From Monocercomonoides exilis PA203 (Eukaryota > Protista > Preaxostyla): a DNA stretch of 64,000 nucleotides. Made by a program: the position numbers and the translations under genes. Positions 1-64,000 of the stretch are shown one piece after another. The DNA lies in assembly GCA_001643675.2 (NCBI GenBank), contig LSRY02000015.1, positions 1,773,936-1,837,935 of the forward strand. Reading direction: 5' to 3'. How positions within the stretch are numbered: the stretch's first letter is position 1; each line of letters opens with the position of its first letter. Below the pieces are notes generated by a model. The model was given only the letters and a program-made list of their open reading frames with translations, had not been told where the DNA came from and ran no database searches.

Positions 1-2475
1 GAATCGACCGTGACAGCAGCATTCTCTCCGCTGCCTTCTCTTTCTGCACCGCCTTCGTCTTCTCCTTCATCGAGTCAATACAACACTTCAGCATCTTCTT
101 CTTCTTCGCCTTCTTCTTCGCCTTCTTCTTCGCCTTCTTCCCCATCTTCTTCCTCCTCCTCCTCATCTTCTTCTTCTTCTTTTCTGCTTACATCGCATCA
201 TTTCGCTAATACAGAGCAAGAACAACCAGAAACGGCTTCGGCTATCACTTCAGCCAATTTGCTGATGCCGCCAAATGTTCCTTCGCCTATTTCTTCTGCT
301 TTGCCTCAATCAGCTTCAGCCACTGCGAGCTTTGCCCATCCAACAAACGTTGCTTCATCTCAAGCTGTTCCTCTGGCATCTCCCGCAGAACAGCTACCAA
401 CACTTCATTCTGTTTCATCTTCGCCTTCTTCGACAGCTGCAAGCGGTACTGCCTCCACTTCACAGAATTCTTCACCACAGCCAGCGAAGGCTGAGTTGCC
501 TGGCAATTCGACGGAACAGCCGCAGCAGTCTTCTTCTGATGACAGACAGACAGCAAAAGCAGACAGCCTATCAGCAGAACAATCACATTCAACAACAGCA
601 TCTTCATCATCATCAGCATCTTCTTCTTCTTCTTCTTCTTCTTCTTCTTCTTCTTCTTCTTCTTCTTCTTCTTCAACATCATTAACATCAACATCATCTG
701 ATGATGCTCATCTGAATGAAATGGATTCTCCAATGAGACACTTTCGTGACATGCACCATTCATTCTGGAATGCCGACCACGACGCTCGCCGTCTTCTGAT
801 AGAGGCGAGGATGAACAGGAACCGCCGCCGGCGCAGAAACTGCTTCGGTCTTTCGGAAGAGATGGAGCAGGACTCTGACGACGAGCACGGAAACACAAAG
901 ACAAAAGGGGAGGATGCGAAGGTTGCGTCACCGTCCAACAGAGAAAGAGGGCAGACGAGCAGCCTGCTGGATGAGGATGAAGATGGAGATGGGGCTGCAA
1001 GTAATGCACACAGCAGGAGAACAGAAGAAATCCCTTTCAGAAGAAGATTCAGCACTCATCTGCGCTCTCAGCCGCATCCGCAATCGCATCATACAAACAG
1101 AACTTCACCGCCGCTGTCGTTTTCTCGCCCAATTTCTCATTTGTATGATTCGCTTCACCGACTGCATCAGAGCGAAAGGGGAAGCCGCCTGCTATCGTTC
1201 CGTTCTTTGCCACAAATGAGAAGGTCGAATGAAGATGACGATGGACGATTGATGGAAGAGGAGCAAGACAGAGATGACAAAGAAGGCAAAGAAGGCAAAG
1301 AAGGCAAAGATGAGGAGTTATCTGATGATTACTGGAACGACTATGATTTGGATGCGAGTGTGGCGAATGCGCTTGACGAAAGCTCGGACGACGAGCTTCC
1401 GCCAGACAGCAGCAGCCATCTACGTGGAGGTAGGTCATCACACCACATTCTGTCTATTCTTGACTATCTGCTGGCAGAGCGGAAGGTTTCAGAGCAGCAG
1501 CAGGAGCAGATGCGGCAGTGCATTGTGCTTCTGAATCGGCAGCTGAGTGAAGTTGAGGCGGATCTGTTTGAAGAGCGGAGGCAGCGGCTGAAGATGGAGC
1601 ACAGGCAGATGAGGCAGAAGAAGCAGCGGCAGGACGCAGTGCAGGCGCAGATAAAGAGTTCTCTGATGCAGCTGGAGATGTCTGAGCAGAGGAGAAGGAG
1701 GGAAAGGCGGATGATGTTTGAGCGGAGGAAAAGATGGGCAAGGGAAGCGAGAGAAAGAAGATGGATGGAAGACCGAAGGAGAAGAACGAAGGCTGTGAGG
1801 AAAAGCAGAGGTGGGCCAAGTGTGACGAGGAGGGTATCTTTGGATCCGTGGGAAGATGCATATGCAGACGAGGATGAAGATGAAGATGAAGATGATGAGA
1901 ATGAGGATGAAGATGGTGCATTTGATAATTACAATGATTTCAACGATTTCAAAGTGTATGGTGATAGCGACAGTGAAAGTGATAGTGACAGCGATGATGA
2001 CGATGATTCCAGCAGTGAAGATGAAGATGACTCTGAAAGTCGGTTTGGGATGAGAACTCATCCATTTTTCTTTAGCTCTTTTGATGACGATGACGATGAT
2101 GATGATGATAATGATAACGACAACAATGTTGATAATGAGAATGGTGGCAATGAAGAGGAGAAGGAAGAACATAATGTTAGCAACGAGTCGAATGAAGATT
2201 CTGCATCAAGAGACTTTTCAGGCAGTTCCAGTCCTCGGAGCGAAAATAGTTTCAAAGACGAACAAAAAGAAATGAAAGAAAAGACAAACAAAGAAGAAGG
2301 AAACGACGACTCACAAGCTGATTCTGATCATCATAATGAAGAGGAAAAAATAGAGAGTGAACAACAAGCAGCATCTTCCTCGTCCGATGCAGATGTCTCA
2401 CTTGAGACAGAAGCAGAACAACAAGATGTGAATGCTCTTGAATCCAAAAGTTCAAATGAGACAAATAATAAATGA
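1..2475 (+). CDS. Hypothetical Ser-rich / Asp-Glu-rich low-complexity protein with central coiled coil; 5'-partial
   Basis: 821-codon ORF whose track start is GTG and which is open to the window edge. Poly-Ser tracts, Q/E/R-rich coiled coil (~1470-1790), acidic tail, TGA at 2473-2475 followed by AT-rich sequence. No recognisable domain. Confidence 0.75.
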   Translation, partial: ESTVTAAFSPLPSLSAPPSSSPSSSQYNTSASSSSSPSSSPSSSPSSPSSSSSSSSSSSSFLLTSHHFANTEQEQPETASAITSANLLMPPNVPSPISSALPQSASATASFAHPTNVASSQAVPLASPAEQLPTLHSVSSSPSSTAASGTASTSQNSSPQPAKAELPGNSTEQPQQSSSDDRQTAKADSLSAEQSHSTTASSSSSASSSSSSSSSSSSSSSSSSSTSLTSTSSDDAHLNEMDSPMRHFRDMHHSFWNADHDARRLLIEARMNRNRRRRRNCFGLSEEMEQDSDDEHGNTKTKGEDAKVASPSNRERGQTSSLLDEDEDGDGAASNAHSRRTEEIPFRRRFSTHLRSQPHPQSHHTNRTSPPLSFSRPISHLYDSLHRLHQSERGSRLLSFRSLPQMRRSNEDDDGRLMEEEQDRDDKEGKEGKEGKDEELSDDYWNDYDLDASVANALDESSDDELPPDSSSHLRGGRSSHHILSILDYLLAERKVSEQQQEQMRQCIVLLNRQLSEVEADLFEERRQRLKMEHRQMRQKKQRQDAVQAQIKSSLMQLEMSEQRRRRERRMMFERRKRWAREARERRWMEDRRRRTKAVRKSRGGPSVTRRVSLDPWEDAYADEDEDEDEDDENEDEDGAFDNYNDFNDFKVYGDSDSESDSDSDDDDDSSSEDEDDSESRFGMRTHPFFFSSFDDDDDDDDDNDNDNNVDNENGGNEEEKEEHNVSNESNEDSASRDFSGSSSPRSENSFKDEQKEMKEKTNKEEGNDDSQADSDHHNEEEKIESEQQAASSSSDADVSLETEAEQQDVNALESKSSNETNNK
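620..673 (+). repeat. (TCT)n trinucleotide microsatellite encoding poly-Ser
   Basis: Directly visible perfect TCT run inside the first CDS. Confidence 0.9.
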
Positions 2476-2848
2476 AGAATAGTCCGCTTTGTGTATTCAG
2501 TGCATCTCATATTCATTCACAATTCATTCTTTTCAAAAAAGTGAAAGAAAAAATATTTGTTGGCGATTATTCTCACATCTTTTTAATATTTTTTTTTTCT
2601 GACTTTTAATAGAAGTAAATGTATCAGTTCACATTTCATCATTGTTTTTGGTCTTACAAAATGTGTTTTTTTATAAATTGGTTCATTGCGCATACATTTT
2701 TATCTTTAATTCTAAACAAATTCATTTCATGTTATTGTTTCAAGTATATAGCTCAAACTTCAAAAGACTTTTTTGTTGAAGAATATTTTTTAATATTGGA
2801 GATTGAAACACTAATTTTTTCCTGCATATGTCTATCCCTTAATTTTTT

Positions 2849-5800
2849 ATGTCTCATCTTCAAAAGCAAACAAATCTTCTTCTGCACCAAAAATGGCTTG
2901 ATGAGAACCAAAAAGATGCGTCGCTTGCTTTTTGGAATCCTTACATATCATTGATGCAGAAAAAGTTTGTATGGTCACTTTTTTAATTAATAAATATATT
3001 TTTCAAAATTAGACCCTCTAATGCATTTGATCCAAAAGTCATCAACCAATTGCCTACACAAAATTCAATTGATCTAATTAATTCAATGAGAAGAATCATT
3101 AAATCAACTGATTTTTCAAGGAAGTATTTAATTTTCGTCTTTTTTGAAAAATTCTTAATGATTTGAATTTATCAACTTTTTAGTCCATTGGATAAGCTTG
3201 TCACTCAACCGATGAAAAATATACAAGTTACAGTTTCGGAAAAATCATCATCTGAAGCTTTTTCGAATTTTTCTGAAAAGAAAGATGGAGAAGCACCTAA
3301 AGTGACCCAATTTGAAAGGCAGAGACAAATAAAATTTGTAAATCCATCATTTCCAGTACATACTTTCTCAAATGCAAATGCTAGCTCTTGTGATTCGTCA
3401 GTCGATGGTCAAAGAGAATTTTCATCTGCAACGTCTTCATTTTCCAAAGCAAATGTTAATCAAGATAATTCTCAATTTTTCAAAAAAAAGTTAACTGCAC
3501 AAATGGAACAAACACAAAAAAAAGAAGTTGATTTTATTGATTTGGCTAGTAAACTTATCACATCACTTGAAATTTTTATTGCTCAAGTGAAATATAAAGA
3601 CGAACCTTCAAGGACTACGAATGCTACAAATACAAATGGAGCGCTAAAAGAAGAATTGAAATATTTTTTGTCAGTTCTTGAAAATGAAGCAGAAGAAAAA
3701 TCCTCAACTTCATCTTCTTCTATCAACACTCCACTTACTCCAAAAAAGAAAGGAAGTCTTTTGCAGCGCCTCAGGCCGACCTCTCCGTCGATATTGCGAA
3801 GGCCATCGTCGCCCACAATATACAACAAAGAGAGCACATCAGCCGGTCTGCTATCTCCTCCAATTGCGATCACTTCATCTGCCAGCTCTTCCCCAGACAT
3901 CCCTATGCCATCCAATCCTGACCCTTCGCAAGTTCTGTCGCAAAATCAATTATCCACTTCATCCTCACATTCGCCTTCATTTCCATATTCATCCTCGTCT
4001 TCTTCTTCATTCACTTCATCAAACTATCCTTCATCGTCTGCCACTTCATCCACATCATCATCGCTGTCATCGCTGTCATCTTCTTCACCATCCCCTTCTC
4101 CATTGCAATCATCTTCCATTTCATCCGCTTCACAGAACTCATTTCATTCATCTCATAATCCATCACCTGATTTCACAGAAGAAGAGAGCAACTACAATCT
4201 TAGCCCAGACACGTCAACTTCTTCTTCTGCTCCTGCTTCTTCTTCGTATTCTTCATCTTATTCTTCTTATTCCTCTACATCTTCTTCATTTCAGCACTCA
4301 TCAAGAACATCTCCTCAAAATGCGTCTTCGAACTTTGAATCTGAGCAGTCAAATGGAAGCACAAACAGCTCATTCAGCAGAAATATGCAGTCGCCTGCAT
4401 ATTCCTTGTATTCATCCATGGCTGAAGCAGACACCAAATTTTCCTTCAAGTCTTCTCAAACACCTCAGTCAACATCCAATTATGCATCCTCTGGAAGCAG
4501 AAGCAATCAGTTTGGTGCACCAATCATGTCGTCTGAATTGGATGTGCAAGAAGAAGGAGGGTATTTTGACATCACGCAGGATTTGACAGGGGTGATGGGT
4601 GCTGTGGATGCAGAGCAAGGGATGTATGGAGAGTATGGAGGATTTGGTGGATATGGAGAAGGAAGAGGAAGAGGAAATTATTCTGGTGCTGGTGTGGGTG
4701 CTGGAGGAGGAAGTGGTGGAGGTGGTGGTTATGGAGAGAATTGGAGTGGAGGAGGAGGGGCAGGAGGAGGAGCAGGAAGGAGAGAAGGAAGCGATGGAAT
4801 GAGTGGAAGTGGAGGAGAATATGGAGGAAGTGCGAACTATTCGTCTTCGTCTGATGAGCCTCCAGTTGACCAGCCTTCGTTTCCGTCGTATCCACCGCCA
4901 CCTGAACTGAAGACAGCCACATTAGGCGCAGATGTGAAGTTGAAGCAGAACATCACAAAATACTCACCAGAGAAGAAGTCACAGGCACAGGCACAGTCTC
5001 AGTCAGGCAGTGCTTCAACACTTGGCACTTCCTCGTCTCAGTCACGCCCTGCCTCTTCTCAGCAGCCCCCTCCACCTGAGAAGAGGTACCCTTGGACAGA
5101 CGAGATGTACCGCCAGTTGCGGAGTGTGTTTGGCCACCGCTCTTTCAGACCCAACCAAGAGGCCATTGTGAATGCAGCACTGTCGCAAAAGGATTGTTTC
5201 GTGCTGATGCCCACAGGAGGAGGCAAGTCACTGTGCTATCAGCTGCCAGCGGTGCTGATGGAAGGCGTGACGATTGTCGTGTCACCACTCATTTCTCTCA
5301 TTCAGGACCAGGTTGAGCAGCTGGCTGCTCTGAATGTACCAGCTGCGTTTCTCAACTCCACACAAGATGCAGATGTCGTACACTCCATCATGTTTGAACT
5401 CGACCAGACACCTCCGCAGATCAAGTTGTTGTATGTGACGCCTGAGAAAGTGGTGCAGAGCTCCCTTTTCTTCCGCAAGCTGCGGTCGCTCAATGAAAAG
5501 GGGCTGCTTTCTCTGATTGTGATTGATGAGGCGCATTGTGTGTCACAGTGGGGGCACGACTTCCGACCAGACTACACAAAACTCAGTGTCTTCAAAGGAG
5601 AGTTTCCGAATGTGCCGCTGATGGCGCTTACAGCCACTGCCTCGCCTGAAGTGCGAGACGACTGCTGCCGCAATTTGGGGCTGACGGTGACAGAAGTGTT
5701 TACGCAGTCGTTCAACAGGGCCAATCTGCATTATGAAGTGAGGAAGAAGCAGAAGGGCACGCTGGAGGAGATTGGGGTGATGATCAAGACGAAGTACAGA

Positions 5801-8800
5801 GAGCAAAGTGGCATTGTTTATTGCCTGTCTAAAAGGGAGTGTGAAGAGGTGGCTGATTATTTGCGGGTCAACCAGCATCTGAAGACTGGGTATTATCACT
5901 CGGCCATGTCGAAGGACGAGAGGCAGCGGGTGCAGCAGGAGTGGACGATGGGGGCGATTCAGGTGATCTGTGCAACAATCGCATTTGGAATGGGGATCAA
6001 CAAGCCTGATGTGCGGTTTGTGATCCACTATGCACTGCCGAAGTCGCTGGAAGGGTACTACCAGGAGAGTGGGAGGGCAGGGCGTGATGGAGCAGAGGCA
6101 GACTGCATTCTCTATTACTGGCCGAAGGACAAACAGAGGATCCATTGGCTGATATCACAGGGAGGGGCAGGGGGTGGGTATGGAGGAGAGCGGATAAGCA
6201 TTGAAAAGGGGGCGTTTGATGTGAATCAGGTGGTGGCGTACTGTGAGAACATGTACACGTGTCGGAGGCAGATGCTGCTGTTCTATTTTGACGAGCAGTT
6301 TGACTCGGGGGAGTGCCATGGGACGTGTGACAACTGCAAACACAGAGGAGAATACATCTGGGAAGAGATCGACTACACTGAAGCAGCCAAGTCCATGCTC
6401 AAGATTGGTGTGCATTTGATGGATTGAATTTGTCTCATTGAATGATTAATTATTGTTTTCTCTTTGTGTAACTCTGATTTTCTTTCTATTTAACTGTTAT
6501 TTCCTTTTATCTTCTCTTCTCTTTTTTATGTTGTACTTCTTTTAGCCAACTCTTCTTCCATTCGTTCGCTCACCGCTGTCCGTCTTGTTGAGCTTTTCCG
6601 AGGAGACGAAGCATCACTTTATGGCACATTTGGGAAGAAGAAAGGCAATTCTCGTCCGATGGCGAAGCCGAACGGCTTTGGCGAAGGAAAAAAGATGAAA
6701 AAAAAAGAAGCAGAGAAGTGTGTTCAGCTGATGGTGCTCAACCAATACCTGAGTGAAGACATCAATGTCACAACAAAGGGCAATGTGCAGGTGATCTTGC
6801 ATGTTGGTGCCTGTGCAGACGAGATTCTTTCAGGCAATGCGCGAATGTCGATGCGAGTGCCTGTGAAGAAGAGAGTGCTGAAAAATGCAGCTGGAAGCAG
6901 CGCAGCAGCAGACGTGAAGGAAAAAGGAGTGGCTGCAGATGGGAAAGGAGGAGATGAGCGGTTTGTGGAAGGAGAAGAGAGCGAAAGCGAAGACGACGAA
7001 AGAGACTCGAACTGGGAAGAGTGGGATGTGGACAAGACGGCCGTGCAGAAGCCCAAGCGAACAACAAGAACACGCGCAAAGGAGAAGCAGCTGGCTGAGC
7101 AGAAGGAAAAGGATGAGCCGAAGCCAAAAGCCAAAGCAAAAGCCAAAGCGAAGGCAAAAGCGCAGAGTTTGATGGATAGATTGTCAGAGAGGACGAACAT
7201 TGGAACGAAAAAGGGAACGGAAAAAGCAAAGAAAGAGAGCAAAGCAGAGGGAAGCACTGGAAGAGGTGCTTTGAAGCAGACGCGGATAGATCTCTATCAA
7301 AATGCAGGGCCAAAGCGAATGAAGACAGAAGAGATGACACAAATTGATCTGTTTGGAAGTCGAACGCAAGCAGAGTCAGCTTCTGCACTTTCTTTGCTGA
7401 AGAGTAGCAGTAATGTTTATGTACAAGAAGATTCTTATCCATCTTCAAAGAGGCCAACAACAGAAGAAATGACACTCAGAGCTGTTGCCAGAGCAGCCAA
7501 TGATGCGAACATATCGAGTCTGCACTTGAGTGACTTTGACTCATCCATCCCAGACATCGACGAAGCTGACTTCGGCTCAGTTGGCAGGGCAGCTTCGATG
7601 GAAGACGAGCATTCGAGTTTGAACAGGGCAGCCAGCAAGATGAATGGGCAAGAGAGACAAAACAGAAATGTGGGAGAGAATGAGGTGAAACGTGAGGGGA
7701 AACAGATGGCAAGCAGAAGTGATCGATATAACCAGATGATGTTTGATGACAAGTCAGGCAGATATGACGAGGTCGTTGGAATGGACGAAGAAGAGAATGT
7801 GTCAGACTATTCAGCATTTGATAATCCTCATTCAAGATCTGACTCACCATATGCTTATGAAACTGAGGTGCCTGAGGACTATCTCGATTCTGTTGCAGTA
7901 TCCGAAGAAAAAGAAGAGCAGGACGATGAAAAACAAGCTGAGAAGGAAGATTTGCTGGTTGGAATGCAAACACAGCTGCCAGCAAGCCGTTCAGCTGATC
8001 AAGCAGCACTCAAACACCTTTCAAAAACTAATTCCTCCTCATCTTCATCATCTTCGTCAATTTCAAATGCAATGAATAAGCAGTCATCCATTTCAGACAC
8101 ATCCCGAAGCGCTTCCCCAGCTCCTGTGAATGCCAACAGAAGGACAGCTCTTTTGGAGGCGCTGACGGCAACGTTGAAGGCGATGGCGCATTTGTCTTCT
8201 CTGGCGCCTCATCAGCTCTGCACTGCATCGCATTTAGAGGCGCTTGTGGACAGCAATGTTTCACAGAAGAGCGACTGGATTGAACTGGAAGGAGCAACAG
8301 AGGCGAAATGGAAGCTGTTTGGGGCTGTTTTGTGCGAGGTGTTCAAGGAAATGAAGGAGAAATGCGACAAATGCGAGGAAAAACACAAGAGAAAAGCAGA
8401 AGAGCAAAAAGAGAAAGCATCAAAGGAAGCAAAAGGTGACACTTTGCAGTCTGATTCTGACGATGAACCGACAAGTTCATCACCTGGAGCATCTTTGTTA
8501 AATCGCAAAATATCTCCGAGAGACTTGTTGAGGTCGAAATTCTCCGCGGCGTCGCTTCAGCAGCAAATGGAAGCAAAACATATGAAGACGAAGCACAGTC
8601 TGCTTCAGCCGCTTCTGTTTGGAGGAAGAAAGAGAGTTGACAGCGGACCATCTCTTGAAGAGTACAGAAGATGCCTCTCGTCGCTGTGTCCGCCAGACAA
8701 AGAGCATCTGATTGAAATCAGGAAGAGTCTGGGGCTTGGTGAGTGGAACACCGCATACAACCCTCCGAAGCAGTCACTAAGAACAACACTTCAACAGACA

Positions 8801-9370
8801 ATGAGATCAGATCAGCAGATGAAGTACCCTCAGACACGAATACAGAGCAGTGTGCCGTATCAGCCTTATCAGTCAAATCAGTCAAATCCGCATTATCAGC
8901 CTTTTCAACAGTTTCAATCTGCTCAGAAGGCACAGCCAACACAACCAGCACAGCCGGCACAGCAGTCGGTTGTGCAGAACACACCTTCACCAACACTTGT
9001 TCCTCCGTCATTTGGAGAAAGTATGAGCACTCCTCGTTCATTCAGAGCAAACTCTTCATTCACTCCCACAAAGAAGACACAGTCAACACCTGCTGTCAGA
9101 AAGGATGATGATGAAGATGATGTCGATGACTATGGGGATGATGATGATGATGACAATAACATTTCTCTGCTGTCAATAACACCTTCATCTGAGAAGGCTG
9201 ATCGCTGTGGCCTTTCACCTCATAAAAATGGCAGCAGGCAGACTTCATTCACTTCACCTTCTCGCACCACAAAACCTTCTTCCACTTCAAATATCTCTTT
9301 GCTGGCACGCTCAAATTTTGAGTCTCAGTATGATGACGCTGATTTTCTTTTTCAGTTAGAAGAAAATTAA
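2849..9370 (+). CDS. BLM: RecQ-family DNA helicase, Sgs1/Rqh1/BLM type; 4 exons (2849-2964, 3013-3123, 3184-6407, 6546-9370)
   Basis: RecQ motifs [73 protein letters not shown]. Zn-binding CRR..LL.YF.E...CHGTCDNC (RQC) and an HRDC-like segment at ~8140-8350. Three GT-AG introns restore one frame. The reconstructed N-terminus [17 protein letters not shown] resembles the Sgs1/Rqh1 NLxxHxxW start. Confidence 0.9.
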
Positions 9371-9600
9371 ATTTGAAAAAGAATTTAATATTTTATAAAT
9401 GTTTATGTTATTGAAAGGATTTTTTTAAGTATTTATTATTTTTAGTTGTTTTTTGAAATATACAATGTTTTATTTAACTTGTTTTATTTATCCGGAAAGT
9501 GAAATAATTTGATTAATGCATATAAATATGGATTAAGAACAAATTCATACAAATGACATTCTGCAATAAACAAAAAATTAAGATTCCCATAATTCACTTC

Positions 9601-12600
9601 ATGAGTTTCTTCAAGAGAAGAAAAGATCCTCCAAAAGAACAGGAGCCACCGAAGGTTCAGCAAAAACTAACTGAACCAAGGGATCCAGAGCTCGATAAGC
9701 AATTTGAGCAAGTGCTTGTATGAGTTTTCTTTTTTCTGTTATATCTTGTTATTGTTTTCGCAGGTGGAGCTTCTTTTTGCTGAGCCGAAAAGAAAGATTA
9801 TGCAAGAAACTATGACCAATGATCAAAAGCGTACGCTTATTAAGCAAACTCAAAATCAAACAAAAACGGAATCTCCAATTGTGTTAATCAGAAATGTTCG
9901 ATCAGATCCAACTTCTAGCTCTATGGAGCGTCTTCATGTTGTTCTAAAACGAGAAGGTGCCACATATTTACAGCAATTTGTTGAAGCAGATGGCTTGCAG
10001 GCTCTTCTTGAAATTACCAATAGATTAACAAGACTTAAGGAGTTTGCTTATAATTTTTATTTGTTCATCATATGTTTTTGCAAAATGTTTTTCCTAGAAA
10101 AAATGTCGATGTCATGAGATGTCTTCAAAATTGCATATTATGCTTCAAGGTTCTTATGAATAATGCCGTGGGACTCAAAGAAGTTGTAAGATTTCCTGGA
10201 ACATTTCGAGAATTAATTATGATATTAAACCCTCCAAAACAATTGTTTGAATTGCTTTGATTGAATATGTTGCTTGAATTTTGTTATTGATTTGAATTTA
10301 TAATTAAAGGAGCTTGTTACAATCATATTATGAAAGTGCATCTGTTGTTCTTGATTTGTTGAGTTGTCTGTGTGTTATGGATGATACAATGATTTATAAT
10401 GCACCTAGGTGTGTAAGCAACTGAACTTCGACGATAAAATTAATGAAATTTTGGAATTATAAATTAACAAAAATACAAAATATTATATGTATTATTTTCA
10501 TAAATAATTGTGATTCTGAATTTAATCCCACAGATATGTGATGGAAGCCATTGATTTCTTCCAGCACACAGTCCGCGAAAAGACTCGATTCCAAACGTTG
10601 GTTGAGTTGTTCTCTGGGCCTCCTCGCAACGTTGTCCAACAGCTGCGTGCTGAAGGGAAAAGCGATCTTCTTGTGCCTCCACCTCCTCCTCCACCAGCAA
10701 AGCCCAAACAGCCTGCAGCCAGCCCAACTTCTGCTCCGCCTGCTACAAAACCACCAACGCAGGGACCTTCACAGCCTCAGTCACAGCCACAAGCTGCTGC
10801 ACAGTCTGCTTCTGGACAGCTCCCTGCCACAAGTGAAGGTGTGACTGATTATTTGAATAAAATTTTATTATTGCTTTGAATATAATCTATTTGTTGTTAT
10901 TGTTTTTTGTGTTGATGTAATCTTTCGATTTCTTTCTAGCAACAGGCAATTCTACTCTCAAAACAGTTTCATTCAACTTTCCTAAGCCGCCCAGCAAGCC
11001 TCCTCCAACAACGCCTGGTCCTCCTCACAGTGCACCTCCACAAGGACCTCCACCTGGACAGCCAGCATCTTCCTCTGCATCTGCTTCAGCCTCAGCAGAT
11101 TCATCCAACAACAATGGATTGGATGCACAGGACATGGAGAATGGATGGACAGATGTGCAGCAGAGTTCAAATTGTATGCTTTGCTCAATTACAAATTTTG
11201 TTCATTTTTTGAATGGTGAATTCATTTTATATGTAATTATTACAATTACTTATGTGTTTATATCATATTCATTATGATTTGTAACATTATTTCTATGCAA
11301 TATTTCTCATTAACATATCTTCCCCTCTTTTTGAAAACAGCATCAGTATTTGTTGTGCCAGATGGCTTCCGATCACAAATTCTGAAGCTGATCAATGCGA
11401 TTCTGCTGAGAACAGACCAGCTGCAGCAGAGAATGCAGATCAGACACGAGCTGAATGAGAACGGATTCCAAGCAGTTCTTGATGTGTGCAAAATGGATTT
11501 TGCTATATTTTTATTTGAACATATTTTTATTTTTTCTTTGTTATTGTCAACAATGTAACATCAATATTTGTTGAATAATGGATATATAACATATTTCCCA
11601 TTTAATAATATGCGAACACTAATATATACCATTATCGCTCCTCTTCCTCCATTTATATATATAGCAACTGGAAGCCAGCCAGCACGAGAACAGCAAAGAT
11701 CTGAACAATCATCTTTCTGTCTATCTCGATGAAATGCGGCTGGACAAAGCAGAAGCAGAAGAGCACTCACTTGTGTTTGGAGATGTGTTTGGCTCATCTG
11801 CTTCGTCTTCCCAGTCAGCCTCGTTCACATCTGCCCTTTCCTTCTACAACACACCTGGCTCTGCTTCTGCTTGGGGCGGCTCAGGTTCGTCAGGAGCAGC
11901 ACCTGCACCTTCGCCGTTTGATCCAGAACAGACACTGAGGGCACTGCTGTTCAGACAGCGGACGAATGAAGGATCAGCATCGAGATTGAACACGATGCTG
12001 CTGGCGCTGATGAAGCTGGATCCGCAGACGAAGATGCTTGTGCTGGCAGAGAAGAAGATCGTACAGTTTGTGGCGAGCATCGAGAAGGAGAAGAAGGAAG
12101 GAGAAGCCGAAAGCAAAGAGGCAGAGAAAGACAAAGACAAAGAAGCAGAGAAGACAGAAGGAGCTTCATCTGCATCTAGTTCAGCTGTGAGTGAAGGAGC
12201 AGGCGAAAAAAGCGGAGCGGCTGAAGGGAAAACGGAGAAGATGAGTGTGATGCAGTCGATGGAGCTGGAAGCGTCGTTTGAAGAGGAGAAGGCGAAGCTT
12301 GTGGAGAAGATGAAGGAGATGGAAGGGACAGCCACGCAAGCGCTGAAGGAGGTGAATGAGATGAAGTTTGTGATGAACGAGATTACGAAGACGCTCACAG
12401 CTGGCAGCACAGGCGAGCAAGGCGTGAGTGTGGTGGAGCAGATCAAGCAGCTGAAGACGAGAGAGACAAAGGCAACACAGGAGAAGGAGAGTCTGGCAAA
12501 GGAGAACGCGAGGCTGCAGAGCGAGAAGGAGAAGGAAGTGAGCGAAGCACTGAAGAGAGAGAAGGAGAAAGAGGAGGAGATAAACGAACTGAAGAAGAAG

Positions 12601-13367
12601 AGGGACGATGAAAAGGAGTCGTTCACAGAGATGGAGAAGAAGGTGTATGTGCTGACAAGCGAGTTGGAGAAGAAGAAGGCTGAGTTGGAAGCGCTGGAGA
12701 AGGAGCACAAAGAGGCAAAGGCGTCTCCAGAGGCAGCGAAAGAGGAGAAGAAGGAAGAGAAGAAGTCAGAAGACGACAAAGAAAAAGAGAAAAAAGAGGC
12801 AGAGGCAGCTGCGTCGGCGTTTGACGAGTCGTTTTGGAAGGACAAGCTGAGCAAAGCAGAAGGAGAAATCGACAAACTGCAGAAAGAGCTGAAGGAGTTG
12901 AAAGAGCAACAGGCAGCTGCAGCTGCGTCTGCTTCGTCTGCCTCTTCTTCTTCTTCTGCTTCTTCTGCTTCTTCTGCTTCTGCTTCATCATCAGCCTCGT
13001 CCTCATCCATCCCTGCTGCTCCTGCACTCCTTGGAGCAGCTTCCATCCCTCCTGCTCCTTCCATTCCGAGTGCCCCTCCACTGCCAGGTGCTTCAACTAT
13101 CCCAGCAGCACCTGCCATCCCATCTGCCCCTCCGCTTCCTGGACAGTCGACTATTCCTGCTGCTCCGTCGATTCCACAAGGTTTGGTGAGGGTACATTTG
13201 TTTGATTTGTTAGTGATTGTGTTAGTGTTATTATGGATTAGTTATAAGTTTTTTAAACAATTTTTGACTTTTTTTTGTTTTGCTTTGTTTTGCTTTGCTT
13301 TGCTTTGTTTTGTTTTGTTTTGTTTTGTTTTGTTTTGTTTTGTTTTGTTTTGTTTTGTTTTGTTTTG

Positions 13368-13398
<31 letters not shown>

Positions 13399-15851
13399 TA
13401 TTTTGTTCTTTAACTTCAAATATTTTTATTTATTTATTTATTTATTTATTATCCAATTCAGCTCCATCAATCCCAGCAGCACCTTCCATTCCTGCAGCCC
13501 CGTCTATTCCAGGTGCCCCGGCCATCCCAGCTGCTCCATCAATCCCTGGAGCTCCTGCCATCCCTGGTGCACCTGCCATCCCTGGTGCCCCGGCAATTCC
13601 AGGCGCGCCTGCTATTCCTGGTGCTCCTGCTGGTTTGTGGAAAATTATACCATTTATAATAATTCATTTTTTTATTTAATTCAAATTGATTATTCGTTTT
13701 TAATAGCACCTGCAATTCCAATGCTTCCAAAGAAGCAGCCACGCAAAGCTAAAGTTGCAATGAAAGTGTTCCATTGGTCGAAGATTCCTGACAGAAACAT
13801 CGAGAAGTCTATTTGGAAGGTGTGTAATGATTCATCTTTTGTGTCTATTATCTTTTTTTTCTTTTTTATTCTTTCTTTTTTTTAAAAAAAAATTATTCAC
13901 AGAATCTTGATGATACCCACGTGAAACTCGACGAAAGTGAACTTGAACTTCTCTTCAACAAGCCCTCTCTCACTCGGAGTGCTATTTCTTCCTCTTCTTC
14001 GAGCAGCGCGGCAAACGCCCCACCGAAAGAGGTTATTCCTCAGCTGCTCGATGGAAAGCGTGCTGCTGACTGTGGAATTATGCTCTTCCAGTTTGGGTCG
14101 ATGGGTCCGAAGGGAGTTGCCGATGCCATCAGAATGTGCAGCGGATCGTTGACTGGAGAGAAACTGAAGGCGCTTTTGAACTTTGTGCCAACGAGCGAAG
14201 AGAGAGAGACTTTGACGTCGTTTGAAGGTGACCCGTCGAAGCAGAGCAAACAGGAGCAGTTCTTCCTGGAGATTGTGAAGATCCCGCGTTTGGAGGAGAG
14301 ACTGAGGTGTTTGCTGTTTATGCAGAAAGCTGAAGAGCAGCTTTCAGACATTATGACATCGCTGTCAACGCTGAAGGATGCCTGCAATTGTGTGCAGAAA
14401 GGGAAAGCGCTCAAGCAGACACTGGAGATTGTGCTTGCATTGGGTAACTTTTTGAATGGAACGACTGCACAGGGATGTGCCTATGGTGTGAAGTTGGATA
14501 CGCTGAGGAAGATGAAGGAGTTCAAATCAACACCCAAGCCAGCAGGTGCTGCCTCTTCTGAGAATGCTGAAGAGAAAGGCGACGATATGCCGCTGTGGAT
14601 GAAGTCAGGGACCATCACACTGTTCCAGTATTTGGTGCATGCGATGGAGAAGCGTGGATTGGTGAGTGCACTGAAAGAGGAGTGCAAATGTCTGAAGGAT
14701 GCAGCACAGATTCCGTTGTCGTCTGTGCAGCAGGAAGCAAACGAGGTGAATGAAGGTGTGAATCTGATTATGAACGAGCTCAAAACGATTGAGACAGCCA
14801 TCACAGCGTATGAATCAAAGGACAAGAAAGGAAAGAGCAAACCTTCAGAAGAGAAAGCAGAAGAAGCAGAAAAGGAAAGTGGGGAAGGTGAAGGAGGAGA
14901 AGGTGAAGGTGAAGAATCATCAGCATCTTCCTCTTCGTCTTCTTCGCATTCGAGCTCCCCATCACCAGGCCCAGGCAGCGAAGGTTCGAATTCTCTTCTG
15001 CAGACGCCCGAGCAGTATGAGGCTGCGAAGGTGTTCCTCTCCAAAATGCAGATGTTCTATGACTCGTTCCTGTTGAAGCAGGCAAACCTTTCGAAGACAA
15101 AGGAGGACACAGAAAACGCAATCACAGAAACAACCACAATGTTCAATGAAGATCCAAAGAAGGTTCCATCAGAGGAGTTCTTCTCAATCTTTGTCGACTT
15201 CCTTGTCAGTGTTGATGTATGTGCACATTGTGTTATGATTGAATGTGTTTTGATATTAAAATAAAATATTTTTCTATGTTTTCATATTTCTTTATTATTG
15301 AAATTTTATATATTGGATATTTTTTTTTATTTATTTAAATTTTAAATCATATATATCTTTTTTTTGGCTGATTCTTCAATGTTTCTAATGATAATCTTCA
15401 GAAAACAAGCGACGACATCAAGAAAAAGGAAGAAAAAGAGCGGAAGGACCGCGAAAAGAGAGAGCGAGAAGAAAGAAAGAAGCTTGGGCTGCCTTCAAAC
15501 TCACCCAGCGGTGGAGCGAGATCATGGGCCAACAGAGGAGCAGCAGCTTCTTCAGCGTCTTCTTCTTCTCCGTCGTCATCTGCGTCTCAGCTGGGTACTT
15601 CCGCGTCTTCTGCAGCAGACGGAGAAAGCAAAGACGAGGCGAAGGAGCAAGACGCGTCATCGCCTGGCTCTGAGCAGAAGAGCGGTGGAATTGGAGGAAG
15701 GATTGGCATTGGCAAGCTGGCGTTGGGTGGAGGAGAAGGGCAGAAGGACATTATGAATGCAATTTCCCAGCAGATCGCGTCGGGTGCTTTGCTGAGGAGA
15801 AACAGAGGAGGTGTTGGCGCCAGAGGCCCTGGGCTGAGCGGACTCCCATAA
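9601..15851 (+). CDS. Diaphanous-related formin (GBD/FH3, coiled coil, FH1-like, FH2, DAD); multi-exon (~12 exons)
   Basis: GBD/FH3-like LQQFVEADGLQALL, CFKVLMNN, LKLINAIL, RMQIRHEL. FH2 motifs MKVFHWSKI, LLDGKRA..CGIML, EQFFLEIVKIPRLEERL, LEIVLALGNFLNG, AYGVKLDTLRKM. DAD-like DIMNAISQQIASGALLRRNR in the last exon. ATG at 9601, TAA at 15849-15851. First introns 9718-9763 and 10042-10097 checked for frame. Confidence 0.9.
13273..13397 (+). repeat. (TTTTG/TTTGC)n pentanucleotide microsatellite in a formin intron
   Basis: Directly visible tandem TTTTG units. They produce the spurious 'FCFVL' ORFs in the track. Confidence 0.95.
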
Positions 15852-16550
15852 TGTCTTGTCTGGTTGCTCATGGTTTGTGATTTAAGAAAAGCCAAACATT
15901 CACTTTTGCAGTTCTTAGCTGTTAGAAGAGGCATACTTTTGGCAATTTTCAGAGATTATTTCTTGCAACAACATCGTGTGTTAGTTACCGATATGTAATT
16001 CATTGATTTGTACAACTTTTGATTGTATACTTCATAGGCATTCATGCACTTCAAACGCATTTAATTTCTTTTGTTCTGTTTTAGCAATTTTTTAATTAGA
16101 AGTCAGATATAATTTGTTAGAAAACATCTCACACTTTTATTTTGTAATCTAGAAGCTTGGTTAAACTCTTGAAGCTTCTTTGTTTCTGATCTGCTTTCTT
16201 AAAACAATATTTTTTCGCATGTGAATATTTAAACGTTATTTTTAATTAAAACAGTTATTTATTGAGAAAATTTGTTGTTATTTGTATTTTTTTATAAGAG
16301 GAAAATCAGTTGTTAAAAAAGAGATTTTACAAAAATGGTGTGAAAATGAATGATCTGATTCACATTAAAAGAAAAATGATTTTTTGAGCTCATTTTGGCT
16401 TTGTTCTTTCGGTTCAAATGAGTTTCGATAAATGAAAAAATAACTTATTTGAATAACTTTTAGTGAGCTGTGCAGAGCAAATGTTCGTTTTTCTAATACA
16501 TCATTATTAAATTGAATATAATCGCTCACATAGGAAGAAATGGAAGTTTT

Positions 16551-16581
<31 letters not shown>

Positions 16582-16897
16582 TGACACAGTGCGATGAAAA
16601 TTTTTCTGAGAGTGTGATTTTTTTTGAAAAAATAAACATTTTGCAAAATAGTTACATTTGTTCCTGAGAAAGAAACAAATGGCTGATTCTTTTAAAAATC
16701 ACACGTTCATTCGAGTTTTGGTCGAAATTTTTTACCGCAATGGAATACTGAAAAGAACACTTTTTCTTTAAAACATCATCATAAGCTACATGAAATAACT
16801 GTTGAAGTTCATATTTTCATAAATCTCTTTGAGATTTAATTTTTGATCAAAACTCAAATAAAAGAATCATATCAAAAAGGATTAGCCACGTAATATA

Positions 16898-18917
16898 GTG
16901 TGATTTATAAACCTGGACTTTAATATAATTTTGGTTTGAAAAAAAAATTTTTTTTTTATTCTAACAATCATGTTTTAATTCTTAAAATTGAAATTATAAA
17001 TAATATCCATAATCAACAAGTTCTCTCTATTCAATTTTTCCTGGAATTTTTCAGCTTAGGTTCATCATCCAAACCATCATCATTCATTATATTATATTTG
17101 CGATATCTCCTTTTTTGGGCTTTTCAGTTGCGAGAAGAATTCTGCTTCATTTTCATGATTATTATCTTGTCTTATCTTATTTTCAATTATTTTTTCTTCT
17201 CTTCTCCATTCTTCAAAGAATTGTTGTTTGGTTGTGTTTTTTACAGAAAAATCAAGTCTGCGTGTTCTCTTTTTTAGTGTCACCGAATGTCTCTTTGGTA
17301 TGCCAGATAAAATTGAATACCGCTCTTTTGAAAGCGCAAAGCTTTTCTTGAACAAAGAAAAGATAATTGCAGGAAGCAATGCCGTCTGATGGGCTTGTGG
17401 AAGAACGTTGGAGAGAAATGGAAGAATTCGGAGGCACAGAGTGCAGAGGGTTGATTCATTTCTTGAAAATAGAAAACACACCACGATAAAGAGGGCGTGC
17501 GATGTGTGAACTGTGAGGAATAAAAGTGACGATGTTATTATTGTCATCGGTCAATTTCTGCCAGACATCAAGCTGAGCCCGAGAAGAATGAGAATCCAAA
17601 AAATGAAGATATCTTTTATGGTTCTTCATTAAAATATCCCCTCTTTCGATGATTCCATTCAGTTTAACCTCCTATGCATATCTTTTGAAAATGCTTTCTG
17701 TCGTCCATCCTTCGTTGTTGTCCCAAACGTCCATCTACGCAGTCAACAGAACTCGCATCTCCTTTGGTAATTTGTGGCATGGACACAACACAACGCTTTT
17801 GAGAGAATAACCATTTGCAGCAGCTGAGACAACCAAAGTTGCATATGGCATGTTTGGAAGTGTTGTATGGAAACAGGCTGGCACTCCTGAAGTGTTAATA
17901 ACCAGAGTTTTGAAGGAATAAGATAGGCACAGTGAAGATTCATCAGGGTCAAGGATCAAAGAATATGAATAATAATGTGAATCATGAAGATTTTACAGAA
18001 GCTCGAAGAAAAGTGAAACAGCGTGTTCGTTGGATACTGAAAGACATTGGATATCCACATTTGTGTGCATGGATGCTTTGAGCTCTGAATACCTTTTTGT
18101 AAATAAATATGAATATGCTTATGATACACTGGCATTTTTATCAGCTTCATTCTCTGAACGCCTTTTTTGTAGGAAAGGACGGATTCAATCTGCAAAATAC
18201 TAATTATGAAAAACAAAATAAAAAAGTGAAGATGAAAACAGACAAATTCACTTGTTCTCTTGGTATTAAAACTTGTTCCTGATAAACTTTTAATTTTTAA
18301 TGACTCGGACAATAGGATTTTTATCATCTTCATTGTACAGTTATGACCCACCAGATTTTCCAACATCCCTTCCACTCTCAACTGCTGAAACTGCTCTGAA
18401 AACCGCAGAATGAGAGAATTCTTTAGAATTTATTGAGTCAATAATTCGAACAATGCCATCAACAACAATACATGACATGGACTTGAAACGATTTTCAAAA
18501 CTTCGATATTCAAATGTTATCATTTTTTCTCGAATAATCGACTGGCCATTTTCTTTTTTGTTAAGCACTGTGTTTATACCAAAAACAATTGAAAGAAATC
18601 TTTCAAAATTTCACAAAAATAGTTTTTTTTTCTAATGAAAATTAAAATGTTTTTATGGATTTAATACTCACTCAATTAACCCCGTTGTTATAGCCTTATC
18701 TCTTCAGGAGATGCACAAACCAGAGATGGAGGAGCAAACACTCCATCCACACCTCCATCAGAGATTAAATGTCGTGATTTTATTAAAATTTCTAACTTTT
18801 GACTTTTAGTTAAAAACCGAAAACAGTATCAAAAATCTGAAAAGTGGATAAAATCTATTTTCAATTACAAAAAAAAAATTCCAGTGTTTTCAAAAAGTTC
18901 GAAATAACAAATCACAC
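16898..18917 (-). mobile_element. Pogo-type (IS630-Tc1-mariner superfamily) DNA transposon, decayed full-length copy B (~2.02 kb)
   Basis: Imperfect TIRs ta|GTGTGATTTATAAACC... and ...GAAATAACAAATCACAC|ta with TA flanks. Minus-strand transposase fragments (FEYRSFENR..AVESGRDVGK; DESSL; ATLVVSAAANGYSLKSVVL; TVHTSH) align with the copy at 41.7 kb. Intron at 18190-18243. Several stops and frameshifts. Confidence 0.85.
18666..18817 (-). other. Conserved GC-rich hairpin element upstream of pogo transposase (copy B); candidate structured RNA or cis-element
   Basis: Reverse complement aligns with 41802-41957 and folds into the same three-helix stem (see findings). Confidence 0.55.
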
Positions 18918-19055
18918 TATACACACATGATTATTTTCCTTATTGATTGAATCAAACGGATTGTTTTCATCGTTTTCATTGAAATGTTTTTTTCTTTATA
19001 ATCAAAACTTGCAAGTGTGTTTTCGTGTCTTTCTCTTTGACTTTTTGAGAATCAC

Positions 19056-19086
19056 AAAAAAAAATAAAAAATAAAAAATAAAAAAT

Positions 19087-19123
<37 letters not shown>

Positions 19124-19158
19124 AAATAAAAAATAAAAAAAAAAAAAAAAAAAAAAAA
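19056..19158 (+). repeat. A-rich (AAAAAAT/AAAAAT)n simple repeat ending in a poly-A run
   Basis: Directly visible. Confidence 0.85.
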
Positions 19159-19453
19159 CACTTTTTATAAAAATGTTCCACATCATATCATCAGAAATGA
19201 AAAACAAACAAAACAATACATCTGTTTTTTTGAACTACATCTTTTCCATAAATTTTTGATTTTAGAAAAAATCAATGTCAGTTTTCTTCAAGTTTATTTC
19301 TAATACTGCCTTTTCTACTATGTCAAAAGCAATACTCACTTATTCAAAAAGTCATTCATAACCAAAATTTTTTAAGAGGTATTATTTTTTTTGAAACTCT
19401 TCAAAAATCCGTTTTTCGTTGGATCAGTATATTTTTTATTTGTAACTTCTCCA

Positions 19454-20927
19454 ATGTCCTCAGACACAAAGTATTACGATATTCTAGGAATAACTAAAGA
19501 AGCAACAGATGATGAAATAAAGAAAGCTTATCGGAAGGCAGCTATTAAATGGCATCCGGATAAAAATGTTTGATAATAATATTTAGAATCCTCCTGTGAA
19601 ATTTTTTAATCATTGTTAATGTTATTGAACATTTTGCATATTTTATATCATTTGTTAAATATGCTATTGCTTTATTAGCCCGGAAATCCAGAAGCAACAG
19701 AAAAGTTCAAACAAATTGGAGAAGCGTACGAAGTCTTAAGCGACCCAAAAAAACGAGAACTATATGATAAGTTTGGATTCTTTAAAAGTTTTTATTCAAT
19801 AATACATAAATTTTGATTGTAGATATGGAGAAGAAGGAATGAAAGAAGGTGGAGGAGTTCAATTTCACAGTGCCACTGATCTGTTTGATTCCATTTTTGG
19901 AGGCGGTCTTTTTGGAAGGTCAGCTCCGCAAAAACCCACAAAAGGAGATGATGTTGTTCATCACATTAAGTTTTCCCTCGAAGATCTCTATGCGGGAAAA
20001 AAGAAGAAGCTCCGAATTTCAGCAAAAAAAGTTTGCAGTCTTTGCAAGGGATATGGATCTACAAAGCCAAATGCAGTTGTAAAATGCACGGTTTGCAATG
20101 GAACAGGAATGCAAACGATCACGCAACAGCTTGGACCCGGATTTATTTCAACTTCAAGGCAACCTTGCAGAGCATGCAGGCAAAGAGGAGAAGTCATCAA
20201 AGATGAAGATCGGTGTCCTTTGTGCAATGGAGAGAAAACAAGAACGGAACAGAAAGATCTTGAATTTACTGTCGAAGCAGGCTCATACGATGGACAAAAA
20301 GTGGTGCTACGTAATGAAGGTGATGAAGAGCCTGGAGTTGAAGCAGGTGATTTAATTATTGTTATTGATGAGAAGCCTCATGACACTTTTCAGCGAAAAG
20401 GAAGAGATCTAGTTATGAACAAAACTATCACATTGGGAGAAGCATTATGCGGATTTGAGTTTTCTGTTACAACTTTGGATAAAAGGCAACTTTTGATTAA
20501 GCCAAATCCTGAAGACGTAATTAAGCCTGGTGCTATTAGATGCATTCCAAATGAAGGAATGCCCGTGTATCGATCACCTTTGGATAAAGGTTCATTAGTT
20601 ATAAAATTTGAAGTCGAATTTCCTGAAAAAGGTTCAATTTCAGATGAAAGGAAAAGTGCAATTGCAAAAATCCTTCCTGCACCATCATCTTCATTTACTC
20701 CAGGATTTACTTCACTTTCTGCTCAAAAGAAAGCAAAAGGAGGTAAGCCTTCAAGCTCTGCAACAACTTCAACAAATACAAGCGATTTTGAAGAAGCTGA
20801 ACTTACTGAATTTTCATCAGGAGGAGATCACAGCGCTTATTCATCTAGTTATAGCGGTTCATATGATGATTACGAAGGAAGCGGAAGAAGAGGTGGGACC
20901 CACGTACAGGCTTGTACAATATGCTAA
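19454..20927 (+). CDS. DNAJA: Class A (type I) Hsp40/DnaJ co-chaperone, Ydj1/DNAJA-like; exons 19454-19567, 19679-19770, 19823-20927
   Basis: J-domain [23 protein letters not shown]|[35 protein letters not shown] region, four CxxCxGxG-type zinc motifs, C-terminal peptide-binding domains and a terminal CaaX-like CTIC. Introns are GT-AG and in frame. Confidence 0.95.
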
Positions 20928-21168
20928 AACCGTTGTAAAATGACTATTTCAAAAATAATATAACAATTGAATTTCGAGAAATAACATTTTTTGTTAGCTT
21001 TTTTTTAAATTTATCTTTTTTTTAAAACATTTTTTTAATTTTCACTTCATTTCCCTCAAACATTCGCATTTCAAAATTTTATAATTTGGAAGTTGATTCA
21101 TTAACAAAACAGAATTTGAATGAAACATAATTCATTAATTACAAAAATCCTAGTTGAGAAATAAAAAT

Positions 21169-21252
21169 TCTCCCCAGCCGGGTTCGAACCAGCGACCTCA
21201 AGATAACAGCTTTTTCTACAGTCTCGCGCTCTTCCAACTGAGCTATGGAGAG
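21169..21252 (-). tRNA. tRNA-Tyr(GTA) with 11-nt canonical intron (21205-21215)
   Basis: Minus strand reads CTCTCCATAGCTCAGTTGGAAGAGCGCGAGACTGTAG[AAAAAGCTGTT]ATCTTGAGGTCGCTGGTTCGAACCCGGCTGGGGAGA. It has a 7-bp acceptor stem with C1:G72 and A73 (eukaryotic Tyr identity), A and B boxes, an intron after position 37 and a T5 terminator just downstream. Confidence 0.97.
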
Positions 21253-21322
21253 AACTTAAAAGAACTTGTTCGAATTTTCCCTGCCACACCAAACTGATTG
21301 AGTAACAACGTATTAAAGGATA

Positions 21323-23555
21323 GTGTTTTCATTGGAACCTATTTTTGATGGCACCTTTTTTTTATTTCTTTGTGAAATATATAATTTTCTATAAGAAACA
21401 AAGATTGTTTGCACAAACAATTGTTTTTGTCATCAGCGGATGAATAGATGTTCTTATTTGATTTCGGGGAAACAGTGAAATATGTTAGTGAAATTCTTGT
21501 ATGAAAAAAACATGACAAATTCTTTTTAAAAACAAATAGAATAAACAAAAATTTATTAAAGCAAATACTACCTATATCAAAACTTGAAAAGTCTTTTGGC
21601 TGCTTTTAATGGACTTTTTTTATGATCATTTCCCAAAAAATTGATTTGTATTTTAATGATCAAAAAAAAGCTGAAGAAGGAAAAAGAAAAATGCAAGCAG
21701 AAATGGCGTCGATTGACTATCGCATTTATGAAAATAGACTCGAGAGAATGGCGCGAATTCTGATTGATGGAAAAGCCAGGCTTGTGGATGCGACGAACTT
21801 CTGTGAATTTTCAAAAAAAACTCTCATCCATGCAGTGAAGGCTGTTAAAAGTGACAGGGATGTTGCCAAAGGAGGAAGACCTTCATTGCTGCGCAAGGAA
21901 AAAAAGGAAATTGTTACAGACGTTATAAAAATTGAAGCAAAGTGTGGAACAAACCTGACAGTGAAGAAAACAAAAGAATTGGTTTGTAAAATATTTTTCT
22001 TCTATTTATTTGTTTCTATTTGGAGAATTTTTTTTGTAAAGTTCCTTTTGTTTTATTTTCTAATAGAATAATAATTTCATATTTCGATCAATTTTCTGTT
22101 CCCACTCACCAAATTTCGCTGTCATGAAAGTGAAAGCATTGTGATGTTATTTTTTTCATGACATCGAAATTTGGTGAGTGGGAACAGAAAATTGATCGAA
22201 ATATGAAATTATTATTCTATTAGAAAATAAAACAAAAGGAACTTTTCAAAAAAATTAGCCGTTTAGATTGAAAATGCGATAGAAGATGAAGATTCAGAGA
22301 TTTCAATTGATGCTTCACCAAAAAAAGAAATTTCAAAATCCGCGGCTTATTCCTTCTTGCGAAATCAACCCGAATTGAAATTACAAAAGCCAAAAATTAC
22401 GGATTCAAAACGTCTTGCAGCATCTTGTCAAGACGCTTTGAAACCTTGGTACGAAATGCTTGATGATTTGCATTCAAAGTTCAAACACCGAAGGGAGATA
22501 ATCTTTTATGTGGATGAAACATCACCGAGATTATCAGATAATTGCTAAAAACTTGTTGCGACATCCTCGGAATCTCCTTCAGCCTGTTGTCTAGCATTTT
22601 CGAGAGTTCGAAACGTGATACATGTGACTGCTGTTTCCTCGGATGGTTTTTCTTTGCACTCAATTGTTCTTTGGCCTAGTTCAAATGTTCCGGTAGAGTT
22701 GACTCCTTTTCTATCTTCTTCGCTTGATGTGTAGTGCAATACGAACGGTTGGATGATCTATTCTCCTTTCGAACATTCCTCTTTGCACGTTCTTCTTCTT
22801 GAAATATTAGAACATAAGAAAAGAATGAAGTTTTCTGAAGAGATAAGTTTGGTATTTGTCGATTCGCACAGCTCTCATGCAAAACCTATTATTTGAAGAA
22901 AATTTTTGGAATCAAATGTGGATGTCATCACATTTGTTCCTCACACAACACATATTTCGCAACCTCTCGATAGAGGTGTTTTTGCTGTTCTTAAATCGGT
23001 TTTAAATTCATCAATAGAAATCCCTCAATCTTCAACAGCTTCTTCCAACAGAAGGGATTTGGTAGACATCCTTCCTCAAGCTCTTCACTCTGCATTCGCA
23101 CCATCAGTAATTAAGAATGCATTTGATGTAAGTGGTGATTTGTTTAGATCGTCAGGACCAGTTTTACGTAAATTGCCCAAACACTCTTCATTTCCTTTAC
23201 CCACTTGTTCAAATCGTTTTGATTTTTACGGAAAACTGCTCACAAATGAGGATTTCTTAGAAAAGTGGGAAGAAGATATATTTATTCGAACAAGTGCGAA
23301 ATGTTCCGAAGCCGAAGAAGAAACAGAAAACATTGAAGATACTCTTCCATTAAAGTCAAAGAAGAAAAGAGTTTGTCGAAGAATTTTGCATGATGATTTG
23401 GAAAATATCGAAGAAGATAATTCTGCAGATCAAAGTTCAAAAAAAAAAAAAGAAAAATAAAAAGACTATTTGAACCGAGTTTTGTTTATTTTTGCTAATT
23501 GATTCTGTATTTTTTGAATTTTATCACTTCAAAAATTAGGTGCAAATAAAAACAC
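21323..23555 (+). mobile_element. Pogo-type DNA transposon, decayed full-length copy C (~2.23 kb)
   Basis: Imperfect ~26-bp TIRs ta|GTGTTTTCATTGGAACCTATTTTTGA and TCAAAAATTAGGTGCAAATAAAAACAC|ta. Transposase fragments at 21682-23460 (IFYVDET; DSHSSH; FVPHTTHISQPLDRGVF). Intron 21982-22266. In-frame stops and frameshifts. Confidence 0.85.
22027..22256. repeat. Near-perfect hairpin (~103-bp arms, ~24-nt loop) inside the transposase intron
   Basis: 22027-22129 is the reverse complement of 22154-22256 with only a few differences. Confidence 0.92.
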
Positions 23556-24117
23556 TAACCTATTTATCTAAATGAATGTAATTCAATCAAAACGGAACTT
23601 TTTCTCTCTCAAAGTAGGCAACTCGACGAATTTCATTTTTTTTGTTTTAAAAGTTATGATCTAAACTTTTTTGGTGTCTTTAATTACTTAGTCAACATTA
23701 TGAGTTAGGTTTTAACATTTTGTTTGAATGTTTGTTATATATTACTAAAACTTTTTATGATCCGTTTTTTGAGTTTTGTTGATTTTTTGGACAGAACATT
23801 TATATCATGTTTATATGCAATTTTAATGAGGATAAATAACTTTTTACCATATTTAACTATATTTTTTATATGTTTTGTGTACATATAAAAGTATAAATGT
23901 TTAAATAATACTTTTTTAACAAATTCAGACATTTCACATTTTTATTTTTTGTTTTGAGTGTTAACAATGAAATAAAGTTACTCAATGAAAATTTCTTGCA
24001 TTTTTATTAATGATTAAAATTTATTTATATAAAAAAACAAGTCAATCAGAAAATCATATTATTAATGGGAAAAAATGTCAGTGAGGTGAATAAAAAATTA
24101 ACAAACAATAGAAAAAC

Positions 24118-25622
24118 TTACTGTCTTTGGTTTAACAAGCTCTGCAATGGGGTTTCACTTGCTCTTTTTTCTTTTTTTGAGGTGCTAGAGGAAGAAGCAG
24201 AAGGAAAGGAAAACGATGATGAGGATTGCTGAAGGCGAAGAGATCTCCACTGATTGGGAAAATACCAAGCTTGAGAAAAATCATTGATTTCCATTTCTAC
24301 TTCCATTTCGTCTCTTTCATTTATAATAATTTCATCTCTTCTTTCTTTTTCTTCTGCAGAAATTATCTTTTTCTTATCTTTTTCTTCTTTTTCTTTGTCA
24401 TTTTCTGACTGTGGGTCATGAGAATCGCCAAAAAAACATAGTTATGGTATTATTCATATTAAATCAAGTGTTTTTAACACCATAAACATTAATATGGGCA
24501 AAAAAATAAAATTATACTTATTTCTTTTGCAAGCAAAGATGTTACACTGGGAGTTAGTGGCAAGTCAGGGTTCAGTCTGTTTTTCAGTTTTGCTCTATAT
24601 TTATCGTTGGTCACCTTTCTTGCTCTCATTCAATTAAAATAGTTAATATGCAAGTCCTTGACAAACCTTCGATTTGCTTCAGAATCCTTCTCAGTTAGCG
24701 GATTGTGCAGAATGTGAAAATTAGCCAAGCAGCACGCAACAGAAAAGTAACTTCCAACTCTGAAGACTTCAAAAGGCCAAGGATGGCGAAAGACAGCGAA
24801 AAGAGTCTTCAATCTTCCAAAGAAGCGCTCAACGATGACGCGGCGAGAAGCGAGGTGGGGAGTTCCGACTGGTTTGGATATAATAGCGTCAATTTCAGCT
24901 CTTGCACCAATGAAAGCGGAGTCTGCGAGCACTTTTGAGCCTCCTAGAAGAGCTTGAAATTGAGGGTAATGATCCTTAAAGATGTTAAAATCATGTGTGC
25001 TGCCTGTATTCACTGAACTGAGCGTGCATGCTGTGCCAATGCGAGGGTTGACTCCAACTTCTATTTTAACGCAGTATATGTGGTGCTTCCCACTGTAATA
25101 CTTCTCTCCAAATTCCAAACGTCCAGCAGGCCGGTTGATAGGTATGACTGTGCAATCCACAACCACTCCATCATTTTTCATGTCATCTAACATATCTGGC
25201 CGAAATGTTAACAACAAATCAGCCAAAGGTATTTTTAAATCATTCACAACACTATAAAGAAGTCGAATAAGAGCATTTTGTGTTTTGTAAAATGAAGAAG
25301 CCAAAAAATGAGTGAATGTTGCTGATCCAAGGTGCAAAAATGAAAGAAGCAAAAAAACTTGATCCTAAAAATTACTCAACGCTCTCTCTTTTCCTCTGTG
25401 ATATGGAATTTCCTTTTGAAGAAGTTTCATATGAAGATCAAATTCACAACGAGAAAATCCTGTAAGTCTGAAAAATGCCTTTAATTTATCTCCTTCAAAT
25501 TTTTGACAGGCAATTTTTATCAAAGATTCTTTCTCTTCAGATTCCTCGAGATGTGTTGGCTCAGAAATGCGATTTCTTTTTTCGACTTGAGTCAAAATAC
25601 TCATAAATGTTGATTGAGACAT
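24118..25622 (-). mobile_element. PIF/Harbinger-superfamily (DDE_Tnp_4, ISL2EU-like) transposase gene, frameshifted
   Basis: Motifs FFRLTGFSRCEF (N-terminal HTH region), VVDCTVIPINRP, YYSGKHHIYCVK, GSTHDFNIF, VLADSAFIG, RRVIVERFFGRLK. Frame breaks near 25360 and 24630. Probable acidic/basic tail exon down to the stop at 24118. Element ends not firmly defined. Confidence 0.8.
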
Positions 25623-27499
25623 TTCAAAAAAATATTTAGAAAAATGAAAAAAACAGATCCTCCCTTAATGATTAAAATTTCTGTGTGATCACAACACCCA
25701 GTAACAAAATCATCGGATGTGACTCTGTCACATTGCATTTGTTAAATCTAAATTGTTTGATATCGATCTTTATGAACCTTTGCACATCTAATTCCATATG
25801 AGTGAATAAACTCGTACAAGTTCTAAAGAAATAAGAACTTGATTAATTTGACTGAGTCGCGAAAATTTGACTAAGTCATATCGTTTTTTTCTTTTTTAAC
25901 GAATTTTGCATATTTTTATCGAATTTCTTTCAATCTCACCAAGATCGAAAATGTGATTCTTATAATCATAACATGTGATCGAACATTTTTTTGTTTTGTT
26001 GATATTTTTATTATCAAAAGTTCACAAACGTTGAATTCACAATATGGGAGATTATTTTTGGAATCAAAAAATTTTTCGGAGCGCTGTTTTTTCAAAAATT
26101 GTAAGTCTTTGGAAGGTGATTTTGTATTAAAAGGCTCAATACATCTTTAATGTTTCACAAACCACCGTCTTTGCAGAAATAAAGATGAAGATGTCTTCAA
26201 TAAGCCATTTCATTTTAAAGTTGACATTTGTTAACGTTCAATTAAAATTTTCGGTTCGAAATTTTTGAAAGAATAATTATGATTTTTAAAGATTATCACC
26301 CATATGTTGAAGCTATGATGATAACAAATCGTGTTCTTTTGTTTTTTTCTTTCAACTGTTTGCAGAAACACAGAAAAAAAGGACAAAACTTGGGTGATTA
26401 TTTTTTGAGATCATATTTTTTCACACAAAAATTTCGGTGCAAAAATATTTCTTGAATATCAATTAAAAATAATTTGAAAAGTGAAAAGGCTTATTGCATG
26501 CATTTTTATCTTTGACTCAGAAAAACCATTTGTTTTTAATACAATTATCATTCTTTTTCACTTTTGCATTAAAATTTTCTTTCGAAAAACAAACAATCTC
26601 TGAAAAAACAACACACCGAAAAAAGCTATGATTTCGAAAATAGTCACCCATATCTATTCAAGTAATTAACTGGAAAGAAAGAAAGATTGAACGAAGAAAA
26701 AGGAAACAGAAAAAATAATTTTTTTGTGGAATCAGCAAACTATTAATTTTTCAATCATTATTTTCACGAAAACAAAACTTTTTATTGCAGTTTGTCCAAA
26801 AAAACGTTGATCTGTCCGTTTTTAATGTCAATCATCCCTCAAGTTAAAAATTTTGTTGGATACCGTTATTGATTGGTGTATTATTTGGAATTTTTCGTTT
26901 GCGCTTTATTTTTCATATATTTGCCTTTTTATTTAACAAACAACAAAAATTAGTGAGAGCGTATGGATTGAATACACTTATTATTTGATTATTCTTTTTA
27001 TTTTTTGTTGTTAATGAATAAATATTTTAACACGACATTTTTTCTTTTTGTTCAGTGTTTTGCAAATTGCAAGGACAAAAGCGAAGAGTTATTCAGAATT
27101 ACATTTTTATGAACTTTCGAACCTTAGCCAATCAAATAAATGAACACTGATGTATAAATATTCAAAGAAATTATGTTTGATGATGTTTGTTGTTTTAAAT
27201 GTCAATAACACACAACAAACGAATATTCATTTATGTTTCATCAGTTGGAGAAAAATGATTGACTTTCATTGGGATATTAGGAACTTTTCATTTTTTTCAT
27301 TGTTTTTTTCGTTATAATGCTTATCTCCAACAAATCTGCAACCTTTTCATTTTTTTTCATCAATCATATAAACATGCAGATTATTTTCATTAATCGCTCA
27401 TCCTTCTGATTATATTTGTTTCCAATAAATACAAAAAAAAGCATGTTGAAATGAATAAGATTTCTATTATTTATCTTCGAAAAAAAGTCTAAAACAATT

Positions 27500-28720
27500 A
27501 ATCGAAATGAAAAAACATTCACAAGTTTTTTCTTTCCAAAATTTGGGGCCAGATAACATTTTCGACATGAGAAATTGTCCTTCTGAACTATTTTGGAGAA
27601 ATCTCTTTGAAAGTTTGAAGAAGAGTGAAAATTAAGTGGTTTTCACCTTACCAACAAAGAGATTGTTCCTCTTCTCTCTTTTTCCAAAAACCGAAGACAT
27701 TCTCAATCGGATTCAGAATTGGGGAATAGGCTGCATTGAACAAAATTTGATGGTCAGCCTCCTTTTCAATTTCATCTGTATTCATGTGGTGGATTGCTGT
27801 GCTATCAAAAACAATAGCGGAAGAAACATTTGCTTTGATTGAAAGGAGAATTTTTTTGATGAAGGCCTCAAATAACTCATGTTTCACAGTTTCTCGTTCA
27901 ATTTCTGTTCAGCTCATTCCTTTTGTTGATATTGACGTGATAGCCGTAAACATTGATGAATAGGAGGAAGCTGAATCAAAACCTTTTAACACCTTTGTAA
28001 CCATCCATATTTCCGAATGCATTCAATATTCCAGGACGTTTCGTCGATGTGGAATATCATAGCACCGTCTCTCTGATATTCGAAAAGCTTTTCCACAAAC
28101 GCAATTCGAATTTATTTATTTTCCTCAGTATTTCCAGATGAAGGTCTGACTGTAAATTTTTTAATGAAAACAGTGGATATTTCTAAGTGTTTTCGTTTTT
28201 TCATGCAATCATTCGATGTGTTGTTGTTTTTCTAATTATTCAACCTGCAATTAACATCTCCTTTGACATTTTCCTTAATGAATTCAAAGGATCTTTTCAC
28301 AGTTTTTCACTGACAATCTCGTTGAACTGTTGATTGAATGCTTTTTGTTTTCTTTCCTTTTTGATTCAACGGTCAGGAAATTTCAATTCCACTTCTTAAC
28401 TTCGTAGGATATCTTGATGTCGTTATTGCAGTCAACGTTTATTCGCTTGCACACCATAATTCTGATTTTTCTTGGCCGTATTTCCTATTAAGAGAAGCAT
28501 GTTTCATTCTTTTATCCTAAGTTGCATGCGTTTAAAAATTTTTCTTATTTTGTTTTCCACTAAATTCCACATTTCGCAGCTCCTCGATTTGTTTTTCTCT
28601 CTTTTCTTTCTTCTATATTCGAGCTTTCATTCGTATCATTTGGAGAAGTTGTTCTTCCAAAGGATGAATCACAGGGCAAATAATTGGTGCAACTCTATAT
28701 TCAGACAGAGGAGGCACAGA
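27500..28720 (-). mobile_element. Tc1/IS630-type (DD~34E) transposase relic
   Basis: Minus-strand fragments GAMIFHIDETSW (~28030-28066), IVFDSTAIHH and AAYSPILNPIENVFGFWK (cf. PPYSPDLNPIE..W). Heavily disrupted, boundaries approximate, TIRs not identified. Confidence 0.7.
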
Positions 28721-28922
28721 TCTTGATATATGTTCTTTTTTTTCATTTGTTCACACATCCAGGAAGAAAATATTGTTTTCTTTCATTATTCTTTGATCTG
28801 TATTTTTCAAAATTGGATTTATCAGATAATTTTAATTTACGGGATGATCGACATTGAAAACGGATGGATCAACATTTTTTTGGGACAGACTGAGGTTAAA
28901 GTACAGAGAACCTTAATTCTTC

Positions 28923-31900
28923 AGAACAAACGATAACAACAACACCTCTTGTTATGGGAGTTGAGCCTGTATTAAGGGCTCAGTCGCTTCTTTGATCATG
29001 GATATTGAAAACACTGCAACAGGACTTGCATCGAGTCTGGGAAGTATTTTTTCAATCAGCAGATCAACAGGCTGCGTAGAACTTTCTCAGACCACCTCCT
29101 TAGGCAGTACATCACATCTGTAACAAGCTCTATCTGCATCAGGAGATACCTCTTTTGCTTCATCTATCTACGGAAAGGATAGTTTTGCAACATTATGCAT
29201 GGAATTATTTGGGTCAGAAACCTCAGAATTTATTTTTGATCTGAAAATCGACTCTCTTGATACAGCTGATTCATTTTTTTATGAATCCTTTTCCAACCCT
29301 CCATTCATCCCATCCAAATTCCACGAGTTATCAAGATCATCAAACTGGATGAAGGACGCTCTAAACTCTAGTGGCTGGAGAGTTGAACGCTACTTAATTC
29401 CAGCAGTGAAGGCACTTATTCAAACACACGCAGATGCGCCTGAGAAACAGGAAAGATTATCCGATGCGATGATGCTTGTGATTTCGGGTCTCCAAGAAGC
29501 AAGGCACTCAAGGATCCAAGCAGAATACGGATTTACCGCAGCTAAAGCGCTTCGAGTGGAAACAGAGGACACAATTGTCTCAGGTGAAAAATTGTCCAAG
29601 ATAAAACCATTTCGCGAGGCAAGGAGAGCTCGATCGCAACCATCACAGCATCAACTCCACAATAGAAGAAGATTTTTTTCGTCTTCCTGCCCGAAGCATC
29701 GGGCCTGCCCAGTTCCGAACGAGAATATCAGCCAGACAACAGCAACAAACAGTGAAATGGTTCAGAAGCCGGGGAATGTTCTATATTTAATAAGAAACAG
29801 GACTCAAATATTTGCAAAGGAATGGAGGAGCATTGGAGTGAAGAACACAACAACGTTTGGCGTTAACTCAGTTTGGAAAGGAAAATCTGAGAAAGAAAAG
29901 TTAATGAAGGAGGTTTGTTTGCGAAGAGGCTTTATTGGCACAAGAAAGGAAGAAGAAGAGTGTGCCAAATGGAAATCGGAGAGTTTGTCCAACAACATTT
30001 TATGCGAAATCGAAGAAGGAAATGATAAATGTTTAAACACTCTGTTCTTTATAAAGAAAAAGAACGGTTAATATCAACAAATTCTCGATTGTCGCCACTT
30101 GAACAATACAAAAATGAACATTCACTTCAAATCAGAAGACCACAAGACACTGGAGAAGCTCCTCCGCAAGGACGATTATGCAGTTTCAATAGATCTCGCA
30201 CAAGCGCACTTTCTTGTTTCCGTACACAAAGACTTCACTCCCTTCCTTGCTTTCGGATTCAGAAAGAGGATATTCGTATTCAAAGGAAACCACTTTGGTT
30301 GTAAAGACGCTCCACGAATATTATCAAAGCTGATGAGGAAGATTATGCAGGAGGTTCGGAAAAGATGGAAGGAAAGATGTTTGAATTATCTTGACGATGT
30401 TCTCCTTTGCACAAGAACACAAAGCCTTGAAGGAAGCTTCAAGAGCAATTGTTTGAAGGCTCAACAACATACAACTCGATTTCAACAAAGAGAAAAGCAA
30501 GTTAACTCTCAGAAACACCTTCTCCTTCCTTGGAAGGACATGAAGACTCGAATTATGAAGGTTGCATTGGAGACAAAGCGCACGTACTCGTTGCAGAAGA
30601 AGATAAAACGGTGGATGAATTTGGAATCGAAGGAAACATCAATCAAGACAAAAGACTTCGCATCACTCGTTGGAGAAATCAGCGCAACTCGATTAGTCTA
30701 CGCAGACGCCTCTCCACACATGAACAGATTATGCAAGGAACTCGACAATGCAGTCAGGAAAACCGGTTGGACTGGTGCGATGAATCTGAATTATTCAATC
30801 ATGGAACAGCTGCAATATTGGAGGACGAGACTGAGAGAGAAGGAGGAAAGGCAGTGGGTGTCATTTGCAACTCCAGACGTGACGTTGATAACAGATGCTG
30901 CACACCGTGCATGTGGTGAAACACTTTGAATAGGCAGCTCTTTGTACCACTTCCACCAAGCTTTCAATCGAGCATTCTTCAATCAGCCATCCAATTTCAA
31001 GGAGATGTTGGCTGTGCTTTTGGCACTCAAACATTTCCGCAATCTCAAAGCCAAATACAATGCCCAAAGGATTCTTCTGAGATCAGACAACACCGCTGTT
31101 GAATACGACACCAATCTCTGGACAGCGTGAAAGAATCTTCTGTCTCTCACGAGGAAGATCAGACAATGGACAACAGAATGGAACATTCAGCTGAGAGCAA
31201 TTCACCTCCCAGGAGCAAAGAACTTGACAGCGGATGCCCTCTCAAGACTTCAACGCGCAGGAGACCACGAGATTACAGACGAAGCATTAAGAGAGTTGGA
31301 ACATCGGTTAGATCTTACAATCGAACAGGACGCCTTCGCAAGCGCGACAAACAGGAAAACAATGACTTGGTTTGGACCAGGAAGCCCGATATTGGATGAC
31401 GGGCGTCAAGCGGATTGAAGCACAGAGATCACTCTGGTTCACACGTCAGTTCCTCTGATTCTTCCGTGCCTCAAGAAGATTCAGGAAGAACACGCGAGAG
31501 CAGTGATTCTGCTTCCAGCTTGGAGGAACCAGATTAGGACACAGTTGCTTATGGAGATGAAAACACATTGTGTGAAATGGAACAATTCGAACAAGGTTTT
31601 GAAGGCAGAACTAGGTCTAAAGAAGACAGGAGCCTCACTTTCTCCGTGGGTGTTTTTGGCTGCAAGACTCAACTTGTAGCGCAAAAAGGAGAGCAGTGGT
31701 AGAACAGCTGCCTTCGAAGATGCAATTTTTTCGAAGCAATAATCACCGAAGCTTAAAATAGTGTCTCGACTTCAACTTGGACAGCCTGCACATTCGGATT
31801 CGTGCATTTTGCCTAGGCATGGACGGAGGATAATTGTGGAGAATTTCCACAAGACTTCTTGGAATGGTGTCGAAGGTGTACCGTGCTTTTTGTCAAACAA

Positions 31901-32985
31901 AAGGAAAAGGGATTCCCCTACACATGTTTGAGAGTCACGAGATCCACAATTTCTCTACACTCAAGAATTAGTTATGGAGAAGACATTGGGCAAGTCCCAA
32001 TTATTAAGACAATCTTCTTCTCGTTTCAGCGTTCACACGTCCCCAAAAGACCTTATACATACATGTAGTCACACACATAGGTCTTCGATTTCAACAACTC
32101 ACGGCCTTCCAATATTAATCTATCCTTCTATGAACTTACAGTGAAGTGCATTTTGCTTTGTGTTCTGTTTTCAGCCTGCCTCTTTCACGAACTTGAGCTG
32201 CTGTCAATGAGCAAGTCGATATTCAGCTGCGATTCCATCCACATCTACACGCACCTCAAAACCTCAATTCCACCGAGTTTCTTAACAATCCCTTTCTTAC
32301 GTGAAGCTGACGAAAATATTTGCCCTATAAGAGCAGTTTGATGCCTTTGGAAGAGAGTTCGAAGAACACACATATCGAGAGATCCATTTCTTCTGAACAT
32401 GACGCATCACACACCGCTGAATTCTTCGGGAATTAGAAAACTGACAAAACTCGGAATGACACACGAAGGGATCCCACAGGAGTTCAGACCATGCACAATC
32501 AAGCATGCAGCCATTTCCGCCTTGATCTTGAAGGGAATACCGGAAGTGCTGATAGTGAGACATTCTCGCTTATCACTGACAGCTCACACTCCAACACGCT
32601 CCTTCCTTAGAGCCAACCTTGCATCCGACATGTCCCACGTGCTGGTTGCTTCTCGACAGGAAGATCAAACCGCACTTGTTGCTTGCAACTGCTCATCCAA
32701 TGCCTAAGCACCATTTCTCCCAGCCTTCGCCTCACAGGAAACAACAAGCCTCTTCTCAAGAACAACTGAGTTCCCACGACCACCCATTGCTGAACTTAGC
32801 AACGAACTTAACTATTAAATTCTAAGGTAATTGAAAGCAGAATCTGCAAGAGATTGCAGCAGATTTTATTATACCACAATTTGAACGTTCAGACAAGTGA
32901 GATTTGTCTGATTCATGCAGATATATAAAAATTCCCAACAATTATTACTCCCATTACAAGAGGTGTTGTTGTTATCGTTTGTTCT
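28923..32985 (+). mobile_element. DIRS1-like tyrosine-recombinase retrotransposon (gag-RT-RNase H-Dam-like MT-YR), decayed, ~4.06 kb
   Basis: 39-bp inverted termini with 1 mismatch (28923-28961 / 32947-32985). RT motifs LFFIKKKNG..ILDCR.LN, SIDLAQAHF, FGCKDAPRI, YLDDVL. RNase H LITDA, NFKEMLAVLLAL, LRSDNTAV, ADALSR. MT-like DAFASATNRK...PLILPCLKKIQEE..AVILLPAWRNQ. YR CPIRAV, FRPCTIKHAAISAL. Many stops and frameshifts. Confidence 0.88.
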
Positions 32986-33020
32986 TAACGAAAAATAATT
33001 CTTCCCATAAAAAAATAATC

Positions 33021-36000
33021 ATGGGAGTTCCTTCTCTTTTTGCTTACTTTTTCAGGAAATATAATAAATGTATAAATTATGCAGTTCCGCCAACTCAAGA
33101 TAATCCGAGTCCAAATGGAAAATGCGATAAGTGGGCTTTTATTTGTTAATTCGAAAAAATGCTTTCAAATGTTTTTTTTCGAAGTTTATATCTTGATTTT
33201 AACGGAATATTGCATGCTTGCACACATCCTGCTGATAAAGTATTTATTTCCTTTCTCTTTTCATTTTTCAAAAAGTAATAATTTTGCTTTTCTTTTTCAA
33301 AAGTTGATTCCTCCTCAAACATTTGTTTGCAGCAAAATGGATTATAATCAATTTTATACAATTTTTATTTCTTTAGGATCAAATGATAGATGAGATGATT
33401 ATATTTATCAAGCATTTGATGGAATTAGTTCAGCCTTCAAAGTTGCTTTTTATTGCTGTTGGTTTGAACAAAATTTTTGGAGATGTTAAATATTTTGTAT
33501 GAACATTTCACAGATGGAGTGGCGCCACGTGCTAAAATGAATCAACAAAGAGGAAGAAGATTTCAAGCAGGACAAAATAGCGATTCTTCAAAAGAAAAAA
33601 TTGCTGAATTGTTCAAAGAAATGGAGGTTTATTTCACATTACGCAAATTGAATCATCCATACTTGTTTAATTGCATTGATAGGGAGATGGATGGGTTATT
33701 CCGCAGAGTTTTGATTCTATTTTCGTCAAAGATTGCTTTGATTCAACTGCAATCACACCTGGCACTGAATGGATGGAGGCTGTTTCGAACCGTCTGATGG
33801 AACAGCTGCAAACGGAAGTGGCTCAAGATGAAAAATGGAGCAAGCTTCAGGTTATATTTTCAGGATGGAAAGTTGAGGGTGAAGGAGAACATAAAATTAT
33901 GGATTTTATAAGGAAGCAACAGACTCAACCAGGATACGACATTCACACAAGGCATTGCATTTATGGACAAGTCTGAATTATTCTTTCCTTATTATTTATC
34001 TTTGCTAATGATTCTCTTCACTATTATTTTTTTAAAATTCTTTTCTTTTCTTTTCACATTTTCTTTGTTGCTAATTTTCAATGCATTTACCAACAACATT
34101 TACACAATTTTTTTAAAATATTTAAAAAAAAAAAAATAGGATGCTGACTTACTGAATTTAACTTTACTAACACATGAGCCGCACTTCACAATAATCAGAG
34201 AAGGATCGATGCTTCCCTCGATGAAAGCAACAAAAAAGATGAAAGAGAAGGCATCGGCTGACGGAAGAGAAGAGCACGCTTCATCATCCACTTCTCCTTC
34301 TGAGATGGCCGGAGAATCAGAAGGCGAAAACGACGACGATGCCAATGAAGATCAGCCTGGATCGCCTTCATACAGCGGAATTGACACGGACGAGACACAC
34401 TGCCCGCTCTGCCACTCGCGCGAGCACCAGGCGCTGTTCTGTCCGCTGAACGAGGCGACGCCCATCGCCAAGCTTCAGCCGTTCATCCTTGTCGACATCT
34501 CAATTTTGCGGCAGTACATCTTTTTGGAGTTTGCAGACTTGAGTCCGACATCACGCACAGACTATCAGACGGTCATTGTGGGAGTGAGTGACGGAATGGA
34601 GCAGAACTACGAGAGACTGATGAAGAGGCAGCAGACGTGGAAAGAGGAGCAGCTGGCGAAGGAGCGGGCAGAACAACTCACAAAGGATGACATCGAAAAG
34701 AAAGAGGAGGAAGAAGCATTGGAAGCTAAACAGGACAAAAAGAAAGATCTTAGCCAGACAATCTTTCCATTTGTGCACTACAAAAGTGAAGGAAAGCCGA
34801 TGACAGGCAAACCAGAAAAGCAAGCCAAACCTGGACAGACTGATGAAAAGAGAGGAGAAGGAAAATCTGCCTGCTCTGAAGAGGCAATTACGGGAAGCGA
34901 CGATTTCACGTTCAATTTTGAGCGTATTGTGGAAGACGTGGTGATGCTTTGCTTTTTGGCGGGGAACGATTTTCTGCCGCACATTCCGACCTTCGACATC
35001 AGAGAAGGAGTAATTTCTCGAATCTTCACAGTTTACAAGAAAATTGTGAGGACAACAGGATATCTCACTCGCAATGGTGTTGTCAGAATGTCTGCGCTGT
35101 ATGCATTTATTCAGGAATTCGCTAAGATCGAACAAGAAATGTTTACTGCCAGAGAGGAAGTGAGGCAGAGGCGGTTGTTGCAGAAGAAGCAGATACAACA
35201 GGTTGTTCTGAAGGCTGGTCTGAAAGGAGTTGCTTATGTGGATGGTGAAAAGATTAGCGAAAAGGCAGACAAAGATGTGTCTGCTGCTGATCTGCTTTCA
35301 GCCGGGACGAATTCAACGACTTCTCCTTCTGCTTCATCATCTGATCTTCCGACACAGCCATTTGCATCGCCTCAATCAGCAGCTGAGCACAAAGACTTGC
35401 ACACACAGCCAGCCCAAAGGCGAGGTGCTGCAGAAATGAAGCAGATTGAAGCGCCGCCAAAAGAGCAGGCATCCACCGAAGAGTATCGTGCACAGTGCGT
35501 GAGAGAGTTCAGGCGCAGGCAGCGTCATCAGGTTGAAGTGAAGCACTTGGCGACACTTGCATCTGGTGGGAAGTCTGTGCTGGATGATCTGCGGATGGAC
35601 GATGCTGGGTATGTGGAGAGATACTACTTGACTGTGTTTCCCGAAGTATTCAACGGGCTGACGAGCAAAAAAGAAGAGGTTGAGGAAAATGCGAAGATGA
35701 CGTCGAAGGCAATTGAAAGAATCGACACCGAGGGGCAGCAAGACCAACCGAGAAAAGAAGAAGGCAGAGTGAAGATCTTATACAACCCGAAAAAATCTCC
35801 TCTTCACAAAGATTTCCATCCATTTGGCAGTCAAGTGAAAGAAATAGTAAAACGTTATTTGGAAGGCGTTCAATGGTCGATGCTTTACTACACACAGGGC
35901 TGTCCTTCAAACAGCTGGTTTTATCCACACAGCTATGCGCCACTTGCTTCCTCGCTTGCCGTGTTCTGTCCAAAAGATGGTGATTATGAACCAGACTGCA

Positions 36001-37265
36001 CAGAAGAAAGCGAAAAGAGCGAAACGGCATCGCCATCATCGTCTTCTTCATCCTCCTCGTCCTCATCTTCTTCAGTCTCAGTTCCTGTGCTGCATCCACT
36101 CATCAAGTTTCCTAAAAATATCACAGTCACTCCGTTGCAGCAGCTGATGTCTGTTCTCTCGCCTTATTCTGCACACCTTCTGCCCGAATGTCTGCAGCCA
36201 CTTGTCACTTCGACCAGTTCTCGCTTGTTCCCATTTTATCCTCGCGAGTTTGAGATCGACGAAGACAGCAAACTTTACTCGTGGCAGGCAGTGGTGATTC
36301 TGCCAGTGTTGGACTTCCGTCTGATGATAACTGAAATGAACAAGGCAATCAAAGAGGCAGAAACGAAAGGGAAAGGACTGACAAAAGAAGAGAAGAAGAG
36401 AAACGAAGCAGACAGCAACTATCTGATTGTTAGCGAAGCGAACGAATTACTGAAAGGGAAATACAATGAATTATGCAGCAAACCAGATTGGAACAAGAAG
36501 TTCCAAACTGTTGTGGAAACAGAAAAAGAAGCAAATGAGATACACGCTGCATTCAGTGCGAAAGAGAAGTTGAGAATTGCTTCAGAGCAAAAAGGCGCAA
36601 ATAAAGCTTCTGAAGATAACTCTGCACAAAACACCTCAATTCTCCGTGGGTATTTTGAGGAAGTGCCTGCGACGACTAAAATTTCTGATGCTTCATTGTT
36701 CCGTGTGCACTGCTTCCGTTTTGGAAACCCACTACCTTTGGACAGCTATCCCGCGCTTCCTCTCTATCAGTTCTTTTCTCCTCGCGAGCGCTTGAATATC
36801 AGCCTTGCTTTTGAGCACCCGTCAGATGCAGTTGTGCACTTTCCCTTGCTGCACCTCCTCCGCACGTGGTCGTTCTCGGCGCATCAGACAGTGGACGGGC
36901 CGACACTTTCGCTGACGTCGAAGCAGATGGCGAGCGAGTCTAGAGACGAAGGCACACGCATCGCACTCGACTTCAACAGGCGGCACAACACAGAGCAGTA
37001 TGAGAAGGACCTGAAGAAGCACCAGCTGAAGCACACGAAGGAGAACGGAGAGAAAGGGGAGAAAGGAGCAGAAGACGATGGGCAATTCCTTATGCGGCTG
37101 TCTGCTTCCAATGAAAGGGGAATCATCATCACGATGGCCGATCTGTATGCAGGGCAACGTTTGATAAGGCCGCTCCGCCTTTCTCAAGATCCTGACACAA
37201 AAAAATACTTGAGACGGAATCCTCAAAAAAGGAACGAAGAAGGTAGCATAGCTCACAAGTATTAG
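33021..37265 (+). CDS. XRN2: 5'-3' exoribonuclease, XRN2/Rat1-like; multi-exon, including a 21-nt microexon (33304-33324)
   Basis: MGVPSLF start; spliced CDN|LYLDFNGILHACTHP; AV|DGVAPRAKMNQQRGRRF; GEGEHKIMDFIR; HCIYG..DAD; THEPHFTIIRE; a CCHC knuckle CPLCHSREHQALFC (XRN2 feature); FLAGNDFLPH; YLEGVQWSMLYYTQGCPSNSWFYPHSYAP; QLMSVL; WQAVVILP. Confidence 0.9.
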
Positions 37266-37711
37266 AATTTAGCTTTTGAAGCTGTATCGGACATTTCTTG
37301 CTTACCAATGATCCTTTATTCAATCATGATCAACATTAATTACAATTTTTATTTTTTTGAAATGCGAATCTGTTAATAATTCTTGGAAAAAATGTTTTTT
37401 CAGACCTTTTTTTTTCTTTTTTGAAAGAGACAATAATGTATACAAAATTTGAGCTCATGAGCTTGCGAAGAAAATTAAGGATTTTGGTGGAAGATTTAAA
37501 GCTTGAATCATTTGGATTCTGATTTCTTGTTAAAAATAACAAACATTGCAAATAAATGAGCAGAAGCTTGTATTTAATCTGTTCAACGATAAAATATTTT
37601 CGACTTTTTCATTTAAAATATCTGTTTTTGTTAAAGGTGTATTTCTAAAAAAATTTTCAAAATTGTATATTATATGTTTTGATCAATTTTCTGAACGGAT
37701 TATCTTCCATA

Positions 37712-38433
37712 ATGGAAAACGATTTTTCGAAAATTCAACAAAAGTCTTATTTAAGATGTTCTACTATTTGGGGAGAAGATGTTGAGGGGTATTTTTATGC
37801 GATTGATGAAGAAAACAACCAAATTATATTGGAAAATGAATCAATTTCATTTTCATCCAGCTCACCAATATTAGAAGCTTTATACAAACCTGCAAAACTT
37901 GGAGAACACAGTCTACGTTTTCTCTCGTGCTCGGCAATCAAAGGTTTTATGGTTCTTCGCTCTTCTTCAGAAATTGAAACAAAAGAACGATTGAGATTTG
38001 AAAGAGAACTTCCTTATGTGTATGATGCACCGGATGATGAGGCATTGAAAAGAAAAGAAAAAACGGCAATTCAAACAATTCGCGAGAGACAAAATCACAT
38101 CAAACCTGGAATATCTGAAGAAATTCAATCATTATTCAATCATTTTTGTAATATGTATGATTCAAGCAATTTTATGAATATTTTCCCCCTTTTATTGATG
38201 CGATTTCTTTTCAAAATGCATTTTCAATGTTATATTATGTGCTTTAAAAATTCCAAAAAAAAAAAAAAAATAATATTAGGTATCCTGATTGCCACTGGGA
38301 AGGTGACTCAATGATTATTATGGGAATACGAATTGAACCGCCATATCAGCCTGAAAGTTGCAAAGGTGAACCGGAGGTTACACTTGAAAGAATACGAAAA
38401 AATCTTAAACAAAAACTGAGATTACCAAGTTGA
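37712..38433 (+). CDS. LSM12: LSM12-like protein (N-terminal Lsm fold, C-terminal anticodon-binding AD domain); intron 38155-38279
   Basis: Lsm-like CSTIWGEDVEGYFYAIDEENNQIIL..LRFL. AD-like GISEEIQSLFNHFCNM|YPDCHWEGDSMIIMGIRIEPPYQPESCKG..LERIRK matches the LSM12 pattern (VS.EGQ.LF..I.KT...C.W...I....I.PPY..ENC). Confidence 0.8.
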
Positions 38434-41400
38434 TAATTTGAGACAATTGATTTGTGTTCAAGATTTAAAAATTGCATCGTGTTAAAACTCTTTGGAAACA
38501 AAAATTTCAATTTATATTAATTATGGTGATTGCGTTTTCACCATGAAATATCAGATAATTTCTGTTTTTTGTTTTGATTTATGGTTAGATATATCTATTG
38601 CGAACTGTATTGCTTTTTTTTTTAAAAAAAAAAAAAGCGTTTGCAATTTTCTTTTAAATTTGGAACTAAAATTGTTGGAATGAGTTTTTTACTATTTTTG
38701 TATCTTTTTTTAAGGAATTAAAAATAATTGAGATTTTTAAAACGATGAAAATTTCTCTTTCATATGTATGGATTAATAAATTATTTTTCAAACAAAACGA
38801 AAAAGAGAAATTTCTCAAGAAATGAAAGATTTCTTTTCAAAAGTTAACTCATTTCGACTTTTTCCAATTAAAAAGAAATTCTGCAAAATTGAAAAGATCA
38901 AAAAACTTAGAGATTTCAAAGAATATGCGAGAATCAAATTAATAATAATTGATTTTTGATCTTGAATTAGGATGAGAAAGTGAGGGTTTTTTATTATCAC
39001 ATTCCTTATTTTAATGGTTTTTTCTGGTCTTTGATAAAGTGGCTATGCCGAAATTGAATGTTTTTACATTTTGACCATATTTCAATAATTGTTCAGGAGA
39101 ATAAAAATAAATCAATAAATAAATATTAAAAGTTCATATCATTGAATTTTTTCTTGAGAACACTATTTAACATCCATCTTTATATTGTCAAAAGCAGAAA
39201 TTAATTTCTGTTTAAAAATATAGTAAAATATTAATTAACCAGGCAAAAAATACGGACTTTCAAGCTTTTTTTGCACAAAGCACATAAAAATTGCTTCAGT
39301 CATGACTTTATTTCGCTTTCTCAGATTTTGAAAATAAATTTGATTTTCATATCCTTAAACAGGCATCGTTGAAATTTATACACAAAGTTTTCCAACATTT
39401 CACGAATGTCAAAAAATGGAAATATTTTTGTAGCGTTTTTTGATATGAAAAAGTCAAAAAAAAGTTCATAATTTTTCAACGAAAATGCCTGATGAAAAAT
39501 ATATTGAACCATTTATTTTGAGATTGTTTGCATTTATCAATTGTTTGATGGATTTGTCGCGAAATGTGATTAAGATATGATTTATTTCGGAAAATTGATT
39601 GTTTTTATTTCATTTGCGTCCTTTCAAAAAGAGAAACTGACATTGTATCTTTTGAATTAGTCAAACTATAATTTTTAAATTTGATTTCAATTTCAAGCTT
39701 TTTTCATAAATCAGAGAAAGTCAAATAAGGTTAAAATAAAACAACTCTTATAAATAACCCCCTTTTTTTCAAAATTCGAATTGCTCGATGAATTTCAAAA
39801 ATAAAATTTCAATTATAAAGACAATTATTTATCGGTGTATAACGCATCTGGTTATATGCAAGATATCGAGATTTTGTTGAATTTTTGAAACAAAAAATTA
39901 TTTTTGTTTTTGACATTATGGCTTCTGATGAATTTTTCTATTTTCAGAAAACGATACAATTCAACTTTTATTCATAAAACTTATTTTTATTTTTCCCCTC
40001 AGTAATAAACAATACTGATTATTTTTTTATTTTCGGCAATTTGTTCGTTTCGATAGAATGGAAAACAATTGCTTTTGAAAAATCATTGACGATGAGATAA
40101 CTTCAAAAACTCTTTAAACAAAACTCATAATCATCCAAGTGAATTCCACCAATGCATAAATTAAAATAATGGCTACAAAAAATCGCTTCCAAGTTGTAAT
40201 TTTTCATGATTCAATATTCATTTAAAGAAAATATAAATATTCACTTTTATTGATCTTTCAAGTTAATAATTTCATTGAAATGCGAATACATTCAAAATCA
40301 GATTCAATCACATCGGATATTATCAGCATCGGATATAATCGCATATTTTTTGTGTACAAACATTTTTTTCCTATTTTCCATTCGTTTTCCGTCTCATAAA
40401 ATAGCAGGGCTTTATATATGTAATCTCATTTAATAACATAATGTGTCGTTTTTTCATTGATAAATCCATTTTTTTATATTAATAATTTCTGAAATTAAAT
40501 TTTTAATGAATTTGATTAATTGAATAATTGATATTAATGATAGATATTAGAAAAATGATCGAATAATGAGAACGGTCAAAATCGAATATTGTTTCATCGG
40601 ATTATACATAATTTTTTGTGATAATATCCGATTATGATAATATCCGATTTCGCTTCATACGGATGAAAACAAAAAATAATTTATAAATAACAAATTAACA
40701 TTTTTTTTTTTAATTTTTCTGTTATTATTCATGATTTCGAATTTTTCAACTTGCGAAAGCAATTTTTCTCATTGGTATTTGCGACAGAATTTCTGTATTA
40801 ATAAAATCGATGATGTGTTCCAGATTATTTCTTCAATCTTATGAATATAATTCTTGCGTTTCAGTTCAGAAAAAATTATCGAAATATAAAAATTCGAAAA
40901 AATCTTTGAAAGAACTGTGCGGAACAAAATACATAAAGCAAAAAATTTCATCTCATTAAAAATAAATAATTTAAACTATAATTTATGATTTTTTCAAATT
41001 CATTAAAAATTTAATTTCAGAAATTATTAATATAAAAAAATGGATTTATCAATGAAAAAACGACACATTATGTTATTAAATGAGATTACATATATAAAGC
41101 CCTGCTATTTTATGAGACGGAAAACGAATGGAAAATAGGAAAAAAATGTTTGTACACAAAAAATATGCGATTATATCCGATGCTGATAATATCCGATGTG
41201 ATTGAATCTGATTTTGAATGTATTCGCATTTCAATGAAATTATTAACTTGAAAGATCAATAAAAGTGAATATTTATATTTTCTTTAAATGAATATTGAAT
41301 CATGAAAAATTACAACTTGGAAGCGATTTTTTGTAGCCATTATTTTAATTTATGCATTGGTGGAATTCACTTGGATGATTATGAGTTTTGTTTAAAGAGT

Positions 41401-41695
41401 TTTTGAAGTTATCTCATCGTCAATGATTTTTCAAAAGCAATTGTTTTCCATTCTATCGAAACGAACAAATTGCCGAAAATAAAAAAATAATCAGTATTGT
41501 TTATTACTGAGGGGAAAAATAAAAATAAGTTTTATGAATAAAAGTTGAATTGTATCGTTTTCTGAAAATAGAAAAATTCATCAGAAGCCATAATGTCAAA
41601 AACAAAAATAATTTTTTGTTTCAAAAATTCAACAAAATCTCGATATCTTGCATATAACCAGATGCGTTATACACCGATAAATAATTGTCTTTATA

Positions 41696-43747
41696 GGGTG
41701 ATTTATTAACTTGAATATTTTTTTAACCCGAACATTTTTTTTATTAATTAGTTTAATCAACCCACTTTTCATATTTTATTAATTGTTTTGAGTATATAAG
41801 GAAAAGTCAGAAGTCAGAAATTAAGATCAAATTACTATACCTAATCTCTGATGTGGGGGGGGAGGGGGGGGGAGAGATGGGGGGGTTAGCTCCTCCATCT
41901 CTGATTAGTGCCTCCCACGAGGAGATTAGGCAATAGCAACGGGGCTGATTAAGTTAGAATTTGATTGAAATTTTTTTTTTGATTTTTTTTCATTTCAAAA
42001 AAATATTTTTTTAGAAAATAAAAAAAATGATCATGACCAAAAATATTTTAAAATGAGTGTTGTGGAAAACAAAAAACAACAAGGATTAAAGAAAATATGA
42101 AGTTTAATGAGATCCTTCCAATATCGACATATTGAAAGAAGATTACAGCGTGTTGCAACGATTATTTCTAATGGAGAAGCTCGGGTTGCTGATGCTGCGA
42201 ACATGAAGGAATTTACTCGCTCGGCAATTGATAGAGCAGTTGCAGCTGTGGAAAAAGGAAGAAAAGCAGGACAGAAAGGAAGACCAGAATTATTCAATTA
42301 GGAAGAAAAGGAAACTATATTTGGTATGTTAAAAATCGAATGTGAAAGTGGGACAAGTTACGATGCTGCACAAATGAGGAAATTAGTTTGTCACAATATT
42401 TAATTTGTTGAATTTATTTATTTTTTTACATATTCAGATGAACACTGTTATAAATGATAGGAAAAAAGACGATTTTGATGAAGAAGAGGAAGAAGTGAAC
42501 ATTTCTAAAGCATATCCTTATCAATACACAAAAAGGAACCCCGATCTCAAAGCTTCTCATCCTCGAAATGTCGACATCCAAAGGCTCTCCGCATCAAATC
42601 AACAAACTCTTCTTCCATTTTTCACTCTTCTACAAAACCTTCATGATCAACATCATTATACCAACTCTCTCATCTTTAATATTGATGAATCTTTTCTCCG
42701 ACTCTCTGATTCTTTCTCTTCTCTTGTTTTCCATCCTTCCGACATGCCTGCCGGTTTCTCCAAAACACCAATGAACATGTCGAATGCAACTCTTGTCGTT
42801 GCAGCCGCAGCTGATGGCTACTCCCTAAAAAGCGTCGTTCTGTGGCCTTGTCGGAAACTGCCAGATGAACTGCGCCTTGTTCTGAGTTCGCAGTTAGATG
42901 TTTAGGGTGAAAATGAAGGCTGGATGACTGAAGCGCTATTCCTCAAATATGCTGAAGAAGTGTTGCTTCCATGAATCGCGCAAAGAAGAGAAACTTTGAA
43001 GAAGAATGATGAACGTTGCCTTCTTTTTCTTGATTCTCATTCTTCGAGAGCGCAGCCTGACTTGTGGAAGAAGTTCGCCGATTCTTCAATAGATGTGGTC
43101 ACCTTCGTACCCCACACCACTCACATCGCACAGCCGTTGGATCGTGGAGTGTGTGCTGTTTTTAAAAAGACAATAAATGCTTATTATGAAGCACATTCTT
43201 CTTCTTCTGTTGTTTTGCGACGAGAAGCGCTGGCTGATGTGCTTCCACAAGCTTTACAAACGTCTTTGCTGCCTTCTACAATCAAATCATCATTTGCGAA
43301 GAGCGGAGTACTGTCACATCAGTGGCACGAAGTGTTAGCGAAGCTGCCAAAAGAACCTTCTGTAACTCCGAAGAAAAGAACAAAAAGGTTTGATTATTTT
43401 GGAAAATTAATTACCGATGAATAATTCTTAATAGAATGGAAAAAAGAAAAGGATGAAAGAAAAGAGTCAAAAAATGAAGAAAAAGATAATGAAGAAATTG
43501 AAAAGGCTTTGTTTGAAGATGAAAAACCGAAAAAAAGAAAATTCAACCCATTGAAAATTTAAAATGATGATTTTTCTGATGATGAAAAAAAAGAAAGAAA
43601 TACTCGAAAAATTGTCAAACGAGAGCTTGTTGATTATATTTATTATTAATACTTTTTAAAGAACGAAATCAATACACAATAACAAAAATAAATTTGATTA
43701 TTTTTTATTCGTGTTTTCAAAAAAATATTCGGGTTAATAAATCACCC
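41696..43747 (+). mobile_element. Pogo-type DD35D DNA transposon, full-length defective copy A (2052 bp), TA target-site duplication
   Basis: TIRs ta|GGGTGATTTATTAACTTGAATATTTTTT and AAAAAATATTCGGGTTAATAAATCACCC|ta. Transposase at ~42054-43650 with IFNIDES, LFLDSHSSR and VPHTTHIAQPLD (35 residues between the 2nd and 3rd D). Intron 42386-42437. Several in-frame stops. The empty site is visible in the opposite palindrome arm. Confidence 0.93.
41802..41957 (+). other. Conserved GC-rich hairpin element upstream of pogo transposase (copy A); candidate structured RNA or cis-element
   Basis: 41840-41930 folds as CCTAATCTC/GAGATTAGG, GTGGGGGG/CCTCCCAC and AGAGATGGGGGGG/CTCCTCCATCTCT. Homologous to 18666-18817(-). 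Confidence 0.55.
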
Positions 43748-44068
43748 TAATTAAAATTTTATTTTTGAAATTCATCGAGCAATTCGAATTTTCATAAAAT
43801 AGTTTGGGTTTTAAAAAAGTGTCAGTTTAGTTGAAACCCAATGAAACGTTTTTTAATGATGAATATGAAATTAATTCCGAAATCTTATTCATTTCATAAC
43901 TGACAATACATCAATAACTTTTTCAAACATTAAATATAAAATTCATCTCTTTGAATTAATTGAAATTGAACATGTGAAACAAAGAAATTTCACATAATTT
44001 GTTTTGGATGGATAAAAATTCAAGAATATTGATGGATCAAAACCCAAACTTAGTGTTTATTTCAATAT

Positions 44069-47000
44069 ATGGATAACGAAAAGGAAAAGAAAAAAATGAA
44101 AATAATCAACAAATTCAAATCGTTAAATGTTATTTTGATGATTTTCATTGCAGATTCTTTGAATACACATTCTATTTTGTCAACATTCAATGAAGAGAAA
44201 AATGAATTAAAAAGAATTGATGAGTTGGTAAACATCAACATTGGGAGCAGGAAAAGCACAATCGAAGGATCAATCATTTTCTCGAATTCAACATGTGAAT
44301 TGGAAAACATCAGAATTGTGCAGAAAGGAGATGGAAGTGCTGTCTGCTGTGTTTTCTCATCGGATGTTGAAGGCACCAAGATTGAGATTGTTGACAGAAG
44401 CAGCCACAATGAACATCCGTTCCTTGTTGAGGATTCTAGCCTTCACTTGATGAATGCCACACTGATTGTTGAAAACAAAGAGATCAGTTCGCCTTCTCTT
44501 GTTGGCTCTCCGAAAGAGCATGAGAACAGATATTCCAAAAGAACATCATCAACTGGAATGCTGATTGTTGAGCAGTCACTGTTTTCATCAATCTCAGTTG
44601 CATCCCCGCCATTTCTTTCTTCGCCATCACTTGCTGAGGTTAATGTGGGAAATTCCATATTCTGCAACATTTCTTCTTGCAAGCATCACATCCTTCCCAA
44701 TTCCTATAGATTTCACAGATTGCAAACACGAGCTGAAAGTTGCTCTTTTGTGTCTGTGCATGATGCATTTGATGGAGGTGTATTTGAGTCAGTCAATGCC
44801 CCAGGTGCTTCATTCCAATCGTTCAACAACTCATTCATGAACTGTGCCAAAACATCATTTTCTGGGAACAGCAACATGGAGAGAAAGACTTTTGAAGGTG
44901 GATCACACTCATTCTCAAACTGTGAATGGCATAATGTTTCATCAGCGTTGACTCCAGAAAGCTCAGAGGATTGGGACTTATCAGTTTGTGGAGGTGCCAT
45001 TGGCATTCATGGAAATTCAGAGACAGTTGTTGTTATTGACAGTTGCATCTTCGACAATTGTATTTGCTTAAGATATGGTGGAGCAGTAATGATATATCCT
45101 GGTTACAATGTTTCTTTGCAGAATTCAAAAGGATTTAACTGTTCCGGAGGATCTGGATCATTTGGAATGCTTACTGGAATTGCAAATTTAAAAATGGGGA
45201 ATTCATGTTCAAATAATTGTTCAAATAGCGATTCTGGAGCTTTTCGTTTGCAATCTTTTAATGTAATCCATTCTGATAATGAATTAACTGTTCCTGTTGT
45301 TTGTAATTGTTCATTCACTCTTTCAGATTCAAATCTGACAACATGCGCTTTCATTTGTTTACACAATATGTTTCAGCCATATTCCATATCTGAAAGTTTA
45401 TTTTTAAATGGTTTCACAAAAATATCAGGAGGAGCAATATCTATCTATTGGAGGGATGCATATGGAACGATTTCAGAAAAGCCATGGTTGTATTTCTGTT
45501 TCTTCCACAACAACACAGCAGGAGATGGAAATGGAGATGATGTGTCAATACGAGACTCATTTTCATATATGCCAGAGACCACGGTGCTGAGTGTGTCGTC
45601 ATTCACAACGAAGACAAGTGGAAGCAGTGTGTGGCACTCTCGATTTGGAACAAAGAACGAGTGGCTGAGTGTGGGGATTCTGAGGAGATATGTGGATGCG
45701 GAGGGAAGAGAAGAGGTTGGATGTGGGATATACGAGTGGGATGGGTGCAAGACAGTGGAATATGCAGTGGATCAGGCAAGCTCAGTTGGGGAGCAGCGGC
45801 TGCAGCTGGCGGAGTGCACATTCAGGATCGCAAGAACGGTGGAGGTGGGGAGAAAGACGATTGTGATGAATGGGTTTGGGGACAGCGGGACGATAGTGAA
45901 ATCGGAGCTGATGGGAGGGTCATCGGCAATGGTGAGGATCGGGGATGGGGCATTGAGTGCCGCCTCGATGAAGATACTGCACACATCCAGGGCATCACCA
46001 TCACCGCGGCTGTTTGAGATGACTTCAGTGTCAGGCACACTCTCGCTGTGTTGCATCACAATCAGCTCGCAGGATGTGGGAACAGCAGACTTGGTGGTGA
46101 GCACATCACCCTTTTTGATATATCAGTCTCAGATGCGAATGGAAAGCACAAGGGTTGAGAACATGGTGCTGTCTGTGGTGGTGTTCAGCGAGAAAGAGCC
46201 ATCTGGAGCTGGAGCATCGAGCTTGGCGAATGTGACGCTGGAGAACATCACGCGCACAGATGGAGATGGGGCTGCTTTCTCTGTCAGTGTGGGCGGAGGA
46301 AGCGTGATTGGTGTGGAAAACACAACAATGAAGAACTGTGTGTGCACATGTGGAAACGGAGGAGGGGTGTTTGTTTCGCTGGGGTCTGGAGGCAATGTGA
46401 GGATAGGAGGCAATTTGGAAGTGGGGTTTGATGGGTGCTGTGTCCAGTTGGAAGAAGCAGCGAAAAGGAAAGGAGGAGGGGTGTATCTTCTGTGCTCAGG
46501 GAGTGATTGGGAGTTCAGTGTGAAAAAGTGCACATTCAGGGAGTGCAAGGCCTGGAAAGGGAGGAACATGTTTGTGGCAGCACCAGACTTGTCGACAGCT
46601 GTGAACAGCAGTTCAATCGGATTCAATGCGGAGACCGGGGTAAATAGAGCAGACTTTGATGAGCTGAGTGGGATGGAGAGCAGCAATGCAGTGCTGATTG
46701 TCCCACTGGTTCTGTTTCTGCGGGAGTTCCAGCCACCCGCATATGTGGGTGGGAAGGCAGTGGGGCAGGACTTCAGGCTGTGTGGATTTGCAGACTACAT
46801 GTGCAAAACGATCGGAAGCGCTGGGACATATCGGTTCCCGAACTCGAAGCGGATATTGAGGCTGGCAGAGACATTTGTGTTTGATGAGGAGACGAAGCTG
46901 GACAAAGGACCGTATGAGGTGGATGCGAGCAGCAAAAGTGAGGGAGTGAAAGTGGAGGCAGCAGGACCGAAAGTGCAGGATGCACTGGTGATGAGCAGCG

Positions 47001-50000
47001 TCACAGCCACATTCACGAACATCAGCTTTGAGCTGGGGGCTTCGATCGGCAGCCGCTCGACATTTGTATATTCATCGGCAGGCGATGTGAAATTCATCGA
47101 CTGTGCGATTGATGGGGCCAGGGGTGGGAGTGGGGTGGAATACGGGTTTGTGAGTGTGAGTGGAGGGAGCGTGCAGATGCTGAGGGTGAGCTGTGGAGGC
47201 GAGAGAGAAGTGACGTTTGGGAGTTATGTGGTGCTTGTGAATGGAAGCGGGGCCTGCACCGTCGACCAGATGACGATGAACCAGATGAGAGTTAGCGAGG
47301 GCAGAAGTGGAAGCCAAGGGATCATTGAACTGGCAACAAGCAGCCCAACCACAATCCACAACAGCACTATTGCGAATGTTGTGCTGGGGTCGGGAGGGCT
47401 GATCCATTTTGCAGAGGGATCATCGCTGAAGATGAAAAACACATCGTTCATGAGCATTGGCAGGAGCGGTGGAGGCGGGGCGTGCCTGGAGCTGGATGAA
47501 TTGTGTGGGAGGAAGCAGAGCGTGTGGATAGAGAACTGCTCATTCAGCGCCTGCAAAGTGGATGGAGATGGAAGCTGTGGAGGAGGAGTATATGCTATGC
47601 TGGATGTCTCGAGTGAGCTTCATGTGTCGTCGACACGGTTTGAAGGATGTCAGGCACCCTCAGAAGGCGGGACAAACGGGAAAGGAGGGGGTTTGCTGTT
47701 GAATGTGCTGGATGCAGGTGTGCTGTTTGAGCTGTCAGCAACCCTTGCATTTGAGGCAAACCAAGCGGAATACGGAGCTGACCTGTTTGTGGCATCTCCT
47801 GACCTGAAAGCAAGCGTCACAAAAGAACACATCCTGTTTGCAATTCCGTTGACAGGAAGCACAAGAGCAGCAATGGGGGTGGATTCGAAGTGGAGCGATC
47901 TGACGATTCCGCTGATGTATTATCTGTGTGATGATCCGCCATGCATGCACATGGGGAACGACGGGCATGATGTGGTTGTGTGTGGGCATGAGCAGTTCCG
48001 ATGTAAGTGTGTGGACTATGCTGTGAGGAGGGTGATCGGGAAACAGCATGCTCTGGCGTTTGGCGACTCGTATCTGTTTGGAGAGAGTGTGTCGCTGAGT
48101 GCAAGTGAGGGATACGACTTCTGTGGGACAGCTTCGAAGACACGAATGGAAATGGTTGGGAATGAATCGAGCGGGACATGCATGATTGGGATTGACTCAT
48201 ATGTGAGGTTTTATCAGTTCTTGTGTGTCCTTCCAGCAGCACTGCCACTGGTACAATCAAGCATATTTTTGGTGAGCGGAGACAGAAGCGAGCTTTGGAT
48301 CGAAGACTGCTCAGCTGTGTGTGGCTCATCTGCTGGCAGATGCAAGTGTTCGTTTGTGAGTCAGAGCAGTGGGCGTCTTTCGATCACTGGGTTCAGCATC
48401 GAGTCTGTTGAGTTTGAGGGGATTTCGTTCATCAGCTCGAACGGCAATGGGGCGAGCATTCTTGACTCGATAAACATGAGCAATGTTCGGATCACAGATG
48501 CAGACGGGCTTGTTGTGTACACATCAGAGGGTTCGTTCACAGCTGTGAACATGAGTGTGAAGCACTGCAGCAATTCTGGGGGAGGGGTTGTGTGGGATCG
48601 GGAAGGTGGGATGCTGGAAATGAAGAACAGCACATTTGAGGGGATCATGCAGGCAGATGGGAATGGGAGTGTGGTGAATGGGGTTATTGGGAGCGGAAAG
48701 GAGATGAGAATGAGTGATGTTTGGATAGAGGGTTGTGGAACAGCAAAGGGGTGTGGCGGAGGAATGAATGTGGTTGTGGAAGGAACAGGGAAGGTGAGGA
48801 TTGGGGGTGGGGATGATGTGACATATGTTGGGGGATGCAGGGCAGGTGGAGAAGGGCGTGTTGGAGGCTATGGAGGGGGGCTTTTGTTGCGATGTGAGGA
48901 AGGGGGAAGAGATTTTGGGATTATTGGGGTGACATTTGGGGTGGATGGCTCTGCAAACGATGCTACGCATGGCGGGAGCAATGTGATGGTGGAGTGCAAG
49001 AATCTGCCGGAAGTGGTGAATGAGGTTTCATTTAGTTTCTCATTTGTGAAAGATGTTGAGGACAATCCGAATTTGATCGAGCTGATGGGGATTGAGAACG
49101 GAAGGGTTTCAGAGGTGATCCCCATTGTGCCTTTCTTTCGGGAAAAGCCGAGTGTGGGGTATGTGCATGGGGAAAATGGCGGGATGGACTATCCGAGCTG
49201 CGGGTATTCCGACTTTCCATGCTCTTCAGTGCCGTATGCAGGAGCAGCGGTGTTTGGGGCAAGATCAGCAGCGGCATTGCGGCTGATGAGCACTTTCACG
49301 ATTCACAAAGAAATGATACTGTATATGCAGCCAATGGTCATTGACGGAGAAGTGGAAATGGAACGTATTGTGATGAGAGAAGAAAGCGATGGAGAAGAAG
49401 GAGAAGTTGGAGGAGGAGCGAAAGAATGCTTGGTTGAGACGAAGGAGAAAATCACATTTCGCTCTCTGATGTTTTGTGCTTGGTCGTTTGAGGGATCAGC
49501 CCGAACATGTCTGTTCATGTGCAGCGATGGTGTTCTGAGATTTGAAGGATGCTCATTTTGTACAGAGGCAGGAGCATCGAATATGTGTGTGGAATGTTTG
49601 AAGGGGAAAGGAGGTAAAATGGAGCTTGTGAAGTGCAGATTTGAAGAAGTGACAATGAGAGGATGTGGGCTAATTGTTACTGATGGGAGCGAAGTGGAAG
49701 TGGAACTTGATGAGGCGACGATACGAAACACGGGGAGAGAAGATGAAGGGAGTGTGTTGGAAATGAGAAGAGGAAAGATTGTGAGCATTAGAAACACGAC
49801 AATAAAGGAGACGAATTTTGGGAATGGGAACGAGATTGACATTGGAGAGGATGTGGGGTTGGAGATGAGGAACAGCACATTGTGCGAGGTGAGAAGATAT
49901 GAAGGGAATGGAGGAGTGATGAGTGGGAAAGTGGGGAGTATGAGAGCGTGGGAGATTGAGGACTGTGTGTTTGAGAGGTGTGAGTGCGAAGCAGATTACA

Positions 50001-53000
50001 CATTTGGAGGAGGGATAATGGTGAGTGTGGGGGATGGGGGGAAGTTCGTGTTTGAGCACAACAAAGTGGACAGATGTGGGGTGCCGTCGGACAGCGGAAA
50101 GGGGGGAGGGGTGCATGTGGTGTTTGAAACAACAAAGATAGAGTATTCGATGAAGATGAACGAGTTCACAAACAATGTTGCAGAAAAGGGGGAGGATGTG
50201 TTTTTGGTGTGCGACTCGCCTTGGCTGGTGATTCTGCCAGCACTGTGGTATGGATCTGCAACGAACGAAACAGCACAGAAGAAGATGTGGGTGGCGGAGC
50301 TGACAGAGGCGGGAAAGGAAGACTCGATCATTAATTACCTGTTCCCATCGCTGAGTTCATACATGTTTGTGAGTGGCACAGGGAATGCCGGGGAGAACTG
50401 CGGGCTGAGAGAAAACCCGTGTGTGTCTGTGGATGTGGGGTTTGAGCGGCTGAAGGATGTTCATGTGATCATGGAGTTGGATGGAGCAGCAAGTGTGGAG
50501 AGAGTGATCAACAGGGAGGGAAAGTCGCTGACAATACAAGGGAATGGGGAGAAACAGGAAGTGAGTGTGGAAGAGAGCGGAAAGTTTGAGCTTGTGCAAG
50601 GGGAAGCACTGACATACATGACATTCTCATTTCTTCTGTTTGTGCTCCCCGATGCCTATTCTGGAGCATCTGAAGAACAGTCAGTTGTGGAAGTCGGTGT
50701 TGGGCAGTGCTCATTTGCCGATTGCGCATTTGTGTGCACAGAAAGTGGGACAAACAGCTGTGGGAGATGGATTGTGATTGGGAAAGGTGGGGTTGTTCGG
50801 ATGGACAGGACAGAAATCAGTGGGGTTGAATTTGTTGGAGGAGGGGTTGCTGCATGCAGGGGCTGTTGTGTGACTTTTGAGAACAGCAGCATTAACAGTG
50901 CGGACACAGACGGAAAAGGGATGATTGACGGAAGAGCGGGATCTGATGTTGTGTTGAAAAACACAACCGCAAGGGGATGCAGGACGAATGCAGGTGCACT
51001 GATCACATCGAAAGAGGGATCGCGCCTGAGGATATGTGAGCGCTGTGTTTTTGAAGAGATCAGGACACAGAGCAGCAGGGGTGGATGCGTGGAGAGCGAA
51101 ATGGAGGGAGAGGATGCATTTTCAGTGGAGCTGTCATGGATGACGAAGTGTGAGACGGAGAAAGAAAGCGGGAGAGGAGGAGGGATATTCATGGGATTGG
51201 GGGATGGATGCGCTGGAAACTATCTGCTGTCTGGAATGAAGTTCAAAGGCAACGAGGCACATGAAGGGAATGATTTATTTATCATGTGTCAAGTGCTGAA
51301 TGAGAGTGTGAGAGCTGCTCGACTGGCCTTTGAGTATGACGGGGATGATGGGGTTGGAGTTGATATGAAGGGGGTGGACAGAGAGTATTTTGGAGAGTGT
51401 GTGGATCTTCGGCTGTTTGTTGTTGAAAGGAAGGCCGGGGAAGTGTATGTGTCTGCAGAAGGGTATGATACAGCAGGGTGCGGAAGCGAGGCATATGCGT
51501 GCAGCACAATTTGGAGCGGGATAGGGCATGTTGACAGAAGCGGGATTGCGGGGGAGGGGAGATTGTGGGTGAAGGACAAAGGAGAAATCATGGATTTCTT
51601 CACATTTTCTAGTGCACTGAGAATTGAAGGGCTGGGGAAGGAAGGAGATGAAATACCGCAAAAGGTTATCCGATTTGCAGAGACTATCAGAGGAAGTGTC
51701 GCTATGTCTGTTCTGGCATCGAAGGCATCGCTGATGCTCCAATCATTGAGGATGGAAACGCCATCGGCGTTTGAGCCGATGGTGAAATCAATTGTGACAT
51801 CGAGTGGGATTCTTCAGCTGAATAACTGCACATTTGCCATGGAGTCTGGGGCTGTTGTTGAGTATTCGCTAATTGTCACAACAAATGGGACATGCTCGAT
51901 GAGAGGGTGCACTCTGCAAGACTGCATGTTTGGTGTGACTCCATTTTTGATATCATCTTCTGTGCTGCTTGAAAGCAACAACTTCTCATTCATCAAGAAC
52001 ACAGCAGGTGCTGAAGGAGGTGTTGCAAAAGTGGAGCTGAGTGAAGAAGATGAGCTTGTAACCAGATCAACAAATGCATCATTCTGTTTAATCAATGCAG
52101 AGAGAGGGAAAGGAGGGTTCCTGTATGTGAATAGCCAAAAGTGCACGAGCGAGAATGGACTTGTCTTCGAAAGTGATGTTGTGTTTGGAGGTAATGTGGC
52201 CTGGATGGGGAAGAATGCATTTATCTTGGCAGCAGATCTGAACAGCACAGTGAGAGGAGAAACATACAGGTTTGATTATTCGACAATGAAAGATGACAGA
52301 ACGCTGTTTGTGGGGAGCGATGGAGTCCACACAAATATCGATCTGTTTGTGTTTCTTGTTTCGTACACTTCGAGTGAGGTTTATGTGTCCAACGAAGGGT
52401 TTGATGTTGCTCGGTGCGGGAGCAAGAAAGAGCCATGCAGAACACTGTGGAAAGGCATCAGCCAGGTGAAGGAAGGCGAGGGAGCGAAGGCGTTGCGAAT
52501 AGCAGGGTCGACGCCGATACGAGACGCCTTCGACGGAACCAGATATGAGATCGAAAATGCAGAAGCTGGGGGAGAGGCAAGCGGCAAGGCGGTTTTGCGC
52601 TTGGAGAAGGCATATGAAGGGCCACTGGAGTATTTCATCTGCAACAGTGTATCGCTCTCATTGAGGGAGATCAAGGTGCTGATGACAGCAGGGTTTGAGA
52701 GCACAGCAAGGGCAGTTATTTCTAACAAGGGTGGGGAGCTATGGATTAAAGAATGCGCGTTTCACTCAGAAGCACAGTTGAACAACGGGTTTGAGTGCGT
52801 GTTTGTTGATGTCAATGCCGGTGTGCTTGGTGTGAATGGCTTGTCGATGGACTCGAGTTGTGTGGGCAAAAGTGTTTTGCAGGTTGAGGAGGTGGGTGCC
52901 GAGTGCAACTTATCGAACATGCACATTTCATCGCTAAACGAAACAGGAGGATGTGTGATATCTGTGGGGGAATGTTGTACCCAGCACAGCACAAACGATG

Positions 53001-56000
53001 GGAATGCAGCGAGCAGCATGGACATGGAGAACTGTTCGTTTGAGGGGATGAAAAGAAGCGACAATGAAGCGAGTGTGCTTGTGTCGAAAAGCGAGAAGGG
53101 GATCACAGTGAGGATAAGAGACTGCTTGCTTGTGGATGGCAAAGCAGAGACAAGCGACAAGGGAGGGGGGATGCTGTTTGGACTGCACAAAGCAGGAAGG
53201 CTTAGCATGGTGAAGACAACGATGAGTCGGTGCAGCTGCGAGAGCAACAGCGGGAAAGGCGGAGGGGTGTATCTGGAGAGCAAAGAAAGAGGGGCGCTGA
53301 GCTTTGTGTTTGAGAAGGTGAGCTTCAGCGCAAACACAGCAGGGGTGGGGAACGACATATTTGTCGAGTGCTACAACATCTCGTGCCAGATCAACGAGAC
53401 TCAGTTCCGCTTCGATCTTCGGGAAGAGAGCTATGCTCGGCTGAATGCGATATATGGGTCGGATGCCACAGAACACACAGGAAGCACGAATCTGATAGAC
53501 TTCATCACAATCCACCAGAGCGACACAATCATCGTGTCAGGCAATAGTGGAGTGGATGAACGGCAGTGTGGCACACGCTCTCTGCCGTGCCAGTCCATAG
53601 ATTATGGACTGGCGCATCTGACTGCGGACTTCATCAGTCAGATGTTTGTTGATGGGGAGAGTGCGATCAAGGGGGAAGTGGAACTGGACGAGATGAGCCT
53701 GAGCTCAAGAAGCCGCGATCTGTGCAATGTTGAAGTGGAGTCGAGGATCGAATGCACAAGGGCGAGTGTGATATCGACATCCAACACAGTGACTATTTCG
53801 AGAGTGAGGTTTGTATTTGATATGGAATTTGCATCTTCTCACGTTGCACTGGTTGAGCCAGACAGCGGATTGGTGGAAATGGTCAACTGCTCGTTCAGCT
53901 CGAAGCACACAGAACCTGCTGAAGCTCGTTTGCAAGCACAAATACCGTTTCACATCATTCAAATTGCCTCGGGGAGATGTGTTCTAGATGGATGCTGCGT
54001 GGCAGACGTTGCGCTTTCTGTGGCTGCAATATGCATTGCATCACCTATCCAATTTGTTGTTTCTTCTTGCGTGTTCTGCGACTTGGCAACCAGCGATCCG
54101 CTCATTGATGTCACAGGAAGTGGAGAAATTTCTGCGAATCATCTGGAATTGGCGAATGTCACCGTCTCAAAAAGAGGACTTTCTTTGCTGTCGTGCTCAG
54201 GCGTGAGAAGAAAAATGAAACTTAACAATTGCTCGATCAAAAATTCAGCACAAGACAATTCAAGAGGGATGCTCATCACATTGGGCAACTGCTCTGACGC
54301 AGTGATGGACAGTTGCCTCTTGGATGGGAATTCAAGCGAATGCGATACAAAAGAATCACAAAGAAGGTTATCCAACAAAGTGTTTAATGAAGCGGAAAAT
54401 GAAACATGCAGATGGAATGGTTCAATTGTTGATTTTTCTAGTAGTTCCGTGATGATGAAAGACACAACAATCTGCAACTCCTCAAAGGGAGGGATAACTG
54501 TGAGTGGAGGAAGTGTTGGAATTGAAATGGGGTTATTTGAGAATAACAACCCTTCAATAGCAAATTACCCATCATTGAGAAGAAATATCATCTGTTCAGA
54601 TTCAGGAACATTTAATGTGATGAGTCTGAAAGGAGGAGATGGATGGAAGGATAATACCTCACTTTGGATGTTGAATGATGGGTGCAGCTTTGAAGGGATT
54701 ATTTCTGAAAGGGCATCACCATTTTTCATTCCTGTGTTGGAGAGTGTTGAAGCAAATGAGAAAGGAGCAGAAATGGAGGTTGTGTTCAAAGGGAAGCTTC
54801 TTCTCCCATGCAACTTGTCATTCATGATTGTGAAGCAGATTGGAGAAGAAAAGCAGATTGAGAAATATGGGTTTAATGAGAGTGGATATGTGTCAGAGAC
54901 AGAGGTTAAAGGGAGGGTGAAACGGGAAACAATTAGCGAGGCAGGAGATGAGGCAGAGGTGAGTGTGTGCATTCTGTTTGGGGACGGAAATAATCCATCG
55001 TCCACTGATTCTTTCATTCTGAAGAACAGAAGTGAGCCTAAAGCTAATGGGGATGAAAGGATTGTTGAAGGAGGAAAAGAAGGGAAATCGTATTGGTTGT
55101 TGATTGTTTGCATTGCGATTGTTGTAATACTGTTTGTGGTCATTATTGTTCTGGCTATTCGGTGGAGGAAGGAAAAGAATGAAGCAGATGATCTGAGAGA
55201 GATTGTGAATGATAATATCAAAAAGGATCCGAAGGCATTTGAGATGGTGACGATGGAGATGTCACCTGAGGAGCAGTGGAGGAGAGCAGAGAGGGATGCA
55301 GAGAAAAAGAATGAGGAAAGGATGAAGAAGAGAATATATGACACGAATCTGCAACATTCAGAGTCATCTGAACATCTTCTATCTGAGAGTGGCTCAACAG
55401 AATACATTTTGGGAAGAGATTCAGATAAGATCCCTCAATGGATGTTGGAGAAAGATGAAGAAGAAGAGATAAGGAAGAGAACGCCATCACCTTCCATTTC
55501 ATCCACTTCAACCACATCAACAACTGATTCAGATTCCACGTTTGTTCGAGGAGAGGATTTGTGTCCGACAACCTCATCGATGTCAAACTTGGTGGATGCA
55601 ATGGCCTGTTCATCACCTCATGAGAAGTTGATAGTGGATTTGAGGGATTCCCTGTTTATGTTGTTGCACGGGAAAAATGAGAAGAAGGAGATGGCAATTG
55701 ACACTCTTCAAGAGAGAGAAATGGCAGCTGCTCAAATCCTGTTCTGGGTGGCAAATGGAGCGCTCCATTCATTTGATGAAATGGAAAACCCTCTTCAGTC
55801 GCTGGGCAGTCTGAGTCCGCACATTGTGCTGTTCTCCGAGCACATGGTCATCTGCATCACCATGCACTCAGATTGTTCATCAGGCTCAGACACTTCGTCC
55901 TCCATATCTTCAGCAACAGTTGTGACATCAGCAAGTGATGTTGAAAGTGATTCTCTGCCCTCATCTGCCTTTGAGGATGACGAAGACAACAGAAAGGAGT

Positions 56001-56446
56001 GTTTGAGGTGGAAGGCACCAGAGCTGCTGAATGGAACAAAGAAACATGCGACGAAGAAGACGGTGGTGTTCTCGATAGGGATGATGCTGTGGGAGTGTTT
56101 GACACTGCAGATTCCGTTTGGGGAGTATGAGGCTGAGACGGCTGGAGAGAAGATAAAGAATGGGGAGAGGCCAGGAATGGAGAGCATACGTGGATCAGAG
56201 ATGTGCGAAGCGGTGGAAAACGGGTTGGATGGAAATCCAGAAAGGAGAGCATCGTTGATGCAGGTGAAGCGATATCTGGTTGGGCGCTTGCCATCGGGGT
56301 ACACGATGGCGACAGTGTCGGATGCAATTGCATATTGCGAAGGGTCGGAGGAATGCGGGTCAGAATACATTGAGCGGAGCGGGGTTATTGTGAAGCTGGG
56401 TTCTGGATCTGAAAGCGAAACACAAACAAGAGGGAGCAGTGGATGA
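44069..56446 (+). CDS. Giant single-exon type I membrane receptor-like protein: Cys/Gly-rich repeated beta-helix (pectin-lyase/Pmp-like) ectodomain, one TM helix, cytoplasmic pseudokinase
   Basis: 4125-codon open frame with a hydrophobic N-terminus. GGA(I/V)/GGG(V/I/L) and FxxN motifs. Eight G.D...CG....C.(T/S)(I/V) modules at ~1.0-1.2 kb spacing. TM YWLLIVCIAIVVILFVVIIVLAIRWRK (~55091-55170). Kinase C-lobe motifs RWKAPELL, VFSIGMMLWECLT..IPF, RP, but no VAIK, HRD or DFG. Confidence 0.85.
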   Translation: MDNEKEKKKMKIINKFKSLNVILMIFIADSLNTHSILSTFNEEKNELKRIDELVNINIGSRKSTIEGSIIFSNSTCELENIRIVQKGDGSAVCCVFSSDVEGTKIEIVDRSSHNEHPFLVEDSSLHLMNATLIVENKEISSPSLVGSPKEHENRYSKRTSSTGMLIVEQSLFSSISVASPPFLSSPSLAEVNVGNSIFCNISSCKHHILPNSYRFHRLQTRAESCSFVSVHDAFDGGVFESVNAPGASFQSFNNSFMNCAKTSFSGNSNMERKTFEGGSHSFSNCEWHNVSSALTPESSEDWDLSVCGGAIGIHGNSETVVVIDSCIFDNCICLRYGGAVMIYPGYNVSLQNSKGFNCSGGSGSFGMLTGIANLKMGNSCSNNCSNSDSGAFRLQSFNVIHSDNELTVPVVCNCSFTLSDSNLTTCAFICLHNMFQPYSISESLFLNGFTKISGGAISIYWRDAYGTISEKPWLYFCFFHNNTAGDGNGDDVSIRDSFSYMPETTVLSVSSFTTKTSGSSVWHSRFGTKNEWLSVGILRRYVDAEGREEVGCGIYEWDGCKTVEYAVDQASSVGEQRLQLAECTFRIARTVEVGRKTIVMNGFGDSGTIVKSELMGGSSAMVRIGDGALSAASMKILHTSRASPSPRLFEMTSVSGTLSLCCITISSQDVGTADLVVSTSPFLIYQSQMRMESTRVENMVLSVVVFSEKEPSGAGASSLANVTLENITRTDGDGAAFSVSVGGGSVIGVENTTMKNCVCTCGNGGGVFVSLGSGGNVRIGGNLEVGFDGCCVQLEEAAKRKGGGVYLLCSGSDWEFSVKKCTFRECKAWKGRNMFVAAPDLSTAVNSSSIGFNAETGVNRADFDELSGMESSNAVLIVPLVLFLREFQPPAYVGGKAVGQDFRLCGFADYMCKTIGSAGTYRFPNSKRILRLAETFVFDEETKLDKGPYEVDASSKSEGVKVEAAGPKVQDALVMSSVTATFTNISFELGASIGSRSTFVYSSAGDVKFIDCAIDGARGGSGVEYGFVSVSGGSVQMLRVSCGGEREVTFGSYVVLVNGSGACTVDQMTMNQMRVSEGRSGSQGIIELATSSPTTIHNSTIANVVLGSGGLIHFAEGSSLKMKNTSFMSIGRSGGGGACLELDELCGRKQSVWIENCSFSACKVDGDGSCGGGVYAMLDVSSELHVSSTRFEGCQAPSEGGTNGKGGGLLLNVLDAGVLFELSATLAFEANQAEYGADLFVASPDLKASVTKEHILFAIPLTGSTRAAMGVDSKWSDLTIPLMYYLCDDPPCMHMGNDGHDVVVCGHEQFRCKCVDYAVRRVIGKQHALAFGDSYLFGESVSLSASEGYDFCGTASKTRMEMVGNESSGTCMIGIDSYVRFYQFLCVLPAALPLVQSSIFLVSGDRSELWIEDCSAVCGSSAGRCKCSFVSQSSGRLSITGFSIESVEFEGISFISSNGNGASILDSINMSNVRITDADGLVVYTSEGSFTAVNMSVKHCSNSGGGVVWDREGGMLEMKNSTFEGIMQADGNGSVVNGVIGSGKEMRMSDVWIEGCGTAKGCGGGMNVVVEGTGKVRIGGGDDVTYVGGCRAGGEGRVGGYGGGLLLRCEEGGRDFGIIGVTFGVDGSANDATHGGSNVMVECKNLPEVVNEVSFSFSFVKDVEDNPNLIELMGIENGRVSEVIPIVPFFREKPSVGYVHGENGGMDYPSCGYSDFPCSSVPYAGAAVFGARSAAALRLMSTFTIHKEMILYMQPMVIDGEVEMERIVMREESDGEEGEVGGGAKECLVETKEKITFRSLMFCAWSFEGSARTCLFMCSDGVLRFEGCSFCTEAGASNMCVECLKGKGGKMELVKCRFEEVTMRGCGLIVTDGSEVEVELDEATIRNTGREDEGSVLEMRRGKIVSIRNTTIKETNFGNGNEIDIGEDVGLEMRNSTLCEVRRYEGNGGVMSGKVGSMRAWEIEDCVFERCECEADYTFGGGIMVSVGDGGKFVFEHNKVDRCGVPSDSGKGGGVHVVFETTKIEYSMKMNEFTNNVAEKGEDVFLVCDSPWLVILPALWYGSATNETAQKKMWVAELTEAGKEDSIINYLFPSLSSYMFVSGTGNAGENCGLRENPCVSVDVGFERLKDVHVIMELDGAASVERVINREGKSLTIQGNGEKQEVSVEESGKFELVQGEALTYMTFSFLLFVLPDAYSGASEEQSVVEVGVGQCSFADCAFVCTESGTNSCGRWIVIGKGGVVRMDRTEISGVEFVGGGVAACRGCCVTFENSSINSADTDGKGMIDGRAGSDVVLKNTTARGCRTNAGALITSKEGSRLRICERCVFEEIRTQSSRGGCVESEMEGEDAFSVELSWMTKCETEKESGRGGGIFMGLGDGCAGNYLLSGMKFKGNEAHEGNDLFIMCQVLNESVRAARLAFEYDGDDGVGVDMKGVDREYFGECVDLRLFVVERKAGEVYVSAEGYDTAGCGSEAYACSTIWSGIGHVDRSGIAGEGRLWVKDKGEIMDFFTFSSALRIEGLGKEGDEIPQKVIRFAETIRGSVAMSVLASKASLMLQSLRMETPSAFEPMVKSIVTSSGILQLNNCTFAMESGAVVEYSLIVTTNGTCSMRGCTLQDCMFGVTPFLISSSVLLESNNFSFIKNTAGAEGGVAKVELSEEDELVTRSTNASFCLINAERGKGGFLYVNSQKCTSENGLVFESDVVFGGNVAWMGKNAFILAADLNSTVRGETYRFDYSTMKDDRTLFVGSDGVHTNIDLFVFLVSYTSSEVYVSNEGFDVARCGSKKEPCRTLWKGISQVKEGEGAKALRIAGSTPIRDAFDGTRYEIENAEAGGEASGKAVLRLEKAYEGPLEYFICNSVSLSLREIKVLMTAGFESTARAVISNKGGELWIKECAFHSEAQLNNGFECVFVDVNAGVLGVNGLSMDSSCVGKSVLQVEEVGAECNLSNMHISSLNETGGCVISVGECCTQHSTNDGNAASSMDMENCSFEGMKRSDNEASVLVSKSEKGITVRIRDCLLVDGKAETSDKGGGMLFGLHKAGRLSMVKTTMSRCSCESNSGKGGGVYLESKERGALSFVFEKVSFSANTAGVGNDIFVECYNISCQINETQFRFDLREESYARLNAIYGSDATEHTGSTNLIDFITIHQSDTIIVSGNSGVDERQCGTRSLPCQSIDYGLAHLTADFISQMFVDGESAIKGEVELDEMSLSSRSRDLCNVEVESRIECTRASVISTSNTVTISRVRFVFDMEFASSHVALVEPDSGLVEMVNCSFSSKHTEPAEARLQAQIPFHIIQIASGRCVLDGCCVADVALSVAAICIASPIQFVVSSCVFCDLATSDPLIDVTGSGEISANHLELANVTVSKRGLSLLSCSGVRRKMKLNNCSIKNSAQDNSRGMLITLGNCSDAVMDSCLLDGNSSECDTKESQRRLSNKVFNEAENETCRWNGSIVDFSSSSVMMKDTTICNSSKGGITVSGGSVGIEMGLFENNNPSIANYPSLRRNIICSDSGTFNVMSLKGGDGWKDNTSLWMLNDGCSFEGIISERASPFFIPVLESVEANEKGAEMEVVFKGKLLLPCNLSFMIVKQIGEEKQIEKYGFNESGYVSETEVKGRVKRETISEAGDEAEVSVCILFGDGNNPSSTDSFILKNRSEPKANGDERIVEGGKEGKSYWLLIVCIAIVVILFVVIIVLAIRWRKEKNEADDLREIVNDNIKKDPKAFEMVTMEMSPEEQWRRAERDAEKKNEERMKKRIYDTNLQHSESSEHLLSESGSTEYILGRDSDKIPQWMLEKDEEEEIRKRTPSPSISSTSTTSTTDSDSTFVRGEDLCPTTSSMSNLVDAMACSSPHEKLIVDLRDSLFMLLHGKNEKKEMAIDTLQEREMAAAQILFWVANGALHSFDEMENPLQSLGSLSPHIVLFSEHMVICITMHSDCSSGSDTSSSISSATVVTSASDVESDSLPSSAFEDDEDNRKECLRWKAPELLNGTKKHATKKTVVFSIGMMLWECLTLQIPFGEYEAETAGEKIKNGERPGMESIRGSEMCEAVENGLDGNPERRASLMQVKRYLVGRLPSGYTMATVSDAIAYCEGSEECGSEYIERSGVIVKLGSGSESETQTRGSSG

Positions 56447-59400
56447 AGCAGAATGGAGAGTTGGGGGCAGCCACAGATGAATCACTTGAAAAGGAAAAAA
56501 GAAAGATAAACGCTGGCATATTTCTCAGAATAAAGAATGATTGGAGATGAACAAAAAATTAAATGGTGCACTATTCTTAATTTCGTTGGATTTATCCAAA
56601 CATAAAGCGTTGGACAAAGGCATTTGCAAAAGGCACCATTTAATTTTGATTTATTTAATTATTATTCAAACGCACTTTTTTGTTTTGTTGAGCAAATTAC
56701 AGAAAAACTTTTTGTTGAAGGAAATTTTGCGTGTGTGAAAAGGCATTTTCCAAAACTTCTCGCTGGTGTTTTCTGGCATTCGTATCAAAGCAGCAGCTAA
56801 TGTGTGCAATTATTTTAAACACTGAATTACTTTTTTCTCGCTAATATTGTCTAATTGCTTCTTTCAAACATCATTTCAATATTCTGGTATGTTGTGTATA
56901 TGCACTTATTATAATAATCTTTTTTGTTTCTCAAAAAGATTTGATTGAAGCTTGTTATTTCGAATTTAAAGCTATAATAACACCATTTCCAATAAGACTT
57001 TTTTTTTCTTTTGTAAATAATTATTCTCTCATATATCTGCTTTTTGTCATTGCCATAGTTTAGTCTGAAAAATGAAATCTCAATAATTGCATGCAGTTTC
57101 TGCTTAAACTCCTATTTTCTCTCTTGACAATTGCAGATTTTTCGTTTTTCAAAAATGCCCAAAAGTTATTCAAAATCAAAATAAAAAAAAAAAAATAAAA
57201 AATAAAAAAAATCAAAAAACTTTCAAACAAATTCGAAATATTTGACAATAATCAAAAATAGCAATTAACGTTTATTAAATGGAGATTAGAATATTTTGTT
57301 CTTGCGATTAAAAAAAATTATTAATTCATTATTTATTAACCACATAAAAAATAATTCCAAATGGAAATATTTGTGCTCATAATAGGGCTCACTTTTTATG
57401 GAGCATTTCCTTTATTGACATTATTTATTTATTTTTTGTCTGTTAATTTCAGAAAAGAATATGACAGCTTTTAGCACATATATAAACATTTCAGACATAT
57501 CTTCCACAATTTATCAACAATTTGTTTTGGTAAAGGGTCACTTATTGACTCCTTCTTATTTTGCACAGATAACTTAAAAAGTTTTTATTATTTGATATTT
57601 CATATTGATTTTTGAATTTGGGATTGTGCGAATATATGGATGATTGCTTTTGAAATCACATGTTTTCAATCAAATTTTTCGATTTGAAAAATTATTGAAT
57701 ATCAATGAACAAACAATGAAAAGTGATAACACCTTTTCGTGATAATTTTATCATGAACAAATCACAATCAATGATTTTTGAAACAATTATTATTCATTCA
57801 ACATTCGAATAGTTAAGTTCTTGTTAAAGACAAAATACATTTATTCAAACAACTTTTCGATAAAAGTTATGATTTCAAAAATAATCGCACACATGTCAAA
57901 ATGCCTTTGGATCAATAAATCTGATTCTAAAGGAAACTTATAAAAGTATCAATCTTCAGAATGGATTGAGCTTAAAACCCTCGTCAGCCTTCAAACATTT
58001 ATCAACGATTTCATTGTTCGAATGATTAGTAATTTCTTTATGCAGGGTCAGTAATTTATCGGTACCCAAAAAATTAATCGGGACCTAAAATTTCTGGCTC
58101 CCAAGAGCACTTTTAGAAAAAAATAAAATAACAGAAACTCTTCAAAATATTTTTATTTTCTTTTCCTGAAAATATTTTATTTTTTTATTTTTTGAATTTT
58201 CGTGAAAAGATCTCGAATATTTTGTTTTATTTTTAAGATCAAAGGCTTGCCGGTGGAAGCACAAGCTTCTTGTTTTGAGTGTTCTGGGTGTTGCCATTAC
58301 CACAGAACTTGACTATTTAATTCTTTTATTAATTTTTTTTATTAAACACTTCGTTTTTTATTATTATTATTTCCATTTAACAATATACAGATGAAATTTT
58401 AATAAACATTGAAGTTTGCAATTGTTTTGTTTTTATGTGTTGATTAATTGATTGAAAATTGATAATTATGACAAATAAAGAAATTCTCAAAAGAGAAAAT
58501 CTTTTTTTTAAATAAATAATTATAATTATAATTTTCTTGTTTTTGATTTTTATTGTTCCATTTATTTTTTAATCAAATAATCATGTTAAAAAAATTTCGT
58601 GATAGACACATTTATTTGCATTTCATCAATTAATCAACACATAAAAACAAAACAATTGCAAACTTCAATGTTTATTAAAATTTCATCTGTATATTGTTAA
58701 ATGGAAATAATAATAATAAAAAACGAAGTGTTTAATAAAAAAAATTAATAAAAGAATTAAATAGTCAAGTTCTGTGGTAATGGCAACACCCAGAACACTC
58801 AAAACAAGAAGCTTGTGCTTCCACCGGCAAGCCTTTGATCTTAAAAATAAAACAAAATATTCGAGATCTTTTCACGAAAATTCAAAAAATAAAAAAATAA
58901 AATATTTTCAGGAAAAGAAAATAAAAATATTTTGAAGAGTTTCTGTTATTTTATTTTTTTCTAAAAGTGCTCTTGGGAGCCAGAAATTTTAGGTCCCGAT
59001 TAATTTTTTGGGTACCGATAAATTACTGACCCTGCATAAAGAAATTACTAATCATTCGAACAATGAAATCGTTGATAAATGTTTGAAGGCTGACGAGGGT
59101 TTTAAGCTCAATCCATTCTGAAGATTGATACTTTTATAAGTTTCCTTTAGAATCAGATTTATTGATCCAAAGGCATTTTGACATGTGTGCGATTATTTTT
59201 GAAATCATAACTTTTATCGAAAAGTTGTTTGAATAAATGTATTTTGTCTTTAACAAGAACTTAACTATTCGAATGTTGAATGAATAATAATTGTTTCAAA
59301 AATCATTGATTGTGATTTGTTCATGATAAAATTATCACGAAAAGGTGTTATCACTTTTCATTGTTTGTTCATTGATATTCAATAATTTTTCAAATCGAAA

Positions 59401-62400
59401 AATTTGATTGAAAACATGTGATTTCAAAAGCAATCATCCATATATTCGCACAATCCCAAATTCAAAAATCAATATGAAATATCAAATAATAAAAACTTTT
59501 TAAGTTATCTGTGCAAAATAAGAAGGAGTCAATAAGTGACCCTTTACCAAAACAAATTGTTGATAAATTGTGGAAGATATGTCTGAAATGTTTATATATG
59601 TGCTAAAAGCTGTCATATTCTTTTCTGAAATTAACAGACAAAAATAAATAAATAATGTCAATAAAGGAAATGCTCCATAAAAAGTGAGCCCTATTATGAG
59701 CACAAATATTTCCATTTGGAATTATTTTTTATGTGGTTAATAAATAATGAATTAATAATTTTTTTAATCGCAAGAACAAAATATTCTAATCTCCATTTAA
59801 TAAACGTTAATTGCTATTTTTGATTATTGTCAAATATTTCGAATTTGTTTGAAAGTTTTTTGATTTTTTTATTTTTTATTTTTTTTTTTATTTTGATTTT
59901 GAATAACTTTTGGGCATTTTTGAAAAACGAAAAATCTGCAATTGTCAAGAGAGAAAATAGGAGTTTAAGCAGAAACTGCATGCAATTATTGAGATTTCAT
60001 TTTTCAGACTAAACTATGGCAATGACAAAAAGCAGATATATGAGAGAATAATTATTTACAAAAGAAAAAAAAAGTCTTATTGAAATGGTGTTATTATAGC
60101 TTTAAATTCGAAATAACAAGCTTCAATCAAATCTTTTGAGAAACAAAAAAGATTATTATAATAAGTGCATATACACAACATACCAGAATATTGAAATGAT
60201 GTTTGAAAGAAGCAATTAGACAATATTAGCGAGAAAAAAGTAATTCAGTGTTTAAAATAATTGCACACATTAGCTGCTGCTTTGATACGAATGCCAGAAA
60301 ACACCAGCGAGAAGTTTTGGAAAATGCCTTTTCACACACGCAAAATTTCCTTCAACAAAAGTTTTTCTGTAATTTGCTCAACAAAACAAAAAAGTGCGTT
60401 TGAATAATAATTAAATAAATCAAAATTAAATGGTGCCTTTTGCAAATGCCTTTGTCCAACGCTTTATGTTTGGATAAATCCAACGAAATTAAGAATAGTG
60501 CACCATTTAATTTTTTGTTCATCTCCAATCATTCTTTATTCTGAGAAATATGCCAGCGTTTATCTTTCTTTTTCCTTTTCAAGTGATTCATCTGTGGCTG
60601 CCCCCAACTCTCCATTCTGCTTCATCCACTGCTCCCTCTTGTTTGTGTTTCGCTTTCAGATCCAGAACCCAGCTTCACAATAACCCCGCTCCGCTCAATG
60701 TATTCTGACCCGCATTCCTCCGACCCTTCGCAATATGCAATTGCATCCGACACTGTCGCCATCGTGTACCCCGATGGCAAGCGCCCAACCAGATATCGCT
60801 TCACCTGCATCAACGATGCTCTCCTTTCTGGATTTCCATCCAACCCGTTTTCCACCGCTTCGCACATCTCTGATCCACGTATGCTCTCCATTCCTGGCCT
60901 CTCCCCATTCTTTATCTTCTCTCCAGCCGTCTCAGCCTCATACTCCCCAAACGGAATCTGCAGTGTCAAACACTCCCACAGCATCATCCCTATCGAGAAC
61001 ACCACCGTCTTCTTCGTCGCATGTTTCTTTGTTCCATTCAGCAGCTCTGGTGCCTTCCACCTCAAACACTCCTTTCTGTTGTCTTCGTCATCCTCAAAGG
61101 CAGATGAGGGCAGAGAATCACTTTCAACATCACTTGCTGATGTCACAACTGTTGCTGAAGATATGGAGGACGAAGTGTCTGAGCCTGATGAACAATCTGA
61201 GTGCATGGTGATGCAGATGACCATGTGCTCGGAGAACAGCACAATGTGCGGACTCAGACTGCCCAGCGACTGAAGAGGTTTTCCATTTCATCAAATGAAT
61301 GGAGCGCTCCATTTGCCACCCAGAACAGGATTTGAGCAGCTGCCATTTCTCTCTTGAAGAGTGTCAATTGCCATCTCCTTCTTCTCATTTTTCCCGTGCA
61401 ACAACATAAACAGGGAATCCCTCAAATCCACTATCAACTTCTCATGAGGTGATGAACAGGCCATTGCATCCACCAAGTTTGACATCGATGAGGTTGTCGG
61501 ACACAAATCCTCCTCGAACAAACGTGGAATCTGAATCAGTTGTTGATGTGGTTGAAGTGGATGAAATGGAAGGTGATGGCGTTCTCTTCCTTATCTCTTC
61601 TTCTTCATCTTTCTCCAACATCCATTGAGGGATCTTATCTGAATCTCTTCCCAAAATGTATTCTGTTGAGCCACTCTCAGATAGAAGATGTTCAGATGAC
61701 TCTGAATGTTGCAGATTCGTGTCATATATTCTCTTCTTCATCCTTTCCTCATTCTTTTCTCTGCATCCCTCTCTGCTCTCCTCCACTCCTCAGGTGACAT
61801 CTCCATCGTCACCATCTCAAATGCCTTCGGATCCTTTTTGATATTATCATTCACAATCTCTCTCAGATCATCTGCTTCATTCTTTTCCTTCCTCCACCGA
61901 ATAGCCAGAACAATAATGACCACAAACAGTATTACAACAATCGCAATGCAAACAATCAACAACCAATACGATTTCCTTCTTTTCCTCCTTCAACAATCCT
62001 TTCATCCCCATTAGCTTTAGGCTCACTTCTGTTCTTCAGAATGAAAGAATCAGTGACGATGGATTATTTCCGTCCCCAAACAGAATGCACACACTCACCT
62101 CTGCCTCATCTCCTGCCTCGCTAATTGTTTCCCGTTTCACCTCCCTTTAACCTCTGTCTCTGACATATCCACTCTCATTAAACCCATATTTCTCAATCTG
62201 CTTTTCTTCTCCAATCTGCTTCACAATCATGAATGACAAGTTGCAAGGGAGAAGCAGCTTCCTTTGAACACAACCTCCATTTCTTCTCCTTTCTCATTTG
62301 CTTCGACACTCTCTAACACTGGAATGAAAAATGGTGATGCCCTTTCAGAAATAATCCCTTCAAAGCTGCACCCATCATTCAACATCCAAAGTGAGGTATT

Positions 62401-64000
62401 ATCCTTCCATCCATCTCCTCCTTTCAGACTCATCACATTAAATGTTCCTGAATCTGAACAGATGATATTTCTTCTCAATGATGGGTAATTTGCTATTGAA
62501 GGGTTGTTATTCTCAAATAACCCATTTCAATTCAACACTTCCTCCACTCACAGTTATCCCTCCCTTTGAGGAGTTGCAGATTGTTGTGTCTTTCATCATC
62601 ACGGAACTACTAGAAAAATCAACAATTGAACCATTCCATCTGCATGTTTCATTTTCCGCTTCATTAAACACTTTGTTGGATAACCTTCTTTGTGATTCTT
62701 TTGTATCGCATTCGCTTGAATTCCCATCCAAGAGGCAACTGTCCATCACTGCGTCTGAGCAGTTGCCCAATGTGATGAGCATCCTCTTGAATTGTCTTGT
62801 GCTGAATTTTTGATCGAGCAATTGTTAAGTTTCATTTTTCTTCTCACGCCTGAGCACGACAGCAAAGAAAGTCCTCTTTGGAGACGGTGACATTCGCCAA
62901 TTCCAGATGATTCGCAGAATTTCTCCACTTCCTGTGACATCAATGAGCGGATCGCTGGTTGCCAAGTTGCAGAACACGCAAACAACAAATTGGATAGGTG
63001 ATGCAATGCATATTGCAGCCACAGAAAGTGCAACGTCTGCCACGCAGCATCCATCTAGAACACATCTCCCCGAGGCAATTTGAATGATGTGAAACGGTAT
63101 TTGTGCTTGCAAACGAGTTTCAGCAGGTTCTGTGTGTTTTGAGCTGAACGAGCAGTTGACCATTTCCACCAATCCGCTGTCTGGCTCAACCAGTGCAACG
63201 TGAGAAGATGCAAATTCCATATCAAATACAAACCTCACTCGAAATAGTCACTGTGTTGGATGTCGATATCACACTCGCCCTTGTGCATTCGATCCTCGAC
63301 TCCACTTCAACATTGCACAGATCGCGGCTTCTTGAGCTCAGGCTCATCTCGTCCAGTTCCACTTCCCTTGATCGCACTCTCCCCATCAACAAACATCTGA
63401 CTGATGAAGTCCGCAGTCAGATGTGCAAGTCCATAGTCAATGGACTGGCACGGCAGAGAGCGTGTGCCACACTGCCGTTCATCCACTCCACTATTGCCTG
63501 ACACGATGATTGTGTCGCTCTGGTGGATTGTGATGAAGTCTATCAGATTCGTGCTTCCTGTGTGTTCTGTGGCATCCGACCCATATATCGCATTCAGCCG
63601 AGCATAGCTCTCTTCCCGAAGATCGAAGCGGAACTGAGTCTCGTTGATCTGGCACGAGATGTTGTAGCACTCGACAAATATGTCGTTCCCCACCCCTGCT
63701 GTGTTTGCGCTGAAGCTCACCTTCTCAAACACAAAGCTCAGCGCCCCTTTCTTTGCTCTCCAGATACACCCCTCCGCCTTTCCCGCTGTTGCTCTCGCAG
63801 CTGCACCGACTCATCGTTGTCTTCACCATGCTAAGCCTTCCTGCTTTGTGCAGTCCAAACAGCATCCCCTCCCTTGTCGCTTGTCTCTGCTTTGTCATCC
63901 ACAAACAAGCAGTCTCTTATCCTCACTGTGATCCCTTCTCGCTTTTCGACACAAGCACACTCGCTTCATTGTCGCTTCTTTTCATCCCTCAAACGAACAG
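53032..64000. repeat. >5.4-kb inverted duplication: left arm 53032-58452, spacer 58453-58624, right arm 58625-64000 (continues beyond window)
   Basis: The right arm is the reverse complement of the giant gene's 3' part plus 2 kb of downstream DNA. Mirror-image ORFs appear in the track (55795-56370 - / 60698-61273 +). Confidence 0.95.
60622..64000 (-). pseudogene. Frameshifted inverted copy of the 3' part of the giant receptor-like gene (pseudogene or assembly artefact)
   Basis: Fragmented minus-strand ORFs identical in pieces to the 4125-aa protein (…LFSEHMVICI…TRGSSG; IICSDSGTFNVMSL; FEKVSFSANTAG), broken by many 1-2 nt deletions. Confidence 0.7.

Follow-up and report, generated by a model that had tools for sequence, protein, structure and literature searches.

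A conserved block with a predicted hairpin in the left end of pogo-like transposons of Monocercomonoides exilis, a candidate module for control of transposase expression

Eukaryotic DNA transposons are known to cap the expression of their own transposase mostly at the protein and DNA levels. Human Tigger elements, which belong to the pogo family, may have subterminal palindromes. IS200 is a bacterial element of another transposase class. The left end of IS200 combines a terminator that acts against impinging transcription with a stem in the 5' UTR that represses translation (PMC4513863). The pogo superfamily of IS630-Tc1-mariner transposons features type 1 terminal inverted repeats (TIRs) of at most 40 bp, a length of 1.2-5.2 kb, a DDE_1 domain and a DD29-59D triad (PMC7386202). 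Subterminal repeats bound by the transposase were described for Lemi1/Emigrant, pogo and Sleeping Beauty, those of Emigrant being reversed (PMC1636448). Searches of the openly accessible literature turned up no account of a structured RNA in the leaders of pogo or Tc1/mariner elements, nor of the leader of the present family, in agreement with the original prediction, which knew of no such element for pogo.

The window analysed here is a stretch of 64,000 nucleotides of the M. exilis PA203 genome (contig LSRY02000015.1). Two decayed pogo-like transposons of ~2 kb, named A and B, with a DD35D transposase and a TA target, each carry inside their left end a copy of the same block, in which the motifs and helices of the original prediction are present (Table 1). 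Sequence comparison identifies the block as a real and selected cis-module of this pogo-like family, undescribed in the literature searched. By analogy with IS200 it is likely that it limits transposase expression.

Table 1. Coordinates of the transposons, the conserved block and its parts (positions in the window)
Feature	Position	Strand	Evidence or remark
Element A, decayed pogo-like DD35D transposon, 2,052 bp	41696..43747	+	TIRs, TA flanks, DDE_1
TA target-site duplication of A	41694..41695, partner 43748-43749	.	Empty-site comparison
Left TIR of A	41696..41725, right one 43718-43747	+	~30 bp
Direct repeat of the inner TIR half in A, outside the block	41726..41738	+	9/10 matches to TIR words
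Conserved block in A	41802-41957	+	
Tandem AAGTYAGAA-type repeats	41802..41821	+	Third copy after the hairpin at 41951
Predicted long hairpin P1-P2-P3, bulge on 3' side	41840..41930	+	-54.7 kcal/mol, z -5.5
Internal loop, 5' half, UGAU	41849..41852	+	Opposite 41918-41921, UGAR in B and family majority
Variable purine-rich 5' arm	41853..41888	+	36 nt in A, 21 in B, 13-25 in other copies
Conserved 3' arm, best-kept stretch of the element	41889..41932	+	35/44 identity, depth peak
Predicted small hairpin P4 around CAACGG	41934..41947	+	One double and one single pair-keeping change
Transposase exon 1 of A, ATG at 42053	42053..42385	+	Start matches N-terminus of P0004
Transposase GT-AG intron of A	42386..42437	+	P0002 joins across the intron
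Transposase exon 2 of A, in-frame stops, DD35D triad; end approximate	42438..43640	+	
Element B, older, single-copy, decayed, sister subfamily	16898..18917	-	TIRs 19/30 identical, protein matches
Conserved block in B	18666..18817	-	Hairpin 18769-18694

The TIRs of element A agree at 27 of 30 positions, with TA flanking each end, and its protein is ~93% identical to P0002. An empty copy of the insertion site at 39814-39815 bears a single TA, which fixes the ends of A and its target duplication. The family transposase matches DDE_1 (PF03184) above the cut-off (E 2e-9 for element A) and 35 residues lie between the last two D of the triad, counted by hand. The inner TIR half repeated next to the left TIR of A is likely, by analogy, a putative subterminal transposase-binding repeat. 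Element B has TA on each side and best protein matches at 53-68% identity, and outside the 3' arm of its block it is covered by one contig per DNA sequencing run. The exon 1 proteins of A and B are identical at 37 of 111 positions, a figure lowered by a frameshift of B near the end of the compared stretch; the transposase N-termini had been judged by eye to share well under half of their residues, and they do. Among 32 transposase homologues, 30 are named M. exilis proteins (42-94% identity) and two are remote; with 30/32 matches from one species, the family is classed on sequence as lineage-specific. The helix-turn-helix (HTH) models CENP-B_N, HTH_Tnp_Tc5 and HTH_psq gave no match at E 0.1 in four of four full-length relatives, and HTH_29 matched exon 1 weakly (E 0.07).

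A third, more distant pogo-like element, C (21323-23555, + strand), has TIRs and TA ends and ~40-50% protein identity to the family. Its leader has no block core (best alignment against shuffles 17/200), so the block is not common to the ~40%-identity clade member in the window. Around the intron of C there is a 101-bp inverted repeat (98%; 22029-22129 and 22154-22254), likely a fold-back duplication.

Other features surround these elements. A 702-bp exact inverted duplication (39814-40515 and 40994-41695) starts exactly at the left end of A, its second copy contains the empty TA site, and 52 bp on the far side of A match at 94% (39764-39815 and 43748-43799); it could reflect a rearrangement linked to transposition, later conversion, or assembly of two alleles. 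Element C begins 70 nt upstream of a tRNA gene (21168-21253, - strand) that ARAGORN assigns to Ser(AGA) and that by eye resembles a tRNA-Tyr(GUA) with a short intron. A DDE_Tnp_4 transposase fragment, presumably of PIF/Harbinger type, lies at 24633-25193 (- strand; E 6e-22). A reverse-transcriptase fragment (RVT_1, E 2e-13) follows an unclassified ORF of 290 amino acids at 29199-30929 (+ strand), possibly a decayed retroelement. Downstream of A, an ORF of 4,125 amino acids (44069-56446, + strand) has a C-terminus that looks kinase-like by eye; its 3' part recurs in inverted and nearly identical form, with identical ORF translations, at ~60600-64000 (- strand).

Across 141 aligned positions the block is identical between A and B at 108 (76.6%); fourfold sites reach only 22 of 59 (37%; Fisher p 2e-7) and other non-coding parts 166 of 290 (57%; p 8e-5). 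It is on par with first and second codon positions (337/466; p 0.33), third positions stand at 110/233, and the most conserved 45-nt window of the whole element falls inside it. Identity so far above fourfold and other non-coding sites indicates that the block is under selection, and because it is GC-balanced the figure is not inflated by AT-richness. The original prediction, which had staked itself on the block exceeding synonymous and other non-coding positions, is borne out on this point; its description of the leaders as otherwise unalignable has to be corrected, as the left ends align from the TIR inward at ~69% and the elements align end to end. Conservation is uneven along the block. 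Identity is ~80% in the 5' motifs (28/36), in the 3' arm (35/44) and in the tail (20/25), and drops to 13 of 21 positions in the 5' arm, which carries a 15-nt indel.

The conserved 15-mer has no other exact copy or complement within the 64-kb window. A covariance model trained on A and B detected no further copy there, the next match (16 bits) being the fold-back of C, and no block was found in the window outside a transposon context. Searched as an exact gapped pattern, the block had no match among contigs from metagenomes, viruses and prokaryote genomes; at the protein level, none of 167 candidates from metagenome contigs was confirmed.

Other copies were sampled from four DNA runs of one sample (X1 to X4) through contigs aligned to the A leader and to the B block. 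The A leader recruited 1,376, 33, 14 and 31 contigs with a depth peak on the 3' arm (41890-41919), and the B block 24, 4, 3 and 5, depth of reads or contigs not being a measure of copy number. One spanning contig matches the B block without differences in three of the four runs. Copies other than A and B align to B only over ~18670-18750, that is the 3' arm and tail, at 80% or more; they share the 3' arm and differ in the length and sequence of the 5' arm. The family majority has CT at 41917-18 (depth 1426/1555 in X1, 93.5/93.5 in X2, 35.8 and 32.6 of 35.8 in X3, 63.2/65.8 in X4) and T at 41931, which gives the loop UGAU/UGAR as in B and makes P1 one pair longer. The AC of A at 41917-18 and its long G-run are alleles that are rare in the family or private to A; none of the contig pieces listed, 32 out of 1,455, spans the G-run without differences, and its length is taken as assembled.

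The 5' arms of other copies were read by hand from loose ends of contigs, among those listed (24 loose-end rows out of 158, 40 variant rows out of 95); two loose-end consensus rows that were mixed (agreement 0.73 and 0.77) were excluded from the count. Five of the seven readable arms keep GATG opposite CATC and four have a clean GGGGAG opposite the majority CTCCCC, in a sample biased by recruitment through the 3' arm and in which the arms' own 3' arms are not visible. One of the seven breaks P2, another is without the P3 strand and two are incomplete or doubtful; the apical loop varies. Compared to the GGGGAG arms, P2 of B has two double changes and one wobble change. The 3' strand of P4 deviates in two loose ends.

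The predicted long hairpin lies 213-123 nt upstream of the ATG at 42053, with pair probabilities of 0.95-1.0 in A. The isolated hairpin of B reaches -30.2 kcal/mol (z -3.7), and folding is significant on each strand of each hairpin, the antisense strands nearly matching by z (-4.9 for A and -3.1 for B). In one common register of 30 pairs, the A/B alignment has seven pairs that vary with pairing kept, three by double and four by one-sided change, and seven pairs broken in one copy, some of the latter restored by the one-base shift of P2 in A relative to B. Partners slid by 1-3 columns gave 0-1 double changes as a control; a two-sequence shuffle control gave 61/500 and is without power at two sequences. 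RNAalifold recovers P1, P2 and P4 unaided, with four double changes. P4 has a pair probability below 0.1 in context.

The claim that both copies fold into the same stem holds for the isolated hairpins. In context, the helices of B keep a pair probability of 0.90-1.0 for 18693-18771 and 18675-18775 and fall to 0.05 within 18663-18790 or 18663-18819, where another register takes 0.8, the ensemble shifting once 15-50 nt of context are added. The 5' arm is a tandem GATG-purine unit able to pair in two registers, and B is predicted to be bistable. A further correction is that P2 of A lies one base off P2 of B. The non-Watson-Crick pairs are indeed G·U on the transposase-sense strand. Of 65 pairs counted in each copy's own register, 54 are Watson-Crick, 10 G·U, none A·C and one A·A; internal positions, which are free of helix-end choice, give a G·U to A·C ratio of 4:0 (p 0.06), and a G-rich strand favours G·U through its composition. 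Compensatory changes and G·U polarity are real, on the basis of two fully read copies and unphased fragments. Overall the predicted RNA fold of the sense strand has a fair signature and is unproven.

The explanation tentatively preferred here, as the simplest single one and by analogy with the left end of IS200, is that the block is an expression-control module which joins a promoter-like 3' half to a hairpin dampening translation of the transcripts that traverse it. At the DNA level, the 3' half and the flanking motifs would act as promoter elements or as sites for protein binding. The sequence would also be transcribed, whether in a long native leader or by read-through transcription that starts at a host promoter, and the 5' arm would then close the hairpin on any sense RNA crossing the region. 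Such a hairpin (predicted ~-30 to -55 kcal/mol) may stall scanning ribosomes and so lower transposase translation, while the UGAU/UGAR loop would form tandem G·A pairs that may bind a protein. With this dual role the 3' arm would keep its exact sequence and the 5' arm would only stay complementary. The main clue is this very asymmetry: the 3' arm is fixed in sequence, the 5' arm mostly preserves complementarity only, the wobbles lie on the sense strand and the G·A loop persists. Against the dual role count the broken pairs, the alternative fold of B and the place of the hairpin. A native leader that includes it would need 213 nt or more, when the mean 5' UTR of M. exilis is 62 nt and ~700 of 5,279 exceed 100 nt (PMC8767320); the authors of that study mention that annotated UTRs may be incomplete.

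A somewhat less probable explanation, close behind the dual module, is that the block acts only as DNA, as a promoter and/or an inverted array of binding sites for host factors or transposase, the hairpin being a by-product of nested sites. The arms would then be kept in step by template switching, much like paired TIRs change; template switching can give rise to multi-base compensation without selection on RNA (10.1101/2021.04.15.439925), and inverted DNA sites under a co-evolving binding protein would also change in concert, as TIRs do. The rare adjacent two-base change of A at 41917-18 exactly complements its own 5' arm, which is the pattern of a template switch, and the fold-back in C argues that palindrome-making mutation acts on these elements. 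However, template switching should perfect the stem, and the UGAU/UGAR loop and the 3' bulge persist. Against the DNA-only explanation also stand the mismatches, which run 10:0 toward G·U on the sense strand. The motifs outside the hairpin are as conserved as the arms, in favour of a DNA function, whereas the freedom of the 5' arm to change is unexpected for identical inverted binding sites.

Individual motifs give similarly divided evidence on a role as DNA alone. Each block has two copies of ATCTCTG in direct orientation, a repetition already pointed out. CAACGG at P4, 116 nt before the ATG, fits the Myb element [CT]AAC[GT]G (PMC9203502, PMC10887745), but this 6-mer has 68 matches in the window and some copies have CAAGGG instead. 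The AAGTYAGAA motif of B is complementary at 12 of 13 positions to the inner half of its left TIR, as in the reversed subterminal repeats of Emigrant, while the block of A matches its own TIR words at 8/10 at best, and a single such TIR-like match is not rare in AT-rich DNA. The position of the block suits a promoter given the short mean 5' UTR. A bacterial promoter scan found nothing above shuffles, its bacterial models not being applicable to this eukaryote. The DNA alternative of the original prediction, a promoter or binding array, thus comes out nearly as likely as its RNA reading. That reading is upheld in its compensatory changes and G·U polarity, and not in the ribozyme and small-RNA-precursor classes, which Rfam does not support.

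It is unlikely that the block is a discrete structured RNA or RNP, such as a two-fold switch, a small-RNA precursor, or a G·A/U·U loop that recruits an L7Ae-family protein or the transposase. Such a two-state RNA of a eukaryotic cut-and-paste transposon would, on this model, create a feedback on transposition at the RNA level. The tandem GATG-purine arm with its two registers and the predicted bistability of B speak for it, the loop has what is presumably the non-canonical pair set of box C/D and SECIS cores, and small-RNA hairpins have the same pattern, one arm constant and its partner free to vary. On the other side, the Rfam check proposed earlier found no family at gathering score for either block, tRNA being the only class at that level in the window; the sub-threshold matches (7 and 8 for the two leaders) have none in common, the best ones differing between A and B. 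The block is not found outside the transposon context in the window, and a kink-turn bulge, an apical AA and a three-way hammerhead junction are all missing. A closing helix P0 (41812-17 with 41945-50), which would compact the fold, was rejected: it overlaps P4, has a probability of 0.24 in A and is broken in several copies. The literature search found nothing on RNAi genes of M. exilis.

It is very improbable that the block is without function today, as the relic of an ancient fold-back or of an inserted nested palindrome, homogenised by gene conversion between subfamilies. Direct repeats at 41811 and 41951 flank the hairpin like an old target duplication, and fold-backs do arise in these elements. 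Yet identity forms a mosaic (~80%, then 62% with an indel, then 80%) rather than one uniform tract, it stays at the level of codon positions 1 and 2 while fourfold sites are at 37%, and the match of other copies to the 3' arm of B reaches 80% or more. The reading as an upstream ORF or a short coding exon is scarcely credible and was rejected. An open frame common to A and B does run through the block, their indel measures 15 nt, and third positions hold 17 of the 33 differences (p 0.023, best of three frames). Against this, p is ~0.07 after three-frame correction, the frame of B has no ATG, and the frame is broken by four of the five other arms readable in length (13, 20, 21, 22 and 25 nt) and by four more contigs with net gaps of 10, 11, 13 and 14.

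Just upstream of that shared frame, a T-tract that ends in TAG occupies aligned positions of the two leaders (41738-41754, + strand; 18880-18853, - strand). It resembles a splice acceptor and is a candidate for one, such sequences being common in AT-rich DNA.

With its many copies and several subfamilies, the family lends itself to a direct test of the dual expression-control module. Should the block be a DNA module instead, its copies amount to a small, ready-aligned chart of the promoter motifs of an oxymonad, a group for which a TATA-like motif is the only promoter motif found in the part of the literature consulted.

Among known nucleic acid structures, the G-quadruplex first considered for A is no feature of the family, since the four G-tracts are missing in B and other copies lack 10-14 nt of the A arm. 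Hammerhead ribozymes have a three-way junction and a CUGANGA/GAAA core; the block has a two-way junction, no such core and no Rfam match, and a self-cleaving ribozyme was rejected. Box C is RUGAUGA, box D is CUGA and the kink-turn has a 3-nt bulge, while a eukaryotic SECIS lies in the 3' UTR of a UGA-recoded ORF and has an apical unpaired AA. UGAU facing UGAR in the block is like the G·A cores of both, and M. exilis has selenocysteine machinery (PMC6759080). The block differs from them in its position and has no Rfam match; below its G·A pairs there is neither a bulge nor an internal loop, and an apical AA is missing. A box C/D snoRNA was rejected as P1 stacks directly on the loop without the 3-nt bulge; the C-like CUGAUG is short of the first and last letters of box C, CUGA is present in B and the majority and not in A, and the candidate guide is paired in cis. 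SECIS was rejected as the block is 5' of the ORF and the apical loops of A and B are without AA.

A DNA-level parallel is with the subterminal repeats of Lemi1/Emigrant, pogo and Sleeping Beauty: in A a repeat of the inner TIR half adjoins the TIR, and the upstream motif of B mirrors its inner TIR. Unlike subterminal repeats, the hairpin core and CAACGG tail are not TIR-like, lie 140-250 nt inside and have no right-end counterpart. With Tigger the block would have in common that a pogo-family element bears a palindrome close to one of its ends, but the literature search gave no match for subterminal palindromes of Tigger.

The carrier itself is pogo-like, as judged from its sequence: A and B have a length of ~2 kb, a TA target, ~30-bp TIRs, DDE_1 and a DD35D triad as in Passer and Fot/Fot-like elements (PMC7386202). 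They differ from the superfamily in being lineage-specific, in carrying the conserved block and possibly in the N-terminus, where four of four full-length relatives have no Pfam HTH match at E 0.1. As in the left end of IS200, inverted repeats lie between the element end and the start codon and are proposed to cap transposase expression and to shield it from impinging transcription. In IS200 the stem masks a Shine-Dalgarno sequence and is bound by an antisense RNA (PMC4513863). Here the predicted hairpin is 123-213 nt upstream of a eukaryotic ATG; the analogy is in how the two would work and not one of membership. If the preferred reading is true, the leader hairpin of these transposons is a eukaryotic parallel to the left end of IS200.
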